Shown: positions 1-64,000 of the stretch, piece by piece
Layout of the letters: the number at the start of each line of letters is the position of its first letter
How positions within the stretch are numbered: the first letter of the stretch is position 1
Assembly (NCBI GenBank): GCA_934667275.1
Contig: CAKULK010000005.1
Location: forward strand, 73,167 to 137,166
Source of the DNA: an uncultured Bacteroidales bacterium
Lineage (GTDB): Bacteria > Bacteroidota > Bacteroidia > Bacteroidales > Paludibacteraceae
Reading direction: 5' to 3'
Length of the DNA: 64,000 nt
The notes under the pieces: model-generated
Databases searched by the model: none
Told to the model about the DNA's origin: nothing
Seen by the model: only the letters and a program-made list of their open reading frames with translations
Position numbers and translations under genes: made by a program

Positions 1-1
1 G

Positions 2-937
2 ATGGCGGAGTCTCCTCTCCACGATATTTCCATTGACCTCGCCTCCGAGTTCCCCAAGCAATATTTTGCACACCGCATTGCCGATGTACGGAATCGTGAG
101 ATGATGGAAGAAGTTTTCGATGAATACCGCCCCGACATCGTCTTCCATGCGGCTGCATACAAGCATGTACCGCTTATGGAGGAGTTCCCTACACAAGCAG
201 TATTGGCTAACGTATTGGGAACCAAGAATGTAGCGGATATGGCGGTCAAGTACAGTGCCCAACGCTTTATCATGATTTCCACCGACAAAGCGGTCAACCC
301 GACCAATGTGATGGGAGCCTCCAAACGCATTGCCGAAATCTATGTGCAATCCCTCTATCGCAAACTTTCCACTATGCAACCCGATTGCACCAAGTTCATC
401 ACCACACGATTTGGCAATGTCTTGGGGAGCAATGGCTCTGTGGTACCGTTCTTCAAAAAGCAGATTGCCGCAGGCGGACCGGTCACGGTCACCCATCCTG
501 ACATCATTCGCTATTTTATGACTATTCCCGAAGCCAGTTGTCTGGTTCTTGAGGCAGCCACACTTGGTAACGGCGGAGAGATATTCTGTTTCGACATGGG
601 ACACCCCGTTCGCATTGCTGACTTGGCTAAAAATATGATTCGCTTGGCGGGTTTCACTCCGGGCAAAGATATTCAGATTGTCTATACGGGGTTGCGTCCT
701 GGCGAAAAACTCTACGAAGAACTGCTTAGTCAAAAGGAATTCACGATTCCCACACCCAACGAGAAAATCCTCATTGCCAAAGTTTGCGAATACAACTACG
801 ATGCTGTTTCCATTAAGATTCAGCAACTTATTGATGATGCTTTCGCAGGCAAAGTCTTCCCTACGGTCAAACTCATGAAGGAGATTGTACCTGAATTTAA
901 GAGCAAGAACTCCATTTACGAACAACTTGACAAATAA
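2..937 (+). CDS. Polysaccharide biosynthesis protein, CapD/WbpM-like NDP-sugar 4,6-dehydratase/epimerase (5'-partial, C-terminal 311 aa)
   Basis: ORF open at window start. Motifs 'NVLGTKNVADMAV', 'ISTDKAVNPTNVMGASKRIAE' and 'RFGNVLGSNGSV' are typical of CapD/FlaA1-family short-chain dehydratases. A GT4 WecA-like gene follows. Confidence 0.7.
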   Translation: MAESPLHDISIDLASEFPKQYFAHRIADVRNREMMEEVFDEYRPDIVFHAAAYKHVPLMEEFPTQAVLANVLGTKNVADMAVKYSAQRFIMISTDKAVNPTNVMGASKRIAEIYVQSLYRKLSTMQPDCTKFITTRFGNVLGSNGSVVPFFKKQIAAGGPVTVTHPDIIRYFMTIPEASCLVLEAATLGNGGEIFCFDMGHPVRIADLAKNMIRLAGFTPGKDIQIVYTGLRPGEKLYEELLSQKEFTIPTPNEKILIAKVCEYNYDAVSIKIQQLIDDAFAGKVFPTVKLMKEIVPEFKSKNSIYEQLDK

Positions 938-952
938 CTACGTTTCTTTCTA

Positions 953-2149
953 ATGTCCACGACCGCCATCATCCTCATTTGTGTTTTTCTGGCATTCACG
1001 CTCACGTGGATTGTTTATCCCGTGGCATTCCGTTTTGCCAAGAAACATCATATTGTGGATAATCCGGATGCCCGCAAACTGCAACGTTATCCCATACCGG
1101 TCTTGGGTGGTGTAGCCATTGCTGTTGGTATGACCATCCCTATTGCCATCACCACGGCATATTTTGACTGGGGTGCACTCATCTATATCTTCGTCTTTAT
1201 GGCTATTATGCTGGTTATCGGTGTATTGGATGATTTATACAACCTCTCTGCAACCCTCCGTTTCGCACTCGAATTATTCATTGTTGGAGCGTATATTTAT
1301 GTCAGCGGCTCAATGATTGATAGTTTCCATGGACTTTGGGGTATTACTACAATCCCTTTATGTATAGGTATCCCGCTCAGCATCATTGCAGGAGTAGGTA
1401 TTATCAACAGCATCAATCTCATCGATGGCGTTGATGGTTATTCATCCGGCTTTGGAATCATGGCATGCACTATCTTCAGCATTCTGTTCTTGCAAATGGG
1501 TGAATATGAGTTCGCCTGCTTCACACTCATTTGCGCAGGTAGTATCATCCCTTTCTATTGCCACAATGCGTTTGGGCAAAAAACCAAGATGTATATTGGC
1601 GATGGAGGCACCCTGATGTTAGGTACCGTGATGAGTTGCTGCATCTTCCACATATTGTCCGTCAATTCTCCGTGTTCCCAACTCGGTCAAGAAGGTTTTG
1701 GGCTGGTAGCATTTTGCCTCGCTGTCATGTGTTTGCCAATTTTCGACACAGTACGCGTCATGTGCTGGCGCTTGGCACACCGCATCTCTCCATTCACTCC
1801 GGATCGCACCCACCTCCATCATTTGTATCTTGACCTCGGTTTCTCTCACATAGGCACTGCAATGATGATTTTGCTCACCAATATCTTCATCATCCTCTGC
1901 TGGTGGTTAAGTTTTCGTTTGGGCATGAGCATCAATGGGCAGTTCTACATCGTCATCACGCTTGGTCTGCTCGCCACATTTGTGTTCTATCCGTGGATGC
2001 GAGGTTGCATTCGCCGCCGCAACGGAGTCTATCGCATAATGACACGCATTGGACACTGGTCACATTTCGAACGTAAAGGGCTGTGGCGTGCTGCGCAGCA
2101 GATTGTAGATGGCGAATGGAGGAAGAAAGAGAGAACTGCAAATAGTTAA
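953..2149 (+). CDS. Undecaprenyl-phosphate sugar-1-phosphate transferase (MraY/WecA family, glycosyltransferase family 4)
   Basis: Polytopic membrane protein of 398 aa. 'DDLYNLSA' and 'NLIDGVDG' match the MraY/WecA family signature. Lies directly downstream of the CapD-like gene. Confidence 0.75.
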   Translation: MSTTAIILICVFLAFTLTWIVYPVAFRFAKKHHIVDNPDARKLQRYPIPVLGGVAIAVGMTIPIAITTAYFDWGALIYIFVFMAIMLVIGVLDDLYNLSATLRFALELFIVGAYIYVSGSMIDSFHGLWGITTIPLCIGIPLSIIAGVGIINSINLIDGVDGYSSGFGIMACTIFSILFLQMGEYEFACFTLICAGSIIPFYCHNAFGQKTKMYIGDGGTLMLGTVMSCCIFHILSVNSPCSQLGQEGFGLVAFCLAVMCLPIFDTVRVMCWRLAHRISPFTPDRTHLHHLYLDLGFSHIGTAMMILLTNIFIILCWWLSFRLGMSINGQFYIVITLGLLATFVFYPWMRGCIRRRNGVYRIMTRIGHWSHFERKGLWRAAQQIVDGEWRKKERTANS

Positions 2150-2166
2150 TTATTACATACTGATAT

Positions 2167-3123
2167 ATGGCATTTTTTGGCTTTTTCGGCAAAGAAAAGA
2201 AAGAGACCTTAGACAAAGGGTTGGAAAAAAGTAAGGAATCTGTTCTCGGCAAGATTGGACGTGCCATTGCAGGCAAATCTACCGTGGATGATGATGTTCT
2301 CGACAACTTGGAGGAGGCTCTTATCACTTCTGATGTGGGAGTCGAAACCACGTTACGTATCATTGAACGCATTCAAGAGCGCGTGAAACGCGATAAATAC
2401 ATGGGAACGGCAGAACTCAACCGCATTCTCGTGGAAGAAGTGTCTGCGTTATTGGCAGAGAACAACACCACGCAAGCATCCGATTTTTCCGAACCCTTGC
2501 CGCACAAGCCTTATGTCATTATGGTAGTTGGGGTAAACGGCGTAGGCAAAACCACCACCATTGGCAAACTTGCCTACCAATACAAACAAGCAGGCAAAAA
2601 GGTTTATCTCGGGGCGGCTGACACTTTCCGCGCTGCCGCAGTAGAACAACTCTGCATTTGGGGAGAGCGTGTGGGTGTACCTGTTATCAAACAGCAGCAA
2701 GGCTCCGATCCTGCCAGTGTCGCCTACGACACATTGGCGAGTGCCAAAGCCAATTATGCTGATGTGGTACTCATCGACACCGCAGGACGCTTGCACAACA
2801 AAGTCAATTTGATGAACGAACTTACCAAAATCAAAAATGTCATGCAAAAGGTAGTCCCTGATGCTCCCCATGATGTGATGCTGGTTTTGGACGGCAGTAC
2901 AGGGCAGAATGCTTTCGAACAGGCCAAGCAATTCACCCGTGCAACGCAGGTTACCTCGTTGGCTATCACCAAGTTGGATGGTACTGCAAAAGGTGGCGTC
3001 GTAATTGGTATTAGCGACCAATTCAAGATTCCTGTTCGCTATATCGGTCTTGGCGAAAAGATGGAGGACCTGCAAGTTTTTAATCGTGAAGAGTTCGTCA
3101 AGTCATTATTGCAGAATATGTAA
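2167..3123 (+). CDS. ftsY: Signal recognition particle receptor FtsY
   Basis: SRP-GTPase motifs 'VVGVNGVGKTTTIGKLA', 'DTAGRLHNK' and 'TKLDGTAKGG'. Length of 318 aa fits a short-form FtsY. Confidence 0.9.
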   Translation: MAFFGFFGKEKKETLDKGLEKSKESVLGKIGRAIAGKSTVDDDVLDNLEEALITSDVGVETTLRIIERIQERVKRDKYMGTAELNRILVEEVSALLAENNTTQASDFSEPLPHKPYVIMVVGVNGVGKTTTIGKLAYQYKQAGKKVYLGAADTFRAAAVEQLCIWGERVGVPVIKQQQGSDPASVAYDTLASAKANYADVVLIDTAGRLHNKVNLMNELTKIKNVMQKVVPDAPHDVMLVLDGSTGQNAFEQAKQFTRATQVTSLAITKLDGTAKGGVVIGISDQFKIPVRYIGLGEKMEDLQVFNREEFVKSLLQNM

Positions 3124-3184
3124 GCACCGATGATGTTGGCATATGAAATCAGAATCTATTTGTATAATATGGTAATATAAGAAT

Positions 3185-4768
3185 ATGGAATTATCTGAAC
3201 AAGAACAAGTACGCAGACAGAGTCTGCAGACGATGCGCGATATGGGGATTAACCCATATCCGGCTGATGAATATGTAGTTACGGGATATTCAAAGGACAT
3301 CAAAGAGGGTTTCAAAGACGATGACACCACGGCAGAATGGTACACGGGCAAAGAGGTGCGCATCGCGGGACGACTGATGTCGAAACGAATCATGGGCAAG
3401 GCATCGTTTATCGAACTGCAAGACTCGAAAGGGCGTATACAGGTATATGTAAGCCGTGATGATATCCAGGCGCCTGTACCCGAAGGCGAAACGGCTACTA
3501 CCGTGGAGCAGCAGATGTACAACGTGGTATTCAAGAAACTGCTTGACATAGGTGATTTTATCGGTATCGAGGGCTTTGTTTTCCGTACGCAGATGGGCGA
3601 GATTTCGGTGCACGCCAAGAAACTGACCGTGCTGGCGAAGAGTCTGCGCCCGTTGCCGATCGTAAAATACAAAGACGGCGTGGCTTACGACGGGTTCAAC
3701 GACCCCGAGCAGCGTTACCGCCAGCGTTATGTGGACTTGATAGTGAATGACGGCGTGAAGGATGTGTTCCTGAAGCGCGCTACTATCATCCGCACCATGC
3801 GCCGCGTGTTCGACGAGGCGGGTTATACTGAGGTGGAAACACCTATCCTGCAGCAGATTGCGGGCGGCGCATCGGCGCGTCCGTTTATCACGCACCACAA
3901 TGCGCTGGATGTGGATATGTACCTGCGTATTGCCACCGAGTTGTACCTGAAGCGGCTGATTGTCGGCGGTTTCGAGGGTGTGTACGAGATCGGGCGCAAC
4001 TTCCGCAACGAGGGTATGGACCGTAGCCACAACCCCGAGTTTACCTGTATGGAGTTGTACGTACAATACAAGGACTACAACTGGATGATGTCGTTTACGG
4101 AGCACCTCTTGGAGACCATTGCGATTGCCGTGAACGGTACGACAAAAGTGCAGATTGGCGACCACGAAGTGGATTTCAAGGCACCATATCGCCGCTTGCC
4201 GATTTTGGATGCTATCCATGAAAAAACGGGGCTTGACCTCTCCACGATGAGCGAAGACGAGATTCGCGAGGTGGCAAAGAAATACGGTGTGGAGGACACC
4301 GAACACATGGGCAAAGGCAAACTGATTGACGAGATATTCGGCGAGACCTGCGAGGGTTCGTTTATCCAGCCTACCTTTATCACCGACTACCCTGTGGAGA
4401 TGTCGCCGCTGACGAAGATGCACCGCTCGAAGCCCGGTCTGACGGAGCGTTTCGAGTTGATGGTGAACGGCAAGGAGTTGGCAAATGCGTACAGCGAGTT
4501 GAATGACCCGATTGACCAATACAACCGCTTTGTGGAGCAGATGAAACTGGCGGACAAAGGCGACGACGAAGCGATGGTGATTGACCACGACTTTATGCGT
4601 GCGCTCGAATACGGTATGCCGCCCACCTCGGGTATCGGTATCGGTATCGACCGCCTGGCTATTCTGATGACCGGTCAACCGACCATCCAAGAGGTACTTC
4701 TTTTCCCGACGATGAAACCGGAAGTGAGTGCCCAATCGCCCGCAAAAACGGTAGAGCAGGAGTCCTAA
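3185..4768 (+). CDS. lysS: Lysine--tRNA ligase (class II)
   Basis: N-terminal OB fold. Class II motifs 'RYRQRYVDLI', 'FRNEGMDRSHNPEFTCMELY' and 'GIGIGIDRLAILMT'. Confidence 0.95.
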   Translation: MELSEQEQVRRQSLQTMRDMGINPYPADEYVVTGYSKDIKEGFKDDDTTAEWYTGKEVRIAGRLMSKRIMGKASFIELQDSKGRIQVYVSRDDIQAPVPEGETATTVEQQMYNVVFKKLLDIGDFIGIEGFVFRTQMGEISVHAKKLTVLAKSLRPLPIVKYKDGVAYDGFNDPEQRYRQRYVDLIVNDGVKDVFLKRATIIRTMRRVFDEAGYTEVETPILQQIAGGASARPFITHHNALDVDMYLRIATELYLKRLIVGGFEGVYEIGRNFRNEGMDRSHNPEFTCMELYVQYKDYNWMMSFTEHLLETIAIAVNGTTKVQIGDHEVDFKAPYRRLPILDAIHEKTGLDLSTMSEDEIREVAKKYGVEDTEHMGKGKLIDEIFGETCEGSFIQPTFITDYPVEMSPLTKMHRSKPGLTERFELMVNGKELANAYSELNDPIDQYNRFVEQMKLADKGDDEAMVIDHDFMRALEYGMPPTSGIGIGIDRLAILMTGQPTIQEVLLFPTMKPEVSAQSPAKTVEQES

Positions 4769-4802
4769 TTAAGTTTGTATATTGATTTTTAAGGTATAAG
4801 AT

Positions 4803-6131
4803 ATGAAAGATATTCAATTTTCCTACGCCAAAGCCGTGAGTGCCGAGGCGGTAAATGCCTACAAGGAGCAAGTAGCCGCTTGCCAGGAGATGCTCGTTAA
4901 GGGTACCGGCAAAGGCAACGATTTCTTAGGTTGGATGAACCTCCCCGAGGACATCAAACCGCAGTTGGAGGATATTCAGGCTACAGCCGAACTGCTCCGC
5001 AAAGAGTGCGAGGTGATTGTCTGCATCGGTATTGGCGGTTCGTATCTCGGTGCGAAAGCCGTGATTGACGCGCTGTCGTCTTCGTTCGCATACCTCGAGG
5101 GCAACAAACCCGCTATTGTCTATGCCGGTCAGAATATCGGCGAGGACTATCTGTATGAGTTGCAGAACCTGCTGAAAGATAAGCGTTTCGGTATTATCTG
5201 TATCTCCAAATCGGGTACGACGACCGAGCCCGCTTTGGCTTTCCGCCTGCTCAAGACCCAACTCGAGAAGCAACAGGGCGTAGAGGCTGCGCAGAAACTG
5301 ATTGTCTGCATTACGGACGCCAAGAAAGGCGCGCTCCGCACGCTGGCAACCCAAGAGGGTTACAAGACTTTCGTGATTGAGGACAATATCGGCGGACGTT
5401 TCTCGGTGCTTTCGCCCGTAGGTCTACTGCCTATCGCTTGTGCCGGTTTCGACATCAAAGCGCTCATCGACGGTGCAGCCCGTATGGCTGAGGTGTGCGG
5501 TATCAACACGCCGTTTGAACAGAACCCCGCTGCGCAATATGCGGCTGCCCGCAACAGCATCTACTCGGAGCAGGGCAAGAAGATAGAGTTGCTCGTCAAT
5601 TTCCACCCGAAATTGCACTATGTGAGCGAGTGGTGGAAACAACTCTACGGAGAGTCGGAGGGCAAAGACCACAAGGGTATCTTCCCTGCAAGCGTGGACT
5701 TCACGACCGACCTGCACTCGATGGGACAATATATCCAGGACGGTGAGCGCCACCTCTTCGAGACCGTTATTTCGGTAGAGCAACCCAACCACAAAGTGGA
5801 GTTCCCGTTTGACGAGGCTAACCTCGATGGGCTGAATTTCCTTGCCGGCAAGCGCGTGGACGAGGTGAATAAGATGGCGGAACTCGGAACAATGCTTGCG
5901 CACGTGGACGGCGGTGTGCCTAATATGAAGATTACGATGCCGTTGCTCAACGAGTACTACCTCGGCGAATTGATTTATTTCTTCGAGCGTGCGTGCGGTA
6001 TCTCGGGTTATATCCTCGGTGTCAATCCGTTCAACCAACCTGGTGTGGAGGCATACAAGAAGAATATGTTTGCCCTCCTCGACAAACCCGGCTACGAGGC
6101 AGAGTCGAAAGCCATCAAGGCAAGATTGTAA
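4803..6131 (+). CDS. pgi: Glucose-6-phosphate isomerase
   Basis: 442-aa protein. '[13 protein letters not shown]' and '[10 protein letters not shown]' are SIS-domain PGI signatures. Confidence 0.9.
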
Positions 6132-6152
6132 TTATCTGCATACATACACACA

Positions 6153-6175
6153 AATAGCGGCACTCAATGCCGCTA
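6153..6175. terminator. Bidirectional rho-independent terminator hairpin between convergent pgi and toxin gene
   Basis: Perfect 8-bp stem 'TAGCGGCA ctcaa TGCCGCTA' followed by a T-rich tract 'ttcttgtatatat'. Confidence 0.6.
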
Positions 6176-6202
6176 TTCTTGTATATATAAGTCCTTGCAA
6201 AA

Positions 6203-6481
6203 TTATCCGAATAGGTCGGAATGAGTACCTGTCTCAAGAAATATCAATATCAATTCTTCATCGTGTTGTTCCCACACCAACAACCAATCGGGTTCTATAT
6301 GACATTCCCATTCTCCAGCACGTTTACCAACCAACTTGTGTGGATGATATGATTGGGGTAATGTGCCTTCACTTGCCAATATCTCAATGGTTTGACGCAG
6401 TTTGGACATATCATACCCACGTTTTACCAGTAGTTTGTACCTTTTGCGAAAGGCATTGGTATATACAACAGAGTATGCCAT
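6203..6481 (-). CDS. Type II toxin-antitoxin system toxin, YafQ/RelE family mRNA interferase
   Basis: 92 aa. 'YHPHKLVGKRAGEWECHIEPDWLLVWEQHDEELILIFLETGTHSDLF' is the characteristic YafQ/RelE C-terminal region. Separated by 1 bp from the upstream small gene. Confidence 0.8.
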   Translation of the reverse strand: MAYSVVYTNAFRKRYKLLVKRGYDMSKLRQTIEILASEGTLPQSYHPHKLVGKRAGEWECHIEPDWLLVWEQHDEELILIFLETGTHSDLFG

Positions 6482-6482
6482 A

Positions 6483-6743
6483 TCAATTCTCCAAACTCTT
6501 AAACATTTCGTCCACCGAAGTGAAAACAGGGCTTATTCTTCCATGTTCTAAATCCTCTATGGCCAACTCTAACCCTGTCTTTTTCTTCTTTAGGGCAGAA
6601 GGCTTGACTTTACCATAAGTCGCACTCACAGCAGCCTGTGGTGCTTTCACAATAGTAACCCCCTCAATGCTACTAAGCACCCTTTTTAGACTCGGCAATA
6701 TATTCTTATTCTCCACGTTCAATAGAATCTGTTCCATATTCAA
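6483..6743 (-). CDS. Putative type II antitoxin (DinJ/RelB-like partner of the YafQ toxin)
   Basis: 86-aa ORF immediately upstream of the toxin on the same strand with a 1-bp gap, the classic antitoxin-toxin arrangement. No strong family motif recognised. Confidence 0.55.
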   Translation of the reverse strand: MNMEQILLNVENKNILPSLKRVLSSIEGVTIVKAPQAAVSATYGKVKPSALKKKKTGLELAIEDLEHGRISPVFTSVDEMFKSLEN

Positions 6744-6797
6744 TTCTCCTTTCTTGCGGCAAAGTTACTTATTTTCTGTGACATACACAAATATTAC

Positions 6798-7892
6798 TTA
6801 TATTTCGTCATCATAAAGGTGCTCAGTTCTTGCAACATAGTAACTAACGCCAACATAGTACATAATGTCTCCGCCTTTACTAAGTGATTTTTGGAATGAA
6901 ATAAAAATGGGAGGATAATCATATCCGTCAATATATGCGCCGCATAAGCAGTATTTTTCTTCGTCTTTATCTGTAGTCATTTTGAGATTAGAATACTTTC
7001 TCTCATATTGACTTTTGATATTCTCGAAAGCCATTAGTGCTTCTTCTTTTCGCCATGAGAAAAATGGCTTTTGTAAATCAACGGAAACTAATTTTCCTTT
7101 TGCAAAATAGAATGTAGCATAGTCATATGTAATGCCACCAATTGTTGTTTTGTAATAACGTAATGTATGTGAATCAGAATCTAAAAGTCTATCACTTTTG
7201 AGTTCTATGGTTCTACGCACAGTTTCTCTATCATCGCCAAACTTAACGCCGGCAACCCCATATACCTTGTTCTTTTCGCAATAGTTTGGCAAATTATTAA
7301 ACTCCTCCTCTAATTGTCTCATCCCTAAAATAATGAGTTTATAATAGGCATCCCCATTTGCATATAAACAGCCAAATGTACTATCTGACAAGAACGTCAC
7401 GACCATAGTATGCTCATCATGTCGAGACCATATTTTATTACCATAAAATGCAGGAATATCTATCATTTGCTTAAATAATAATGTGCTATCTGCTACCTCT
7501 AAATGTCCATATCTCTTATCAAGATTTGCCTGCACTCTTTCTGCATACTTAAAGCAATTTTCGTTGCAATTTTCTCGCATAGTTATAGCAAAAAGAGTAT
7601 CATTCCAAAAACTAACATTAATAGAATGAAACTCCTGCTCCTCATAGTTATAGTTTCCTTCATATTCACAGATGGAAAATTGTATTCCAAAAGAACTATT
7701 TTCACCAACAATAGTACTATCTAACCTGTAAAGTAAGTTAAGTCCCTGCGAAATCATTGCCGCTTGTACTTCTTCACTTGTAGATTTGCCAAGGGTACAT
7801 CCGAAAAATGTGTTTTGAACACTCGTTTCTGCCAACATGGATAATGCAGAAACCATTGCCATAGCAAAAAGATAAAATCGTTTCATATTCAT
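6798..7892 (-). CDS. Hypothetical secreted protein (signal peptide; AT-rich codon usage)
   Basis: 364-aa ORF with N-terminal 'MNMKRFYLFAMAMVSALSMLAETS' signal. No recognisable catalytic motifs. Sits in the AT-rich islet next to the TA module. Confidence 0.55.
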   Translation of the reverse strand: MNMKRFYLFAMAMVSALSMLAETSVQNTFFGCTLGKSTSEEVQAAMISQGLNLLYRLDSTIVGENSSFGIQFSICEYEGNYNYEEQEFHSINVSFWNDTLFAITMRENCNENCFKYAERVQANLDKRYGHLEVADSTLLFKQMIDIPAFYGNKIWSRHDEHTMVVTFLSDSTFGCLYANGDAYYKLIILGMRQLEEEFNNLPNYCEKNKVYGVAGVKFGDDRETVRRTIELKSDRLLDSDSHTLRYYKTTIGGITYDYATFYFAKGKLVSVDLQKPFFSWRKEEALMAFENIKSQYERKYSNLKMTTDKDEEKYCLCGAYIDGYDYPPIFISFQKSLSKGGDIMYYVGVSYYVARTEHLYDDEI

Positions 7893-8342
7893 TAGATTTT
7901 TATACTCTATGTTATTGCGAAAACTATTATACGGTACGGACAGCCCTACAGAACGGCAACAAGAAGAGTGAGATTTGAAACGCGCTTTGTGTTAGGAAAG
8001 CCCCAACAAAACACAAAAAAGCAGATGTTCTCTCATCTCTTGTCGCGTGGCTGTAGGAATTGCCAAAAATAAGAAAGACAAGTGCAACATCTGCGAATGC
8101 AGACGCTCACAACTTATCCGATCTTATTTTGCCTTTTAGAACTTCCTACATTCCGCGACAAATACCGAATAAATAGCAAACGCTATTAATTAAGGAGTGA
8201 TATGTACTGCAAACCTATGGCACACTCCTCGCTATAAAGTTTGTTTTGGTTGCAAAGATAGTGAAAATCTATGAAGTCTCCAAATTTATTTTTATCATAA
8301 TTATGGAAAAGTATAGTTTGCCTCGGGGTTCCCTGCTGTCCC

Positions 8343-8386
8343 CATCGGTACTTCATCGGAACATCATCGGTACTTCATCGGTACTT
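8343..8386. repeat. 11-bp tandem repeat, 4 copies (CATCGGTACTT, one variant CATCGGAACAT)
   Basis: Read directly in the 760-bp non-coding AT-rich tract between the hypothetical gene and rsfS. Confidence 0.8.
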
Positions 8387-8649
8387 CGTAAGGAGGATAT
8401 CGCGACCTTATCGCACCTCTATTACGTTTTTATCGCGCCCCAACTGCATATTCCAAGTTTCTATAGTTCTTATAATCCTCATGTTTTCTGCACCTTCTGG
8501 CTTTCTGCATCCCTACTTGTTTTTGTGCAAAAAAATCCCGACACTTGCACACACCGTTTTTTTTTATTAACTTTGCCGCGAGTTTGCCATATTGGCAGAT
8601 TACGAATACAACTGATATACGACCAAGAAAAAACGGCTGACAACAGCCG

Positions 8650-9024
8650 ATGACCAATAAGATGAAAGAAGTTTCGACCAAAAAACTGTTAGATACCATT
8701 GTAGAGGGTATCCAAAACCGTAAGGGACACCACATCGTGATTGTGGATTTGCGCCGCCTGAAAGACGCGCCTGTGGATTATTTCGTGATTGCGGAGGGCA
8801 ACTCGAACACCCAAGTGGTGGCGATTGCCGACGAGGTGGACGACCATGTGCGCACCACCACCCATGTGCACCCGCTGGCAACCGACGGGCGTGACAACGC
8901 CGAGTGGATTGCCATGGACTATGGCACGATATTTGTCCATATCATGCAGCGCGAGCCCCGTGCCTACTATGACATCGAGCACCTGTGGGCGGACGGCAAA
9001 GTGACAGAAATACCCGAAGAGTAA
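8650..9024 (+). CDS. rsfS: Ribosome silencing factor RsfS (Iojap)
   Basis: 124 aa. 'HIVIVDLRRLKDAPVDYFVIAEGNSNTQVVAIADEV' is the RsfS/Iojap core. Confidence 0.85.
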   Translation: MTNKMKEVSTKKLLDTIVEGIQNRKGHHIVIVDLRRLKDAPVDYFVIAEGNSNTQVVAIADEVDDHVRTTTHVHPLATDGRDNAEWIAMDYGTIFVHIMQREPRAYYDIEHLWADGKVTEIPEE

Positions 9025-9055
9025 TTCCTGACATTAACTATAGAAAACAAAAAGA

Positions 9056-11174
9056 GATGGCTAATCAACCCAACAACCCCCAGCAGCCGCAGAAGCCCAA
9101 ACGGTCACGCCTGTCGTGGCTCTACTATGTGGTGATGCTGACGCTGCTTGTGCTGCTGTTCTACCCGTTTGGCGGGCGCGGCGTGCAGAAAGACCTGAGT
9201 TACACCAAGTTCAGGGCATACATCGAGAACGATGCGGTGGCATCGCTCGTGGTGAGTGACGACAATACCGCCAAGGCGAAGATACGTCCGGAGAGTTACG
9301 CCCTCGTGTTCGGCAACCGCGAGGAGGGCGAGGACGTGCGCGGGGAACTGACAGCCCTTATCCCGTCGGTGGAGGAGTTCAGCAAATTCATGGACCAGGT
9401 GAACGACAACCGTCAGGCGCAAGGTAAGGCGGCGATAGATGTAAGTTACACGAAATCACACGATTACTGGTACCTGATACTAGTGAACGTGTTGCCGCTG
9501 CTGCTGATAGTGATGTTCTTCGTGTGGATGAGTCGCGGTATCGGAGGCGGTGCCGGCGGTGCTGCCAACATCTTCGGTGTGGGCAAAGCCAAGGCGCAGG
9601 TGATTGACAAAGACAAGAAAGACAAAGTGACATTCAAGGACGTTGCCGGTCTCGCGGGCGCGAAACAAGAGGTGGAGGAGGTAGTCTCCTTCCTCAAAGA
9701 TCCGAAGAAATACACCGACCTCGGCGGCAAGATACCCAAGGGCGTGCTGCTGGTAGGCCCTCCCGGGACGGGTAAGACGCTGCTTGCCAAGGCGGTAGCG
9801 GGCGAGGCGAATGTGCCGTTCTTCTCGATGTCGGGCAGCGACTTCGTGGAGATGTTCGTGGGCGTAGGTGCCAGCCGTGTGCGCGATTTGTTCCGCCAAG
9901 CCAAAGAGAAAGCACCTGCCATCATCTTTATCGACGAGATAGACGCCGTGGGGCGTGCCCGCGGGCGCAACTCGTTTGCGAGCGGAGGCAACGACGAGCG
10001 GGAATCGACGCTGAACCAGTTGCTTACGGAGATGGATGGTTTCGGCACGAACTCGGGTGTCATCATACTGGCAGCCACCAACCGTGCCGATGTGCTGGAC
10101 CCCGCACTGCTGCGTGCAGGGCGTTTCGACAGGCAGATACACGTGGAACTGCCTGATTTGCAGGAGCGTAAGGAGATATTCAATGTACACCTGAAACCGC
10201 TGAAGTTGGACGACACGGTGGATGTGAACTTCCTTGCCAAGCAGACTCCTGGCTTCTCGGGTGCGGACATAGCCAACGTGTGCAACGAGGCGGCACTGAT
10301 TGCCGCGCGCAACAGCCACAAGAAAGTGGGCAAACAGGACTTTATGGACGCCGTGGACCGTATCATCGGCGGTCTTGAGCGCAAGAACAAGATAATGACC
10401 GACGAGGAGAAACGCTCGGTGGCATATCACGAGGCGGGGCACGCCACTATCTCGTGGCTGCTGCGATACGGAAACCCGCTGGTGAAGGTGACCATCGTGC
10501 CGCGCGGTGTGGCACTCGGGGCGGCATGGTACCTGCCCGAGGAGCGTCAACTGACCAATCGCGAGCATATCCTCGACGACCTTTGTTCGCTGCTGGGCGG
10601 ACGTGCTGCCGAAGAGGTGTTCCTGCACCAGACTTCGACGGGGGCACTCAACGACCTCGAGCGCGCCACCAAGCAGGCGTATGCGATGGTGGCATACTAC
10701 GGCATGTCCGACAAACTGAAGAATGTCAGTTTCTATGACTCCACGGGGCGTTACGACTACGGCTTCACCAAGCCCTATTCGGAGAAGACCGCGGAACTGA
10801 TTGACGAGGAGACATCGGCTATCATCGCCACACAGATGGAGCGTGCCAAGCAGATACTGCAAGAGCATGCCGAGGGACACAACCGCATCGCCCAACTGCT
10901 GATAGAGCACGAGGTCATCACCTCGGAGGATGTGGCGGCTATCCTCGGTCCGCGCCCGTGGAAGAGCCGCGAGGACGAGATAATCGAAGCCAACGAGGCT
11001 ATGCAGGAGGCGGAAAAGAAAGCCCAAGAGGGAAGTGCCAAACAAGAGCAACCTGCGGAGGAAACAACTGCGACTGAGAATTTAATTCCCTCGAATTCGA
11101 TGGAATTGACAGAAGATGATGCCCATGGGAGTACATCTGATAATCAGGAAGATACAGAGAAAATGACAAAATAA
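9056..11174 (+). CDS. ftsH: ATP-dependent zinc metalloprotease FtsH
   Basis: AAA+ Walker A '[13 protein letters not shown]', Walker B 'IIFIDEID', SRH '[19 protein letters not shown]' and zinc motif 'HEAGHA'. Start chosen at 'MANQPNN'; the ORF-track start at 8985 overlaps rsfS and is unlikely. Confidence 0.9.
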
Positions 11175-11327
11175 TGCATTTTTCTGCCCGGAAAGTGTAG
11201 TTTTTTGCCCTTTTTTGCGTCTAATATATAGAGACCTGTGTTTTGGGGGAGTAAAGAATAAGGAGTAAGGAATAAGGACGCAGATAATAATAGGAACAAG
11301 GGATAGCAATTAACAAATAAATCTTTT

Positions 11328-14135
11328 ATGAAGAAACTCATTCTTAGCACATTAGTGCTGGCGTTGGGCTTGACCGCCGCAGCGCAACAACCGCAGCCGC
11401 TGCCCATTGACTCGGCTGTACGTGTAGGGCACCTCGACAACGGGCTGACCTACTACATCCGCCACAACGAGTACCCCAAACAGCGTGCGGAGTTCCATAT
11501 CGCACAGGCAGTGGGTGCTATCCTCGAGGAGGACAACCAGAACGGTCTGGCGCACTTCCTCGAGCACATGGCTTTCAATGGCACCGAGCACTTCCCTGGC
11601 AAGGGTATCATCGAGTACTTCGAGTCTATCGGTGTGAACTTCGGTGGCAACATCAATGCTTACACTTCGTTGGACGAGACCGTCTATCGCCTCTCCGACG
11701 TGCCTACCTACCGCGAGGGGATTGTCGACTCCGCCCTGCTTGTGATGCACGACTGGGCTTGCGGTCTGTCGCTTCTGCCCGAAGAGATTGACGCAGAGCG
11801 CGGTGTGATACGCGAGGAATGGCGCACGGGTGCGGATGCCAACCGCCGTATGTGGAAGGCTATCAACCCGCTCAAGTTCCCCAACAGCCAGTATGCAAAG
11901 CGCGATGTGATTGGTGACACCGCTGTCATCAACAACTTTGCTTACGATGCACTCCGCTCCTACTACCACAAGTGGTATGGTCCTGACAACCAAGCCATTG
12001 TCGTAGTAGGTGATATTGACGTGGACGCTATCGAGGCGAAGATTAAAGCCCTGTGGGCTGACGTGCCTGCCCGTGAGAACCGCGGTGAGCGTCCTCTCTA
12101 CTCGGTGGACGACAACCAGGAGCCTATCGTGGCTATCGTTACCGACAAAGAGGGGCAATACACCCGCATCGAGTTGGACTACAAGAAAGCCAAACTGCCT
12201 GAGGCACTGCGCGGTACCGATGTGGATTATACGCTCTCGATGGCGCAAAACCTCATCTGCGGTATGCTCAACAACCGCCTGCAGGACTTGGCTGTTGACC
12301 CCAACGCGTCGTTTGTAGGCGCAGGCTCCTACTACACCGAGTTGGTGAAGGAGAAAGATGCTTTTGTGGCTATCTATGTGGCTAAGGATGGTCAGGAGAC
12401 GCAGGCATACAAAGACCTGCTCACCCAGATGGAGAAGATGCGCCGCTATGGCTTCACCCAGTCGGAACTCGACCGTGTGTGGACGGAGACAGAGTCGTCC
12501 TACGAGAAGCAGTACAACGAGCGCAACTCGGTACGCAACATCACCTACACCCGCGAATATATCCGCAACTTCTTGGACGATGAAGTCATCCCGGGCATCG
12601 AATGGGAGTACAAGACCCTGCCTATGCTGCGCCAGATGATTACCCTCGATATGCTCAACCAGATGGCAAAGTCCTTCATCACCGACGAGAACCTGATTAT
12701 TGCCATCACCGCACCCGAGAAAGAGAGCGTGAACCTGCCTACCGAGCAGCAGATACGCGACCTTCTGGCTGAGTCGAAGGAGTGGAAAATCGCTGAGCCT
12801 ATAGAGGAGGCTATCCGCACCACCTTGGTGGAGAAGGCTCCCAAAGCAGGCAAAATCAAGAAGACGGCTTACAACGAGGCACTTGGTACCACCGAGTGGA
12901 CCCTCTCCAACGGTGTGCGCGTTATCCTCAAACCGACCACCTTCAAGCAGGACGAGATACTGATGTCGGCGCGCTCGTTTGGCGGTACCTCCACCGTGGC
13001 GGACGTCAACGACCTGCCATCCGCACAGTTTGCAACGGAAATCATTGAGTTCTGCGGTATCGGCGACTTCAGCCTGACCGAGTTGCAGAAGGCCCTCACG
13101 GGCAAGTACGTGAGCGTCAGCCCGTCTATCTCGAGCACCACCGATGCCATGAGCGGCAGTTCCAACATCAAGGACCTCGAGACCATGCTCCAACTCAACT
13201 ACCTCTACTTCACGGCTCCCCGCCGCGACGAGAAGGCATTCGAGGCACTCAAGGGCATTATGGCTACCCAACTCAAGAACAAAGAGGCGAACCCCAAATA
13301 CGCATGGAGTGATTCTATCCAGATGATGGCTACCAACAACTCGCCGCGTACTATCATTCAGGACGAGAAGATGCTCGCGGCTGTGGACATGGACAAGGCT
13401 ATCGCGTTCTACAAACAACGCTTTGCCAACCCTGCCGACTTCACGTTCTTCTTCACGGGTAACATTGACCCTGCCGACCCTGCCTTCCAGAAGATGGTAT
13501 GCACATGGATTGGCGGCATGAAGACCACGAAGAAGCATGAGTCGTTTGTGGACAACAATGTACGTGTCACCCCGGGTATCCAGAAGAACTACTTCACCCG
13601 CGAGATGCACACCCATACGGCTTCCAACTTTATCCAATACACCTCTTATGATATTCCTTATACCATAGAGAATATGCTCAATATGCGCATGATTGGACGT
13701 ATCCTCAGCACCCGCTACCTGGAGTCTATCCGTGAGCGCGAGGGTGGCTCGTATGGTGTAGGTGTGGCAGGCCGCTTGTACCGCAATCCTGTGGCAGAGG
13801 CTGAGTTGCTCATGCAGTTCGACACCGACCCCGAGAAGCAGGAGAAACTGATGGGTATCATCCACGAAGAGATGCAGACCATCATCGACAATGGTCCGTT
13901 GGCTACCGACCTCGGCAAGGAGAAGGAGTCCATGCTCAAGGACTACGACGAGAACCTCGAGAAGAACGGCTATTGGCTCAACACCATTCTGTATAGTTAC
14001 TACACCTATGGTGAGAACTACCTGACCGGGTACCCCGAGGCAGTACGCGCCCTGTCGGCAGAGTCCGTACAGGCAATGTTGCGCAAACTCGTCAGCGCAG
14101 GCAACATGTTCGAGGTAGTGATGCTACCCGAATAA
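11328..14135 (+). CDS. M16-family zinc peptidase (insulinase/pitrilysin-like), secreted
   Basis: Signal peptide followed by the inverted zinc motif 'HFLEHMAFNGTEHFPGK' (HxxEH). The 935-aa length fits two M16 active/inactive domain pairs. Confidence 0.8.
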   Translation: MKKLILSTLVLALGLTAAAQQPQPLPIDSAVRVGHLDNGLTYYIRHNEYPKQRAEFHIAQAVGAILEEDNQNGLAHFLEHMAFNGTEHFPGKGIIEYFESIGVNFGGNINAYTSLDETVYRLSDVPTYREGIVDSALLVMHDWACGLSLLPEEIDAERGVIREEWRTGADANRRMWKAINPLKFPNSQYAKRDVIGDTAVINNFAYDALRSYYHKWYGPDNQAIVVVGDIDVDAIEAKIKALWADVPARENRGERPLYSVDDNQEPIVAIVTDKEGQYTRIELDYKKAKLPEALRGTDVDYTLSMAQNLICGMLNNRLQDLAVDPNASFVGAGSYYTELVKEKDAFVAIYVAKDGQETQAYKDLLTQMEKMRRYGFTQSELDRVWTETESSYEKQYNERNSVRNITYTREYIRNFLDDEVIPGIEWEYKTLPMLRQMITLDMLNQMAKSFITDENLIIAITAPEKESVNLPTEQQIRDLLAESKEWKIAEPIEEAIRTTLVEKAPKAGKIKKTAYNEALGTTEWTLSNGVRVILKPTTFKQDEILMSARSFGGTSTVADVNDLPSAQFATEIIEFCGIGDFSLTELQKALTGKYVSVSPSISSTTDAMSGSSNIKDLETMLQLNYLYFTAPRRDEKAFEALKGIMATQLKNKEANPKYAWSDSIQMMATNNSPRTIIQDEKMLAAVDMDKAIAFYKQRFANPADFTFFFTGNIDPADPAFQKMVCTWIGGMKTTKKHESFVDNNVRVTPGIQKNYFTREMHTHTASNFIQYTSYDIPYTIENMLNMRMIGRILSTRYLESIREREGGSYGVGVAGRLYRNPVAEAELLMQFDTDPEKQEKLMGIIHEEMQTIIDNGPLATDLGKEKESMLKDYDENLEKNGYWLNTILYSYYTYGENYLTGYPEAVRALSAESVQAMLRKLVSAGNMFEVVMLPE

Positions 14136-14162
14136 AGAAATCGCAAAACAACAACTAACAAG

Positions 14163-14192
14163 GTGTCTGACTCATATCAGACATCTTGTTTT
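14163..14192 (+). terminator. Rho-independent terminator downstream of the M16 peptidase
   Basis: Stem 'GTGTCTGA ctcata TCAGACAT' followed by 'cttgtttttgtc'. Confidence 0.55.
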
Positions 14193-14302
14193 TGTCTAAA
14201 AGGAAACTGAAGTGCCATTGGCCCTTGCATAGTTGAGAAAAAAGCAGTAACTTTGTAGGCTTTTGCTACTCACTCTGGAGTGAGCAGCAATTAAACCTCT
14301 CA

Positions 14303-16813
14303 ATGACAAGACAACAACACATACGAATACTCATCTTCCTGCTATTAGTAGGAACATCACACGCATTGGGAACAGAAAAAGGACATAATGTACGTATATT
14401 CGGATATGTGTTGGATTCTGACAATCAAGGCATTGAATTAGCCAATGTATATGTTGAAGGTGCTATAGTTGGGGCAAATACAGAGTCAGGAATGAAAACA
14501 GGCACCACCACCAACCTCAACGGCTACTATGACATAAGTATTCCTATGAGTGATACCGTCACTATAGTCTATTCCATGGTGGGATACGAGACCATCCGCC
14601 AGCAGGTGTACACCACGCGCGATGTGATAGGTATCAATGTGGTGCTGCCAACCAACGAAGAACTGCTTGCCGAAGTTACCGTGCGCGGTATCCAAAGGCA
14701 GACAGGCACCATGGATAAGGGCAATGTAAGCACTGCACGCCTTATGCCTGACGCTACGGGTGGCGGAATAGAGAATATGCTGGTCACATTCGCAGGCGTG
14801 AGACAGAACAACGAAATGAGTAGCCAGTACAATGTGCGCGGTGGCAGTTTTGATGAGAACTCGGTGTATGTCAACGGGTTGGAGGTACACCGCCCTTTGC
14901 TTATACGAAGCGGACAACAAGAGGGGCTCAGTTTCGTCAATCCTGATATGGTAGAGAGCGTGGAGTTCTCCGCAGGCGGATTTGATGCACAATACGGGGA
15001 CAAGATGTCGTCTGTCCTTGACATACGCTACAAACGTCCTACCCGTCTGGAGTCACACCTAAGCCTCAGCATATTGGGTGCCAACGGCTATGTGGGTTGG
15101 GGCGACTCCGTGCAGAGCCAGATGCACAGCATCCGCTACAAGACTTCGCGCTACATGCTGGGTGCCCTTGACACCAAAGGCAACTACAATCCCAACTTCA
15201 TCGACTACCAGACGCAAATGACTTGGCGGCTGACTCCTGACAACCGTTGGAGTATGCGCTTGTTGGGTAACTTCAGTCAGAACAGTTACGAGTTCATTCC
15301 TGACAGTTCAAGCAGCAGTTTCGGCACACAACAGCAGGCAATGAACCGCACCATCTGGTACGAAGGGCAGGAGAAGGACATGTTCCGTACAGCCTTTGCT
15401 GCCCTCAGTGCCGAGGGCAAAATCAACAAAGAGGTGCAGATAGGCTTCGACCTCAGCGGCTTCTACACGCATGAGCAGGAGACATACGACATCAGTAGTG
15501 AGTATGTGCTCAGCGAACAGTCACCCGACGGGCAAAAGGGAACCACCCAACGCGGCGAGGGTGTGGATGGCAATGTGAACTCAGGCAGTGTCCTTGGCAC
15601 AGGCAGGTTCCACGAACACGCACGCAATACACTACAGGCAGGTATGGTCACCTTAGCCCACACAGGAACATGGAAACGCGGAGCCAATGCCCTGCACTGG
15701 GGTGTCAGCGGGCAAATGGAACTCATCAGTGACCGTATCAGCGAGTGGGAATGGCGTGACTCCATGGGCTACAGCCTCCCCAACGAAGATGCCGAGATGG
15801 CTCTTTTCTATGCCCTCAAAGGCACCACACGTATGCTCAGCGGACGGCTCCAAGCCTACGCACAGGACACCTACCGCTGGTCCACCGACCACGGCAAGGT
15901 GCTGCTCACAGCGGGTATGCGTCTTAACTGGTGGAGCAAGACCAACGAGATACTTCCCAGTCCGCGTGTCAGTGTGACATGGATGCCCGGTTGGAAGCAG
16001 GACTTCACCTTCCGCGTAGCCACAGGACTCTACTACCAAGCCCCTTTCTACAAGGAACTGCGCCAAACGGTGACCGATGACAACGGTGTGGCATACGTAC
16101 ATATCAACGACAAGTTGAGAGCCCAACGCTCATGGCAACTCGTCATGGGGGCGGACTACTATTTCCGCGCATGGGGCAGACCGTTCAAGTTCACTGCCGA
16201 AGCCTATAGCAAACTCATTGACCGTATGGAGAGTTACACCGTGGACAATGTACGTGTGCGCTATTCGGGCGTCAACGACAGCCGCGGATACACCATCGGG
16301 CTTGATATGAAACTGTATGGCGAACTTGTGCCCGGGGCGGACACATGGATTAGTTTCTCCACCATGCGCAGCCGTATGCACCTGCTCGATGATGTGAACA
16401 ACCTCGGCTGGTTTCCCACCCCGCAGGAGCAGCGGTACAGCCTGACCATGTACTTTCAGGACTATATCCCCCGCCTGCCGCAGTACAAGGTGCACCTCAA
16501 GTTCATCTACAGCGAGGGCTTGCCTTTCGGCTACCCGCGCAACGAGAAGATGCGCTATCTCGGACATATAAAGGATTATATGCGTCTGGATATAGGTGCC
16601 AGCCGCACCTTCTCCGCAAGCACCGACAAATGGATGCGGAAGTCCCGCCATGTGGACAGTTGGAGCGTGCAGTTTGAGGTCTTCAACCTCATCGGATGGA
16701 AGAACGTGAACAGTTATTACTGGGTCACAGCCGCCAACGGACAGCAGTGGGCAAGTCCCAACTACCTCACGGGGCGTATGTTCAACCTGAAGATAGACGT
16801 AAGTATCAAATAA
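14303..16813 (+). CDS. TonB-dependent outer-membrane receptor with N-terminal carboxypeptidase-regulatory-like domain
   Basis: Signal peptide. CarbopepD_reg-like '[24 protein letters not shown]' and plug-like 'VTVRGIQRQ...[18 protein letters not shown]'. 836-aa beta-barrel-rich sequence ending 'NLKIDVSIK'. Confidence 0.75.
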
Positions 16814-16829
16814 CCAAACAATTGTATAT

Positions 16830-19466
16830 ATGGGAAAGGTAGATATTAACGACACCCCTATGATGAAGCAGTTCCGCGACATCAAGGCACAGTATCCGGA
16901 CGCGATGCTGCTGTTCCGGTGCGGGGACTTCTATGAGACCTATGCGGAAGATGCCGTGCGTGCCAGCAAGATGCTGAACATCACCCTCACCCACCGCAGC
17001 AACGGCGGTTCGGGAAAGGGCTCGAGTGTGGAGATGGCAGGTTTCCCATTCCACGCGCTGGATACCTATCTCCCCAAGTTGGTGCGTACCGGTGTGCGCG
17101 TAGCGATATGCGACCAGTTGGAGGACCCCAAGCTGACGAAGAAGTTGGTGAAGCGCGGGGTGACGGAATTAGTTACGCCCGGGGTCAGTTACTCCGACAC
17201 CACCCTGCAGCAGAAGGAGAATACGTGGCTGGCATGTATCCAGTTTGGCAAGCAGACAGTTGGCATAGCGTTCTTGGATATATCCACGGGGGAGTTCCTT
17301 GTGGCAGAGGGAACCAAGGACTACGCCGACAAACTATTGGTGAACTTCGCGCCCAAGGAGGTGCTATACCTTCGGGGAAAGAAGCAGGAATTTCAGGATG
17401 CCTTCGGTAGCAAGTACTTCACCTTTGAGTTGGAGGACTGGATGATGACCGCAGACGCGGCACATGACAGGCTGACCAAGCAGTTTCAGGTGCAGAATCT
17501 GAAAGGCTTCGGTGTGGACAAACTGCCGCAAGGAGTGATTGCCGCTGGGGCAATTCTCCACTATCTAGACATGACCCAGCACCTGCAGACAGGGCATATC
17601 CAGCACCTGAGTCGCATAGAGGAAGACAAATACGTTTGGATGGACAGGTTCACCATCCGCAACCTCGAATTACTGGGGGGGCAGACAGAAGAGAGCCGCA
17701 CTCTGTATGATGTACTGGACCGCACCATCACCCCTATGGGGGGGCGTCTGCTGCACCGCTGGATGGCATTTCCGCTGAAGGAGGTGCGTCCGATACGCAA
17801 CAGGCAGACGGTGGTGGAGTACCTGTTCCGCCATCCTGATGAGCGCGGAATCCTGCGCGACAACCTGCAGCGTATTCAGGATATGGAGCGCATAGTCAGC
17901 AAGATAGCCACGGGACGCATCAGCCCACGGGAGATGGTGCAATTGCGCTACGCATTGGACGCCATGGCTCCTATCAAGGGTGTGTGTGTGCGTGCGGAAG
18001 CGGGAAGTTACCTGCACCTGCTGGGCGAACAACTGAGCCTGTGCGAGGAGATGCGTGACCGCATAGCCCGTGAGATAGTGCCCGACCCGCCTGCCGTTCA
18101 GGGAAAGCCCAATGTGATTGCGCGAGGCATAGACAGCGAGTTGGACGACCTGCGCGACATACAAACCCATGGCAAGGACTACCTGCTGCATATCCAACAG
18201 CGAGAGGTGGAGGCGACCGGCATACAGAGTCTGAAAATCGGTTACAACAACGTGTTCGGGTACTACTTGGAGGTGCGCAACACGTACAAAGACCAAGTGC
18301 CGGCAGAGTGGATCAGGAAGCAGACCCTCGTGAATGCCGAGCGGTATATCACGCAGGAACTCAAGGAATATGAGGAGAAGATACTGACCGCCGAGACGCA
18401 AATACAGATTATCGAGAGCCGGTTGTACACGGAACTGATGCTGGCGTTGTCGGAATTCGTGCCGCAGATGCAGGCAGACGCTGCCGTAGTGGCGCAGTTG
18501 GACTGCCTAATGAGTTTTGCAACAGTGGCTATGGAGAATAAGTACGTGTGTCCTGACGTGAATGACAGTCTCGTGATTGACATCCGACAAGGGCGGCATC
18601 CCGTGATAGAGAAGCAACTGCCGATAGGTGAGGAGTACGTGCCCAATGACGTGCTATTGGACAACAACGGGCAGCAAATCATCATATTGACAGGTCCGAA
18701 TATGGCGGGAAAGTCGGCATTGCTGCGGCAGACCGCCCTCATCGTGCTGATGGCGCAAATGGGTTGTTTCGTGCCCGCCGAGAGTGCGTCGGTGGGTGTG
18801 GTGGACAAGATTTTCACCCGTGTGGGGGCAAGTGACAATATCTCGATGGGTGAGAGTACGTTTATGGTGGAGATGAATGAGGCAGCCAGTATTCTGAACA
18901 ACCTCAGCGAGCGCAGTTTGGTGCTGTTTGACGAGTTGGGGCGCGGCACGAGCACATACGACGGCATCAGTATCGCATGGGCGATTGTGGAGTATATCCA
19001 CGAGCACCGCGGGCATGCCAAAACGCTTTTCGCCACACACTATCACGAACTGAATGAGATGGAGAAGCAGTTCGCCCGCATACGGAACTACAATGTGTCG
19101 GTCAAGGAAGCGAACGGGAAGGTGATATTCATGCGTAAGTTGGTGAGAGGGGGTTCTGAACACAGTTTCGGTATTCACGTAGCCAAATTAGCGGGTATGC
19201 CTGCGAGCATCATCGACCGCGCCAACCAGATACTGCACGACTTGGAGGCACCCCAGCACTCGCCCGTCAGCACAGCCATACCGCCTGCAGAACGCGGGCT
19301 GAACACCGTGGGTGCGGGAGGTATGCAGTTGAGTTTCTTTCAGTTGGACGACCCTGTACTGGAGCAGGTGCGTGACGAGGTTACTCACCTGGATATCAAT
19401 AACCTGACACCATTGGAGGCACTGAACAAACTGAGTGAGATAAAAAAGTTGGTGGGAGGAAAATAG
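16830..19466 (+). CDS. mutS: DNA mismatch repair protein MutS
   Basis: Mismatch-binding N-terminus '[28 protein letters not shown]', Walker A '[13 protein letters not shown]' and 'STFMVEMNE'. Confidence 0.95.
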
Positions 19467-19568
19467 AACAAATAATATTTCAAGAGCAGGAGATATTTCC
19501 AAAAGTAGAGAGTATTGTCCTTTTTTCCATACTTTTCTTTATATTTTGTGTAAACCAGTGAAAAGCAG

Positions 19569-19576
19569 TACCTTTG
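19569..19576 (+). promoter_or_regulatory. Bacteroidota sigmaA-type -7 box (TAccTTTG) upstream of small lipoprotein gene
   Basis: Matches the TAnnTTTG consensus of Bacteroidetes housekeeping promoters and lies 88 nt upstream of the ATG. Confidence 0.4.
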
Positions 19577-19663
19577 TGCATCATTGTGGCGGACTTAATA
19601 AGCCACTTTGTTGAAAGGAAATAAAATAATTATAATAATTAACTTTCTAAAACTACAAAAACA

Positions 19664-19936
19664 ATGAAAAAATTTGCTATTGCATGCGCCATTGTATTGG
19701 CAGCGGGCATGATGACCTCCTGCGGTGACACTAACTACTGCTGGGAAATCACCCAAACTGTTAAAGTATTAGGTGTTGAGACTTCTGCAACTACCTATTG
19801 GTGGGGCACAAAGAACGATTTGAAATCTCAAGAGGAAAGCATCAAACAAACCCTTAAAGAAACCGGCATATCAGAAGATGCCTACACGCTCACCAGCAAA
19901 AAGGCTAACAAAAGCCAAGACGATTGCCACAAATAA
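19664..19936 (+). CDS. Small hypothetical lipoprotein
   Basis: 90 aa. 'MKKFAIACAIVLAAGMMTSCGD' lipobox. Flanked by a promoter-like box and a strong terminator. Confidence 0.5.
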   Translation: MKKFAIACAIVLAAGMMTSCGDTNYCWEITQTVKVLGVETSATTYWWGTKNDLKSQEESIKQTLKETGISEDAYTLTSKKANKSQDDCHK

Positions 19937-20033
19937 ATCAAAAGTAACAATAATCAATAAAAAGCACACCCAGAAATTGAGTTGTGCTTTTTTATTGGTC
20001 GTATTATACTCCAAACACAAAAGAATAGACAAA

Positions 20034-20068
20034 CAAAAACAGGCTGCCTTTAAGGCAGCCTGTTTTTG
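20034..20068. terminator. Bidirectional intrinsic terminator (15-bp stem) between lipoprotein gene and pnp
   Basis: 'CAAAAACAGGCTGCC tttaa GGCAGCCTGTTTTTG' is a perfect inverted repeat with U/A tracts on both sides. Confidence 0.75.
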
Positions 20069-20090
20069 TTTGTCTAAATAATTCCTATAA

Positions 20091-22385
20091 TCAACGGCGA
20101 CGGTCAAGACGAGCACCGTCTGCTTCGGGGTCGCGGAAGTTGTTGCGGTGCTCAGGACGGGGACCACGACGCTCGGGGCGCGCTCCACGGTCGCCACGGG
20201 GCGCACGTGCGGGACGCTCGGGCTCTACGTAGTCAGCGGGTTTTTCCTTGAGCGCCTTGGCGCTCAAACGGAACTTGCCCGTCTTCTCATCCACCTCAAG
20301 CAACTTGATCATAATCTTGTCGCCCTCGTGGATACCCGTTTCCTCCATGGTGTCATAGCGTTTCCAGTCGATCTCCGAGATATGGAGCAGACCTTCCTTG
20401 CCCGGCATAAACTCCACGAAACAACCGTAAGGCATAAGCGACTTGACGGTAGCCTCATAGACCTCGCCAACCTCGGGCAGTGCCACGATAGCCTTAATCT
20501 TGGCAACGGCAGCGTCCATAGCCTCTTTGTTGTTGGAAGCCACTTCTACCTTGCCGCCTTCCTCTACCTCATCAATACTGATGACAGCACCGGTCTCGGC
20601 TTGGATACCTTGGATAATCTTACCGCCGGGGCCAATGACAGCACCAATCATGTCTTTCGGAATAATGAACGATACAATACGCGGAGCCTGTGGTTTGAGG
20701 TCTTTGCGCGGTTCGGGCATAGTCTCCAAAATCTTGTCGAGGATATACATACGTGCCTGGTGAGCCTGTGCGAGAGCGTTCTCCAACACCTCATAACTCA
20801 GACCATCCACCTTGATATCCATCTGGCAAGCGGTCAGACCGTCACGCGTACCGGTGGTCTTGAAGTCCATATCGCCGAGATGATCCTCATCGCCGAGGAT
20901 GTCGCTCAGAATCTTATAGTTGAGTTTGTCGCCCACCAACTCGGAAATCATACCCATAGCGATACCGCTGACAGGTTTCTTGATTTGTACACCGGCATCC
21001 ATCAGCGCGAGCGTACCTGCGCAAACGGTAGCCATAGAAGACGAGCCATTGGACTCCAAAATATCCGAAACTACGCGTACGCAGTATGGGAAATCGGCAG
21101 GAATCATGTTCTTGAGCGCACGGCAAGCGAGGTTTCCATGACCAATCTCGCGGCGACCTACACCACGTTGTGCTTTTGCCTCACCGGTTGCGAAAGGCGG
21201 GAAATTGTAGTGGAGCAAGAAACGATCGGTACCTTGAACCAAAGCCTCGTCCACAATCTTCTCATCGCGGCTGGTACCGAGCGTAACGGTAGCCAAAGCC
21301 TGGGTCTCACCACGGGTGAAGATAGACGAACCGTGAGGACCGGGCAGCGGACTTACTTCACACCAGATAGGGCGGATATCGGTTGTCTGACGACCGTCGA
21401 GACGCTTGCCCTCATCGAGAACAGCGCGGCGCATAGCCTCTTTCTCCACATCGTGGTAGTAGCGGTCCACCATAGCGGCAATCTCCTCAATATCAATGCC
21501 TAATGCTTCTGCACGCTGAGCCATATAGTCTGCCTTGTCGGTCTTGAAATCATCGCAGATCTGCGAGAACATTGCCTCGCGGTGATGTTTGTCGGTATCG
21601 GCAGAGGTGGCTTGTGCATACGCGCGTGCGTAACTATAGTCGTGTACAGCCTGTTTCAGTTCATCATCGTTTACCTCGTGGCAGTACTCGCGCTTGGTCT
21701 CTTTGCCATACGCTTTCATCATCTCGTTGAGAGCCAAACACTGCGGTTTGATAGCCTCGTGCGCAGCCTTGATAGCCTCGAGCATAACCGCCTCCGGCAC
21801 TTCTTTCATCTCACCCTCTACCATCATGATGTTGTCGTAGGTGGCAGCCACCATCAATTCGAGGTCAGCCTGCTCACACTGCTCAAAAGTCGGGTTGATA
21901 ACCATCTCACCGTTTACGCGTGCCACGCGCACCTCCGAAACAGGACCCTCAAACGGTATGTCCGAGCAAGCCAGAGCAGCACCGGCAGCCAGACCGGCAA
22001 TCGACTCCGGCATATCTACGCCGTCAGCCGAATACATCGTTACATTAACAAATGTCTCTGCGTGATAGTTGGCAGGGAACAATGGGCGCAAGGCACGGTC
22101 AATCAGGCGGGCAATCAGGATTTCGTAGTCCGACGCCTTGCCTTCACGACGGGTGAAACCACCCGGGAAACGACCTGCACTGGCAAATTTCTCTTTGTAC
22201 TCCACGGTCAGCGGCATAAAATCCGTACCGGGAACAGCGTCTTTCGCGCTGCATACTGTGGCAAGCACCATCGTGTTGCCGAGGGTAACCATCACCGCAC
22301 CGTCCGCCTGCTTGGCGAGTTTGCCGGTCTCGAGCGTGATTACACGACCATCCGGGAGAGTAATCTCCTTTCTTACAATATTCAT
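20091..22385 (-). CDS. pnp: Polyribonucleotide nucleotidyltransferase (PNPase) with Arg-rich C-terminal tail
   Basis: '[33 protein letters not shown]' PNPase N-terminus, two RNase PH domains, KH and S1 ('[22 protein letters not shown]'). Roughly 55-aa RG/RP-rich tail. Confidence 0.95.
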
Positions 22386-22554
22386 GTAGTTTGTTGTTTT
22401 AATGAACGGATGCCATTTGCATCCAAGTTAGTTTATAGACCTTAAATGTCGTACAAAATTACTGCTTTTTTTGCACATACACAAATGTATGCGTCTTTTT
22501 TAGTGAAAATGTGTACCTTGTATATCAAAACTTGCAAGAAAGTGAGTTTTGCAG

Positions 22555-22562
22555 TACTTTTG
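22555..22562 (+). promoter_or_regulatory. -7 box TActTTTG upstream of tauE-like gene
   Basis: TAnnTTTG motif 23 nt upstream of the ATG, in the divergent AT-rich pnp/tauE intergenic region. Confidence 0.45.
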
Positions 22563-22584
22563 CACCCTTATTTGATTCGAAATT

Positions 22585-23322
22585 ATGAATTGGATTCTTC
22601 TTTTAGCAGGATTAGTGGCAGGATTGTTATCCGGAGCCGTTGGTTTTGGCGGCGGCATGGTGCTACTGCCTGTTGTGACATCGCTCTATGGCATTGAGGT
22701 GGCAGTCCCCGTTTGTACTATAGCCCAATTGGGCAGTAATTTAAGCAAAGTGGTGATGGGTTGGCGCGATATAGAATGGAAGCAAGTAGGATTCTTTCTC
22801 ATCACAGCCGCCCCCTTGACCGCACTCGGCGCATTGGGCTTCGGAGTTGTGGATAAACAATTGATGAGCAGAGTATTATGCGTGTTTCTCATCGTGTTTG
22901 CCATTATGAAAATCATGGGAAAGATGAACCTCCCCCACCACCCTGCCACCATGCTCATCGGCGGCGGCGTAACGGGATTTGTGAATGGTATGCTCGGATT
23001 ATCGGGACCTCTCAGCAGTGCGGTGTTCCTAACCTTGAACCTTAGCCCCGTCGCCTATATCGCAAGTGAGGCTACATCAGCATCTATCATGCACATTATC
23101 AAGATAATAGTCTATAACAAATTAGACCTTGTTGATGCCCATATTTTGCTCAACGGCGCAATGATTGCCGTGACGATGATTGCCGGAAACTTTGTGGCTA
23201 TGCGCACCATCCGACGGTTTCACACAAAGACCTATCAACGCATCGTTGCCGTATGCACAATATCCGTATCAGCATGTGCGAGGATTACAGCCCGACCGAT
23301 AACGGTTTGGCGGAGCGGGTAA
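22585..23322 (+). CDS. Sulfite exporter TauE/SafE-family permease; 3' end fused to and probably truncated by an IS remnant
   Basis: 'GLLSGAVGFGGGMVLLPVV' TauE signature and multiple TM segments. The last ~25 codons ('...CTISVSACARITARPITVWRSG') run into transposase-derived sequence. Confidence 0.65.
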   Translation: MNWILLLAGLVAGLLSGAVGFGGGMVLLPVVTSLYGIEVAVPVCTIAQLGSNLSKVVMGWRDIEWKQVGFFLITAAPLTALGALGFGVVDKQLMSRVLCVFLIVFAIMKIMGKMNLPHHPATMLIGGGVTGFVNGMLGLSGPLSSAVFLTLNLSPVAYIASEATSASIMHIIKIIVYNKLDLVDAHILLNGAMIAVTMIAGNFVAMRTIRRFHTKTYQRIVAVCTISVSACARITARPITVWRSG

Positions 23323-23552
23323 ACGGCACCATAAAGACGGAATGGCTTTATCCGCTGACCTTGCTCAAGGATTTGCAAGAGGCGCAGGAACAGATAACTC
23401 ACTTTGTGGATTTATATAATAATGTGCGTCCGCACCGGAGCCTGAAAAATAGAACACCGATGTCGGTCTATTTGGATGACCCGAATATCGTTCCTGCCGC
23501 CCGATGGCATTACGAGCAAGCGGAAAAATGTGCAGAAACGGCATTTTTTTAG
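23253..23552 (+). mobile_element. Relic IS3-family (rve integrase-core) transposase C-terminal fragment, ~99 aa, non-functional
   Basis: 'SMCEDYSPTDNGLAERVNGTIKTEWLY...DLYNNVRPHRSL' matches the conserved C-terminal block of IS3-type OrfB (SMSRxG..DNA.AE..NGTLK.E...YN..RPHS.L). No N-terminal DDE region is present. Confidence 0.65.
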
Positions 23553-23587
23553 AAAAAAGAGAGGGTTGGAGGATTGGCGCGGTTTCG

Positions 23588-23619
23588 CCTCTCTGTCCCC
23601 TCGCGAGGGGATAGAGAGG
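23588..23619. repeat. 32-bp near-perfect palindrome (possible IS end/terminator scar)
   Basis: 'CCTCTCT gt CCCCTCG CGAGGGG at AGAGAGG', read directly. Located immediately 3' of the transposase fragment. Confidence 0.6.
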
Positions 23620-23760
23620 AAAGGAAGACAACCCAAGTGGTGGACAAGTCAACCTATCCGACAAACGAGTCAACTTTATACGTATTTTAACAAAACAAAC
23701 ACGGAAACGAGTCAACCCGAAAACGGACAAAGCACGGACAAAGCAAGTCGCAATTATCGA

Positions 23761-23800
23761 CCGTGTATCTACCGTATATCTACCGTATATCTACCGTGTT
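23761..23800. repeat. 11-bp tandem repeat CCGTATATCTA, ~3.6 copies
   Basis: 'ccgtgtatcta ccgtatatcta ccgtatatcta ccgtgtttga', read directly. Part of a repeat-dense non-coding scar at 23553-23856 that also holds 'ACGAGTCAAC' x2 and 'CGGACAAAGCA' x2. Confidence 0.8.
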
Positions 23801-23856
23801 TGACAGCGGAAAATCCACACCGGCAAATGCGAGTTGCCAATGGTATCACAAGAGGT

Positions 23857-24450
23857 TTAGAACTGCACTGCCGGAGCAGTTTCAGCCCCTTGCTGTGCTT
23901 CAAAATAGGCTTTCTTTTCAAAACCGAAAATACTTGCGACAATGTTGGCGGGGAAACGGCGAATCATCGTGTTGTAGGCACGCGCTTCTTCGTTGAAATT
24001 GTTACGTGCCACTGCAATACGGTTTTCCGTACCTTCCAACTGCGACTGCAATGCCATGAAGTTTTGGTTTGCCTTCAAATCAGGGTAAGCCTCAGCCACC
24101 GCCATCAAACGTCCCAATGCCTGTCCAAGTTCTCCTTGGGCAGCCTGAAATTCAGCCAGTTGCTCTGCAGTTGCATTGGCAGGATCCACCACAACCTGTG
24201 TGGCTTTGGCACGCGCCGCCATCACATTCTCAAGCGTCTCGCTCTCGTGAGCGGCATACCCTTTGACCGTCTCCACAAGGTTCGGAATCAAATCTGCACG
24301 ACGCTGATACTGATTTTCCACCTGCGACCATGCAGTCTCTACACTTTCTTCGGCAGTTACGATGTCGTTGTATCGTCCCACGCCCCAAAGTACAATGATT
24401 GCCAATACTCCAAGTACCACAATCCAAGGTAATGCTTTTTTCATATTCAA
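23857..24450 (-). CDS. lemA: LemA family protein
   Basis: N-terminal TM helix, then the conserved LemA core 'RYNDIVTAEESVETAWSQVENQYQRRADLIPNLVETVKGYAAHE' and 'ARNNFNEEARAYNTMIRRFPANIVA'. Confidence 0.85.
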   Translation of the reverse strand: MNMKKALPWIVVLGVLAIIVLWGVGRYNDIVTAEESVETAWSQVENQYQRRADLIPNLVETVKGYAAHESETLENVMAARAKATQVVVDPANATAEQLAEFQAAQGELGQALGRLMAVAEAYPDLKANQNFMALQSQLEGTENRIAVARNNFNEEARAYNTMIRRFPANIVASIFGFEKKAYFEAQQGAETAPAVQF

Positions 24451-24475
24451 TATTCTTTATTTATTATTTTCACAT

Positions 24476-25438
24476 TTAGAATTTACTTCCTGCGCCTCCA
24501 CCAAAAGTAGAACCACCTCCCCAACTACCACCCGAGAAACCGCCACCAAAGGAAGAACCGCCACCAGAAATATAGGTACGCGTCTTCTTAGGAATTGTAT
24601 AAGGACGCTCCATCCGATGCCCGCAATGGCTGCACACATACGTCTTTACACCCGTACCCATCCGTGAGTAAGTGGCAGCTGTAATGACCTTGTCATCAAT
24701 TTGTTTCAGTTTGTGTTTACCACATTTCGGACACTTGCTTTTGAACCACGACAGGATGTAGGCAAAGAGCCCTATTCCCGCCGCAAACAACAGCATAAAC
24801 ACCCAAAACGGCATCAGCCAAAGATTATCATCATCCGCCCCTGCATATTTGTAGCGGTTGGTGACAGATACCATATTGCGCAATTCATTAGGCGCATCTC
24901 CATCAGTACAAATCTCGTAAATCCGCAATGCCCCCAAGCACAATCCCCCCGAATAATCGCCATCACGCAACGCCGGAAGCATATTTTTTTGAATGATTTG
25001 GCTGCATACAGCGTCCGTCAGCACCCCCTCTATGCCACCACCCGTCATTATCCGCACATCACGAGACTGCATGGCAAGCAGCATCAAGACACCTGTATTC
25101 TTACCCTCTTTGCCAATTCCCCAACGCTGAAACAACTCGTAGCAGAAATCGAATGCATCATAATTGCCAATGTCGTCCAATGCCACCACGCACAACTCTA
25201 CTCCCGTGGCATCTTCCAATTTCCGAGCGCATTGATTAAGAAAACCTACATCTTCTTGATTTACAATACCATCCGGATTGCAGACATACTGATTCTGCCC
25301 TGTCTTTTTCGGATTCGGCACACTACCCGGCGTGTACGAAATTGCATAGATTGCACCCGAACACAACATCAACGCGACACATAAGTACAACCGATGTAAA
25401 TTATGCCTTAATGCATTAGACCAATTATTCATTTCCAT
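24476..25438 (-). CDS. TPM-domain (YgcG-like) protein with C-terminal TM segment, Cys4 zinc ribbon and Gly-rich tail
   Basis: Signal/TM, TPM-like region, 'CPKCGKHKL...CSHCGHRM' and terminal 'GGGSSFGGGFSGGSWGGGSTFGGGAGSKF'. Canonical lemA-TPM gene pair. Confidence 0.75.
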   Translation of the reverse strand: MEMNNWSNALRHNLHRLYLCVALMLCSGAIYAISYTPGSVPNPKKTGQNQYVCNPDGIVNQEDVGFLNQCARKLEDATGVELCVVALDDIGNYDAFDFCYELFQRWGIGKEGKNTGVLMLLAMQSRDVRIMTGGGIEGVLTDAVCSQIIQKNMLPALRDGDYSGGLCLGALRIYEICTDGDAPNELRNMVSVTNRYKYAGADDDNLWLMPFWVFMLLFAAGIGLFAYILSWFKSKCPKCGKHKLKQIDDKVITAATYSRMGTGVKTYVCSHCGHRMERPYTIPKKTRTYISGGGSSFGGGFSGGSWGGGSTFGGGAGSKF

Positions 25439-25549
25439 TCATGTTTTTCTCCACACTTTCGTCTGCAAAAGTACTACAATTTTGACAAAAATACAAATCT
25501 GTGCATAAAAAACTTTCCCCAACCTCTTGCATTTGCCACAAAAAAACAT

Positions 25550-25557
25550 TATCTTTG
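25550..25557 (+). promoter_or_regulatory. -7 box TAtcTTTG within 'AAACATTATCTTTGCAAT' upstream of mtaB
   Basis: 25 nt upstream of the ATG. An identical 18-mer recurs at 40502-40519. Confidence 0.5.
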
Positions 25558-25581
25558 CAATTCTTTTCCGATTTTTTGTGT

Positions 25582-26847
25582 ATGACAATACGATTCGTAA
25601 CATTGGGGTGCAAGCTGAACTTTGCAGAAAGCAGCGCAATAGGCAAAACCCTATTAGAGCGCGGGTATGCGCGCGCGAAAGCCAACGAGGAGGCGGATGT
25701 GTGTGTGGTAAACACATGTTCCGTGACCGATGTGGCTGACCACAAAGGCAGGCAAGCCATCCATCGTATCAGAAGGCAAAACCCGAATGCCGTGCTAATA
25801 GTTACCGGATGTTACGCCCAACTCAAACCACAGGAAATCAGTGAGATAGATGGAGTTGATTATGTATTGGGACAAGATGCAAAATTTCACATTCCCGAAT
25901 TGGTGGAGCAGATAGAGAAACAAGTCAAACATACACACATACAGACCTGTGACATTCGCGCAGTAGACGATTTTCACGGCGCATATTCAAAAGACGACAG
26001 GACACGGTGTTTTTTGAAAGTACAGGACGGATGCAACTATTTCTGCACCTATTGTACCATTCCTCTGGCGCGTGGCAAATCACGCAATCCGAGCATTGCA
26101 GATGTGACCAAAGAGGCACAAAAAGCGATTGACGAAGGGGCAAAAGAGATAGTACTGACAGGAGTGAATATCGGCGATTTTGGGCGCAGTACAGACGAGC
26201 AATTCATTGATTTACTGCGCGCTTTGGACGAATTGCGACCTTGTGAAGACAGCGTTGGTTACAGAGTGCGCATATCGTCGTGCGAGCCCAACCTGCTGAA
26301 CGATGAAGTGATAGATTTTGTGGCACAATCGAAACATTTTGCGCCGCATTTCCATATTCCATTGCAGTCAGGGAACAACGACGTGCTCAAAATTATGCAT
26401 CGCAGATATACACGAGAATTGTTTGAAGAACGCGTGAGACATATCAAAAGGGTGATGCCTCAGGCTTTTATCGGTGTGGATTGCATGGTGGGCGTGAGAG
26501 GTGAGACAAAGGCTTATTTCGATGATTATGTAGCATTTATAGAGCAATTGCCAGTGAGCCAGTTGCACGTATTCACTTATTCAGAGCGCGCGCACACGCG
26601 TATGCTAGAGATGGAACTCGAAATCGTACCTATGGCAGAAAGACACAGACGGAGCAAGATACTGCATACCATTTCCGAACAGAAACTGGCCGATTTTTAC
26701 GCATCCCGCAAAGGCGAAAAGGCTATTGTACTATGGGAATCAAAGCACGAAGGCGACCAGATGTCCGGCTTTACAGAGAATTACATTAAGGTAAGCCGCC
26801 CATATAAAAAAGAAAAAGTGAACACTTTTGAAGAAATTACCATCTAA
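25582..26847 (+). CDS. mtaB: Radical-SAM methylthiotransferase, MtaB-like (tRNA t6A37 methylthiotransferase)
   Basis: 'RFVTLGCKLNFAESSAIG' MTTase N-terminus, 'CNYFCTYCTIPLARG' CxxxCxxC radical-SAM cluster and a TRAM-like C-terminus. Start placed at 'MTIRF'. Confidence 0.8.
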   Translation: MTIRFVTLGCKLNFAESSAIGKTLLERGYARAKANEEADVCVVNTCSVTDVADHKGRQAIHRIRRQNPNAVLIVTGCYAQLKPQEISEIDGVDYVLGQDAKFHIPELVEQIEKQVKHTHIQTCDIRAVDDFHGAYSKDDRTRCFLKVQDGCNYFCTYCTIPLARGKSRNPSIADVTKEAQKAIDEGAKEIVLTGVNIGDFGRSTDEQFIDLLRALDELRPCEDSVGYRVRISSCEPNLLNDEVIDFVAQSKHFAPHFHIPLQSGNNDVLKIMHRRYTRELFEERVRHIKRVMPQAFIGVDCMVGVRGETKAYFDDYVAFIEQLPVSQLHVFTYSERAHTRMLEMELEIVPMAERHRRSKILHTISEQKLADFYASRKGEKAIVLWESKHEGDQMSGFTENYIKVSRPYKKEKVNTFEEITI

Positions 26848-26873
26848 AATTTGCATAAATCATTTTTTTGTAG

Positions 26874-26881
26874 TACCTTTG
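26874..26881 (+). promoter_or_regulatory. -7 box TAccTTTG upstream of rho
   Basis: TAnnTTTG motif about 80 nt upstream of the rho ATG. Confidence 0.45.
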
Positions 26882-26959
26882 CACCGCAAATGTATGTGTG
26901 AACAACACAAAACAAGTCATTTGCAATTCCCATTATTCGAATAAATACATTTTTCATTT

Positions 26960-29026
26960 ATGCAATATGATATGCAGACACTCGGGCGAATGACGCTCGA
27001 AAAGTTGACTGAAATTGCAGAGTCATTCGGCTTGAATGTCGGACGGAATGCATCTGCACAAGCAGTTATCTATGACATTTTGGATGCCCAAGCCGACAGA
27101 CGCGGTGCGGAGGTTCAGGCACGAGCAGATGCGCGACAAGCACAAGGCGAAGACCAAAAACGCAATCGTCGCAACCGCATCCAGCAAGCCCCTAAAAAAG
27201 TGAACACCAATAATTTGAAAAGCAGCAAGGTGGTTGCCACAGTGGGCAACAAGCAAGATACATTGGAGCAAATAAAAGAAGAACAATCCAAACAACCTGC
27301 TCCGAAACCGACACTGAACAGCGTTCAACCTATACTATCGGACAGCACCCCCTCTGCGACACCGCAAACAGAAACAGCACCCAAAAAGCGCGGGCGCAAA
27401 CCCAAGAATGCTACTCAATCCCAAAACACAGAACAAGAAACCACCACACCAATGGAACCCAAGAACACAGAAGCCACACAGGCCTCTACTTCTACAGAAA
27501 ATGCAGGCGTTCAACCTCAAGCAAAAAAGCGCGGACGTCCCCGCAAAGATGCAAAAGAACCGGCTGAGAAGCCCGCAACAGAAACATCCAACGAGGCTGT
27601 AGAAACAACGACAGAAACAGCCGAACCAACATCTGCACCTGCAGCACAAACAGAAGTACAAGGAACAGAACCGAGCAAAACAGAGCCATATAACCCCTAT
27701 ACGCCAAGCAGGAAAAATGAGACAAAAGAGGAGCGTCAGGCACGTATCAATGCCCGTATTGCTCAGATTACCAAGCAAATGGCTAAACGTGAGGAGCAGA
27801 TAGCCAACGGCGAAGAAATAACCCCCATTCAAGAGACACCCGCACACAAGGCATCTACCGGTCCGGAAGACGAGATGTTGAATAAGGGTGCTGAAGCCTT
27901 TGGCGATAATATCATCGCAATGGGAACACTAGAATGTGCGCCCGACGGGTACGGATTCTTGCGTAGCGCCGATTACAACTATATCCCGTCGCCCGACGAC
28001 ATCTATGTTTCGCAACAACAAATCAAACAATATAGTTTGAAGACAGGGGACACAGTGGAATGCACCATCCGTCCGCCGCGCGACACAGACAAGTACTTCC
28101 CCATGAAGGAGGTGATTCGTATCAACGGCATATCACCCGCACAAGCACGCGAACGCATTGCCTTTGAGAACCTTACCCCACTCTTCCCCAACGAGAAATT
28201 CCGCCTATGCAAGGGCGACAAGAGCGACCCGTTGTCGGTGCGTATCATCGACCTCTTTGCTCCAATAGGAAAGGGGCAGCGCGGACTGATTGTGGCACAA
28301 CCAAAGACCGGTAAGACGGTGCTGCTCAAGCAAATAGCCAATGCTATTGCCGCCAACCACCCAGAGGTATATATGATTGTGCTGCTGATAGATGAACGTC
28401 CGGAAGAGGTAACCGATATGGCACGTTCCGTAAACGCCGAAGTGATTGCTTCGACTTTCGACGAACCGGCAGAAAACCACGTGAAAGTGGCAAATATCGT
28501 ACATGAGAAAGCCAAACGATTAGTGGAATGCGGACACGATGTGGTGATTTTGTTAGACAGTATCACCCGTTTGGCGCGTGCCTACAACACAGTGGCTCCC
28601 GCAAGCGGAAAAGTGCTATCAGGTGGTGTGGAAGCACAAGCACTGCACAAACCAAAACGTTTCTTCGGTGCGGCAAGAAACATAGAGAACGGCGGTAGTT
28701 TGACCATCATTGCAACCGCCTTGACCGAAACGGGAAGTAAGATGGACGATGTGATATTTGAGGAGTTCAAGGGTACAGGTAATATGGAGTTGCAATTAGA
28801 CCGCAAACTCAGCAACAAACGTATCTTCCCCGCTGTGGATATACCCGCATCCTCAACACGCCGAGACGACCTGTTGTTGCCGCCTGACGTACTATCACGG
28901 ATGTGGATGATTCGCAAGCAGTTAAGCGACATGAACAGCGTGGAGGCCATGGAGAAACTGAAACAATATATGGAGCGCACCAACGACAATGACGAGTTTC
29001 TTCTTGTAGTCAACGGCGCGAGATAA
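26960..29026 (+). CDS. rho: Transcription termination factor Rho with ~270-aa low-complexity N-terminal insertion
   Basis: N-terminal '[13 protein letters not shown]' followed by a K/E/Q/T/P-rich disordered region. Walker A '[15 protein letters not shown]' and the Rho core '[14 protein letters not shown]...[12 protein letters not shown]'. Confidence 0.9.
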
Positions 29027-29038
29027 ACAATAGTTAAT

Positions 29039-29488
29039 ATGCGAATAGCGATTATCAACGGACCAAACCTAAACCTGCTGGGACGGCGGGAGCCTACTAT
29101 ATATGGCATCCGCTCAATGGAGCAGGTGATGGTGGATTTGCAGCACACATACACCTATATATATATGGAGTATCGCCAATCAAACCACGAGGGAGACCTG
29201 ATAGACTGGGTACAAGAGTTTGGCGGCATGAAAACATCGCTGAATACAGAGCCTTTTGACGGTATTATCCTCAACGCAGGCGGCTATACGCATACGAGTG
29301 TGGCATTGCGCGATGCAGTAGCCTGTGCCATGGTGCCTGTGGTGGAAGTGCATATCTCCGACATCAGCCAACGCGAAGCGTTTCGTCGCGTAAGTCTGCT
29401 AAACGATGTGTGTGCACACACCATAACAGGGCATGGTACTGAAGGATATCGCGAGGCCATAGAATGGCTCATCGGTCACCATAAATGA
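29039..29488 (+). CDS. aroQ: Type II 3-dehydroquinate dehydratase
   Basis: 'MRIAIINGPNLNLLGRREPTIYG' and 'HISDISQRE' are type II DHQase signatures. 149 aa. Confidence 0.9.
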   Translation: MRIAIINGPNLNLLGRREPTIYGIRSMEQVMVDLQHTYTYIYMEYRQSNHEGDLIDWVQEFGGMKTSLNTEPFDGIILNAGGYTHTSVALRDAVACAMVPVVEVHISDISQREAFRRVSLLNDVCAHTITGHGTEGYREAIEWLIGHHK

Positions 29489-30249
29489 AGAACAGCATCA
29501 GACATATTTTAGAGTGTGTGGCAGTATGTCTCATGCTGCTGAGTATGGGAAGTATGTCTCTTTCTGCGCAGAACAACCCCTATGTGGATGACAGGCTGGT
29601 GCATTTCGGATTCCATTTGGGGCTCAATTTTATGTCGTTTAATGTACAAGAAACGGATAGCATCACCCAATCAGCCATTGGAGACGGAACTATCTATCAT
29701 GCACGAGTTCAATCGCTTACACCCGGATTTTCTGTCGGATTTATTACCGATGTCCGTTTGTCGCGCCATTTGAATCTGCGCTGTACCCCGGCCCTTCATT
29801 TCGGACAAAAGACCATCACTTACAGAAGTTTTCAACGTCCAGACAGTTTGATACACGGCACCTCCACCGGCAACCGCGCCACAGTGCTTTCGCTGCCAAT
29901 TTCAATACCGCTCTATTTGAAGTGGTCAGCAGAACGCGAAGTCAATTATCGCCCATATGTAATTGCTGGCGGAGGAGTAAGTTTTGACCTCGGACGCGAC
30001 AAAGAGCGTGTGATTTATCAAAAATTCTTTGACTATTTTGTAGAGGTAGGCTTTGGTTGTGATTTTTATTTCCAATGGTTTAAGTTTTGTCCGGAAATCA
30101 AATATCAGATTGGATTTGCCAATGTATTGACCCCTATCAGCGAAGCAGACCAAGCCCAATGGAAAGTTCCTGCGGCTGATTATTTTTACTCAAACACCAT
30201 CTCACGGCTCACCAACCAAATGATTTCCATCGTGTTTAACTTCGAATGA
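29485..30249 (+). CDS. Outer-membrane beta-barrel protein, PorT-family-like
   Basis: Signal peptide. 254 aa with alternating hydrophobic beta-strand pattern and aromatic C-terminus 'ISIVFNFE'. Size and context fit PorT/SprT-type proteins in a T9SS-positive genome. 4-bp overlap with aroQ. Confidence 0.5.
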   Translation: MKNSIRHILECVAVCLMLLSMGSMSLSAQNNPYVDDRLVHFGFHLGLNFMSFNVQETDSITQSAIGDGTIYHARVQSLTPGFSVGFITDVRLSRHLNLRCTPALHFGQKTITYRSFQRPDSLIHGTSTGNRATVLSLPISIPLYLKWSAEREVNYRPYVIAGGGVSFDLGRDKERVIYQKFFDYFVEVGFGCDFYFQWFKFCPEIKYQIGFANVLTPISEADQAQWKVPAADYFYSNTISRLTNQMISIVFNFE

Positions 30250-31691
30250 TGCGGAAAATTGTACCCATATTATGTCTGTTGTTAGGATTGGTTTCATGCC
30301 AACAGGACATGATAACCAAGGACTTTGCATTGGGGCTTACATTCTCTCAAGATACAGTATTGTTTGACACCGTGTTCACCGCAGAGGGGTCGTCCACACA
30401 TCGGGTGATGGTGTACAACAAAAACAAGAATGCCTTGAATATCAGTCAGGTGAGCCTACAAAACGGGCAGTACTTTTATGTTAATTTGGATGGAGAGAAC
30501 ATCCTTAATCGTATGCAAAACATTGTTGTTCGCGGTGGAGACAGCCTGTTTTTATTCATTCGAGCCAACCTCAATCCACAAGATAGCAATTCTCCTGTTT
30601 TCATAGAGGACAATATTATTTTCAGCCTCAACGACCATCTGCAAACTATTCATCTTCAGGCATTTGGACAGAATGTAGAGCGAATGCGAAACCCTGCGGG
30701 GGTGATTGTGAAAGAAGACCTCACCCTTACCAACCGGATACCTTATGTCATTTATGACACATTAATAGTGAAAGGCACACTTACTATCCAAGCAGGTACC
30801 ACCTTGTATATGCATGCAGGCGCAACATTGTACGCCTATGGCGACGTGATTGCCAATGGTACAAAAGAAACTCCCATCACTATTCGCGGCGACCGTACCG
30901 ACCGATTGTTTGATTCAGTGCCTTACCGTGTAGCCTCCGGACAATGGAATGGTATCTATCTGCTTCATACAAAAGATACCCCTTGCCCCAAATATGAAAT
31001 GAACCACGTGGAGATTCTTTCCGGAACGGTCGGGTTATATGCCCAATCCGAACCTATATATCCACGCCCTGTGCTCACTTTTACCAATGGACGTATCCAC
31101 AACCATTCCGTATATGGCATGATTTTGCAGAATATAGATGCCGTCGTCGTTAATTCAGAAATCAGCAATTGTGCCTCTTTTTGTGTCTATCTTTCTGGCG
31201 GAAAACAACAATTTATACATACTACCGTCGCATCATATTTTGGTTATCCATACACTAATATCAATATCCATAACCAAGTCTCTCGTGATAATGTAACGGC
31301 GGTGTATATCAACAATATCAACAAACAAACTGCTTCCACCGAGGCATCTTTCAAGAATTGCATTATTACCGGAGCACGCACATCTAATCTGTTGGTTGCT
31401 ACTCCCTTACCACAACATTACGAAGGTGAATTCGTAGGAAATTATCTCCGTGCAGACACCCTCTCTGCGGCTTTTGCACACACCAACACATACGCAACAA
31501 AATCGGATACAGTATTCCGAAACATCTACTATCGCATCAACGAATATCATTATTATGATTTTCAATTAGACTCAGTCTCTCCCGCTCGTGGCATCGGCGA
31601 CAGTATCACCGCCTTGTCCTATCCCTATGACCGACTTGGAAACCGCCGCAAACCACACCCGGATGCAGGTTGTTATGAGTTCGTTGAATAA
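30246..31691 (+). CDS. Hypothetical lipoprotein with parallel beta-helix-like repeats
   Basis: 'LLGLVSCQQD' lipobox. Repeated 'G.TL...AG.T' and NxV/IxN motifs typical of right-handed beta-helix proteins. 4-bp overlap with the preceding gene. Confidence 0.5.
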   Translation: MMRKIVPILCLLLGLVSCQQDMITKDFALGLTFSQDTVLFDTVFTAEGSSTHRVMVYNKNKNALNISQVSLQNGQYFYVNLDGENILNRMQNIVVRGGDSLFLFIRANLNPQDSNSPVFIEDNIIFSLNDHLQTIHLQAFGQNVERMRNPAGVIVKEDLTLTNRIPYVIYDTLIVKGTLTIQAGTTLYMHAGATLYAYGDVIANGTKETPITIRGDRTDRLFDSVPYRVASGQWNGIYLLHTKDTPCPKYEMNHVEILSGTVGLYAQSEPIYPRPVLTFTNGRIHNHSVYGMILQNIDAVVVNSEISNCASFCVYLSGGKQQFIHTTVASYFGYPYTNINIHNQVSRDNVTAVYINNINKQTASTEASFKNCIITGARTSNLLVATPLPQHYEGEFVGNYLRADTLSAAFAHTNTYATKSDTVFRNIYYRINEYHYYDFQLDSVSPARGIGDSITALSYPYDRLGNRRKPHPDAGCYEFVE

Positions 31692-31729
31692 AAGGCTTGC
31701 AAAAACGAGATTCTTTTTGTACCTTTGCG

Positions 31730-31737
31730 CGTTTTAA
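31730..31737 (+). promoter_or_regulatory. -7 box TAccTTTG upstream of der
   Basis: 19 nt upstream of the ATG. Confidence 0.45.
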
Positions 31738-31755
31738 GGACAATAACATAAATCT

Positions 31756-33069
31756 ATGGCGAATATTTTGGCAATAGTGGGGCGTCCCAACGTGGGGAAA
31801 TCGACCCTTTTTAATCGTCTGACGAAGACTCGTCGGGCGATTGTGATGGATACTGCAGGTACTACGCGCGACCGTCAATACGGCAAATGTGAATGGTGCG
31901 GTAAAGAATTTTCAGTAATTGACACCGGTGGTTGGGTGGTCAACTCGGACGATACCTTTGAAAGCGAAATCAACCGTCAAGTGACAATGGCTATCAAAGA
32001 AGCCGATGTCGTGCTGTTGGTTGTGGATGTTAATGAGGGCGTGACACAGTTTGACATGGAAGTGGCACATTTGTTGCGCCAATCACGCAAAGATACAGTA
32101 TTGGCAGTGAACAAAGTGGACCAATTCGACCAACAATACGGGGCTCCCGAATTCTACAAACTCGGATTAGGCGAGCCTTACATTCTGTCTGCAGAAAACG
32201 GATTGGGTACCGGCGACTTACTGGACGAGATATGCAGCCGATTCAAGAATACAATGACTGAAGAATCTCTGGATGACTTGCCTCGTTTTGCCATTGTAGG
32301 ACGACCTAACGCTGGCAAGAGCAGTATCTTGAACGCTTTTATTGGAGAAGACCGCACTATAGTGACGGATATCCCGGGTACTACGCGCGACAGCATCTAT
32401 ACTCGTTACAACAAGTTTGGCAAAGACTTCTATCTTGTAGATACTGCCGGCATTCGCAAAAAAGCAAAGGTGAACGAAGACCTCGAATATTATTCGGTAG
32501 TACGTTCTATTCGCGCGATAGAGAATTCGGATGTATGCATTCTCATGATTGATGCCACCCGCGGTGTAGAATCGCAAGATTTGAACATTTACTCACTGAT
32601 TCAAAAGAATAAAAAAGGATTAGTGGTGTGTATCAACAAATGGGACCTCATAGAAAGCAAGACCAATGCGGATATTAAAGCATACGAAAAAGCCATCCGC
32701 GAACGCATTGCACCTTTCACAGATTTCCCGATTATCTTCACCTCTGCACTCACTAAACAACGCATATACAAGGTAATGGAAACGGCACTGCATGTGTATG
32801 AAAACAAACAGCGCAAAGTGCCGACAGCCCAACTGAATGACAAATTCTTACCCCTGATTGAAAACTATCCGCCACCTGCAACAAAGGGCAAGTATATTAA
32901 AATTAAATATTGTACACAACTGCCTAATACACAAGTTCCTACATTTGTATTTTTTGCCAACCTGCCACAATATGTCAAGGAATCTTATCGCCGTTTTTTG
33001 GAGAATAAATTACGCGAATGGTGGGATTTTTGTGGCACACCCGTACAGATATTTATCCGCGCAAAATAG
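31756..33069 (+). CDS. der: Ribosome-associated GTPase Der (EngA), tandem GTPase domains
   Basis: Two G-domains: '[14 protein letters not shown]'/'DTAGTTRD' and '[14 protein letters not shown]'/'DIPGTTRD', followed by a KH-like C-terminus. Confidence 0.95.
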
Positions 33070-33173
33070 CGAGGAAGAGGCAGTTATTGAAGACGTTCTG
33101 CAAAAAACAGGCATTTTTTAAGAAAGTATTTCCTATTCTTTTATTCGGACTTGCGCGCGTGCGGGATTTTTTG

Positions 33174-33181
33174 TAACTTTG
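33174..33181 (+). promoter_or_regulatory. -7 box TAacTTTG upstream of FAH-like/porU operon
   Basis: Only 9 nt upstream of the 'MKIIGF' start codon, which suggests a very short leader. Confidence 0.4.
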
Positions 33182-33189
33182 CGGCTAAG

Positions 33190-33690
33190 ATGAAGATTAT
33201 CGGTTTCTGCAAAATAGGTAACCAAGTACAGATGGTCTTGAAGGGCGACTCGTCATTGTTGGTGAATCGCAAGCCTTTTTTCATACCCGATTGGAGTGAA
33301 AACATTCTGATGACCCCGTGCGAAGTATTGCGCATAAGCCGATTGGGAAAAAATATAAGTCCCCGATTTGCCACTCGTTATTTTGATGCCATAGCCCCCG
33401 GGCTGAATATGCAGGCTGCAGATTACGTGAGCATGGGCAATTGGGTAAAAGGTTGGGCTTTTGATTATTCATTGGTTGTCGGCACTTTTGCAGACACAAA
33501 TCAAGATATATGGCAAAACGTTGATGCACAACCGGTTGTCAGTCATGAGGAAGCCATATATATTGCCAGCAACGTGATGACCATCCGTCAAGGCGACCTT
33601 ATCTTCATAGACCGCGATGTAACACCACGCCCGCTAAAGCGAGATGAAGTGATTACTGAGGGAGATGAATTATATTGCAAAATCAAATGA
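33190..33690 (+). CDS. Small FAH-fold-like protein (degenerate fumarylacetoacetate-hydrolase-family motifs), first gene of porU operon
   Basis: 'NRKPFFIPDWSENIL', 'DYSLVVGTFAD' and 'MTIRQGDLIF' loosely match the FAH-family blocks (pffK..., DYE.ELavvIG, mTL.PGDvI). Overlaps porU by 16 bp. Confidence 0.4.
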   Translation: MKIIGFCKIGNQVQMVLKGDSSLLVNRKPFFIPDWSENILMTPCEVLRISRLGKNISPRFATRYFDAIAPGLNMQAADYVSMGNWVKGWAFDYSLVVGTFADTNQDIWQNVDAQPVVSHEEAIYIASNVMTIRQGDLIFIDRDVTPRPLKRDEVITEGDELYCKIK

Positions 33691-36600
33691 AACGACTGAC
33701 TATCATATTGTTGGCATTATCACTTGCACTCGGTTCATGGGCAGGGATTCATTCTTATGCCGACCATTCTGCATTGCGAGAGGGACGAATAATCAAGATT
33801 CGCATTAGTGAAACGGGCATTTATTGCCTCCCCTATGACACACTCAAAGCATGGGGACTTAAGCCCGAACAAGTACGCGTACTGGGATACGGCGGAGTGA
33901 TGTTGAGCGAGAATTTCAAAGAACACCATTGGGACGACCTTCCTACCGTGAGTATTTATATGCACAAAGGGGCTGATGGTGTGTTTGGAAGTGGTGACTA
34001 CATCCTCTTTTACGCGCAAGGCGTAGTTGGTTGGAACTACGGGAATGGTCGTTGGAAGCACACCAATAATCCCTACAGCCGATATGGCTATTATTTTGTC
34101 AGCGATACCGCTGGAGAACAAAAATTAGTTTCCACTACCAACGCATTGAGTGAAGAGAATGTACAAAATGTAGAATGGTTCACCGACTATCGTGTATATG
34201 AAAAGGACAGCATCAACCTCATTGACCGCAGTGGCGTAAGCGGTGGCGGACGTGAATTCTATGACCGCCCATTACAAGGTCCTACACAGAGTTTGAACAT
34301 CTCCTTTGATACCCATAACGTCTTGACCGACAGGCCAATGTCTTGTTTGATAGACCTGGCGGCAAGTGCCACACAGGCGTCCACTTTCCGTGCCACTTTG
34401 TGCGGAACAACCAACACGGTATCGGTGAAAAACATCAGCGTCAGCGATTTCTACACCAAAGCGGAATGTGACTCTATCCTGCTAACCACAACAGCACAAT
34501 CATCTGGCAGCCAATCTGTTAACATACAGTTCAGCAACGCGGCTTCTGGAGCAGTCGGTTTCCTCAACTATATCGAACTCAACGCTCCTTGCGCCTTGAC
34601 AATGTACGGAAACACAATGGCAATCAGCAACACTGAATTCTTCGGACAATCCGTGAATACACGATTTCTGTTATCCAATGCTACAACATCTACACAAATA
34701 TGGAAAGTCACTGATGGCGTAAATATAGAGCAGATGCCCACACAGGTCGTTGATGGCAAATTGGCGTGGATTGGCAGCAACGCACGTGCTGAAAAGTATG
34801 TGGCGGTGAACGTCAACGCCTCAAATTGGAAGCAACCGCAACGTGTAGGAGTTGTTGCCAACCAAGACCTGCATGCGCTACAAAACATTGATTATGTGAT
34901 AATTTGCCCCGAAGAGTTTGTGCCTCAAGCCACGCGTTTGGCACAGAAACACGAAGAAATTGACAACCTCACATGGGCAGTAGTCACCGACCAACAGGTG
35001 TACAACGAATTCTCGTCCGGTACCCCAGATGTCACCGCCTACCGTTGGCTGATGAAGATGCTCTACGACCGCGCTAACGGCAATAAAATCCAAGAACCCA
35101 AGAGCCTGCTATTGATGGGAAAAGCCTCTTTTGACAACCGGAATTTGCTCACCACGTCAGGTACCGGTCGCCTTTTGGTGTACCAGGCACACAACTCCAC
35201 TATCGAAACCAAAGCCTATGGTTGCGATGACTATTGCGGTTTCCTCGCCGACAATGCAGGTATAGAAAGCAACGGGCGTTTCAATGATGTACGGGCACAG
35301 ATGAATATCGGAGTAGGGCGCCTGCCTGTCACCACTGCCACACAAGCCACTGAGGTGGTGGAAAAATTGTGCACCTACATGGACAATCAGGTATTGGGAA
35401 AATGGAAGACACAAATCTGCTTTCTGGCAGATGATGGCGACCATGGTTTGCATGTGCGCACAGCGGATAATGGTGCCGAGAAAATGCGTAAGAAAAACTT
35501 GGACTTTATAGTAAATAAGATATACTTGGACGCTTACACACAAGAGGTTAGCGCAGCGGGAGAAAGTTATCCGTTGGCTAAAAACCAGTTCGACAATCTC
35601 ATGAGCAACGGTGTGCTGTTCATGGACTATTCGGGACATGGTGGCTACAACAATATCACCAACGAAATGTTCATGTCTGCCAAAGACATACAACAGATGA
35701 ACAACACTAACCAAGGTTTTTGGTTCTTGGCGACCTGCAGTTTCTCGCATTTCGACAGCGGTATCACCTCCGCCGGCGAGTGGGCAGTGCTCAATCCCAA
35801 CGGTGGTGCTATTGGGGTATTGTCAGCATGTCGCACCGTATATGCTTCTCAGAATGAAGTGTTTAACCGCAATCTATGCGACACGCTCTTCGGACATAAA
35901 GACCCGTTTTCTTACAATATGACTTTGGGTGAAGCCACACGTATTGCCAAAAACACTACAGGACGTGATGAAAACAAAATGCCTTATATCTTGCTTGGAG
36001 ATCCCGCCTTGCGACTGAACTATCCCACTCAGTATCAGGTTCGTACCATTGGCCAACCGGACACGCTACATGCCTTGACGGTGCAAACCATTCGCGGTTA
36101 TATAGAGACGCCCGACCACGATACTGCCACATGGTTCAATGGCACATTAGACATCACCGTTTTCGATAAGATGCAACAAATCACCACTCGGGACAACGAT
36201 GAAACCGACGAAAACAAGAAACAGAAAATCATCTACAACGACTATCCGAACACGCTTTTCGCAGGGCAAACCAACATCATAGACGGCAAGTTTGAGTTCA
36301 CATTCATGGTTCCAAAGGATATTCGCTACAACTACGGAAACGGGCGCATTGTCTATTATGCCTACGACAACGAAGCGCGTGCAGAAGGTGTCGGACACTA
36401 TGAAGATTTCATCATTGGCGGCAGTAGTTCCATTACGATACCGGATACCATGGGTCCGGATATCCGTTTGTATCTCAACAACATAGCCTTCGCCAATGGA
36501 GGGGACACGCACGAGTTCCCGCATTTCTATGCCGACATCTACGACGACCACGGCATCAACACTGTCGGTACCGGCATCGGGCACGACCTCCTGCTCATCA

Positions 36601-37085
36601 TTGACGAAAATGCCAAGCATACCTATGTACTCAACGACTATTTCACCGCCCAAAACAATAGTTATCAGCAAGGGCGTGTCAGTTACAAGATGCCCGAAAT
36701 GGACGAGGGAACCCATAGTCTGACATTCCGTGCGTGGGATTTGCTCAACAATAGCAGCACCGCCACACTTAATTTTCATGTGGTCAAAGGCATGGATCCG
36801 CAGATTTTCCAAGTGCTCACCTACCCCAACCCTGTTTCGGCATCGGAAATCATGAACATCCGCATTGAGTATGATCGCCCCGATGAAATCATACAAACAT
36901 CTGTTTATCTGTATGATATAAGCGGTCATCTACTGTCGGTTACCGAGCAAAAAGGTGCCGATAATCTCCAATGGAATATCAGCGAATTGGGTATGCACGC
37001 AGGCGTGTATATATATCAGGTCAAAATCAAGACACAGACCTCCAACTATGTCTCCAAAGCAGGAAAAATAATCGTTTCACAATAA
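33675..37085 (+). CDS. porU: Type IX secretion system sortase PorU (C25-family cysteine peptidase, retains own CTD)
   Basis: 1136 aa with signal peptide. Gingipain-like catalytic dyad context 'YSGHGGY' (His) and 'WFLATCSFSHFDSG' (Cys). C-terminal T9SS sorting domain 'LTYPNPVSASEIMNIRIEY...GVYIYQVKIK'. Followed by porV. Confidence 0.8.
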   Translation: MQNQMKRLTIILLALSLALGSWAGIHSYADHSALREGRIIKIRISETGIYCLPYDTLKAWGLKPEQVRVLGYGGVMLSENFKEHHWDDLPTVSIYMHKGADGVFGSGDYILFYAQGVVGWNYGNGRWKHTNNPYSRYGYYFVSDTAGEQKLVSTTNALSEENVQNVEWFTDYRVYEKDSINLIDRSGVSGGGREFYDRPLQGPTQSLNISFDTHNVLTDRPMSCLIDLAASATQASTFRATLCGTTNTVSVKNISVSDFYTKAECDSILLTTTAQSSGSQSVNIQFSNAASGAVGFLNYIELNAPCALTMYGNTMAISNTEFFGQSVNTRFLLSNATTSTQIWKVTDGVNIEQMPTQVVDGKLAWIGSNARAEKYVAVNVNASNWKQPQRVGVVANQDLHALQNIDYVIICPEEFVPQATRLAQKHEEIDNLTWAVVTDQQVYNEFSSGTPDVTAYRWLMKMLYDRANGNKIQEPKSLLLMGKASFDNRNLLTTSGTGRLLVYQAHNSTIETKAYGCDDYCGFLADNAGIESNGRFNDVRAQMNIGVGRLPVTTATQATEVVEKLCTYMDNQVLGKWKTQICFLADDGDHGLHVRTADNGAEKMRKKNLDFIVNKIYLDAYTQEVSAAGESYPLAKNQFDNLMSNGVLFMDYSGHGGYNNITNEMFMSAKDIQQMNNTNQGFWFLATCSFSHFDSGITSAGEWAVLNPNGGAIGVLSACRTVYASQNEVFNRNLCDTLFGHKDPFSYNMTLGEATRIAKNTTGRDENKMPYILLGDPALRLNYPTQYQVRTIGQPDTLHALTVQTIRGYIETPDHDTATWFNGTLDITVFDKMQQITTRDNDETDENKKQKIIYNDYPNTLFAGQTNIIDGKFEFTFMVPKDIRYNYGNGRIVYYAYDNEARAEGVGHYEDFIIGGSSSITIPDTMGPDIRLYLNNIAFANGGDTHEFPHFYADIYDDHGINTVGTGIGHDLLLIIDENAKHTYVLNDYFTAQNNSYQQGRVSYKMPEMDEGTHSLTFRAWDLLNNSSTATLNFHVVKGMDPQIFQVLTYPNPVSASEIMNIRIEYDRPDEIIQTSVYLYDISGHLLSVTEQKGADNLQWNISELGMHAGVYIYQVKIKTQTSNYVSKAGKIIVSQ

Positions 37086-37172
37086 ATCAATTACTTCTAA
37101 AGAGCCTATGAAGCATCTCTAAAAGTTCAACCGACAAATCGAAAAATTAACTACATAAATATCTAAAACAAA

Positions 37173-38372
37173 ATGAAAAAAGTCTTTTTATCCATCATGG
37201 CAATAGCCGGTCTCAGCCTGCCGTTGTTGGCCACCAATCCGGTCATCACAGCCATGCCTTCTCTCAGTGTTGCCCCGGATGCTCACGCCGCAGGTTTGGG
37301 TGATGTCGGCGCAGCCACAACTCCTGATTTGAACTCCCAACACTGGAACCCCGCCAAATATGCTTTCATGGAGAGCCGAGGAGGTATCACCGCCAACTAC
37401 ACTCCTTGGTTGCGCAAGTTGGTGAGTGACATTGATTTGGCATATCTTGCAGGTTACTACAAAATCAACGATATGCAGGCTATCTCAGCCAGTTTCAGTT
37501 ATTTCTCCATGGGTGCCGTCCAATTGGTTGACTATAGCGGCACGGCTTTCCAGGAAGCGCATCCAAATGAATGGTCTCTTGATGCTGCCTACTCCATCAA
37601 ACTGCACGAGTATGTCAGTATGGCGGTAGCACTCCGTTTCCTCTATAGCGACCTCAACAATGGTACCAACGCCTCTGTCACTACGGGTTCCACGGAATTG
37701 CGCCCGGCATGGACAATGGCGGCCGACATTGCGCTCTACTACAAGCAGCCTATCGCACTCCCGATGGGCGATAGTTATTTCGGACTCGGTTTCAACCTCA
37801 GCAACCTCGGCGGCAAGATGTCCTATGACAACGGCGATACCAAGAACTTCATCCCTGCCAATATGCGCTTGGGTATCAGTTACGAGTTGCCTTTCGACAA
37901 CTATAATCGCCTTATGGCTACCGTTGAGGCTAACAAAATGCTCGTGCCTACCTACTATTCCAAATTTGCCGAAGACACCGACAACCATCGTATGACGCAA
38001 ACCGAATACTCCAACACAACCTCTCCTGATGGCTGGTGGAAGTCGTTCTGCGATGCTCCGGGCTACACCACCGATGAAGGCAAAGTTGTCAGCCCTGCAT
38101 TGGAGGAGTTGCAGGAGATTCAATGGGGCGTAGGTCTTGAATATAGTTACAATCGCCAGTTCTTCGGGCGCGTTGGCTATAGCCACGAAAACTACTACAA
38201 AGGCAACCGCCGCTATGTGACCATCGGTGCTGGTTTCAAACTCAGTATCTTCTCTTTGGATGTTGCCTACTGCATTGCCACGGCAGCCTCCAACCCGCTC
38301 GACCAGACCATGCGTTTTACGCTCGGTTTCGACCTCGCAGGTATCAAAGACCTCGTCAACAACAAGAAATAA
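37173..38372 (+). CDS. porV: Type IX secretion system outer-membrane shuttle protein PorV (LptO)
   Basis: 399-aa signal-peptide beta-barrel protein immediately downstream of porU, matching the conserved porU-porV pairing. FadL-like N-terminal 'AMPSLSVAPDAHAAGLGDVGAATTPD'. Confidence 0.8.
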   Translation: MKKVFLSIMAIAGLSLPLLATNPVITAMPSLSVAPDAHAAGLGDVGAATTPDLNSQHWNPAKYAFMESRGGITANYTPWLRKLVSDIDLAYLAGYYKINDMQAISASFSYFSMGAVQLVDYSGTAFQEAHPNEWSLDAAYSIKLHEYVSMAVALRFLYSDLNNGTNASVTTGSTELRPAWTMAADIALYYKQPIALPMGDSYFGLGFNLSNLGGKMSYDNGDTKNFIPANMRLGISYELPFDNYNRLMATVEANKMLVPTYYSKFAEDTDNHRMTQTEYSNTTSPDGWWKSFCDAPGYTTDEGKVVSPALEELQEIQWGVGLEYSYNRQFFGRVGYSHENYYKGNRRYVTIGAGFKLSIFSLDVAYCIATAASNPLDQTMRFTLGFDLAGIKDLVNNKK

Positions 38373-38391
38373 AACACCTTATTCCCGTTTC

Positions 38392-38871
38392 ATGCGAATC
38401 GGATTTGGATATGATGTGCATGCATTCTCCCCTGACCGCCCCTTGTGGTTAGGGGGGATTGCTATTCCGTCCCCTATGGGCTTACTCGGTCACTCGGACG
38501 CGGATGTGCTTATTCATGCCCTCTGCGATGCCCTACTCGGTGCTGCAGCCATGCGCGACATCGGCTACCATTTCCCCGACACTAAGGGGAACGAATTCGA
38601 AGGTATTGACTCCAAAATTCTCCTTCGGCGCGTTATGCAAATGCTTCGCGACGCAGGCTACAACCTCGTCAACTGCGATTGCACCGTGTGTGCGCAACTG
38701 CCAAAACTCAATCCTTATATCCCGACCATGCAGACTTGTCTCGCTGAGGTGATGAATGTCTCCACCGACCAAGTCAGCATCAAAGCCACCACCACCGAGC
38801 ACCTCGGCTTTGTCGGACGCGAAGAGGGGATGTCAGCGTATGCGGTAGTGCTAATCGACAAACAATCCTAA
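38392..38871 (+). CDS. ispF: 2-C-methyl-D-erythritol 2,4-cyclodiphosphate synthase
   Basis: 'MRIGFGYDVHAF...LGGIAIP...GHSDADVLIHALCDALLGA' contains the IspF metal- and CDP-binding motifs. Start at 'MRIGFG', not the upstream ORF-track start. Confidence 0.9.
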   Translation: MRIGFGYDVHAFSPDRPLWLGGIAIPSPMGLLGHSDADVLIHALCDALLGAAAMRDIGYHFPDTKGNEFEGIDSKILLRRVMQMLRDAGYNLVNCDCTVCAQLPKLNPYIPTMQTCLAEVMNVSTDQVSIKATTTEHLGFVGREEGMSAYAVVLIDKQS

Positions 38872-38882
38872 CATAAACATCT

Positions 38883-39218
38883 ATGTTTCAACCACATAGC
38901 AAACACCTATTACCTCTCGTCGCCTTTCTCCTATTCTCCATTTCTGTAAGGTGTGAGGACACTGTCCCTACCCCCTGCTCCGTCACATCCACTCGCGACA
39001 CACTCATCACGGGCGACAGCATCATCGTCATTCACACAGTCTGCGCACCCGTTTGTTCCTCGTGCGCGCGCGTATATAATAAGGAGTGGCAACTCATCAG
39101 GACACTCACCCCACCCTTCCAATCGCCTTTTCCTGAGGCATATATCGAAGACGGCAAACTCCTTTGGCGCGACAATTACCCCCAACTCTTGGACGAAGAA
39201 GAACGTAAATTATACTGA
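38883..39218 (+). CDS. Small secreted Cys-rich hypothetical protein
   Basis: 111 aa with signal peptide 'LLPLVAFLLFSISVRCED' and 8 Cys. Sits between ispF and aroK. Confidence 0.4.
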   Translation: MFQPHSKHLLPLVAFLLFSISVRCEDTVPTPCSVTSTRDTLITGDSIIVIHTVCAPVCSSCARVYNKEWQLIRTLTPPFQSPFPEAYIEDGKLLWRDNYPQLLDEEERKLY

Positions 39219-39257
39219 CGATACTTGCAATTCATCATTCATAATTCATAATTAATT

Positions 39258-39812
39258 ATGGAATTTCCCATCTATTTGGTCGGTTATATGGGCGCAGGCA
39301 AGACTACCGTCGGTCAAATCCTCGCCGATAAACTCGGGTGGCATTTCGTGGATCTTGACAACGCTTTTCGCGAGATTCACGGGCTTTCCCCAGCCGACTA
39401 CATACGCACCTACGGCATCGAAGCCTTTCGCCGCAAAGAGAAATACGTTGTCGAAGACCTCGCCGAACTGCCCTACGAGCATGTCATTTACGCCACAGGC
39501 GGCGGCTATCCTTGTTGGGAAGACAATATGGAATGTCTCCACGAATTGGGTACCAGTTTCTATATCCGTTGGAAACCCGAACATCTTGCCAAGCGGCTTA
39601 TGCTCACCGACTTGGACGACCGTCCCGTCCTCCAAGGGCGCACCGAACAGGAGCTGCTTACTTTCATTCGCCCGCAACTCGAAGCCCGCGAACCATTCTA
39701 CGCCCAAGCCGATTATGTCATTGATGTGCCCGTTGAGGACATATCCGAAGACGACGACCTCCACATAGCAGAACAATTATTTAATATAATTAAATACAAT
39801 TCCCCGTCCTGA
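39258..39812 (+). CDS. aroK: Shikimate kinase
   Basis: 'IYLVGYMGAGKTTVGQILADKLGWHFVDLD' P-loop plus the shikimate kinase LID region. 184 aa. Confidence 0.85.
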   Translation: MEFPIYLVGYMGAGKTTVGQILADKLGWHFVDLDNAFREIHGLSPADYIRTYGIEAFRRKEKYVVEDLAELPYEHVIYATGGGYPCWEDNMECLHELGTSFYIRWKPEHLAKRLMLTDLDDRPVLQGRTEQELLTFIRPQLEAREPFYAQADYVIDVPVEDISEDDDLHIAEQLFNIIKYNSPS

Positions 39813-39817
39813 CTTTA

Positions 39818-39850
39818 TCGCGGGTCTGTCGCGAGTCTGTCGCGGGTCTC
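39818..39850 (+). promoter_or_regulatory. GC-rich 11-bp tandem motif (GTCTGTCGCGR x2.5) containing an 18-mer 'ATCGCGGGTCTGTCGCG' that is shared with the GH3 operon upstream region
   Basis: Read directly. The identical 18-mer occurs at 53422-53439 on the minus strand, 33-50 nt upstream of the GH3 ATG. Here it lies 58-75 nt upstream of sufE. Confidence 0.45.
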
Positions 39851-39892
39851 CATAGAGTATCAAATAGTAGAAAACAACCAATAAACCGATAT

Positions 39893-40339
39893 ATGTTAAA
39901 AACCATCAACGAAATACAAGACGAAATCATCGACGAATTTAGTGCTTTCGATGATTGGATGGACCGCTATAGTCTCCTCATTGACTATGGCAATGGTCTC
40001 GAACCGTTCCCCGAATCCGACCGCACCGAGCAGAATCTCATCGACGGTTGCCAATCCAAAGTATGGTTCACCGCCGAATTACAGCAACCGGAAAGTACTG
40101 ATAGCGAACCGGTTATCATCTACCGTGGCGATTCCGATGCCATCCTTGTCAAAGGCATTGTGGCACTGCTTATTCGCGTCCTTAGCAATCACACGCCCCG
40201 CGAAATCATCAATGCAGACCTCTATTTCATCGATGCCATCAACCTTCGCGAGCACCTTTCGCCCACACGCAGCAACGGCCTCGCCTCCATGCTTAAGCAG
40301 ATGCGTCTCTATGCACTTGCTTTCGCAGCGCAGAAATAG
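39893..40339 (+). CDS. sufE: SufE-family sulfur-acceptor protein
   Basis: 148 aa. 'QNLIDGCQSKVWFTAE' contains the conserved SufE active-site Cys context. Confidence 0.75.
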   Translation: MLKTINEIQDEIIDEFSAFDDWMDRYSLLIDYGNGLEPFPESDRTEQNLIDGCQSKVWFTAELQQPESTDSEPVIIYRGDSDAILVKGIVALLIRVLSNHTPREIINADLYFIDAINLREHLSPTRSNGLASMLKQMRLYALAFAAQK

Positions 40340-40506
40340 GTTCCGTTGCACCCTTATCGCACTTCTCGCCGCATAGTTTGTGTTCCAACAAACTATGCGG
40401 CTGTTTTTTATAGCCTTTTTCAATCGCAAAACACCTATGCAAACGGTTTCTATACATTTATCAGTACAAAGCCATGCTATTATTTGTACAAGTTAAAGAA
40501 AAACAT

Positions 40507-40514
40507 TATCTTTG
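40507..40514 (+). promoter_or_regulatory. -7 box TAtcTTTG within 'AAACATTATCTTTGCAAT' upstream of GH13 gene
   Basis: 21 nt upstream of the ATG. The 18-mer is identical to the one in the mtaB promoter. Confidence 0.5.
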
Positions 40515-40534
40515 CAATCTAACTTATAAAAGCA

Positions 40535-42661
40535 ATGAATATCTATCTTTCACACCGTCACACAAGTGCCTTCATAACGGCTTTATTTGCCTTCGCGCTT
40601 GTCTTTTTATCGGCATGTGGCAATGCCAAACCCGCCACCACAGCGGTAGAGGACCGCAATGCCGACACGCAGAACCCTATTATGCCTATTCACTACAAGG
40701 GCTCTTCCACGCACATCGTTCTCACTGATTATCTGCCGCAAACAAGCGTTTCCGACCAAATTTTTTACACCACCGACCCCTCCTACCGCGTCTCCGATGC
40801 CGCCAATGGGGAATTCGACCTCATGGGTGACAACACGCTGTCCGTACTCTCTGTACAGGTCAATGGCGCAAATTCCTATGACATTCCTATCCTCCCGCAA
40901 CTACCTGCTGCAGAAGGACTTATCACTGTTTCTTGCACCGACTCAACGGTACTTCTCACCATTCGCAATCCCCATATTCACATAGGCGAATCGCGCATCC
41001 AATGGCGCACTTTTTGGCAAGACATGTGCCTTGGAGCCTATGCCGTCAATTTTGGCGAAGGCGACGAAGTGGCTACCATCCGCCTGCCCAAGGAGTGCCG
41101 TGAGTCCGCCGGACGCAGTTTTTTGCGCGTGTATGCAGTGGCTAACGGGCTGTTGCTCAACGATATATTGGTTCCGTTGCAGGACGGCAAGCCTGTGACG
41201 AATGTTGCGCAACTCACGCGCCACGACGACCAAGCACAAGTGCTGTACTCGCTGATGATTGACCGTTTCCACAACGGCAACAAGGACAACGATTGGAAGA
41301 TGAACAGCCCAGAAGTGCTGGATATTGTTGATTATCAGGGCGGTGACATCAAGGGTATTCAAAAGAAGATAGAGGAGGGTTTCTTCGACGACCTCGGCAT
41401 CACCACGATTTGGATTTCGCCTATCACGCAGAACCCGTGGGACGCATGGGGCATGTATCCGTTCCCCAACGGCAACAAGTACGACCCGACCAAGACCTAC
41501 ACCCGCTACTCTGGTTATCACGGCTATTGGCCTATCTATACCACGGTGATTGACAAGCGTTTCGGCACCGGCGAGGAGTTGCGCGACATGCTGGCGACTG
41601 CCCATGCGCATGGCATCAATGTGGTGCTGGATTATGTGGCGAACCACCTGCATATCGAGTCGCCGGTCTATAAACAGCACCCGACATGGCACACCGACAG
41701 TATTCTGCCTGACGGGCGGCGCAACTTCGAGTTGTGGGACGATGCACGCCTCACCACGTGGTTTGATGTGCATATCCCGACCCTCGACTTGGAGCGCGAA
41801 GACGTGTATATGCCTATGACCGACTCGGCGTTGTATTGGCTTGATAATTACGACTTTGACGGCTTCCGTCACGATGCCTGCAAGCATATCCCCGAATGCT
41901 ATTGGCGCACGCTGGCGCACAAAATGAAGACCCGTTTCCCTGACCGGCATATATGGATGATTGGCGAGACCTACGGGTCACCCGAACTCATCAACACCTA
42001 CGTCAAGAGCGGTATGCTGAACGCGCAGTTCGACTTCAATGTCTATTTCGCAGCCATTCATGCGCTGTGCAACGACGGCAAGATGAGCGACATCGACCAC
42101 GTGGTGCGCGAATCGATGGCAACGTATGGTGCACACCACACAATGGGCTGTATATCAGGCAATCACGACCAAGTGCGCTTTGCTTCGCTGGCTGGTGGCG
42201 GCATTCATTTTTGGGAGGACGGCAAGTATGAGGGTTGGACGCGCGAGGTAGGCCTGCTGCCCAACGACACACCCGCCGAGGAACGCGAGAGTCTTGCCCG
42301 CGAGGCATATCGCCGCGCCTTGCGGTTGGAGATGCTCAACCTCACCATTCCGGGCGTGCCGTGTATCTATCAGGGCGACGAATACGCCGAAGTGGGCGGC
42401 AATGACCCGGACAACCGCCATTGGATGCGCTTCAGCGGGCTCAGCCGGCAGGAGCAGGACTTCCGCGAGCAGGTGAAGAAACTGATAGACATTCGCCGCG
42501 GAAATATGGCACTGATGTACGGCGACTATATCCCCGTCAGCAGCAACGACGACACCATAGAGTTTGAACGCACCTATATGGGCGAAACCATTCACGTAAA
42601 AATAAGCAGAAATGAAGAAAGCAGTATTAGCATTAATGGCAATCGGGCTTTTGTCCTGTAA
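40535..42661 (+). CDS. GH13 alpha-amylase-family lipoprotein with ~230-aa N-terminal accessory domain
   Basis: Lipobox 'LVFLSACGN'. GH13 regions I 'VVLDYVANH', II 'GFRHDACKHI', III 'WMIGETYG' and IV 'GNHDQVRF'. Confidence 0.8.
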   Translation: MNIYLSHRHTSAFITALFAFALVFLSACGNAKPATTAVEDRNADTQNPIMPIHYKGSSTHIVLTDYLPQTSVSDQIFYTTDPSYRVSDAANGEFDLMGDNTLSVLSVQVNGANSYDIPILPQLPAAEGLITVSCTDSTVLLTIRNPHIHIGESRIQWRTFWQDMCLGAYAVNFGEGDEVATIRLPKECRESAGRSFLRVYAVANGLLLNDILVPLQDGKPVTNVAQLTRHDDQAQVLYSLMIDRFHNGNKDNDWKMNSPEVLDIVDYQGGDIKGIQKKIEEGFFDDLGITTIWISPITQNPWDAWGMYPFPNGNKYDPTKTYTRYSGYHGYWPIYTTVIDKRFGTGEELRDMLATAHAHGINVVLDYVANHLHIESPVYKQHPTWHTDSILPDGRRNFELWDDARLTTWFDVHIPTLDLEREDVYMPMTDSALYWLDNYDFDGFRHDACKHIPECYWRTLAHKMKTRFPDRHIWMIGETYGSPELINTYVKSGMLNAQFDFNVYFAAIHALCNDGKMSDIDHVVRESMATYGAHHTMGCISGNHDQVRFASLAGGGIHFWEDGKYEGWTREVGLLPNDTPAEERESLAREAYRRALRLEMLNLTIPGVPCIYQGDEYAEVGGNDPDNRHWMRFSGLSRQEQDFREQVKKLIDIRRGNMALMYGDYIPVSSNDDTIEFERTYMGETIHVKISRNEESSISINGNRAFVL

Positions 42662-43721
42662 TGGTTGCAACACCCCTCCCGACAACGAGAACAACCAACA
42701 GCCCTCCAACGACGACCCTTACATACCTGCACCCGTAGGCTCCTACGCCAAAGGGGCGGACATCTCATGGCTCACCGAGCAGGAGAATGACGGGGTGCTC
42801 TTCTACGACAGCCTTGGCAACGCCACCGAGTGCATACGACTTTTGCGCGACAATGGCATGAACAGCGTCCGTCTGCGCGTCTGGGTCAACCACTCCACGG
42901 GCTGGTGCAACCTACCTGATGTGCTGGTGAAAGCCAAACGCGCTGCCGATTTGAAGTTGCGAATTATGATAGATTTTCATTACTCCGACTATTTCGCAGA
43001 CCCAAGCAAGCAGAATACACCCGAGGCATGGAAGGACTACGACCTTGCACAACTCACCCAAGCCGTCACCGACCACACCACCGAGGTGCTCACCGCCCTG
43101 CGCGATGCGGGCATCACGCCTGAGTGGATACAGGTCGGCAACGAGACCCGTTGCGGTATGCTGTGGGACACGGGACGTTTGTGGAACGACCAAGGCGACC
43201 TGCCCAACGGTTGGAAGAACTACGCCCAACTCACCACGGCGGGCTACGATGCGTGCAAACAAATCTTTCCCGATGCCCTCGTCATCGTGCATATTGACAA
43301 TGCCTACGAAGACAACAACTGGTTCTTCCGCAAACTGCGCCAGAACGGCGGAAAGTTCGACATGATTGGACTCAGCCACTACCCCATGATGAAAGAGTGG
43401 ACGGGCAAAGACTGGCAGGAGACTAACCAACTGGCAGCCAACAACATAACACGCCTATACAACGAGTTCCGTTGCCCCGTTATGATTGCCGAGATAGGCA
43501 CCCTCTCTGCCCAAGAAGCCACCGCCGTCAAGGTCATCAACGACATGCGCCAACGTGTCGATTCCCTCCCTTATATGAAAGGTATCTTCTACTGGGAGCC
43601 ACAGGTGTATAATAGTTGGCGCCCAAAAGAGTACATCAGCCTCGGCTGGGGAGCCTACAATATGGGAGCATTCACCGCTCAAGGTCAGCCCAACGCCGCC
43701 CTCAAAGCATTATGGAAATAA
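42612..43721 (+). CDS. GH53 arabinogalactan endo-beta-1,4-galactanase (lipoprotein)
   Basis: 'AKGADISWLTEQE...MNSVRLRVWVN...MIDFHYSDYFADP...QVGNETR' matches the GH53 fold and motifs. The start overlaps the upstream GH13 gene by 50 nt. Confidence 0.8.
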   Translation: MKKAVLALMAIGLLSCNGCNTPPDNENNQQPSNDDPYIPAPVGSYAKGADISWLTEQENDGVLFYDSLGNATECIRLLRDNGMNSVRLRVWVNHSTGWCNLPDVLVKAKRAADLKLRIMIDFHYSDYFADPSKQNTPEAWKDYDLAQLTQAVTDHTTEVLTALRDAGITPEWIQVGNETRCGMLWDTGRLWNDQGDLPNGWKNYAQLTTAGYDACKQIFPDALVIVHIDNAYEDNNWFFRKLRQNGGKFDMIGLSHYPMMKEWTGKDWQETNQLAANNITRLYNEFRCPVMIAEIGTLSAQEATAVKVINDMRQRVDSLPYMKGIFYWEPQVYNSWRPKEYISLGWGAYNMGAFTAQGQPNAALKALWK

Positions 43722-43748
43722 ATCATTGTCTATCAATCGTTTAGCACT

Positions 43749-46172
43749 ATGCACACTCTTCTTCTCGCCATCTCCACTCTGCTCACCTCGTGGCAGTTCG
43801 CCTTCGAGCAGACCGACCATCAGATGCCCGCACCCGCCGACAAGGCTTGGCAGCAGGTCACCATCCCCCACGACTGGGCGATATACGGACCATTCGACCG
43901 CCAGAACGACCTGCAGAACGTCACCGTCTGGCAGAACGGCGAGACCTTCCCCTCGCTCAAAACGGGGCGCACGGGCGGTCTCCCCTACATGGGCACCGCG
44001 TGGTACACCACGCACATCGCCCCGCTCACCGCGCCTTCCGACACCGCCACGCAGCGTTACACCCTGCTCTTCGACGGTGCCATGAATGAAGCCGAGGTCT
44101 ATGTCAACGGGCAGAAAGCCGGCTATTGGCCCTACGGCTACAACGCCTTCCACTGCGACATCACGCCCTACCTCCACACCGACGCGCCCAACCTCATCGC
44201 TGTCCGCCTCTGCAACCGCGAGCAGAGCAGCCGCTGGTACCCAGGCGCAGGGCTCTACCGCAACGTGCACCTCATCACCTCGCCGCGCACCCACGTACCC
44301 GTATGGGGCACCCACATCACCACCCCCTACGTCACCGACCGGTTGGCATCCGTCAACCTCCGCACCCGCGTGGACAACGCCCTCGGCAGGCATATCACCC
44401 TCCGCACCACCCTCATCTGCAAAGCCACGGGCGAGGCTGTTGACTCCCTCACCAGCGACTACGACATCCGCCACAACCTCCCGCTCGAGCAGAACTTCAC
44501 CCTCCCCACCCCGCTCCTCTGGTCGCCCGAGACGCCCCACCTCTACGAGGCGCGCACCTCGCTCTACGCCGATAGCGAATGGCAGGAGGATATCATCACC
44601 ACCTTTGGCATTCGCAACGTGCAAATCGTCCCCAACGTGGGTTTCATGCTCAATGGCAAGGTGCGTAAGTTCCAAGGTGTCTGCCTGCACCACGACCTTG
44701 GTCCCCTCGGTGCCGCCGTCAGCCACGATGCCATCCGACGCCAACTGCTTCTGCTGCGCGACATGGGCTGCGACGCCATCCGCACCTCCCATAACATGCC
44801 CGCGCCCGAACTCATCGAACTGTGCGACTCCATGGGCTTCATGGTCATGTGCGAACCCTTCGACGAATGGGACTGGGGCAAGTGCGACAACGGCTACAGC
44901 CGTTTCTTCAACGAATGGGCGGAGCGCGACATGGTGAATATGCTCCACCATTTCCGCAACAACCCGAGCATCGTGATGTGGTCGGTCGGCAACGAAGTCC
45001 CCACCCAATGCGACCCGCAGGGCTATCGCGTGGCGAAGATGCTGCAGGACATCTGCATGCGCGAAGACGGCACGCGCCCTGTCACCGCAGGCATGGACCA
45101 AGTCTCCTGCGTGCTTGAAAACGGCTTCGCGAGCATCCTTCAGGTGGTCGGACTCAACTACCGCCCGCACTGCTATGAGGAGGCGTACCGGCGCACCCCG
45201 CAGCGTCTCGTCCTCGGCAGCGAGACGGCGTCCACCGTCTCCTCGCGCGGCGTCTATCTGCTCCCCGCCCTGCCCGACAACACCGAGACCATCACCAACA
45301 TCGACCACCCGGGCGGCAACAGCCGCACCAACCAGAGTTCTTCCTACGACCTCCAATACTGCCCGTGGAGCAACCTGCCCGATGACGATTTCCGCAACAT
45401 GGACGACTATCCTTGGACCATCGGTCAGTTTGTCTGGACGGGCTTCGACTACCTCGGCGAGCCCTCACCCTACGACACCGATGCTTGGCCCAGCCACTCC
45501 TCCTACTTCGGCATCATCGACCTCGCGGGCATTCCCAAGGACCGCTACTACCTCTACCGCGCCCGGTGGAACACGCGCGACCACACCACCCACCTGCTCC
45601 CCCACTGGAACTGGCACGCGGGCGACACCGTACCCGTTATGGCGTACACCGATGCCGACGAGGGCGAACTCTTCCTCAACGGCATCAGTCTCGGCAAGCG
45701 CACCAAACTCACCCGCGAGCAGGCTCAGGCGGCTGCCGCCAAAGGCGACCCGCTGGCTCTGCAACGCCGCTACCGCCTTATCTGGGACAGCATACCTTGG
45801 CAATCGGGCGAACTGCGTATCGTAACACCCTACGGCGAGGATGTCCGCCGCACCGCCGGCAAACCTCACCACATCGAGATGTACCTCGAGCCGCTCACCA
45901 ACGCCGCTGACAACACCTTACATTTCGTACGCGTGCGCGTGTGCGACGCCGATGGCAACCTCTGCCCCGATGCCGACCAACTCATCCGCTTCGCCACCCG
46001 CGGCACAGGTCGCTTCCGCGCCGCTGCCAACGGCGATGCAGCCAACCTCGACCTCTTCCACCTCCCGCAACACCACGCCTTCTCGGGTGAACTCACTGCC
46101 ATCATCGAAGGCAGTTGCACCCTCACGGCTACCGCCAAAGGATTAAAATCTGCTAAACTCATCATCAACTGA
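43749..46172 (+). CDS. GH2 beta-galactosidase
   Basis: 807 aa. 'WQQVTIPHDWAI' sugar-binding N-terminus, 'NHPSIVMWSVGNE' (acid/base Glu) and 'CEPFDEWDW'. Partners the GH53 galactanase. Confidence 0.85.
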   Translation: MHTLLLAISTLLTSWQFAFEQTDHQMPAPADKAWQQVTIPHDWAIYGPFDRQNDLQNVTVWQNGETFPSLKTGRTGGLPYMGTAWYTTHIAPLTAPSDTATQRYTLLFDGAMNEAEVYVNGQKAGYWPYGYNAFHCDITPYLHTDAPNLIAVRLCNREQSSRWYPGAGLYRNVHLITSPRTHVPVWGTHITTPYVTDRLASVNLRTRVDNALGRHITLRTTLICKATGEAVDSLTSDYDIRHNLPLEQNFTLPTPLLWSPETPHLYEARTSLYADSEWQEDIITTFGIRNVQIVPNVGFMLNGKVRKFQGVCLHHDLGPLGAAVSHDAIRRQLLLLRDMGCDAIRTSHNMPAPELIELCDSMGFMVMCEPFDEWDWGKCDNGYSRFFNEWAERDMVNMLHHFRNNPSIVMWSVGNEVPTQCDPQGYRVAKMLQDICMREDGTRPVTAGMDQVSCVLENGFASILQVVGLNYRPHCYEEAYRRTPQRLVLGSETASTVSSRGVYLLPALPDNTETITNIDHPGGNSRTNQSSSYDLQYCPWSNLPDDDFRNMDDYPWTIGQFVWTGFDYLGEPSPYDTDAWPSHSSYFGIIDLAGIPKDRYYLYRARWNTRDHTTHLLPHWNWHAGDTVPVMAYTDADEGELFLNGISLGKRTKLTREQAQAAAAKGDPLALQRRYRLIWDSIPWQSGELRIVTPYGEDVRRTAGKPHHIEMYLEPLTNAADNTLHFVRVRVCDADGNLCPDADQLIRFATRGTGRFRAAANGDAANLDLFHLPQHHAFSGELTAIIEGSCTLTATAKGLKSAKLIIN

Positions 46173-46254
46173 CAACCGTGCCAAACAGCAAGGGATACGC
46201 AACCCATGCGCAACCCTTACGTAAAGGATAGACAACAAACAAACATAAACAACA

Positions 46255-47613
46255 ATGAAGAAACTCTTAATTTTTGCTCTTGGTCTGCTGGCACTCTCGT
46301 CCTGCACATCCAAGCCGCAGCCATGCTGCCAGCACCGTCACACCGACTGGGCGTACGATGCCACTATCTACGAACTCAACACGCGGCAACTCACCCCCGA
46401 GGGCACCTTTGCCGCTGCCGAAGCCATGCTGCCCGAACTCCGCGACAATGGCATCGACATCATCTGGGTCATGCCATGCCAGCCCATCGGCAAACTCACC
46501 CGCAAGGGCACCCTTGGCAGTTACTACTCTATCGTTGACTATTGCCAAATCAATCCCGAGTTCGGCACACGCGCCGACTTCGAGCATTTCCTCGCCACGG
46601 CGCACCGTCTCGGCTTCAAAGTCATCCTCGACTGGGTGGCTAACCACACCGCGCCCGACAGCCCGTGGACGCTCAACGACGGGTGGCACTACCGCGACAG
46701 CCTCGGCAACCTCATGGTGCAGTACGACTGGACCGACATATCCAAACTCAACTACGACAACGAGGACATGCGCGCCGCTATGAAACAAGCCATGCACTGG
46801 TGGATGGACTCTATCGGCATCGACGGTTTCCGTTGTGATGTCGCCGGCGAAGTGCCCACCGACTTCTGGAACGACGCTATGGCAGAACTCCGCCAGTCGC
46901 ACCCCGACATGTTCACACTCGCCGAGAATGAGGACAAAGCACAGGAACTCACCGAGTCAGCATTCGACATGTACTATGGTTGGGAACTCCACCACCTTAT
47001 GAACGCCGTAGCGCAGGGCAAGAGTACGGTTGACGACCTTTGGGGCTACTTCGCCAAAGTCGATACCACACTCCGCCCCGAGGCTATCCGTATGAATTTC
47101 ACCAGCAACCACGACGAGAACTCATGGAATGGCACCGAGTTCGAGCGTATGGGCGACGGGGCTGAACTCTTCGCTGCCTTCACCTACGTGGTCCCCGGTA
47201 TGCCGATGATTTACACAGGTCAACTCTCCGGCAACCACCACCGCTTGTCGTTCTTTGAGAAAGACGTTATCGACCGCGTCCCCGACGCACCGCAATACGC
47301 TGTTTACAAGAACCTCAACGCTTTCCGTGCCAACAACCGCGCCTTGTACAGCAACGAACTCGGCGCACCCATGCAGCGCATCGAGGCGGACAATGCCAAC
47401 ATCTTCGCCTGTGTTCGCCATCTGGAGTGCAAAAAATGTGGCGACAACACCGTTATCGCCATCATGAATATGTCCTCCGAACCGCAGACCGTCACCCTCA
47501 ATCTGGGCGACTTCGCGGGCGAGTATCAATGTCTGTGCGGGAAAAAGGTGGCGCTCGATGCCAGCCACACCCTAACGCTTGAGCCTTGGCGTTACATGCT
47601 TCTTTCCAAGTAA
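46255..47613 (+). CDS. GH13 alpha-amylase-family lipoprotein
   Basis: Lipobox 'LALSSCTS'. Regions I 'VILDWVANH', II 'GFRCDVAGEV', 'FTLAENED' and IV 'FTSNHDENSW'. Confidence 0.85.
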   Translation: MKKLLIFALGLLALSSCTSKPQPCCQHRHTDWAYDATIYELNTRQLTPEGTFAAAEAMLPELRDNGIDIIWVMPCQPIGKLTRKGTLGSYYSIVDYCQINPEFGTRADFEHFLATAHRLGFKVILDWVANHTAPDSPWTLNDGWHYRDSLGNLMVQYDWTDISKLNYDNEDMRAAMKQAMHWWMDSIGIDGFRCDVAGEVPTDFWNDAMAELRQSHPDMFTLAENEDKAQELTESAFDMYYGWELHHLMNAVAQGKSTVDDLWGYFAKVDTTLRPEAIRMNFTSNHDENSWNGTEFERMGDGAELFAAFTYVVPGMPMIYTGQLSGNHHRLSFFEKDVIDRVPDAPQYAVYKNLNAFRANNRALYSNELGAPMQRIEADNANIFACVRHLECKKCGDNTVIAIMNMSSEPQTVTLNLGDFAGEYQCLCGKKVALDASHTLTLEPWRYMLLSK

Positions 47614-48486
47614 TTTCCGAGCCGCGGCTTGCTCCTCGGTATCTTCGCCGTCAAGAGTCCAATCGTTCTCCACACGGCGCACCGAAAAGCCGTTGTCACC
47701 CTGATACACCAACTCGTAAACTTCGGTTTGCGAGTTGGTTTCGTTATGGTACCCTGCCGCCGTCAGATACAGCGTGTCCTGCGTATGCAGCATATACAAA
47801 TCCGCCAAATCCTCGCTCTCTCTACCCTGCGACAGCATAGTGTTGATAAATCCGTACCGCTCGTAGTTCTCCACCACCTCCGAATAGTAGTAATCGGGAT
47901 ACCCGTAGTACCGCGTGTCTATCACCTCTTTCGTCTCTACGTCCCAGAAATACTTGTCGTTGTTCGACGGAGTCACTATCACTTTCGTCCCTGACCCTGC
48001 CACATCAAATGTAATATCCGACGCCACCGAATCCTTGGTGGTAAAGGGCTGCTTCACGATGGTTTTGATGGGGTGGTTGTGGCGGTTGTAGCACATCACG
48101 CACAGGTAGTAGTTCGTCTCGGGACGCAACAGTGCTTCGCTTCCCTCCATGGTACCGTTGTTCAGCATTTCGCGGAACGAAGGCGCGTCCTCCCCAAGCA
48201 CTTCCTCGTAAATATCCTTCACTATCTCATACAACTCCTTGTACATGCTGTTCAGGCTGTCTATCACTTCCCTTTCGCCTAAGCGGTTATAGTCCGCCAC
48301 AGGCACCGCGTCACACACGTAATAGTAGTCGTACGACTGCGGTGTCACCCTGTACAGCACTCCCGTAGCCTTCGGATAAACGATGTCTATATCTATGGTG
48401 GTGTCCGTTACCTCCACGCGGTTGCAACTTGCCAACGCTGCCAGCAGCAGCGGCAGCAGTATCGCTGTTCGTATAGTCCGTTTCAT
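47572..48486 (-). CDS. Hypothetical lipoprotein (last gene of lipid-related operon)
   Basis: 'LLPLLLAALASCNRVEV' lipobox. 304 aa with no family motif. The 3' end overlaps the convergent GH13 gene by 42 nt. Confidence 0.5.
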   Translation of the reverse strand: MKRTIRTAILLPLLLAALASCNRVEVTDTTIDIDIVYPKATGVLYRVTPQSYDYYYVCDAVPVADYNRLGEREVIDSLNSMYKELYEIVKDIYEEVLGEDAPSFREMLNNGTMEGSEALLRPETNYYLCVMCYNRHNHPIKTIVKQPFTTKDSVASDITFDVAGSGTKVIVTPSNNDKYFWDVETKEVIDTRYYGYPDYYYSEVVENYERYGFINTMLSQGRESEDLADLYMLHTQDTLYLTAAGYHNETNSQTEVYELVYQGDNGFSVRRVENDWTLDGEDTEEQAAARKLLGKKHVTPRLKR

Positions 48487-48495
48487 TATGTTTCC

Positions 48496-49815
48496 TTATT
48501 TCAGTTTCTGTGCCGTCTTGTAGATAAACACTACCGCACCCCTCATATGGGTGCCGTAATGCCCGAAGTCGTACGATACATTCACGGGGTCGGTCTTTTG
48601 CCCTGCCTCACCGTCCGTAGGGTATGCCGTACGGAATTGGTTACGCAGAATATCCGAATTGATATACGGCACCGTTTGGTCGTCTAATGAATGGAACATA
48701 TGCAGCGGAGCCTTCGGCACGAAGTTCGACGGCACGCTGTTCTCCATCAACTCATAATAGAATCGGGCTGTCTCCTCCTTCTCACGGTTCATGGCGTTCT
48801 CTGTCAATATGTCGTGCAAATAATTAGAACCAATCTTCTGATTGATTTCGTTGGTCGTGTATTTCTTCGAGTTCAGCCAATCCTCATAGTTGCTGAGCAA
48901 TGGTTCTTTGAAGAAATACTCCATATCCAACTTCGGCGACATGCCCAGCGACATGCCCTGAATAATCATCGGCACCGCGCAAGGGATTCCCGTTTCGTCC
49001 TGCTCCACACAGAAATCGTATGTCCTTGCCACATCGTACGGACCCGCACCAGCATACACCTGCTTAATCTTGAATTCGTTGGCGTATTCGGGATAAGTCT
49101 CTAACATTCGCATCACGTGCATCGTACATGCACCGCCCTGCGAGTAACCGAACAGGATTATCTCGTCCGACTGTAGCAGCAACTTCCTGTCTTCTATCAG
49201 CGTCATAGCCACACGGGCGATGTCTATCACGTTGCGCCCGCAGGTTTCCGCTTGCAGATACGGGTGCACCTTCTCTTTCGACACGCCGAAACCGATATAA
49301 TCCGCTGCCACCACGCAGTAGCCGTAGGCGGCATAGATCCCCTCAAAACTGTAGGTCTGGCTCGGTGCCTCACGGTCTGCCCCTATCGTATAGTGGCTGG
49401 CGAGTATCACATTGCGTATCTTACCGTCCTTAGGGTAAAAGATTTTGCCTGACACATCTATCGAATCCCCGTTCACATCCACGCTCTTATACGTTACCGC
49501 CACTTGGTGCACCTTTTCGCCAATCACGCCATCGGCCAACTCACGTATCAGGTCCATCGCAGTAATGGGACTCACACGGGCTACGCTGTCCGTCGTATCC
49601 TTGTCGTTGCTCGTCGGCATATCGTTCAGGCACTGGTCTTCGTATGTCTCCCATGGCACATTCGACATATCCTCATCGCCCTCGCTCAGCACCTCATACC
49701 CTACCCTTACCTTGTGGCTGTAGGTGTGGTAACTCCATTCTACATCGCCATGAGAGCAACTCATCATCACGGGCAGCACGCCTAACACTATCCCAAAAAG
49801 ATTCTTTGTTTTCAT
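48496..49815 (-). CDS. Secreted alpha/beta-hydrolase, lipase-like (GxSxG nucleophile elbow)
   Basis: Signal peptide. 'ILFGYSQGGACTMH' pentapeptide elbow. 439 aa, comparable to LIP-family secretory lipases. Confidence 0.6.
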   Translation of the reverse strand: MKTKNLFGIVLGVLPVMMSCSHGDVEWSYHTYSHKVRVGYEVLSEGDEDMSNVPWETYEDQCLNDMPTSNDKDTTDSVARVSPITAMDLIRELADGVIGEKVHQVAVTYKSVDVNGDSIDVSGKIFYPKDGKIRNVILASHYTIGADREAPSQTYSFEGIYAAYGYCVVAADYIGFGVSKEKVHPYLQAETCGRNVIDIARVAMTLIEDRKLLLQSDEIILFGYSQGGACTMHVMRMLETYPEYANEFKIKQVYAGAGPYDVARTYDFCVEQDETGIPCAVPMIIQGMSLGMSPKLDMEYFFKEPLLSNYEDWLNSKKYTTNEINQKIGSNYLHDILTENAMNREKEETARFYYELMENSVPSNFVPKAPLHMFHSLDDQTVPYINSDILRNQFRTAYPTDGEAGQKTDPVNVSYDFGHYGTHMRGAVVFIYKTAQKLK

Positions 49816-49818
49816 ATA

Positions 49819-50427
49819 TCAAAAACGATAACCCGCAGACACGGTCAGTATGCGGGCATTCAACTTATAGATTTCATTCATGTTATTGAAGGCACTCACT
49901 GCCCCCCACTCTGCCGAACCGAACCAGTGTCCGCGTCCTATCGACAAGCCTAATAGGGTGATGCCGAATGCAGGCGCGCAACGGGTCTTCGCGCCGCGGA
50001 AATTCTCCTCTGTGCCGGTATTGATATTCAGTCCCGCATACAACGCGGAATAGATATTCACCCACTCCGAATGGAGATACGTAAACCGTACCGAAGGCAT
50101 AAACATCAGATTCACGTAGTAATGGTCGGGCGCATCGTCCCCTTCCCGCAACACACGCCAGTTCACTTGGTCGTAATCAATGATGCCGCCGAAGGAGAAC
50201 CAATAGCAGCACCTGTACTGATACTCTGCGAATATATGACCCGTATAGCGATAATGGTCTGTATTAAGGTTGGTGTTGGGCTTGGCATGAAACATCGCCG
50301 TCTCAAATATCAGGTCGCCCCACCCCACACGCACTTCATGCTTCATCGTGGCGCGCACAGCCCTTGTCTCCGCCACACACACTAAAGGCACCACCCACAC
50401 CATCATTATCAAAAACAATCTTTTCAT
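49819..50427 (-). CDS. Small outer-membrane beta-barrel protein, PagL/acyloxyacyl-hydrolase-like
   Basis: Signal peptide. 202 aa with amphipathic beta-strand periodicity and C-terminal aromatic 'SAGYRF'. His/Ser pairs ('RGHWFGSAEWG') are reminiscent of the PagL catalytic site. 3-bp gap to the lipase gene. Confidence 0.4.
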   Translation of the reverse strand: MKRLFLIMMVWVVPLVCVAETRAVRATMKHEVRVGWGDLIFETAMFHAKPNTNLNTDHYRYTGHIFAEYQYRCCYWFSFGGIIDYDQVNWRVLREGDDAPDHYYVNLMFMPSVRFTYLHSEWVNIYSALYAGLNINTGTEENFRGAKTRCAPAFGITLLGLSIGRGHWFGSAEWGAVSAFNNMNEIYKLNARILTVSAGYRF

Positions 50428-50471
50428 ATATCAGTTAGGCTTGTTAACTATTAATCATTACCTATTACTTG

Positions 50472-51329
50472 TCATAGGTTCCCCCACACTGTCGGCCACG
50501 TATTCTTTGTAATCCCCGCCATCTCGGTCATCTGAACATGTGCGGTCTCCCTGAGCCGTGCCACCTCATCTTTTCTCGGTTGCGTGGTATCGGGGAAGAT
50601 AGGCTCGCCGATAGTCACCGTCAGCAGCGGCAAATCTTTCGGACCGAACAACCGGCATATACCCTTTCGCTCTCTGTAGGTTATCACGCACGGCAACAAT
50701 GGCATGTTGTAGCGGTAACTCATTGTAAACGCTCCCTTTTGGAAGGGTCGCAGCGGCTTGTACATATCCCATCGGCAACTCTCAGGAAAGATATGGAACC
50801 ACCATCCGCGCCGGTGGAACTCGTCAAAGGCTTCGTTGAATTTCTTCTGCGCACTCATTCCAGCACTCGGTTCGGGAATCGGAATACCCCCTACCACACG
50901 GAGAAAGAAACTGTCTTTGGTCCTGAAGTTAGGCGCGAACATAGGGATGCGCGTCGTACACTTTGCCTTCACGGCAACTAACACACACGGGCAATCCAAT
51001 CGGAACATATGGTTGGCTATCGTTATCGCACCGCCCTGCAACTCTTTCTTGTACTTCTTCAGTACCTCGCGCCCGCGGATACGCAACCCCATCTTTACTC
51101 GCAGGAACACACCCAGACACCTGTGCAGTATCACCCTGTAAGCCCACCAGTGGTTAAAGCGCGTCAATGGTCGGTCGTCCAAATACGGATAGTTCTCGTC
51201 TATTGTCATCTCTCGGTCCTGCGGCGCATTCACAAGGTGCAGGTACGGGTCATCTTCGGGATAATCCATCTGTGGCTTCGGCACATATACGCCTTCTGCC
51301 ACTTTCAGGTCTTCATATCGTTTGTTCAT
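50472..51329 (-). CDS. Lysophospholipid/1-acyl-glycerol-3-phosphate acyltransferase-family protein (HX4D motif)
   Basis: 'ITIANHMFRLDCPCVLV' carries the LPLAT H-x4-D catalytic motif. 285 aa. 4-bp overlap with the upstream GH3 gene. Confidence 0.7.
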   Translation of the reverse strand: MNKRYEDLKVAEGVYVPKPQMDYPEDDPYLHLVNAPQDREMTIDENYPYLDDRPLTRFNHWWAYRVILHRCLGVFLRVKMGLRIRGREVLKKYKKELQGGAITIANHMFRLDCPCVLVAVKAKCTTRIPMFAPNFRTKDSFFLRVVGGIPIPEPSAGMSAQKKFNEAFDEFHRRGWWFHIFPESCRWDMYKPLRPFQKGAFTMSYRYNMPLLPCVITYRERKGICRLFGPKDLPLLTVTIGEPIFPDTTQPRKDEVARLRETAHVQMTEMAGITKNTWPTVWGNL

Positions 51330-53389
51330 GCTTGTGCTTCCTTGTTCGTTTCTTCCGTTGTCGGTTGTGCTACCTGTGGAGTCTCCTCCGTTGCGGGTTG
51401 CTCTACCGGTTTGGGTTCTTCCGCCTTGGGCTGCGCCGTCTTTTGGGCTGCCATAGCAGTCTCTTGGGCTAACCGCTCGGCTTCCTCCGCAGCCTTCTGC
51501 TCTGCCTTCGCCTCTTTGTTCTCCTTGCGTTGGGCAGGGCTCGCGCTGTGAATCAGTTTGCCGGTCTTACGCTCCTGTTTCTGCTTCAGACGGCGTTGCT
51601 TGCGCTCACGCACAGCATCGTCAATCGCATTGGCTTGCTCCAATATCTGCGTAGAGATACGCTCTATCAGCGAGAACTTGTCCCTGCGCTTCTCGTCCTG
51701 CATCAGCAGGTTAAACTTGAACTGCCCGTCTCTGAACCCGTCGCGAAGGCTCGCAGCCTTGAACCGTGCGTATGCGTTGTTCAGCAATATATGAGTCTGA
51801 GGCTCATGCAGACGGAACGACGCCCTTTTGGCTTCGTATTCGATATTCATCTCGCAGAGTTTCTTGTCCACTACCTTGGTGAACGCATCGGCTTGCTCTT
51901 TGGTGATGTCGTCTTTCTCAAACTCATAGTAGAAGTGGTAGCAACTGTCCTGCACCTCGGCGAAGCCTACAAAGAACTTGGTCTTTATCCCTGTCTCTTT
52001 CTCAGCCTCATGTACGGCTTCTATGAACTGGGGCTCGTACAACTTCTCCCCTGTCATTGACACAATGCCGTTCACCTTCGATATCATGTGTACCGTAGGT
52101 GTGTTGTAGTATTTCCCGCCCACTTCCACAAGGTCGTTCATATTGTATCGGAACAGTCCCGAGTAGGTCGTTACATACGCGCAATACCTCTTGCCTTGTT
52201 CCAACTCGTCTATCTGAAGGAAGTGCTTGTTCGGACTGTCTAATTCGTCTTCGGCTACGAACTCGTAGTAATGGAACTGCGGGAACAGCACCGACTCGTT
52301 GCTGTCGTCTAATGCAAACCCGAAACGGCACTCCGTGGCGATATACCCTAACTCTTGGTAATAGGTCTTGTCCCAATCGAAGTCGTCCATATACTTCTCC
52401 ATGTATATCTTCGTATTGCCGCACTTCCATGTGCTCAGGTATTGCAACCACGGCCAGTAGTCTTTCGGCAGCAGTCGCCCTTTCTCGCGCAGTATCTTGC
52501 GCAACTCTTCCGCACGCTCCGGCTCGGGCTGCATATAGGCGTCTAATTCCTCGCGGATACGGTCCGATATGTCGAAGTTCATACTCAGCGTACCGTACTC
52601 GATGTCGTTTATCAGTTCTTCGGTATTCTCGTCCACGGTACGCATGAGTTCGAGGATAGTCGAAGGGTTGGCGGTGGACCATAGTGTCACATCCCTGTGC
52701 TGCATCGCCATACGCATCAGCGTATAGTTGCGCGCACCGTAGTCTGCTATCGACATCACGCACGCGGGAGCCGTGTAGTGTTTCTTGATAATCGCGGGTA
52801 TATCGCGCACCAATACACCACTCACGCTGCCGTACAGCGTACCGTCGGGTGCGTAACCCTCTACCTCCTTGCCCACTATCGGGAAAATATGTCCGGCGAA
52901 GATACGGTTTCGGTGTTTCACGAAGTTCCACGTCCAGATGTGCGACATCTTGCCATACACGTCTTTCAGATACTTGTGCGTCATCGGCACCCACTTGGGC
53001 TCACTCGTTGTGCCCGAGGTAGTGGCGTACATGTCCGGCTTACCCGGAAAGAGCACGTTCTCCTCACCGTTCTTGTGGCGTTCCACATACGGGCGCAATG
53101 TCTCGAAACTGTCATTCACAGGCACATACTTCCTGTACAGTCGGAACAGGTCATCTGCATTCGATGCCGACAGAATGATGTCGAAATGGTGTTCGCGCCC
53201 ATAGACGGTATCTCTCGAAATGTCGAGAATATCGCGCAACGTGCGTTCCGCAGCCTGACGCGGACGACGACTCCAGTACTTCAAACGCACTGTCTCACTA
53301 CCGCCTACCAAGAATAGCACGGTGTTAATCAACCACGGGTAAGGTAACGCCCTCCCCCCATTGTCTAAATACGGTTTCTTTTTTCCCAT
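51326..53389 (-). CDS. GH3 (auxin-responsive promoter) family acyl-adenylate-forming amido synthetase homolog with ~90-aa K/E/A-rich C-terminal tail
   Basis: 'YATTSGTTSEPKWVPMTHKYLKDVYG' is the GH3/ANL AMP-binding motif. The body matches bacterial GH3-family proteins. Start chosen at 'MGKKKPY' (53389) rather than the ORF-track start. Tail 'KEAKAEQKAAEEAERLAQETAMAAQK...'. Confidence 0.7.
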   Translation of the reverse strand: MGKKKPYLDNGGRALPYPWLINTVLFLVGGSETVRLKYWSRRPRQAAERTLRDILDISRDTVYGREHHFDIILSASNADDLFRLYRKYVPVNDSFETLRPYVERHKNGEENVLFPGKPDMYATTSGTTSEPKWVPMTHKYLKDVYGKMSHIWTWNFVKHRNRIFAGHIFPIVGKEVEGYAPDGTLYGSVSGVLVRDIPAIIKKHYTAPACVMSIADYGARNYTLMRMAMQHRDVTLWSTANPSTILELMRTVDENTEELINDIEYGTLSMNFDISDRIREELDAYMQPEPERAEELRKILREKGRLLPKDYWPWLQYLSTWKCGNTKIYMEKYMDDFDWDKTYYQELGYIATECRFGFALDDSNESVLFPQFHYYEFVAEDELDSPNKHFLQIDELEQGKRYCAYVTTYSGLFRYNMNDLVEVGGKYYNTPTVHMISKVNGIVSMTGEKLYEPQFIEAVHEAEKETGIKTKFFVGFAEVQDSCYHFYYEFEKDDITKEQADAFTKVVDKKLCEMNIEYEAKRASFRLHEPQTHILLNNAYARFKAASLRDGFRDGQFKFNLLMQDEKRRDKFSLIERISTQILEQANAIDDAVRERKQRRLKQKQERKTGKLIHSASPAQRKENKEAKAEQKAAEEAERLAQETAMAAQKTAQPKAEEPKPVEQPATEETPQVAQPTTEETNKEAQA

Positions 53390-53893
53390 AACAAAATTTT
53401 TCTTCCCTGTTCCCAAATCCCCTGCACACCCGCGACAGACCCGCGATGGACTCATAACGTAGTCTGCACGTACCGCACATGCTTGTACACGGAATGTGCC
53501 ACCTCCGTATTCCCCTTGCGAACAAGGACATTCAACTATTCCTCTCCTTCTTATCCATCCCACATCGGCACCTGTACCTTTCTCAAGGAACCACCAATAC
53601 CGCCCGCAAAATTACTGATTTTATTTGGAATATGCAAATCCGCCCCTATTCACCCGCAAAAATACCACTATAAATCGTACATCATAATTTCGCAAATCGT
53701 AAATTCGTAAATGAATTAATGGTTAATTCGTGGTAATTAATGTTCCATTTCATTAGTTGTTGGCGAATGTTTTTTGCACACAAAGACGGCTTTATGGCAA
53801 TTTCACGCCGTTTTTACCCCTATTGATTATCAACACCTTACAAAGAAAATGCAAAAATAATGCTAAAAATTTGGATTTTGAACGATTTTGTAT

Positions 53894-53901
53894 TATCTTT
53901 G
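53894..53901 (+). promoter_or_regulatory. -7 box TAtcTTTG ('TATTATCTTTGCATC') ~390 nt upstream of the S8 protease gene
   Basis: Only TAnnTTTG match in the 730-bp AT-rich divergent region. Implies a long leader or an unannotated small transcript. Confidence 0.35.
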
Positions 53902-54293
53902 CATCGTGGAATTTTACCAACCAATGTTAAGGTAGAGTTTTACGTTACATAATAAAAGGCGTTTACCACAAAATTCTCACCCTCATTGTGGGATTTTGGG
54001 TGCTTTGTTCTAACGATTTGGAATCTCGCAATTTTCAATGTGTGTCTAGAACGTTGCAACGGTAGGATGCCCTCAAGGATATAAGTGTATCCGCAATCTA
54101 CAACTAACGCAAATGTTTCCATCTGCGATGGTAAGTTGTAGGTATGTCGTTTTCTTATATCGGCGTGGGCTTCGCGTTGTCGGTTCTGACACAATAGGCA
54201 ATGCGAGAGCCTCAAATCGTGGAACGACGGCGGTTGAACCCCACGTTTTTTATTTTGTGAATACCAAAAGAAACATAAAACAATACACATATT

Positions 54294-57200
54294 ATGAAAA
54301 AACATTTTTCTCTTTTCATTCTCTTATTCTGTTGCCTGCCATTCTTTGCACAAAGCAGCAACAACGAAGACGAAGTGGTCAAAATCGACCGCATCAACTA
54401 TGGTGCCTACCGTGATGGCGAAGTAATCGTCAAGTTCAAAGACGATTGTTCTGCCGTCATGCGTGCCCCGCGCCGTGCGCGTTTCTCGTCGGCACAGGCA
54501 ACTGCTGTGGACCAACTCTTTGCCACCCTTGGCGTGGATTCCGTAGAGGAACTGATGCCACGGACAGGCGCGCGTCCTATGCCCCGCCGTATCAAAGCCT
54601 ACAGCGGCAAGGACGTAGAGCCCAAGAACCTCCACAAACTCTATCGTATCACCTTGAGCGAACAGGCACGCCAGCAGCGCAGCATCCATGAGGTAGTCAG
54701 CCAACTCCAAGCCCTTGATGAGGTGGAGTATGCCGAGCCAAACTACCTTGTCTATGCCATGTCCACCACAGATAGAGGCGATGCCGTCACGTATATGTCC
54801 GAACCTCTCTATAGCCAGCAATGGGGATATGCTGCCATCAATCTCCCCTATCTGTGGAACCTGCCCAAGGTGCGCACCAAACGCCCTGTGATTGCCATAT
54901 TGGACACGGGCGTGGATATAGAGCACCCCGACCTCGCAGCCAATATCTGGACGAATGAGAAAGAGGCAACCGGTGTTGAGGGGCAAGACGATGATAGAAA
55001 TGGTTTCAAAGACGATATCCACGGTTGGGACTTTGTCAACCAGCGCAGCAAAATTGCCGACTACAACGGACATGGCACCCACTGCGCAGGTATTGCTGCC
55101 GCCGTAGGCGATAACGGTATCGGTATCACGGGTGCCAACCCCGACGCACTCATTATGCCGGTAGTCGTTATGCAGGCAGATGGTACAGGCGATGTTGCTA
55201 CAATCATCAAGGGTATTGATTATGCTGCTGCCAATGGTGCTGATGTCATCTCTATGTCCTTTGGCGGCTATGGTTACTCGCTTGCTGAGGAGCAAGCACT
55301 GGGACGTGCGTATGCAACGGCAGTCTTGGTCGCTGCTGCGGGAAATGACTATAAGTGTATTATGCCGCACGACTGCCCCGTCAATCACAAGAGCGCAATG
55401 GAAAATGGTCCGATGTTCCCTGCTGCATTTACTTTTGTCTTAGGCGTGGAGGCTTCTTCTCAATTAGGCTTGGCAAGTTTCAGCAATTTCGATGAAGATG
55501 GTCCTATATATTCCACTTTCGGTGAAGAAAAACTCTACAACTACGAACTGCGTGCACCGGGTGTCGGTATTGTGAGCACGTTTCCGGGTGGGCGATACAA
55601 GAAACTGAATGGTACATCTATGGCATGCCCGATGGTGGCAGGTGCTGTCAGTCGCCTGCTGCAAGTCAAGACAGACTCTGCTTTGGTGAGCAAAGAAGTG
55701 CTCTTTGGCGACCTTATCCATAGCCGATCGGGCTGGTTCGGCAACATCAATATGAAGACGGTGTACAACTACTCGGATGCGAACCGCAAACCGACATTGT
55801 ATCTCATAGGTCAAGAAATGCAAGACACCATTGTAGGTGATGGGGATAGCGAATATGATGTAGGGGAGACCATCGAATTTTACCCTATCCTGCGCAACGA
55901 TTGGGGAACGGCAAAGAATATCCGCTTTTGGATGTGCACGGGGCAATATACGGATGGTGTATGGGTAATGGGCGACACCGCACAAATTCACTATCTGACC
56001 GATACGGTTTCTTTTGGCAAGCCGCTGAGTAGTTACGCTAAAAACAAATCACTCAACCCGATACGCTTCTCTATCAACTCCAATTGTGCAGATGGGGTAC
56101 ATATCCCGCTCACATTCTATGCTGTATGTGATAATATGACTGACACACTCCGCCGGACATTTACCATCACTGTCAATAATGGCGTGGAAATTGGTGGTAT
56201 GCTAACAGAAGATATGACGTTATATCCGCAAGTACATTATGTTGTCACCAAAAGATTAGCAATTCCTAAAAATGTGACATTAACGCTTTCCCCAGGAACC
56301 ACTCTGAAATTTAAAGATAACACTGGACTGACAATAGAGGGACATCTAATTGCCCAAGGCACCCCTGATAGTACAATAACATTTACAAAAGCGGATAATG
56401 CTTTGGGTACAATATCAGAATTTTCTCTTTATGGTGATGGTGACACCCTCAAGTATTGTATATTCGAAAGATTATCTGCCCAAGGGTATCTCCTAATGAT
56501 GTATCGTCACAAATACTACCTTGAAAATTGTTGCATTAGAAATAATGCTACTGATTTCATTATTACTGATAATACTAATTCTGGAACATGTGTAGTAAAA
56601 ACAAATCTATACAACAACCTCACGCACCGAACACTTTGTGTCCCCACAGTACACTGTTCCAATATTGTCAATAACCACGCTACATCTAAATCATATTGTT
56701 CAGGTCTCGTTGCAGATAAACTAAATATCCAAGTTACAAACAATAATGTATTTTCAAATACTGCACCAGATGGGCAGATACAAAATTTTCACTCTAACGA
56801 TAACGCTTCCATCATTTGGGATGCCCCTCAATATTGGGGAAGTAATAATGAGACCATAATTCGAGAAGGTATTTGGGATATTAATCACCCAATAGGGACA
56901 TTTGATTGTTCCTGGCATTACGACATAACAAAGCGCTTGCACCGCCCAAGTTCAGAAGCCCATGGTATTGTTTGGAAAGTGGTCGTTGACGGCTACGATG
57001 CACAAGATGAGTTTGAGCAGTTGCCACCAATTGGCGTAGGCACACATACCTGTCAAGTATATTTCAATCGTGCGATGGATACCCTTATCACGCCTTTAGT
57101 GTCCTACGGTGTTCGCCCACCCTACACGCAGCACGCTATCACGGGAGGCTCTTGGTCTGCCGATTCCACTATTTACACAGCCAACTTTACCATTGATGCC

Positions 57201-58271
57201 AAAACAGCCTCCGATGGTCTCAACCGTTTCTATGTCGCCGACGCACAAGATAACGAACATTTCGAAGTTCCGATAGAGAATGTTCGTTTCAATATGCAGA
57301 TAGAGGCGGCAGGCTCTATGTCAACAGGTCTCATGGCAGAGGCAGGCTTGGGAAAGGTCACCCTCAGTTGGGAAACTGACGAGGAAGACTTTGCCGACCT
57401 CTTGGGCTACAATATCTATCGTTGGACAGGTGATACTATATGGACCAACTCGCAGCATACACAGTTCCGTATAGACACCATTCAAGTTAATGAATCGCTG
57501 ATAGATTCCGAAGAGCAGAATTTTGTGGACTACAACGTTACCCCGGGCAAACCCTACTACTACATCATCAAGCAAATCACTACCTCACTCAACCAATACA
57601 ACCTCTCCAATCCCGTTGTGGCAACTCCGCTGACTTCTATCAAGGGAGATGCCAACGGCTCTATGTCTGTGGATGTGGCGGATGTGATTACCGAGGTGAA
57701 CTACATCGCTCGTCAGAACCCGCAACCGTTTATCTTCGAGGCAGCCGATGTCAATTCGGATAATACGATTGATATTCTTGATGTGGTGGGGACGATTAAC
57801 CTCATTCTGCATCCTGAGAACAAGTCGCAAGCTGTAAATAGCGGTTCGGCTACGTATTATATAGAGAATGGCATTCTCTATGTGGATGCCGATGTGGCGT
57901 TGGGCGGTGTACAATTTACGTTGGCTACCGATTCGGCGACAGCCACTATCACCCCGTTGGATGCCCTCTCGCAGTTTGAGAAAGTGTCGCAATGGAACAA
58001 TTCCGAGGAGTACTTCTTTATGGCATATTCTATGTCGGGCAAGACCATCGGTGTCGGCGAAACTGCCCTTATGCAAGTGGGCAATGCGGATATTTCGTCT
58101 ATCGTGCTTTCCGACACACAGGGGCATAATGTGAAGGCTGCGCCGCGTATCTCTACCCGCCTTGATGGAACCACCTTTATGCCGAACACCGAAAAGTATA
58201 TCCAAGACGGCAGTCTCTACATCCGTATGGGCGAACATATCTACAACGCTCTCGGGCAACAAGTACGATGA
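54294..58271 (+). CDS. Secreted S8 subtilase-family serine peptidase carrying FN3-like module and a C-terminal-region type-I-like dockerin; no T9SS CTD
   Basis: Signal peptide. Catalytic triad blocks 'AILDTGVD' (Asp), 'HGTHCAGIAAAVG' (His) and 'GTSMACPMVAGAV' (Ser). FN3-like 'GKVTLSWETDEEDFADLLGYNIYRW'. Dockerin duplicated Ca-binding repeats 'DANGSMSVDVADVITEVNYIA' and 'DVNSDNTIDILDVVGTINLIL' at nt 57648-57809. Confidence 0.85.
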   Translation: MKKHFSLFILLFCCLPFFAQSSNNEDEVVKIDRINYGAYRDGEVIVKFKDDCSAVMRAPRRARFSSAQATAVDQLFATLGVDSVEELMPRTGARPMPRRIKAYSGKDVEPKNLHKLYRITLSEQARQQRSIHEVVSQLQALDEVEYAEPNYLVYAMSTTDRGDAVTYMSEPLYSQQWGYAAINLPYLWNLPKVRTKRPVIAILDTGVDIEHPDLAANIWTNEKEATGVEGQDDDRNGFKDDIHGWDFVNQRSKIADYNGHGTHCAGIAAAVGDNGIGITGANPDALIMPVVVMQADGTGDVATIIKGIDYAAANGADVISMSFGGYGYSLAEEQALGRAYATAVLVAAAGNDYKCIMPHDCPVNHKSAMENGPMFPAAFTFVLGVEASSQLGLASFSNFDEDGPIYSTFGEEKLYNYELRAPGVGIVSTFPGGRYKKLNGTSMACPMVAGAVSRLLQVKTDSALVSKEVLFGDLIHSRSGWFGNINMKTVYNYSDANRKPTLYLIGQEMQDTIVGDGDSEYDVGETIEFYPILRNDWGTAKNIRFWMCTGQYTDGVWVMGDTAQIHYLTDTVSFGKPLSSYAKNKSLNPIRFSINSNCADGVHIPLTFYAVCDNMTDTLRRTFTITVNNGVEIGGMLTEDMTLYPQVHYVVTKRLAIPKNVTLTLSPGTTLKFKDNTGLTIEGHLIAQGTPDSTITFTKADNALGTISEFSLYGDGDTLKYCIFERLSAQGYLLMMYRHKYYLENCCIRNNATDFIITDNTNSGTCVVKTNLYNNLTHRTLCVPTVHCSNIVNNHATSKSYCSGLVADKLNIQVTNNNVFSNTAPDGQIQNFHSNDNASIIWDAPQYWGSNNETIIREGIWDINHPIGTFDCSWHYDITKRLHRPSSEAHGIVWKVVVDGYDAQDEFEQLPPIGVGTHTCQVYFNRAMDTLITPLVSYGVRPPYTQHAITGGSWSADSTIYTANFTIDAKTASDGLNRFYVADAQDNEHFEVPIENVRFNMQIEAAGSMSTGLMAEAGLGKVTLSWETDEEDFADLLGYNIYRWTGDTIWTNSQHTQFRIDTIQVNESLIDSEEQNFVDYNVTPGKPYYYIIKQITTSLNQYNLSNPVVATPLTSIKGDANGSMSVDVADVITEVNYIARQNPQPFIFEAADVNSDNTIDILDVVGTINLILHPENKSQAVNSGSATYYIENGILYVDADVALGGVQFTLATDSATATITPLDALSQFEKVSQWNNSEEYFFMAYSMSGKTIGVGETALMQVGNADISSIVLSDTQGHNVKAAPRISTRLDGTTFMPNTEKYIQDGSLYIRMGEHIYNALGQQVR
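57648..57809 (+). other. Dockerin module (two 21-22-aa EF-hand-like repeats with 12-aa linker) inside the S8 protease
   Basis: The D-x-N-x-D/S-x-x-I/V-D-x-x-D-x-x-x-x-x-N-x-I pattern is repeated twice. Read directly from the translation. Confidence 0.7.
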
Positions 58272-60421
58272 TGAAACGTTGTATTTTGTTCTTTTTGACT
58301 ATTGCTTCGCTGACTGTGTCGGCAGGCAATAGTCTTTCACTGCCCGCATTGTCAGGCAAGCCTGGCGATACACTCTCTGTATCGGTGCAATTCGAGTGTA
58401 CCGATGCCGTTACGGCTATGGAGATAGCCTTGCCCCTCAGCCCGTATATTCAGTATGTCGGCACCTCTGCCATGCTCAATGCAGCCCGTGCCAACGGACA
58501 CACGCTCTACGCCCAATCGGTACGCGACACCCTCTTTGTGCAGATATATAGTCTTTCGCTCTCGGCATTGCAAGGGCAATCAGGCGAATTGTTTTCTTTC
58601 CGCCTTGCGTTGCGCAACGAGCCCCAAGTGCTGGCATTGCTGCCGCGTGTCTTGGCGGTTAATGCACAAGGGCAACGCTTGCCTGTATCGGTAGTACCTG
58701 GTCAAATCACCACTTTGGCACCCAAAATCGCTATTCTGACACCGACGATTGACTATGGGCATCACCCCATTCGTCAGACTTATACACAAACCCTGTCGGT
58801 ACGCAATATCGGCACCTCGCCACTGACGATATACTCGCTCTCTTTGCCCGCCGACCTGTTTGCCTACGACGGCAAGGCACATACTATTGCCGCAGGTGCT
58901 ACTGCTGACATCCCCATTCGTTATGCACCCGTTCTGCGAGGTGCATACAGCGGAACTGTTAAGATACACTCCGATGCCACCAATGCAGCCTTGCGTGTGA
59001 ACTCCGAAGTGGCTGTCATCGCAGACCCGTTCTCGGTGAACGAACTGCACATCGGTTCGGCTTCGGGTATTGCGGATAGTTTGGTTACCATTCCGCTCAC
59101 AATGAATAATATGGAACCTATTGTGGCCATGCAATGTGCTTTCCGTTTGCCGCAGGAGTTGCTTTTTGAAGCGGGCAGTTTCAGTGTTAATGCCAATCGA
59201 ACCAACGGACATACAGCCTTATCTTCGGTACATGGCGACACGCTCTCGCTCTATATCTATTCGCCAACCAATCAGCCTTTACTGGCAAACGATGGTGAGG
59301 TGGCGTCTTTCCGTCTCCGCCTCAATGGCAACTCGGGCACCTACTACCTCACGCCCATAGATGTCATTCTCAGCAATGCCACTTCCGAGAACATGGTATC
59401 TGCCACCTCACGGGGTTCCGTGCGTATTCAGAGCCCGCGTTTGTCTTGTGGTAATAGTATCACTTTTGCCGATGCTGCCATTACAGATGTTGTGCACGCT
59501 ACTTTCTCCCTGCGTAATAACGGCGATGCACCGCTTGTCATAGAGCGTGCCACTTTCTTGGCAGAAGGTTTTTCCATCGTGGAACCATTACCTGTATCTG
59601 TTGCGGCAAGACAGAGTACTTCTCTTACCATTGCCTATCAGCCCAAGGCTGAAGGGGACTTCTCCACCATGATGAATCTCTATACCAACGACCCTACGGC
59701 ACGCCTGAAGTCCATTGCTCTTTCGGGGCATATCTATGAGCCGAACAGCCTTTCCGTAGAGGGGCAGAGTAGGCAGGGAGACGATGCTTACACGCTGTCG
59801 GTGTCGCTCTCCAACTATACCGACATTGTGGCGGCGCAGTTTGATGTACACTGGATAGGCACTATGGCTACGTCGCAAGCGCAATGTACTCCCTCTCCAC
59901 GTTTGCAACAACACAACTATTCGGTCAGTCGTATAGGAGATTCCGACTACCGTGTATTGATGTACTCTATGGCGAATACACCCATCAGCGGACACGATGG
60001 TGAACTGCTCCGGCTCCTCTTCACCCCGCAAGAGAGCGGCACTGCAGACTATTGTGGCACCACTCTCACTATCGACAATATCGTCCTCAGCAATGCCCGT
60101 GGCGAAAACAAGCAGTCCCTATCCCCTATCACCTACCGCATTGAGCAACCTTGTATTCCTACTGCTCTCAATACTCACGTGGTCAATCCGTACACTTTGT
60201 ACCCAAACCCTGCGACAGATATGGTATATCTTTGTGGGAATGATATTGCCTCTTTCCGTGTCTTTTCTTCGGCAGGCAGTCTTGTGTACGACACCCGACT
60301 TACAGGGAGCCAAACCGAACACGCGATAGATGTCCACAAATTGGCGGCAGGAGTGTATATGGTTGTAGTGTACGATACCCATCACACCGCACACACCACC
60401 ACCTTTATCAAGTCCGAATAA
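58268..60421 (+). CDS. T9SS-cargo scaffoldin-like protein: three cohesin-like modules alternating with Ig-like (DUF1573-type) domains, plus type-A T9SS C-terminal sorting domain
   Basis: Signal peptide. Three modules with cohesin signature blocks: 'GDTLSVSVQFE...AMEIALPLSPYIQYVG...GELFSFRLALRN', 'ADSLVTIPLTMNN...AMQCAFRLPQELLFEAG...GEVASFRLRLNG' and 'AYTLSVSLSNY...AAQFDVHW...GELLRLLFTPQ'. C-terminal domain 'LYPNPATDMVYL...GVYMVVVYD...FIKSE'. ATGA start/stop overlap with the protease gene. Confidence 0.7.
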   Translation: MMKRCILFFLTIASLTVSAGNSLSLPALSGKPGDTLSVSVQFECTDAVTAMEIALPLSPYIQYVGTSAMLNAARANGHTLYAQSVRDTLFVQIYSLSLSALQGQSGELFSFRLALRNEPQVLALLPRVLAVNAQGQRLPVSVVPGQITTLAPKIAILTPTIDYGHHPIRQTYTQTLSVRNIGTSPLTIYSLSLPADLFAYDGKAHTIAAGATADIPIRYAPVLRGAYSGTVKIHSDATNAALRVNSEVAVIADPFSVNELHIGSASGIADSLVTIPLTMNNMEPIVAMQCAFRLPQELLFEAGSFSVNANRTNGHTALSSVHGDTLSLYIYSPTNQPLLANDGEVASFRLRLNGNSGTYYLTPIDVILSNATSENMVSATSRGSVRIQSPRLSCGNSITFADAAITDVVHATFSLRNNGDAPLVIERATFLAEGFSIVEPLPVSVAARQSTSLTIAYQPKAEGDFSTMMNLYTNDPTARLKSIALSGHIYEPNSLSVEGQSRQGDDAYTLSVSLSNYTDIVAAQFDVHWIGTMATSQAQCTPSPRLQQHNYSVSRIGDSDYRVLMYSMANTPISGHDGELLRLLFTPQESGTADYCGTTLTIDNIVLSNARGENKQSLSPITYRIEQPCIPTALNTHVVNPYTLYPNPATDMVYLCGNDIASFRVFSSAGSLVYDTRLTGSQTEHAIDVHKLAAGVYMVVVYDTHHTAHTTTFIKSE

Positions 60422-60466
60422 AGCAGGGAGCCCGCTCATTCATTTGCACATATCGCAAAAAAATAG

Positions 60467-60474
60467 TAACTTTG
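60467..60474 (+). promoter_or_regulatory. -7 box TAacTTTG upstream of small membrane-protein ORF
   Basis: 23 nt upstream of the ATG at 60497. Confidence 0.45.
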
Positions 60475-60496
60475 CGGGCTGATAATATGCTTTGGT

Positions 60497-60706
60497 ATGA
60501 AGGAAATCTTGATAACAATAGGTCTGGTGGCACTTGCGGTGGTGCTTTTGTGCGTGCGCATACTGCTCCGTAAGGGCGGGAAGTTCAGCAGCCAGCATAT
60601 CTCCGAGAACAAGAAGATGCGCGAAAATGGCATTCATTGTGCCACCTCGCAGGACCGCGAGGCACGTCGTGACGCACGCAAAAAGATGAACGTAAATGAG
60701 TTGTAG
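60497..60706 (+). CDS. Small single-pass membrane protein (69 aa)
   Basis: 'ILITIGLVALAVVLLCVRILL' TM helix followed by a basic tail. Has a dedicated promoter-like box. 11-bp overlap with the next gene's ORF. Confidence 0.45.
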   Translation: MKEILITIGLVALAVVLLCVRILLRKGGKFSSQHISENKKMRENGIHCATSQDREARRDARKKMNVNEL

Positions 60707-60728
60707 CACCTCCCCTACCCCGGCACCA

Positions 60729-62822
60729 ATGCCCATACATATTTGCCGCTATATTGTCCGCCAAAGCACACCACACGGATGGTGCAATCGGCTGTTTTTC
60801 ATTGTATTGTGTATGGCTTTCGGCTGTCTGATGCAGTCGTGCAGTCTGTCAGCCCGTCTCAAGAAAGCGGACAAGAAATACGCCATCGGCGAGTACTACG
60901 AGGCAGGGGATATGTACAAGAACCTCTACGCCAAGGTGCCACAAAAGCAGAAGCCCTTGCGCGGCGAAGTGGCATTCAAGCAGGGGGAGTGTATGCGCAT
61001 ACTCAACAACCCACGTGCCGCTGCCGCCTACAAGAACGCCATCAAGAACCACTATCCCGACTCCGTCGTCTATCTCCACTACGCCCAAGTGCTGCAGTAC
61101 CAGGGCAAGTACCGCGAGGCGGCGCAGCAGTACGAGATATACCTCCAAGCCCACCCCGACGACTATGTGGCACAGGCGGGACGCTATGCCTGCGCCCAAG
61201 TGGAGACATGGCGCAAGCAACCCACGCGCTACAAGGTGGCACCCGCGAAAGAGTTTAACCAGAAGCGGACATCCAACTTCGCACCCTCTTTTATCACGGA
61301 AGACGGTGATGCACTCGTCTTCACGTCCAACCGCCAGCAGCAGAAGACCAACAAAAAGAAGACCCGCAACTCGCCCGTAACGGGTATGGCGACCTACAAC
61401 CTCTACTCCGCGCGCAAGAACGCAGCGGGACAGTGGGAGGACATCGCCCTCTGCGAGGGGTTGTACGAGGAAGACGCTTCCGCAGAAGGCGAAGGTGAGG
61501 AAGGCGGCACGCAGAAAAAGACAGGCTCTGCCGAACTCGGCGTATGTTGTTTCTCGCCCGACGGCAAGACGATGTACTTCACCTACTCATGTCCCGTCAA
61601 CGGGCAGGACTTAGGTGCCAAAATCTACACCTCCACACGTGCCAGCGGTGAGTGGGGCGAGGCGCAGGAACTCAAGTTGTTCAGCGACAGCAGTACCACA
61701 GTCGGGCACCCCGCTCTCAATGCCACGGGTGACACACTCTATTTCGTCAGCGATGCCCCGGGCGGCTTTGGCGGCAAAGACATCTACATGGCAGTGCAGG
61801 ACGGCGGCGGGTGGACCGATATTCAGAACCTCGGACCACAAATCAACACCGCAGACGATGAGTTGTTTCCTTATGTGCGTGCTGACGGACGGCTCTATTT
61901 CTCCTCCAAGGGGCACCCCGGATACGGCGGACTTGACCTTTTCTATGCCGAGCGCACCGACACCGCATGGATGATTTTCAATATGGGCACGCCCTTCAAC
62001 AGCCAATACGATGACTTCGGCATCGCCTTTGCAGGGGCTACCGAAAACGGCTTTTTCTCGTCCAACCGCGGGCAGAAGAAGGGCTACGATCTTATCTATT
62101 CGTTCACGCTGCCCGAGATGGTGTTCACCGTAGAGGGCAAAGTGACGGACACGCAGGGCGAACACCTGTCGGAGGCTACCATACGTCTGGTGGGCGACGA
62201 CGGCACCAATGTCAAGACGCAGATACGCCGCGACGGTACCTACCGCCTGCGCCTACAGAAGGATACCCGCTATGTCATGCTCGCCACCGCACGCGGCTAT
62301 CTCAACGAGAAGCAGCAACTCACCACGGCGGGGCTGACCGACAGCCGTACTTATGAGCAGGACTTCACGCTGGCACCCGTTTCCAAGCCCGTGAAGATGG
62401 ACAATATCTTCTTCGAGTTCGGCAAATGGGACCTGACACCCGACTCCGAAGGCGGGCTGAACGGACTTATCCGACTGCTGAACGACAACCCGAATATCAC
62501 CATCGAACTCGCGGCGCACACCGATATGGTGGGCAACGACAAGGACAACAAAGTGCTGTCCGAGAAACGTGCACAGTCTGTAGTCAACTACCTGATACAG
62601 CATGGCATCGAGTCGGAACGCCTGACTCCTGTGGGCTATGGCGAGGAGAAGCCCGTTGTGGTGGACGAGGTATTGCACAAGCAGTACCCGTATCTGCCTG
62701 TTGACCAGACATTGGACGAGGCATTCATCACTACCCTGCCCGCCGACCAACAGCAGGTCTGCAACTCCCTCAACCGCCGCACCGAGTTCCGCGTGCTGAA
62801 AACAACGTATAAATTGTATTAG
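60729..62822 (+). CDS. OmpA-family lipoprotein with TPR and TolB-like (PD40) beta-propeller repeats
   Basis: Lipobox 'MAFGCLMQSCS'. TPR-like N-terminus. PD40-type repeats ('DGKTMYFT', 'GDTLYFVSD', 'DGRLYFSS'). C-terminal OmpA domain 'NIFFEFGKWDL...ITIELAAHTDMVGNDKDNKVLSEKRAQSVVNYL'. Start placed at 'MPIHICRY'. Confidence 0.7.
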   Translation: MPIHICRYIVRQSTPHGWCNRLFFIVLCMAFGCLMQSCSLSARLKKADKKYAIGEYYEAGDMYKNLYAKVPQKQKPLRGEVAFKQGECMRILNNPRAAAAYKNAIKNHYPDSVVYLHYAQVLQYQGKYREAAQQYEIYLQAHPDDYVAQAGRYACAQVETWRKQPTRYKVAPAKEFNQKRTSNFAPSFITEDGDALVFTSNRQQQKTNKKKTRNSPVTGMATYNLYSARKNAAGQWEDIALCEGLYEEDASAEGEGEEGGTQKKTGSAELGVCCFSPDGKTMYFTYSCPVNGQDLGAKIYTSTRASGEWGEAQELKLFSDSSTTVGHPALNATGDTLYFVSDAPGGFGGKDIYMAVQDGGGWTDIQNLGPQINTADDELFPYVRADGRLYFSSKGHPGYGGLDLFYAERTDTAWMIFNMGTPFNSQYDDFGIAFAGATENGFFSSNRGQKKGYDLIYSFTLPEMVFTVEGKVTDTQGEHLSEATIRLVGDDGTNVKTQIRRDGTYRLRLQKDTRYVMLATARGYLNEKQQLTTAGLTDSRTYEQDFTLAPVSKPVKMDNIFFEFGKWDLTPDSEGGLNGLIRLLNDNPNITIELAAHTDMVGNDKDNKVLSEKRAQSVVNYLIQHGIESERLTPVGYGEEKPVVVDEVLHKQYPYLPVDQTLDEAFITTLPADQQQVCNSLNRRTEFRVLKTTYKLY

Positions 62823-62875
62823 ACTAATTAGACTAATTAGGCTTATTGGTCTTATTAGCCCCATATTATAAAACT

Positions 62876-63670
62876 ATGCAACAATATCTTGACCTCTGCA
62901 AACGGGTGCTCAGCGAAGGCACCGAGAAGCATGACCGCACAGGTACGGGCACATTGTCGGTGTTCGGGCACCAAATGCGCTTTAACCTGCAAGACGGTTT
63001 CCCGCTCCTCACCACCAAGAAACTGCACCTCAAGTCTATCATCTACGAACTGCTATGGTTCCTGCGCGGCGACACCAACGTGCACTACCTGCAGGAACAT
63101 GGCGTGCGGATATGGAACGAGTGGGCGGACGAGAACGGCGACTTGGGTCCCGTTTACGGACACCAGTGGCGCAGTTGGCCTGACTATCAGGGCGGTACTA
63201 TCGACCAGATAGCACAGGTTCTCGACCAGATACGCCACAACCCCGACTCGCGCCGTATGATTGTGAGCGCGTGGAACGTGGCGGAAGTCAACGAGATGGC
63301 ACTCCCGCCCTGCCACACGCTGTTTCAGTTCTATGTAGCAGACGGCAGATTGTCGCTGCAACTCTACCAGCGCAGCGCAGACATCTTCCTCGGAGTACCA
63401 TTCAATATCGCCTCGTATGCACTGCTCTTACAGATGATGGCACAGGTTACGGGGCTGCAGGCAGGCGACTTCATCCATACCTTGGGCGATGCGCATATCT
63501 ACCTCAACCACTTCGACCAAGTGCGCCTGCAACTCACCCGCGAGCCGCGTCCGTTGCCCACCATGCACATCAACCCCGACAAGCATGACTTGTTCGGCTT
63601 TGAATACGAGGATTTCGAGTTACTCAACTATAACCCGCACCCGCACATCGCCGGCGTCGTGGCAGTCTAA
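62876..63670 (+). CDS. thyA: Thymidylate synthase
   Basis: '[36 protein letters not shown]' and '[13 protein letters not shown]' (catalytic Cys). 264 aa from the 'MQQY' start. Confidence 0.9.
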
Positions 63671-63717
63671 CATATAACTAACCTATAACAAACCACCAAC
63701 AAATACACCTTGTATAT

Positions 63718-64000
63718 ATGCTGAATCTCATTGTTGCTATTTCCGAAAATAACGCCATTGGCAAAGCGGGTGACCTGCTGTGCCATTTGCCGGACGACCT
63801 TCGTCATTTCAAACAAGTCACCACAGGCTGCACCGTCATCATGGGCGAGCGCACTTTCTTCTCTCTGCCGCGTCACCCGCTACCTAACAGGCGCAATATC
63901 GTGCTCTCCGACCGTCCTGATTTTGCTTTTGAGAACACTGAGGTGGCACACTCTATTGACGAAGTCAAGTCGTTGATTGCCAACGACGAACAGGCATTCA
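63718..64000 (+). CDS. folA: Dihydrofolate reductase (3'-partial at window end)
   Basis: 'MLNLIVAISENNAIGKAGDLLCHLPDDLRHFKQVTTGCTVIMGERTF' is the DHFR N-terminal signature. Frame is not in the ORF track because no stop codon falls within the window. Classic thyA-folA pair. Confidence 0.8.
   Translation, partial: MLNLIVAISENNAIGKAGDLLCHLPDDLRHFKQVTTGCTVIMGERTFFSLPRHPLPNRRNIVLSDRPDFAFENTEVAHSIDEVKSLIANDEQAF

Follow-up and report, generated by a model that had tools for sequence, protein, structure and literature searches.

Two adjacent genes of an uncultured gut Bacteroidales bacterium, one for a secreted protease carrying a dockerin and one for a protein with three cohesin-like modules, raise the question of whether their products are assembled at the cell surface and, if so, which of them holds the other there. 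The genes lie within the 64-kb stretch of DNA analysed here (the window). They were originally predicted to be translationally coupled, and the same coordinates were recovered here, with a stop/start overlap of four nucleotides (ATGA, 58268-58271):

54294..58271, + strand: gene 1, secreted multidomain S8 subtilase, 1325 aa (ORF and Pfam/NCBIfam matches)
58268..60421, + strand: gene 2, tri-cohesin partner protein, 717 aa (ORF and Pfam/NCBIfam matches)

A dockerin-bearing subtilase and its tri-cohesin partner

The protease consists, in order, of a signal peptide, a prodomain, the S8 subtilase domain, a beta-helix/Ig region, an FN3-like module, a dockerin, a further module (module X) and a C-terminal tag (tail-b):

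54294..54350, + strand: Sec signal peptide MKKHFSLFILLFCCLPFFA, read from the translation and followed by Q, Gln being the predicted mature N-terminus
54417..54830, + strand: N-terminal prodomain, Peptidase_S8_N / Fervidolysin N-pro type (PF22148, 27 bits; cut-off 21)
54879..55679, + strand: Peptidase S8 catalytic domain (Peptidase_S8, aa 196-462, E 1e-44)
56274..56750, + strand: weak right-handed beta-helix region in mid-protein (PF13229, 16.1 bits, under cut-off)
57381..57629, + strand: FN3-like module N-terminal to the dockerin, a sequence pattern picked out by eye (LSWETDEEDF, GYNIYRW, PGKPYYYI) without HMM support
57642..57821, + strand: dockerin with two F-hand repeats, GDANGSMSVDVAD and ADVNSDNTIDILD (Pfam Dockerin_1, aa 1117-1166)
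57831..58163, + strand: module X, a compact cohesin-fold module adjoining the dockerin C-terminally (Foldseek and hhalign)
58179..58268, + strand: tail-b, a C-terminal tag of about 30 aa, MPNTEKYIQDGSLYIRMGEHIYNALGQQVR, standing where orthologues have a type-A CTD

The assignment of gene 1 to the S8 subtilases was borne out by the strong Peptidase_S8 match and by the active-site residues (D204, H260, S442 and oxyanion N351), and the catalytic triad motifs were intact in 43/43 full-length orthologues. On the prodomain, PF16361 reached 22.7 bits, under its cut-off. The beta-helix region is the least conserved part of the protein (mean identity 0.29); in the orthologue L009, PF13229 scored 23.4 bits on the protease, slightly short of the 25.9-bit cut-off.

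Both repeats of the predicted duplicated-repeat dockerin were found, and Dockerin_1 matched the protease at 23.6 bits (cut-off 22.9), or at 26.8 bits for the C-terminus alone. This score barely exceeds the Pfam cut-off, and several protease orthologues fall under it (17.5-18.5 bits). Each 22-residue repeat has D, N or S at Ca-loop positions 1, 3, 5, 9 and 12, the linker between them (NPQPFIFEAA) is invariant, and an AF2 model placed the dockerin helices at model residues 29-39 and 62-73. The PDB dockerins 5lxv_B, 2y3n_B and 3ul4_B gave weak phmmer matches. No other part of the protease is as conserved as the dockerin, whose mean identity of 0.74 exceeds that of the catalytic domain (0.70) and 53% of whose columns are at least 90% conserved, which fits a conserved binding partner.

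The original inventory of modules stood for the S8 domain, the dockerin and the partner's cohesins, and had overlooked the protease's own cohesin-like module X. In a Foldseek search against the PDB, the best 24 matches of module X were all cohesins (6kgc_A, E 4.5e-5), and hhalign aligned it with the third cohesin module of the partner at 95.5% probability (E 1.5e-8).

[quoted passage not shown]

58325..58705, + strand: cohesin module 1
58706..59002, + strand: Ig-like spacer 1 (choice-of-anchor D / HYDIN / ASH / PapD-like)
59003..59434, + strand: cohesin module 2, with the invariant motif NNMEPIVAMQCAF, the most conserved partner module
59435..59737, + strand: Ig-like spacer 2, DUF1573 / ASH (PF07610, 54.8 bits; PF15780, 49.5 bits)
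59738..60151, + strand: cohesin module 3, the best Pfam Cohesin stretch of the protein (aa 495-613), and hhalign
60197..60418, + strand: T9SS type-A sorting domain, LYPNPATD…GVYMVVVYD…FIKSE (Por_Secre_tail models)

The whole protein matched PF00963 Cohesin with 31.5 bits (cut-off 24.1). In single-module scans against the same family, a score was obtained for module 2 only (15.3 bits), the other two giving nothing; each module passes the cut-off in at least one orthologue, as module 2 does in P0120 (27.2 bits). The three modules are homologous to one another (hhalign probabilities of 94.6-99.5%, against less than 3% for Ig and CTD controls), in agreement with the three cohesin-like modules first proposed. 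Module 2 has the highest conservation among the partner modules (0.56). The two PapD/ASH-like Ig domains, which align with each other at 96% by hhalign, fall in NCBIfam choice_anchor_D (79.8 bits). The predicted sorting domain was likewise recovered by TIGR04183 (34.6 bits, cut-off 23) and PF18962 (38.9 bits, cut-off 27). The AF2 model of the partner resembles beads on a string (pLDDT 86, pTM 0.45).

A conserved gene pair with variable C-termini

The protease and partner genes are a conserved two-gene module of Bacteroidales. At all 44 genome loci with upstream DNA at hand, the protease gene lay directly upstream of the partner gene on the same strand, with varying flanking genes; represented among these loci are Paludibacteraceae, Ca. 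Aphodosoma, Prevotella-like 'Bacteroidaceae', Muribaculaceae, Paraprevotella and the isolate Hallella faecis. Reciprocally, 68/73 metagenome loci had the partner gene downstream of the protease gene, and three of the five exceptions had a second S8 paralogue in tandem. The pair is therefore linked in related genomes, as the original prediction would have it. At one locus (L058) a third adjacent gene also encodes a dockerin; within the 64-kb window, no dockerin-bearing protein was found besides the protease.

The window also encodes T9SS components, including PorU and PorV upstream of the pair as first noted:

33675..37085, + strand: porU (NF033707, 1028.8 bits)
37173..38372, + strand: porV (NF033710, 439 bits)
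60696..62822, + strand: porE, directly downstream of the pair (NF052230, 747.4 bits; cut-off 600)

The position of porE next to the pair is confined to close relatives (L001-L005, L010 and L011) and is absent in L006, L008, L012 and L014.

The protease had been described as lacking a T9SS CTD. This holds here, where the Pfam/NCBIfam scan gave no Por_Secre_tail match in the protease, but not generally, since a type-A CTD is found at the end of 48/52 orthologous proteases. Tethering of a tail-less enzyme can therefore not explain the pair in general. Where orthologous proteases use their own CTD, this clade has tail-b, which is kept in the orthologues L010, L014 and L012 and can be aligned gap-free with the ends of partner homologues. 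Tail-b is covered by neither Pfam nor NCBIfam models. A profile search with it returned 13,539 cluster representatives, matched at the extreme C-terminus, and of the unrelated protein clusters ending in tail-b, which number more than 13,000, most are BspA-type LRR proteins. Tail-b may thus be the protease's own localisation signal, and the swap of CTD for tail-b is, judged from the sequences, a peculiarity of this protease clade.

The C-terminus of the partner differs by genome: it may be a CTD, a short tail (of which there are two kinds) or a strongly scoring dockerin (34.7-51.2 bits), which in some orthologues is the sole C-terminal element. At L031, tail-b is on both proteins and a CTD on neither, so a CTD on one partner is not obligatory. 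Because the partner's end varies, which protein anchors which is not fixed. The original assignment of the scaffold as anchor and the protease as cargo thus describes one local configuration, and the roles are interchangeable across the family: anchoring ends are swapped between the partners, while the dockerin and the cohesins are constant. What appears to be conserved is the complex, of which a CTD-anchored scaffold with a tail-less protease would be one local form.

A predicted surface complex and competing readings

We lean, with modest confidence, towards a protease complex of cellulosome style, displayed at the cell surface and held together by dockerin-cohesin binding. Sec would carry both proteins into the periplasm, and the T9SS (PorU, PorV and PorE all being encoded in the window) would export the partner, whose CTD would be cut off by PorU before its covalent fixation to the cell surface. 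The dockerin of the protease would then bind a partner cohesin in a Ca2+-dependent manner, with module 2 as the best guess, and a single surface scaffold could hold up to three protease molecules, with rigid Ig domains as spacers. In its favour are the domain and fold matches, the strict linkage and overlap of the genes, the conservation of the dockerin and of module 2, the intact catalytic motifs, the T9SS genes, and the dockerins at the ends of partner orthologues and next to the pair at L058, which point to a cohesin-dockerin network in relatives. Against it stand the marginal Pfam score of the dockerin, the CTD that most orthologous proteases have of their own, so that anchoring generally needs no complex, the lack of any CTD at L031, the absence of a further dockerin-bearing protein from the 64-kb window, and the chance that module X already fills the protease's dockerin.

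Indeed, binding in cis is possible, since module X lies next to the dockerin and the AF2 model of dockerin, module X and tail is, by its scores, compact (pLDDT 85), with a pTM of 0.73 that is high for independent domains and compares with that of the partner given above. Module X would then form a self-contained unit with the protease's own dockerin, stabilising or orienting the C-terminus, and the partner cohesins would bind something else, be it dockerin proteins from other loci, the C-terminal dockerins of partner orthologues or a non-dockerin ligand. The dockerin-module X tandem is kept in all protease orthologues, and the invariant inter-repeat linker is unusual among dockerins. We nevertheless consider this arrangement unlikely: module X is less conserved than the dockerin (mean identity 0.51), and it would not be explained why the protease gene is almost always linked to one for a tri-cohesin protein. 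Cis binding and partner docking are also compatible, as the partner could displace module X.

It is less plausible still that each protein is exported and displayed by itself, the partner by its CTD and the protease by tail-b, and that the two cooperate in function only, the partner being, for example, an adhesin or substrate-capture protein and the cohesin and dockerin folds structural or Ca-binding modules without mutual affinity. Tail-b, standing in the CTD's place on so many unrelated surface proteins, does resemble an autonomous localisation tag, and in most genomes both partners have a C-terminal signal of their own. The partner's Ig domains, moreover, belong to choice-of-anchor D, a family named for its occurrence in proteins with varied sorting signals, and many non-cellulosomal cohesin- and dockerin-like modules reportedly have no demonstrated partner. 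However, independent display fits poorly with a dockerin conserved above the catalytic domain and with overlapping, near-universally linked genes, and partners ending in a dockerin alone could not attach without a cohesin. We give little credence to a third arrangement, in which the protease has lost its T9SS signal, docks on the partner cohesins in the periplasm and passes through the translocon together with the partner, in folded form and carried by the latter's CTD. It is true that, in the window clade, the partner retains a CTD and the protease has none, a form kept across lineages whose partners are only 71-89% identical; gene overlap would favour co-synthesis, and the T9SS exports folded proteins. 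Yet we know of no cargo that hitch-hikes through the T9SS in this way, both proteins at L031 end in tail-b, and the presence of tail-b on thousands of proteins without such a partner suggests that the protease probably has its own route across the outer membrane. Docking of the protease on a surface-anchored partner thus remains our preferred reading.

Relation to known cohesin-dockerin and protease systems

The pair is real and uncharacterised, but the original prediction, which knew of no such system, put its novelty too strongly. The excerpted text of Williams et al. 2021 (PMC8542988) already infers for Cloacimonadota a cohesin scaffoldin with a CTD, accompanied by S8 and C25 peptidases that bear dockerins. 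The cellulosome-like complex predicted there for Ca. Stygibacter, likewise from sequence, includes dockerin-bearing peptidases, among them an S8/S53 enzyme, and embodies the same idea. It differs in phylum, in its 3,755-aa scaffoldin with CBM2/CBM3 and in its enzymes (GH18, GH57, C25 and S8), and the excerpt reports no conserved gene pairing (PMC8542988). Dockerin-bearing S8 peptidases are also among the cellulosome components listed in PMC12484212. The Ruminococcus bromii amylosome (PMC4611034, cited in PMC6118326) is a gut-bacterial cohesin-dockerin assembly for a non-cellulose substrate, but belongs to a Firmicute and has amylases, many dockerin-bearing proteins and no T9SS.

Among surface proteases of host-associated anaerobes, the T9SS-displayed gingipains of P. 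gingivalis and the operon-encoded dentilisin of T. denticola (PrtP-PrcA-PrcB) also act in multi-protein complexes, and PorU/PorV processing of CTD cargo is a further point in common. Gingipains, however, are C25 cysteine proteases whose complexes form via adhesin domains rather than cohesin-dockerin pairs, and the dentilisin partners are lipoproteins without cohesins; the S8 domain here matched NCBIfam PrtP weakly (45.3 bits, far under the 300-bit cut-off).

Non-cellulolytic secreted enzymes are assembled through cohesins and dockerins in the Clostridium perfringens glycosidase toxins (GH84 NagJ/NagH and GH33 NanJ), but these are Gram-positive glycosidases that dock enzyme to enzyme without a dedicated scaffold or T9SS. 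The cohesin and dockerin proteins of Archaeoglobus fulgidus (cohesin structure 2xdh) are likewise non-cellulosomal; they are archaeal and lack secretion-system coupling, and one of them has both a dockerin and a cohesin, as does the protease here. The clostridial cellulosome type I pairs (for example C. thermocellum CipA-Cel48S, C. cellulolyticum and C. acetobutylicum CaCohA2) share the duplicated F-hand with its Ca-ligand positions 1, 3, 5, 9 and 12, and the combination of a multi-cohesin non-catalytic protein with a dockerin-bearing enzyme. In contrast to these cellulosomes, the pair here is found in Gram-negative Bacteroidales, has a T9SS CTD anchor instead of SLH domains or sortase, and lacks a CBM or glycoside hydrolase, the sole enzyme seen being the protease. 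PapD/ASH-like Ig domains separate its cohesins, the enzyme itself has a cohesin-like module, and in place of a large dockerin repertoire there is a dedicated operon of two genes, one for the enzyme and one for the scaffold.

The gene pair and its linkage across Bacteroidales

[quoted passage not shown] The observation was confirmed and the interpretation was borne out in part: in gut Bacteroidales the two genes form a cohesin–dockerin protease module, real, widespread and uncharacterised, which uses the T9SS. The ORF listing placed them as follows.

54294-58271, + strand: protease, an S8 subtilase of 1325 aa
58268-60421, + strand: partner, a tri-cohesin protein of 717 aa

At the junction (…CAA GTA CGA TGA TGA AAC…) the stop of the protease gene and the start of the partner gene share ATGA, and coding sequence resembling a lost T9SS type-A C-terminal sorting domain (CTD) was absent from every frame. 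A frameshift or assembly artefact was therefore excluded as the cause of CTD loss from the protease, all the more because relatives and many independent assemblies have it in the same 1313-1325-aa form. The pair arrangement is not an assembly artefact either, since at least 23 human-gut metagenome contigs, Hadza samples among them, encode an identical partner, with the 1325-aa protease upstream on every contig that reaches that far. Scanning for sigma-70 promoters and terminators gave scores at shuffle level, the sigma-70 model not being appropriate for Bacteroidota.

Linkage in related genomes, on which the original prediction depended, is clearly kept. At least 592 partner homologues were found, and every locus fetched via a single homologue had an S8 protease (1313-1401 aa) directly upstream, while the flanking genes varied. 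A scan using one genome per species yielded 46 loci, which lie in Bacteroidales metagenome-assembled genomes (MAGs) of Paludibacteraceae, Ca. Aphodosoma, Prevotella-like 'Bacteroidaceae', Muribaculaceae, Paraprevotella and Ca. Minthenecus and in a cultured isolate, Hallella faecis CLA-AA-H145. The S8-dockerin protease was immediately upstream and on the same strand in all 44 loci with upstream DNA. Reciprocally, when metagenome contigs were searched with the protease C-terminus and loci with at least 600 nt downstream were counted, the partner was found within 2.5 kb downstream of the protease in 68 of 73. Three of the five exceptions had a tandem S8 paralogue as the following gene, an arrangement that would be consistent with one multi-cohesin partner serving several enzymes.

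At L111:4942-6807, L120:2106-4040 and L122:4740-8579 (metagenome loci) the dockerin protease is followed immediately downstream by another S8 gene, which includes a prodomain. At another related locus (L012:171-3239 and 3417-4163), where the partner is 71% identical, the protease is split into ORFs of 1022 and 248 aa, and a frameshift, a pseudogene or faulty assembly might explain this; the 248-aa ORF retains the C-terminal part, from the dockerin onwards through the cohesin-fold module that follows it (module X) to the terminal tag (tail-b).

Dockerin and cohesin modules of the two proteins

Pfam identified a Fervidolysin-type N-terminal prodomain in the protease and a Peptidase_S8 domain at aa 196-462 (E 1e-44; PF00082, 153.4 bits). 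The subtilase triad is present in order, D204 (DTG), H260 (HGTH) and S442 (GTSMA), together with oxyanion N351, so that both the HMM match and the ordered Asp-His-Ser triad place the protein in S8; the catalytic motifs were intact in 43/43 full-length orthologues. Dockerin_1 (PF00404) matched aa 1117-1166 at 23.6 bits, marginally above the gathering score of 22.9, and rose to 26.8 bits when the C-terminal 214 aa were scanned alone. Orthologues scored 17.5-24.5 bits, spanning the 22.9 cut-off. Both dockerin repeats quoted in the original prediction are there, with canonical Ca-loop positions: D, N or S occupies positions 1, 3, 5, 9 and 12 in the first loop (D-A-N-G-S-M-S-V-D-V-A-D) and in the second (D-V-N-S-D-N-T-I-D-I-L-D). 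In an AF2 model of protease aa 1100-1325, helices at model residues 29-39 and 62-73 each directly follow one of these loops, which gives the F-hand pattern of two ~22-residue repeats with Ca ligands and then a helix. The PDB dockerins 5lxv_B, 2y3n_B and 3ul4_B were matched weakly (phmmer).

For the partner, the predicted order of signal peptide, cohesin, Ig, cohesin, Ig, cohesin and CTD was upheld by Pfam and NCBIfam, hhalign and orthologue scores. The two Ig domains are PapD/ASH-like (choice_anchor_D, 79.8 bits; HYDIN-like; DUF1573). Cohesin PF00963 scored 31.5 bits over the whole protein (gathering score 24.1), with its best stretch at aa 495-613 in the third module (M3). When the window modules were isolated, the first (M1) and M3 gave no PF00963 match and the second (M2) reached 15.3 bits, and because of these poor scores we relied on orthologue scans and profile–profile comparison. 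In a 74-sequence alignment, hhalign related M1 to M2 with 99.5% probability, M1 to M3 with 96.8% and M2 to M3 with 94.6%, and controls of the modules against the Ig domains or the CTD all stayed below 3%. Each module passed the Pfam threshold in some orthologue: M1 in L032, L038, L050 and L058 (37.8-50.1 bits), M2 in P0120 (27.2 bits) and M3 in P0012 (27.3 bits, as a whole-protein total). The modules are thus cohesins rather than plain Ig/BACON-like domains, and a fold comparison with solved cohesins, whose beta jelly-roll has nine strands, also came out positive.

A variable number of ~50-aa Cys-containing repeats (…ACDSYxWNGxTYTxSGxY…GCDSxxxLxLTI…, after ~aa 630 in the alignment) separates the third cohesin from the C-terminal tag in the longer partner homologues (among P0016-P0120). 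A '…KYAVETDCG…' module often accompanies them, and these additions account for homologue lengths of 850-1500 aa.

A cohesin within the enzyme was absent from the original account. Module X, ~110 aa directly after the dockerin, matched partner M3 with 95.5% probability in profile–profile comparison. The AF2 model (pLDDT 85, pTM 0.73) showed an eight-stranded sandwich and a three-stranded tail besides the helices of the dockerin, and the best 24 matches to it in the PDB (Foldseek) were all cohesins, including CaCohA2 of C. acetobutylicum, non-cellulosomal cohesins of C. perfringens and an A. fulgidus cohesin. Independent domains would not be expected to give so high a pTM, which suggests that the dockerin may pack against module X. 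A homologue search with the 226-aa dockerin–X–tail query and the tail profile gave only short gene fragments of query-like length.

Conservation was assessed over 35 complete pairs. The dockerin was the most conserved segment of the protease (mean pairwise identity 0.74; 53% of columns at least 90% conserved), ahead of the catalytic domain (0.70; 49%), and M2, which holds an invariant NNMEPIVAMQCAF strand, was the most conserved partner module (0.56). Judged from these alignments, a conserved interface would be expected to show such conservation of the dockerin and M2.

T9SS context and C-terminal endings

T9SS machinery is encoded in the same window. The presence of porU and porV, stated in the original prediction, was corroborated by NCBIfam, and porE, adjoining the pair downstream, adds to it.

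33675-37085, + strand: PorU (NCBIfam 1028.8 bits)
37173-38372, + strand: PorV (NCBIfam 439 bits)
60497-60706, between the partner gene and porE: small ORF of ~69 aa (MKEILITIGLVALAVVLLCVRILL…) with one predicted transmembrane helix
60696-62822, + strand: PorE (NCBIfam 747.4 bits)

The true porE start probably lies downstream of 60696, since some assemblies call a 669-aa product. Adjacency of porE to the pair was seen in close relatives only. The small ORF is preceded by a Bacteroidetes-like TAACTTTG motif, and gene calls include it in L001-L005 and L010-L011; L009 has a 62-aa ORF at the same position.

The partner carries a type-A sorting domain above both cut-offs (TIGR04183, 34.6 versus 23 bits; PF18962, 38.9 versus 27 bits), as expected of T9SS cargo. 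In the window protease, neither Pfam nor NCBIfam matched Por_Secre_tail. The predicted lack of a CTD therefore holds for this protein but not as a trait of the family: family-specific HMMs found a type-A CTD on 48/52 proteases, and distant orthologues end in a complete one (…YPNPF…LPAGVYFVTLYVDDK…KLV; Pfam 25.5-28.2 bits in L006 and L008). In place of the CTD, the window protease ends in a tail of ~30 aa (…PNTEKYIQDGSLYIRMGEHIYNALGQQVR), tail-b, which was found on proteases only in the window clade (the window, L010, L014 and the split gene in L012) and in L031. It is conserved at the protein level across lineages whose partners are just 71-89% identical. Most Paludibacteraceae partner proteins lack a CTD and end in the same type of tail (…QKILRNGQLLILRDGKTYDVMGQEL), and protease and partner tails align without gaps, with invariant K, I and G. 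The two short endings are located as follows.

Tail-b: window 58179-58268; also the C-termini of P0019-P0120, and P0214-P0404 (homologous proteins); consensus (~25-30 aa) K-x-[ILV]-x-x-G-Q-[LI]-x-I-[ILV]-R-D-G-K-x-Y-x-x-M-G-Q-E-[LV], often preceded by T-x-[VI]-[DE]-[ND]-[IV]
Tail-c: partner C-termini of L041, L043, L045, L049, L051 and L040; protease fragments P0151-P0203; consensus G-[IV]-Y-D-L-x-G-R-K-[VL]…L-x-x-G-[IV]-Y-I-[IV]-N-G-K-K-V-V-K

The window tail-b has no Pfam or NCBIfam match. Its profile, searched against 1.84 billion representatives, hit 13,539 clusters at E ≤1e-3 (837 at ≤1e-10), and in essentially all of the best 150 clusters the match ended at the last or second-last residue. 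All ten full-length proteins sampled were LRR proteins of the BspA type, and several also had Flg_new_2 or FN3; Por_Secre_tail was found in none of the ten, and no Pfam model covers their tail. A truncated CTD was excluded (hhalign <1% against CTD profiles). Completion of the module X fold was also rejected, because module X alone aligns to nearly the whole of M3 and because in LRR proteins and in homologues of the partner a linker joins tail-b to unrelated domains. On sequence grounds, then, the window protease has no recognisable T9SS domain yet appears not to be signal-less, bearing a widespread C-terminal tag, a candidate for a signal, not described before, that sorts or anchors proteins.

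Tail-c (…GIYDLQGRKL…GIYIVNGKKVVK) aligned with the type-A CTD at 76.6% hhalign probability and looks like a ~30-aa mini-CTD with large internal deletions that has kept the GxY and K-x-x-K motifs. Partners among the genome loci ended in a type-A CTD, tail-b, tail-c, a CTD-like sequence that the classifier did not place, or a textbook dockerin; 13 partner C-termini fell outside the CTD/tail classification. The dockerin ends the partner in eight genomes (L032, L033, L034, L038, L044, L046, L050 and L059), with Pfam scores of 34.7-51.2 bits in L032, L033, L038, L044 and L050 and the repeats GDVNGDGVVNITDAIGLVNYILGK…AADVNEDGAVNITDAIAIVNLILTQK in L033. Where a dockerin is the partner's only C-terminal element, a cohesin is the one obvious way to retain the protein, which gives indirect support for real cohesin–dockerin interactions in the family. 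Such partners resemble an adaptor scaffoldin whose cognate cohesin could be module X of a CTD-bearing protease.

Written as protease/partner, the combinations observed were CTD/tail-b, CTD/CTD, CTD/dockerin, CTD/tail-c, tail-b/CTD (the window) and tail-b/tail-b (L031). The predicted anchored scaffold with a tethered enzyme is hence consistent with the window layout but is the reverse of the commonest family configuration. This shuffling of anchors between subunits is, with the cohesin in the enzyme and the unannotated tag, among the more surprising elements of the system. In L058, a Muribaculaceae MAG, a third gene directly follows the pair (L058:8936-11830), with six Big_2 domains, HYR and Dockerin_1, and the partner there contains a Big_2 domain and a dockerin that is internal. 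Together these hint at a larger cohesin–dockerin network in some lineages.

A putative surface protease complex, its precedents and other window features

Cohesin–dockerin assembly is seen as a way for Firmicutes to degrade polysaccharides, and T9SS cargo is usually viewed as individually anchored proteins. The locus points to a proteolytic, cellulosome-style surface complex routed through the T9SS in human and ruminant gut Bacteroidales, with the gene pairing near-universal in lineages that have it. Most likely, the protease and partner would reach the cell surface and form a Ca2+-dependent cohesin–dockerin complex. The partner would be the T9SS-anchored subunit in the window genome, with room for as many as three proteases, in keeping with the tandem protease genes of some relatives. 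The folds, gene linkage and T9SS context are observed directly; we infer that the two proteins bind, which cohesin takes part, the stoichiometry and how the protease with tail-b is exported.

Three rival arrangements, each less likely, would use the same parts. The dockerin might clasp module X in cis within one protease, in line with the packing suggested by the AF2 model. Both proteins might be displayed independently without docking, each window protein having an ending of its own; the dockerin-only partners speak against this reading. Piggy-back export of the protease on the partner would suit an enzyme with no recognisable T9SS domain, but the tag that the enzyme does carry argues for a route of its own. 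We also considered a joint reading, which we think unlikely as a whole: that tail-b is an unrecognised, very widespread localisation signal of gut Bacteroidales that can replace the CTD; that the pair is a modular surface machine with a fixed cohesin–dockerin core and anchoring ends (CTD, tail-b, mini-CTD tail-c and dockerin) shuffled between subunits; and that in this clade the protease is held at the surface only via the CTD-anchored partner, perhaps even being exported piggy-back. The Ca2+-dependent complex of protease and partner remains our preferred proposal.

The pair shares the assembly logic of type I cohesin–dockerin systems with the cellulosome, but it is not a cellulosome, because it has neither a CBM (no match in the partner with Pfam or NCBIfam) nor a CAZyme; the sole dockerin enzyme in the window and linked genes is the protease. 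Outside cellulosomes there are precedents in the toxin complexes of C. perfringens and in A. fulgidus proteins, whose structures were top matches to module X, and in the R. bromii amylosome. Dockerin-bearing S8 peptidases have been counted among cellulosome components (PMC12484212), and papers on Bacteroidetes T9SS systems report no cohesins or dockerins in the genomes that they cover. Most relevant, Williams et al. 2021 (PMC8542988) inferred from Cloacimonadota MAGs a tandem-cohesin scaffoldin with a CTD for surface attachment, alongside dockerin-bearing S8 and C25 peptidases. The claim of a system not yet described thus stands for the Bacteroidales pair, of which a full-text search of open-access papers found no description (an absence that is not proof), but not for the concept, which has already been published as an untested inference in another phylum.

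If the binding is true, several large subtilases would be clustered on one surface stalk, with a bearing on protein foraging and on host glycoprotein or mucus degradation; the pair would also offer a new orthogonal cohesin–dockerin pair for protein engineering and a natural experiment in anchor swapping between complex subunits. Tail-b, unannotated on >13,000 protein clusters that include many BspA-type LRR proteins, is a candidate sorting signal that is immediately testable, and experiments on the pair are feasible since Hallella faecis CLA-AA-H145 is in culture.

Elsewhere in the window, an 836-aa ORF (14303-16813) between a peptidase M16-like gene and mutS had no NCBIfam match at E ≤1e-5. 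GC content is ~0.50 apart from two outliers, 0.37 at 6001-8000 and 0.63 at 44001-46000, the latter over a GalB-type beta-galactosidase gene (43749-46172).

Follow-up and report, generated by a model that had tools for sequence, protein, structure and literature searches.

The window, a 64,000-nucleotide stretch of DNA from an uncultured Bacteroidales bacterium, encodes a large S8 serine protease, the last 207 codons and stop of which occupy positions 57648..58271. The 1325-residue protein is organized, from the N-terminus, as a signal peptide, a pro-domain, the S8 domain, a long middle region, a dockerin, a cohesin-like domain and a C-terminal tag. Its annotated features are as follows:

54294..58271, + strand: S8 serine protease ORF, 1325 aa, with the catalytic motifs DTGVD, HGTHCAG and GTSMACP visible in the translation
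54294..54350, + strand: predicted Sec/SPI signal peptide MKKHFSLFILLFCCLPFFA, followed by Gln, with an inferred cleavage site
54879..55679, + strand: Peptidase_S8 catalytic domain, aa 196-462 (Pfam PF00082, E 1e-44, 153 bits)
57642..57791, + strand: type I dockerin with two DxNxD-type loops, aa 1117-1166 (PF00404, Dockerin_1)
57846..58145, + strand: cohesin-like β-domain, aa ~1185-1284 (~100 aa), AF2 pLDDT 80-95
58149..58268, + strand: C-terminal tag module, the final 40 aa ISTRLDGTTFMPNTEKYIQDGSLYIRMGEHIYNALGQQVR, made up of the pre-motif LDGT followed by a linker and the core
58191..58268, + strand: tag core, 26 aa, EKYIQDGSLYIRMGEHIYNALGQQVR, a predicted three-stranded antiparallel mini-sheet at the C-terminus

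Both the PF00082 match and the Asp/His/Ser triad motifs place the protease in peptidase family S8. The initial annotation, which had been made from the sequence alone, described a dockerin-bearing S8 protease with a Sec signal peptide, and this description agrees with our analysis. The signal peptide was read by inspection only, as MKKHFSLFILLFCCLPFFA followed by QS. The dockerin exceeds the PF00404 cut-off by a small margin (23.6 versus 22.9 bits), with low AF2 confidence in this part of the model, and the translation shows its duplicated calcium-binding loops, DANGSMSVDVAD and DVNSDNTIDILD. The coordinates given for the terminal stretch and its quoted ending ('...YIQDGSLYIRMGEHIYNALGQQVR') were also correct. 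At its 3′ end the ORF has two in-frame TGA codons, the first of which overlaps the ATG of the next gene (ATGATGA), and the stop is genuine: a frameshift or pseudogene was ruled out by the double TGA, by the overlapping downstream start with a signal peptide of its own, and by 100 homologues with the same tail.

The region after the dockerin had been described as a β-sandwich-like segment of ~150 aa. This held for a cohesin-like β-domain of ~100 aa, but the remainder consists of a linker and a 26-residue terminal mini-sheet. A Foldseek search of the PDB returned cohesins as the best matches of the domain (2w1n, 2jh2 and 6kgc; E 7e-5 to 1e-3, TM 0.3-0.5), and BLAST aligned it with the third cohesin of the neighboring scaffoldin (E 5e-4), while Pfam, in which cohesin is represented by PF00963, yielded no match to it.

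This scaffoldin lies immediately downstream, and genes of a type IX secretion system (T9SS) are found both beyond it and further upstream in the window:

58268..60421, + strand: scaffoldin, 717 aa, the start of which overlaps the protease stop
60197..60412, + strand: type-A T9SS C-terminal domain (CTD) of the scaffoldin, aa 644-715 (TIGR04183, 34.6 bits, cut-off 23; PF18962, 38.9 bits)
60696..62822, + strand: PorE, with TPR, β-propeller, CRD and OmpA_C regions (NF052230, 747 bits, cut-off 600; Pfam domains)
29485..30249, + strand: PorT/SprT (NF052311, 192 bits)
33675..37085, + strand: PorU, the T9SS sortase (NF033707, 1029 bits; Pfam C25 and its own type-A Por_Secre_tail)
37173..38372, + strand: PorV, the outer-membrane shuttle (NF033710, 439 bits)

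The scaffoldin comprises three cohesin-like modules, two choice-of-anchor-D Ig domains and the type-A CTD; its modules 1-3 are mutually homologous, and module 3 passes the PF00963 threshold (31.5 versus 24.1). The tag and the type-A CTD coexist in the genome from which the window derives.

The protease ending, …LDGTTF…KYIQDGSLYIRMGEHIYNALGQQVR (26-45 residues), is a divergent copy of a recurrent module located at the extreme C-terminus, with the consensus TKILRNGQIxILRGDKTYTxxGQEVK. The module has three parts: a pre-motif that is short and acidic, a linker, and a β-meander of 26 residues ending in Val/Ile-Lys/Arg-COOH. Modeled in isolation with AF2, the final 40 residues of the protease gave pLDDT values of 89-96 and three strands within 26 residues, the linker before the core being of low confidence; a Foldseek search with this mini-domain returned no PDB match below E = 1. 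An HMM built from mixed tag sequences scored the protease tail at 50.9 bits and placed it at the exact C-terminus. As a non-circular check of membership, we built a second HMM from non-S8 tails only (82 sequences), which recovered the protease tail at 17.4 bits (E 1.4e-4) at a distance of 0 from the stop. With this model, all seven S8 tails examined scored above noise and lay exactly at the C-terminus, with modest scores of 10-20 bits.

The distribution of the tag was examined at two scales. In the six-frame ORFs of the window and 33 related loci, a local tag HMM produced 19 matches at ≥29 bits, every one of them 0-10 aa from a stop, and the next best score was 9 bits; the carriers were proteases, scaffoldins, an endonuclease-I-like protein (minus strand of L005) and a 127-aa protein. 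A homologue search with a 44-aa tag alignment had returned short fragments only, and full-length carriers were revealed by an exhaustive hmmsearch of 1.84e9 representatives, which identified the tag in 12,223 cluster representatives at E≤1e-3 and in 880 at E≤1e-10. Among the best 142 of the 12,223 matches, 108 reach the very C-terminus and 134 stop no more than 2 aa short of it, and the tag was counted as terminal in 140. A signal-peptide-like N-terminus is present in 72 of the 88 long carriers from this set of 142. The tag is a strictly terminal module of many unrelated secreted families. The 73 carriers that were scanned have domains characteristic of T9SS cargo: BspA LRR_5 repeats in 54 of them, and CBM26, M4, C10 and choice-of-anchor J domains; S8 peptidases are also tagged, as are cohesin scaffoldins and a nuclease in the related loci. 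In most carriers the tag is preceded by a variable, linker-like stretch and not by a fixed domain, and it ends thousands of proteins with no Pfam dockerin match. The matches with taxon names are few and all belong to Paludibacteraceae.

No catalogued sorting signal was detected in the protease. Its full sequence and its last 207, 160 and 45-50 residues gave no match at E≤10 to the type-A models (TIGR04183/PF18962), to the type-B models (TIGR04131/PF13585) or to any other sorting-domain model, whereas the positive controls for type A, namely the scaffoldin of the window (34.6 bits), PorU and the CTDs of relatives, were all detected. Three canonical tag tails likewise matched no type-A or type-B model of Pfam and NCBIfam (E≤10). 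As regards ChiA-like type-C domains, the tails had no match at E≤10 in any NCBIfam family, which covers type C provided that the library includes such a model; under the same proviso, type-C matches are absent among the 73 carriers. None of these 73 proteins matches PF18962, PF13585, TIGR04183 or TIGR04131 either. The only hits at E≤10 on the protease tail and the canonical tails were chance matches to Reprolysin_5, DUF357, DUF1344 and a GrdH fragment. The earlier statement that the protease end lacks type-A motifs was therefore borne out, the type-B CTD that had been offered as one option found no support in the TIGR04131 comparison, and the export route does lie beyond known models. The accompanying claim that the protein has no outer-membrane signal at all stands for every catalogued T9SS signal, but the terminal 26-45 residues constitute a candidate signal module.

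We also considered whether the tag might be a truncated type-A CTD, as suggested by a MAFFT alignment of the tail with the first half of relatives' CTDs and by a resemblance, by eye, to motif D or motif E. With hhalign, the probability of a relationship was 0.3% for long CTDs; for short CTDs it was 7.7%, across just 12 columns. Ungapped profile scanning of the tag against type-A CTDs gave a permutation P of 0.42 (2000 column permutations). Since neither method lent support, the claim of homology between tag and CTD was dropped.

Pairing of the S8 protease gene with the scaffoldin gene is conserved across Bacteroidales, with scaffoldin cores that align over residues 1-620, and in these orthologous pairs the tag and the type-A CTD stand in for each other at one and the same position. 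Each of the four possible combinations was found. A tagged protease is paired with a CTD-bearing scaffoldin in the window and in loci L035-37, and with a tagged scaffoldin, neither partner having a CTD, in L001, L002, L004 and L005; a CTD-bearing protease is paired with a tagged scaffoldin in L011, L013, L014 and L017. Both partners carry CTDs in L008, L009, L018, L025, L026, L029 and L032, some of the scaffoldin CTDs in this last group scoring under the TIGR04183 cut-off. Because local HMMs derived from the protease CTDs missed those of the scaffoldins, the latter were taken from an NCBIfam check of ten C-termini. Among the 120 closest S8 homologues (55-83% identity), 100 have the tag at the exact C-terminus and 19 have a CTD. 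That a recurrent module confined to the C-terminus trades places with the type-A CTD among orthologues identifies the tail as a candidate signal, so that the protease need not be regarded as signal-less.

The tag resembles the type-A CTD (TIGR04183/PF18962) in that it is all-β, has a basic final residue and occupies the extreme C-terminus of cargo exported by Sec, in a genome with a T9SS. It also occurs on the same kinds of protein (S8, C10 and M4 peptidases, BspA LRR proteins, nucleases and scaffoldins) and at the same position in orthologues. It differs in size and fold: its core has 26 residues (~45 with the pre-motif) versus 70-100, and AF2 predicts three strands within those 26 residues instead of the seven-stranded, ~70-100-residue sandwich of type A. 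Moreover, it lacks motifs B, D and E and any significant profile similarity. Type-B CTDs (TIGR04131/PF13585) are ~100 aa or longer and usually adjoin a porP-like gene encoding a PorP/SprF-like partner. No porP/sprF-like gene adjoins the protease, which is followed by the scaffoldin and then PorE, or the tag-bearing LRR gene of L034, the neighbors of which are housekeeping genes. Type-B and ChiA type-C CTDs, being C-terminal T9SS signals unrelated to type A, set a precedent for several signal classes, but they are ~100 aa or longer and the tag does not match them. Glycoside hydrolases of Fibrobacter succinogenes, a member of the FCB group with T9SS-like genes, carry a lineage-specific, short basic C-terminal domain with an unproven role in export or anchoring; like the tag, it is a short module on many secreted enzymes, but its sequence and composition differ. 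In Porphyromonas gingivalis, the last 22 residues of the type-A CTD of HBP35 suffice for GFP secretion, as cited in a review (PMC10202324). Some 20-25 C-terminal residues are thus able to carry T9SS targeting information, although in HBP35 these belong to a canonical CTD (motifs D and E) whereas the tag is a separate, self-contained sequence family.

Because it lies at the C-terminus of thousands of secreted Bacteroidales proteins and swaps with the classical signal in orthologues, the tag is probably an uncatalogued export or sorting signal. Judged from these sequence patterns, it probably feeds the T9SS. Specifically, we consider it somewhat favored that the last ~26-45 residues act as a compact sorting signal that replaces the ~75-residue type-A CTD in a Paludibacteraceae-like lineage, with the T9SS as the most likely machine. 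The protease would be carried across the inner membrane by Sec and would fold in the periplasm; the tag would then take it across the outer membrane, most plausibly through the T9SS, of which PorT, PorU, PorV and PorE are encoded in the window, and might subsequently be cleaved, anchored or released. The dockerin of the protease would then dock on the cohesins of the co-transcribed scaffoldin, for which attachment to the surface by PorU is predicted in this genome, given its type-A CTD.

Against a role of the tag in the T9SS stands its lack of a demonstrable sequence relationship to type-A CTDs. In addition, cryo-EM work depicts the whole seven-stranded CTD as buried in SprA/PorV (PMC10994853), so a three-stranded, 26-residue unit would need to bind differently. 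We tentatively entertain, with less confidence, a broader proposal: the tag may represent an unrecognised class of outer-membrane export or sorting signal, a self-folding, three-stranded element of ~26 residues with no relation to CTD types A, B or C, which would have displaced the CTD from thousands of cargo families in Paludibacteraceae-like gut and rumen Bacteroidales and would be read by a dedicated receptor or shuttle, through an unseen T9SS binding mode or by a T9SS-independent route.

Other explanations were weighed against the sorting-signal reading. It is unlikely that the tag serves a non-T9SS outer-membrane route, or that it depends on a receptor or shuttle of its own, much as type-B domains need PorP-like partners. 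The absence of sequence or fold resemblance to any CTD class, a size far below that of the CTD enclosed by SprA/PorV, and the coexistence of tag and CTD in one genome would all fit such a route; however, no conserved partner adjoins the tag-bearing genes of the window and L034, both the range of cargo and the way in which the tag replaces type-A CTDs one for one indicate a common destination, and no other outer-membrane secretion system was seen in the 64 kb of this genome that the window covers. The confidently predicted mini-sheet could instead be a mini-domain for surface retention, oligomerisation or ligand binding, or could cap the preceding domain structurally, with export depending on something else. 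In the 207-aa AF2 model the tail possibly packs on the cohesin-like domain (Foldseek alignments of 133-140 columns), and a structural role in the protease is therefore also possible. Still, a binding module would be expected to occur sometimes internally or beside a CTD, while the tag is terminal in 140 of 142 cases and accompanied by a CTD in none of 73; in most carriers it comes after a variable, linker-like stretch and not a fixed domain, and the carriers would be left with no export signal. As a full account of the tag, we regard this as quite improbable.

The two remaining options of the initial annotation fare worse. Piggy-back export, in which a signal-less protease would place its dockerin on the scaffoldin cohesins in the periplasm and be exported by the type-A CTD of the scaffoldin, draws on the ability of the T9SS to move folded proteins, on the scaffoldin CTD found in the window and L035-37, and on the translational coupling of the two genes by their ATGA overlap. 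In four loci (L001, L002, L004 and L005), however, both partners are tagged and neither has a CTD; the tag ends thousands of proteins devoid of a Pfam dockerin match; and most relatives have a protease equipped with a CTD of its own, and independent export is therefore ancestral. We know of no report of piggy-back transport through the T9SS. Such export is neither needed nor sufficient, and we consider it very unlikely to explain the protease. Hardly credible, finally, is a protease that stays periplasmic or a tail that is the functionless remnant of a lost CTD. The absence of a known outer-membrane signal would agree with either, yet the tail persists among 100 homologues with identities as low as 55% and keeps its register with the stop in every case, the dockerin is retained next to a surface scaffoldin, and adhesin-like LRR proteins, CBM26 proteins and nucleases, which are typical extracellular cargo, bear this tag too.

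If the tag does function as a sorting signal, the consequences would be considerable, as T9SS cargo is at present predicted almost wholly from type-A and type-B CTD models. Cargo surveys would then overlook no fewer than 12,000 clusters (50% identity). Most of these are BspA-like adhesins, joined by proteases, starch-binding proteins, nucleases and cohesin scaffoldins, and their sources are rumen and gut Bacteroidales that are abundant yet poorly represented in culture. The picture of a whole seven-stranded CTD enclosed by SprA/PorV would likewise be challenged by a signal only 26-45 residues long, and surface display would gain an export tag of very small size. Ready-made test constructs exist in the natural tag/CTD swaps of orthologous protease–scaffoldin pairs.

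Within the literature searched, which comprised openly accessible papers on cohesin/dockerin and T9SS, on CTD types, on Paludibacteraceae and T9SS, and on the motif strings, neither the tag nor the protease–scaffoldin system is described. The gene arrangement recalls the cohesin–dockerin assemblies of cellulosomes and the non-cellulosomal pairs of Clostridium perfringens, in which a dockerin-bearing enzyme adjoins a multi-cohesin scaffoldin. Here, by contrast, the assembly belongs to a Gram-negative host, with a protease as the enzyme and a T9SS cargo as the scaffoldin; furthermore, the protease of the window combines a dockerin with a cohesin-like module in one protein.

The S8 protease, the scaffoldin encoded next to it and four type IX secretion system (T9SS) genes are arranged in the window as follows.

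54294..58271, + strand: S8 protease, 1325 aa, with a fervidolysin-type pro-domain (Pfam), Peptidase_S8 (aa 196-462; Pfam, E 1e-44) and Dockerin_1 (aa 1117-1166; Pfam, 23.6 bits with the cut-off at 22.9); the region initially annotated is its final 207 codons
58268..60421, + strand: scaffoldin, 717 aa, the next gene after the protease
29485..30249: PorT (NF052311, 192 bits)
33675..37085: PorU (NF033707, 1029 bits)
37173..38372: PorV (NF033710, 439 bits)
60696..62822: PorE (NF052230, 747 bits), located immediately downstream of the scaffoldin gene

Judged from sequence, the source organism possesses a T9SS, since PorT, PorU, PorV and PorE all lie within these 64 kb. The scaffoldin comprises three cohesin-like modules, homologous among themselves, two choice-of-anchor-D Ig domains and a bona fide type-A C-terminal domain (CTD) of T9SS cargo (TIGR04183, 34.6 bits; PF18962, 38.9 bits). 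The order protease–scaffoldin, porE, then thyA and folA is kept in the human-gut relatives L035-L037.

The protease begins with what looks, by inspection, like an SPI signal peptide (MKKHFSLFILLFCCLPFFA/QS) and ends in ...KYIQDGSLYIRMGEHIYNALGQQVR, followed by TGA TGA, the first of which overlaps the ATG of the scaffoldin gene. AlphaFold2 modelled all residues after the dockerin in the 207-aa segment with pLDDT 80-95. The best Foldseek matches of this end in the PDB were the cohesin modules 2w1n, 2jh2 and 6kgc (E 7e-5 to 1e-3), and BLAST related the ~100-aa post-dockerin domain to scaffoldin cohesin 3 (E 5e-4). These matches refine the initial annotation of a beta-sandwich-like region of ~150 aa: the beta domain is present as a cohesin-like module of ~100 aa, and the rest is a linker with a short element at the very end. 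The module (57846..58145), homologous to scaffoldin cohesin 3 and located in the same protein as the dockerin, could bind further dockerin proteins or mediate self-association; CTD-bearing protease relatives also combine the two.

No T9SS sorting model of NCBIfam or Pfam, type A and type B included, matched the whole protease or its last 207, 160 or 45-50 aa at E<=10, which bears out the earlier statement that a recognisable T9SS signal is lacking and removes the type-B CTD from the options proposed with it. Neither database has a model covering the short tail (the last ~26-45 residues, here called the tag), which departs from CTDs of types A, B and C in all sequence and fold criteria; what it shares with them is its position and context and, presumably, its function. 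When the isolated last 40 aa were modelled with AlphaFold2 (60-sequence alignment), the final 30 residues had pLDDT 89-96 and three predicted antiparallel strands (EKYIQD, SLYIRM and HIYN), and Foldseek with this very small unit returned no significant match. Derivation of the tag from a shrunken type-A CTD is unsupported: hhalign aligned just 12 columns near motif D (probability 7.7%), and real tails, scanned along the CTD with ungapped profiles, did not exceed shuffled ones (P = 0.42).

Scanning one genome per species for the same dockerin and cohesin-like protease end identified 33 Bacteroidales loci, with proteases of ~1300-1400 aa where the gene is complete on its contig. In 27 the protease runs straight into a CTD, confirmed with TIGR04183 on samples (L013, 30 bits; L021, 44 bits; L016, 25 bits), and in six (L001-L006, rumen Paludibacteraceae/Bacteroidales MAGs) it ends as in the window. 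Of the best 120 database homologues of the protease, 100 end in the short tail, in exact stop register, 19 end in a CTD and one is truncated; a tail retained in 100 of 120, down to ~55% identity, is conserved rather than an accident of truncation. A locus closely related to that of the window, with an 83% identical protease and identical gene order, is present in human-gut metagenomes. In a neighbour-joining tree computed without the C-terminus, the window protease adjoins the CTD-bearing L032 and both adjoin the L001-6 tail clade, a position indicating that the C-terminal element changed more than once.

The genes downstream of the protease at all loci encode orthologous scaffoldins (cores aligning over residues 1-620, 27-64% identity), many with tag-like ends such as SKILRDGQIFILRGEKVYTLQGQEVK, and protease and scaffoldin tails align without gaps when counted from the C-terminus. 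All four combinations of tag and CTD occur, and in the protease the exchange point lies immediately after the cohesin-like module (…LSDTQGHNV…).

Terminal elements of protease–scaffoldin pairs
Window, L035-37: protease tag, scaffoldin type-A CTD
L001, L002, L004, L005: protease tag, scaffoldin tag
L011, L013, L014, L017: protease type-A CTD, scaffoldin tag
L008, L009, L018, L025, L026, L029, L032: protease type-A CTD, scaffoldin type-A CTD (scaffoldin scores under the TIGR04183 cut-off in L009, L018 and L029)

A local HMM searched against all six-frame ORFs of the window and loci yielded 19 matches scoring 29 bits or more, none of them farther than 10 residues from the stop, and the next match reached 9 bits; the HMM recovered sequences outside its training set, namely a 604-aa protein of L005, a 127-aa protein of L006 and the L010 and L015 scaffoldins. 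The L005 protein (1847..36, - strand; NREHSIPKSWWGG...NRNPFIDYPYLAEYIWG) is a secreted endonuclease-I-like protein encoded ~5 kb upstream of the protease on the opposite strand. An HMM built solely from 82 non-protease tails gave the window tail 17.4 bits (E 1.4e-4 in a set of 2636 ORFs) and placed 7/7 protease tails at the exact C-terminus, above noise, identifying the protease tail as a divergent member of the tag family.

Searched exhaustively with the profile, 1.84 billion cluster representatives yielded 12,223 proteins at E<=1e-3, 880 of them at E<=1e-10. In the best 142 of the 12,223, the match lay at the exact C-terminus in 108 and within two residues of it in 134, and 72 of the 88 long carriers had a signal-peptide-like N-terminus. 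The consensus reads ...P-T-[AG]-I-E-N-V...(~10 aa)...T-K-I-L-R-N-G-Q-I-x-I-L-R-G-D-K-T-Y-T-x-x-G-Q-E-V-[KR]. The 73 carriers scanned with Pfam and NCBIfam included 54 BspA-type LRR proteins, seven with CBM26, two M4 peptidases, one C10 peptidase and four choice-of-anchor-J proteins, and none had a type-A or type-B CTD. All tag-bearing genome loci and the few named search matches belong to Paludibacteraceae or unclassified Bacteroidales. About 80 carrier tails (P0068-P0209) share a second small conserved element, [PS]-T-[AG]-[IVL]-[ED]-[ND], 14-20 residues before the conserved Lys, which may represent either a site of processing or an additional strand; its counterpart in the window protease is T-R-L-D-G-T, where AlphaFold2 confidence is low.

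That tag and CTD do the same job is argued above all by their swapping, taken together with their mutual exclusivity and with the tag's strictly terminal position. The protease tag would accordingly serve as an outer-membrane translocation or sorting signal, and on balance we favour the T9SS as the machine that reads it; the exported protease would then dock onto the scaffoldin at the cell surface. Export by another route or through a dedicated receptor is a less likely use of such a signal, though one to be taken seriously, and a retention or binding module is rather unlikely. Piggy-back export on the scaffoldin, an option raised initially, is disfavoured because pairs in which both partners are tagged (L001, L002, L004, L005) offer no CTD to ride on, and we consider it improbable. 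Least probable is a periplasmic protease or a functionless remnant, given the conservation of the tail.

That so short a signal could suffice is plausible from HBP35, where the last 22 residues of the CTD are enough for GFP secretion (PMC10202324); it is also non-trivial, as in SprA/PorV the seven-stranded CTD is buried as a whole (PMC10994853). In the openly searchable literature neither the tag nor the protease–scaffoldin pair was found described; an earlier account may still exist in subscription-only papers. We would place the tag among the C-terminal sorting signals of T9SS-type cargo, with a real chance of its constituting a distinct signal class.

Several other features were recorded. 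Prevotellaceae/Muribaculaceae protease orthologues (L016, L018, L020, L022, L024, L027, L028) bear a much shorter CTD variant (~45-50 aa; ...GIYTLTGVKVSG...LPAGVYIVDGKKVVK). Two protease ends tested against TIGR04183 (cut-off 23 bits) gave 25.1 bits (L016) and no match (L012), and the L018 scaffoldin, whose end is of the short type, scored 17.6 bits there against the same cut-off. The Prevotella-like protease–scaffoldin genes with T9SS CTDs in L018 and L024 lie on contigs deposited in bins named Oscillospiraceae and Oscillibacter, probably through mis-binning. In L019, L027 and L028 the scaffoldin orthologue has a dockerin-like end (e.g. ...AADMNNDGQINSVDLEILINQISNN) and neither CTD nor tag, which suggests hierarchical assembly onto another cohesin protein. 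Elsewhere in the window, 51326..53563 (- strand) encodes a GH3-family (acyl-adenylate-forming, JAR1-like) protein with a long, low-complexity, Lys/Glu/Ala/Pro-rich C-terminal extension (...KAEQKAAEEAERLAQETAMAAQKTAQPKAEEPKPVEQPATEETPQ...). Against a mean GC of about 0.50, two stretches stand out: 6001..8000, around the ORF 6798..7892 (- strand), has 0.37, and 44001..46000, inside the GH2 gene 43749..46172, has 0.63.
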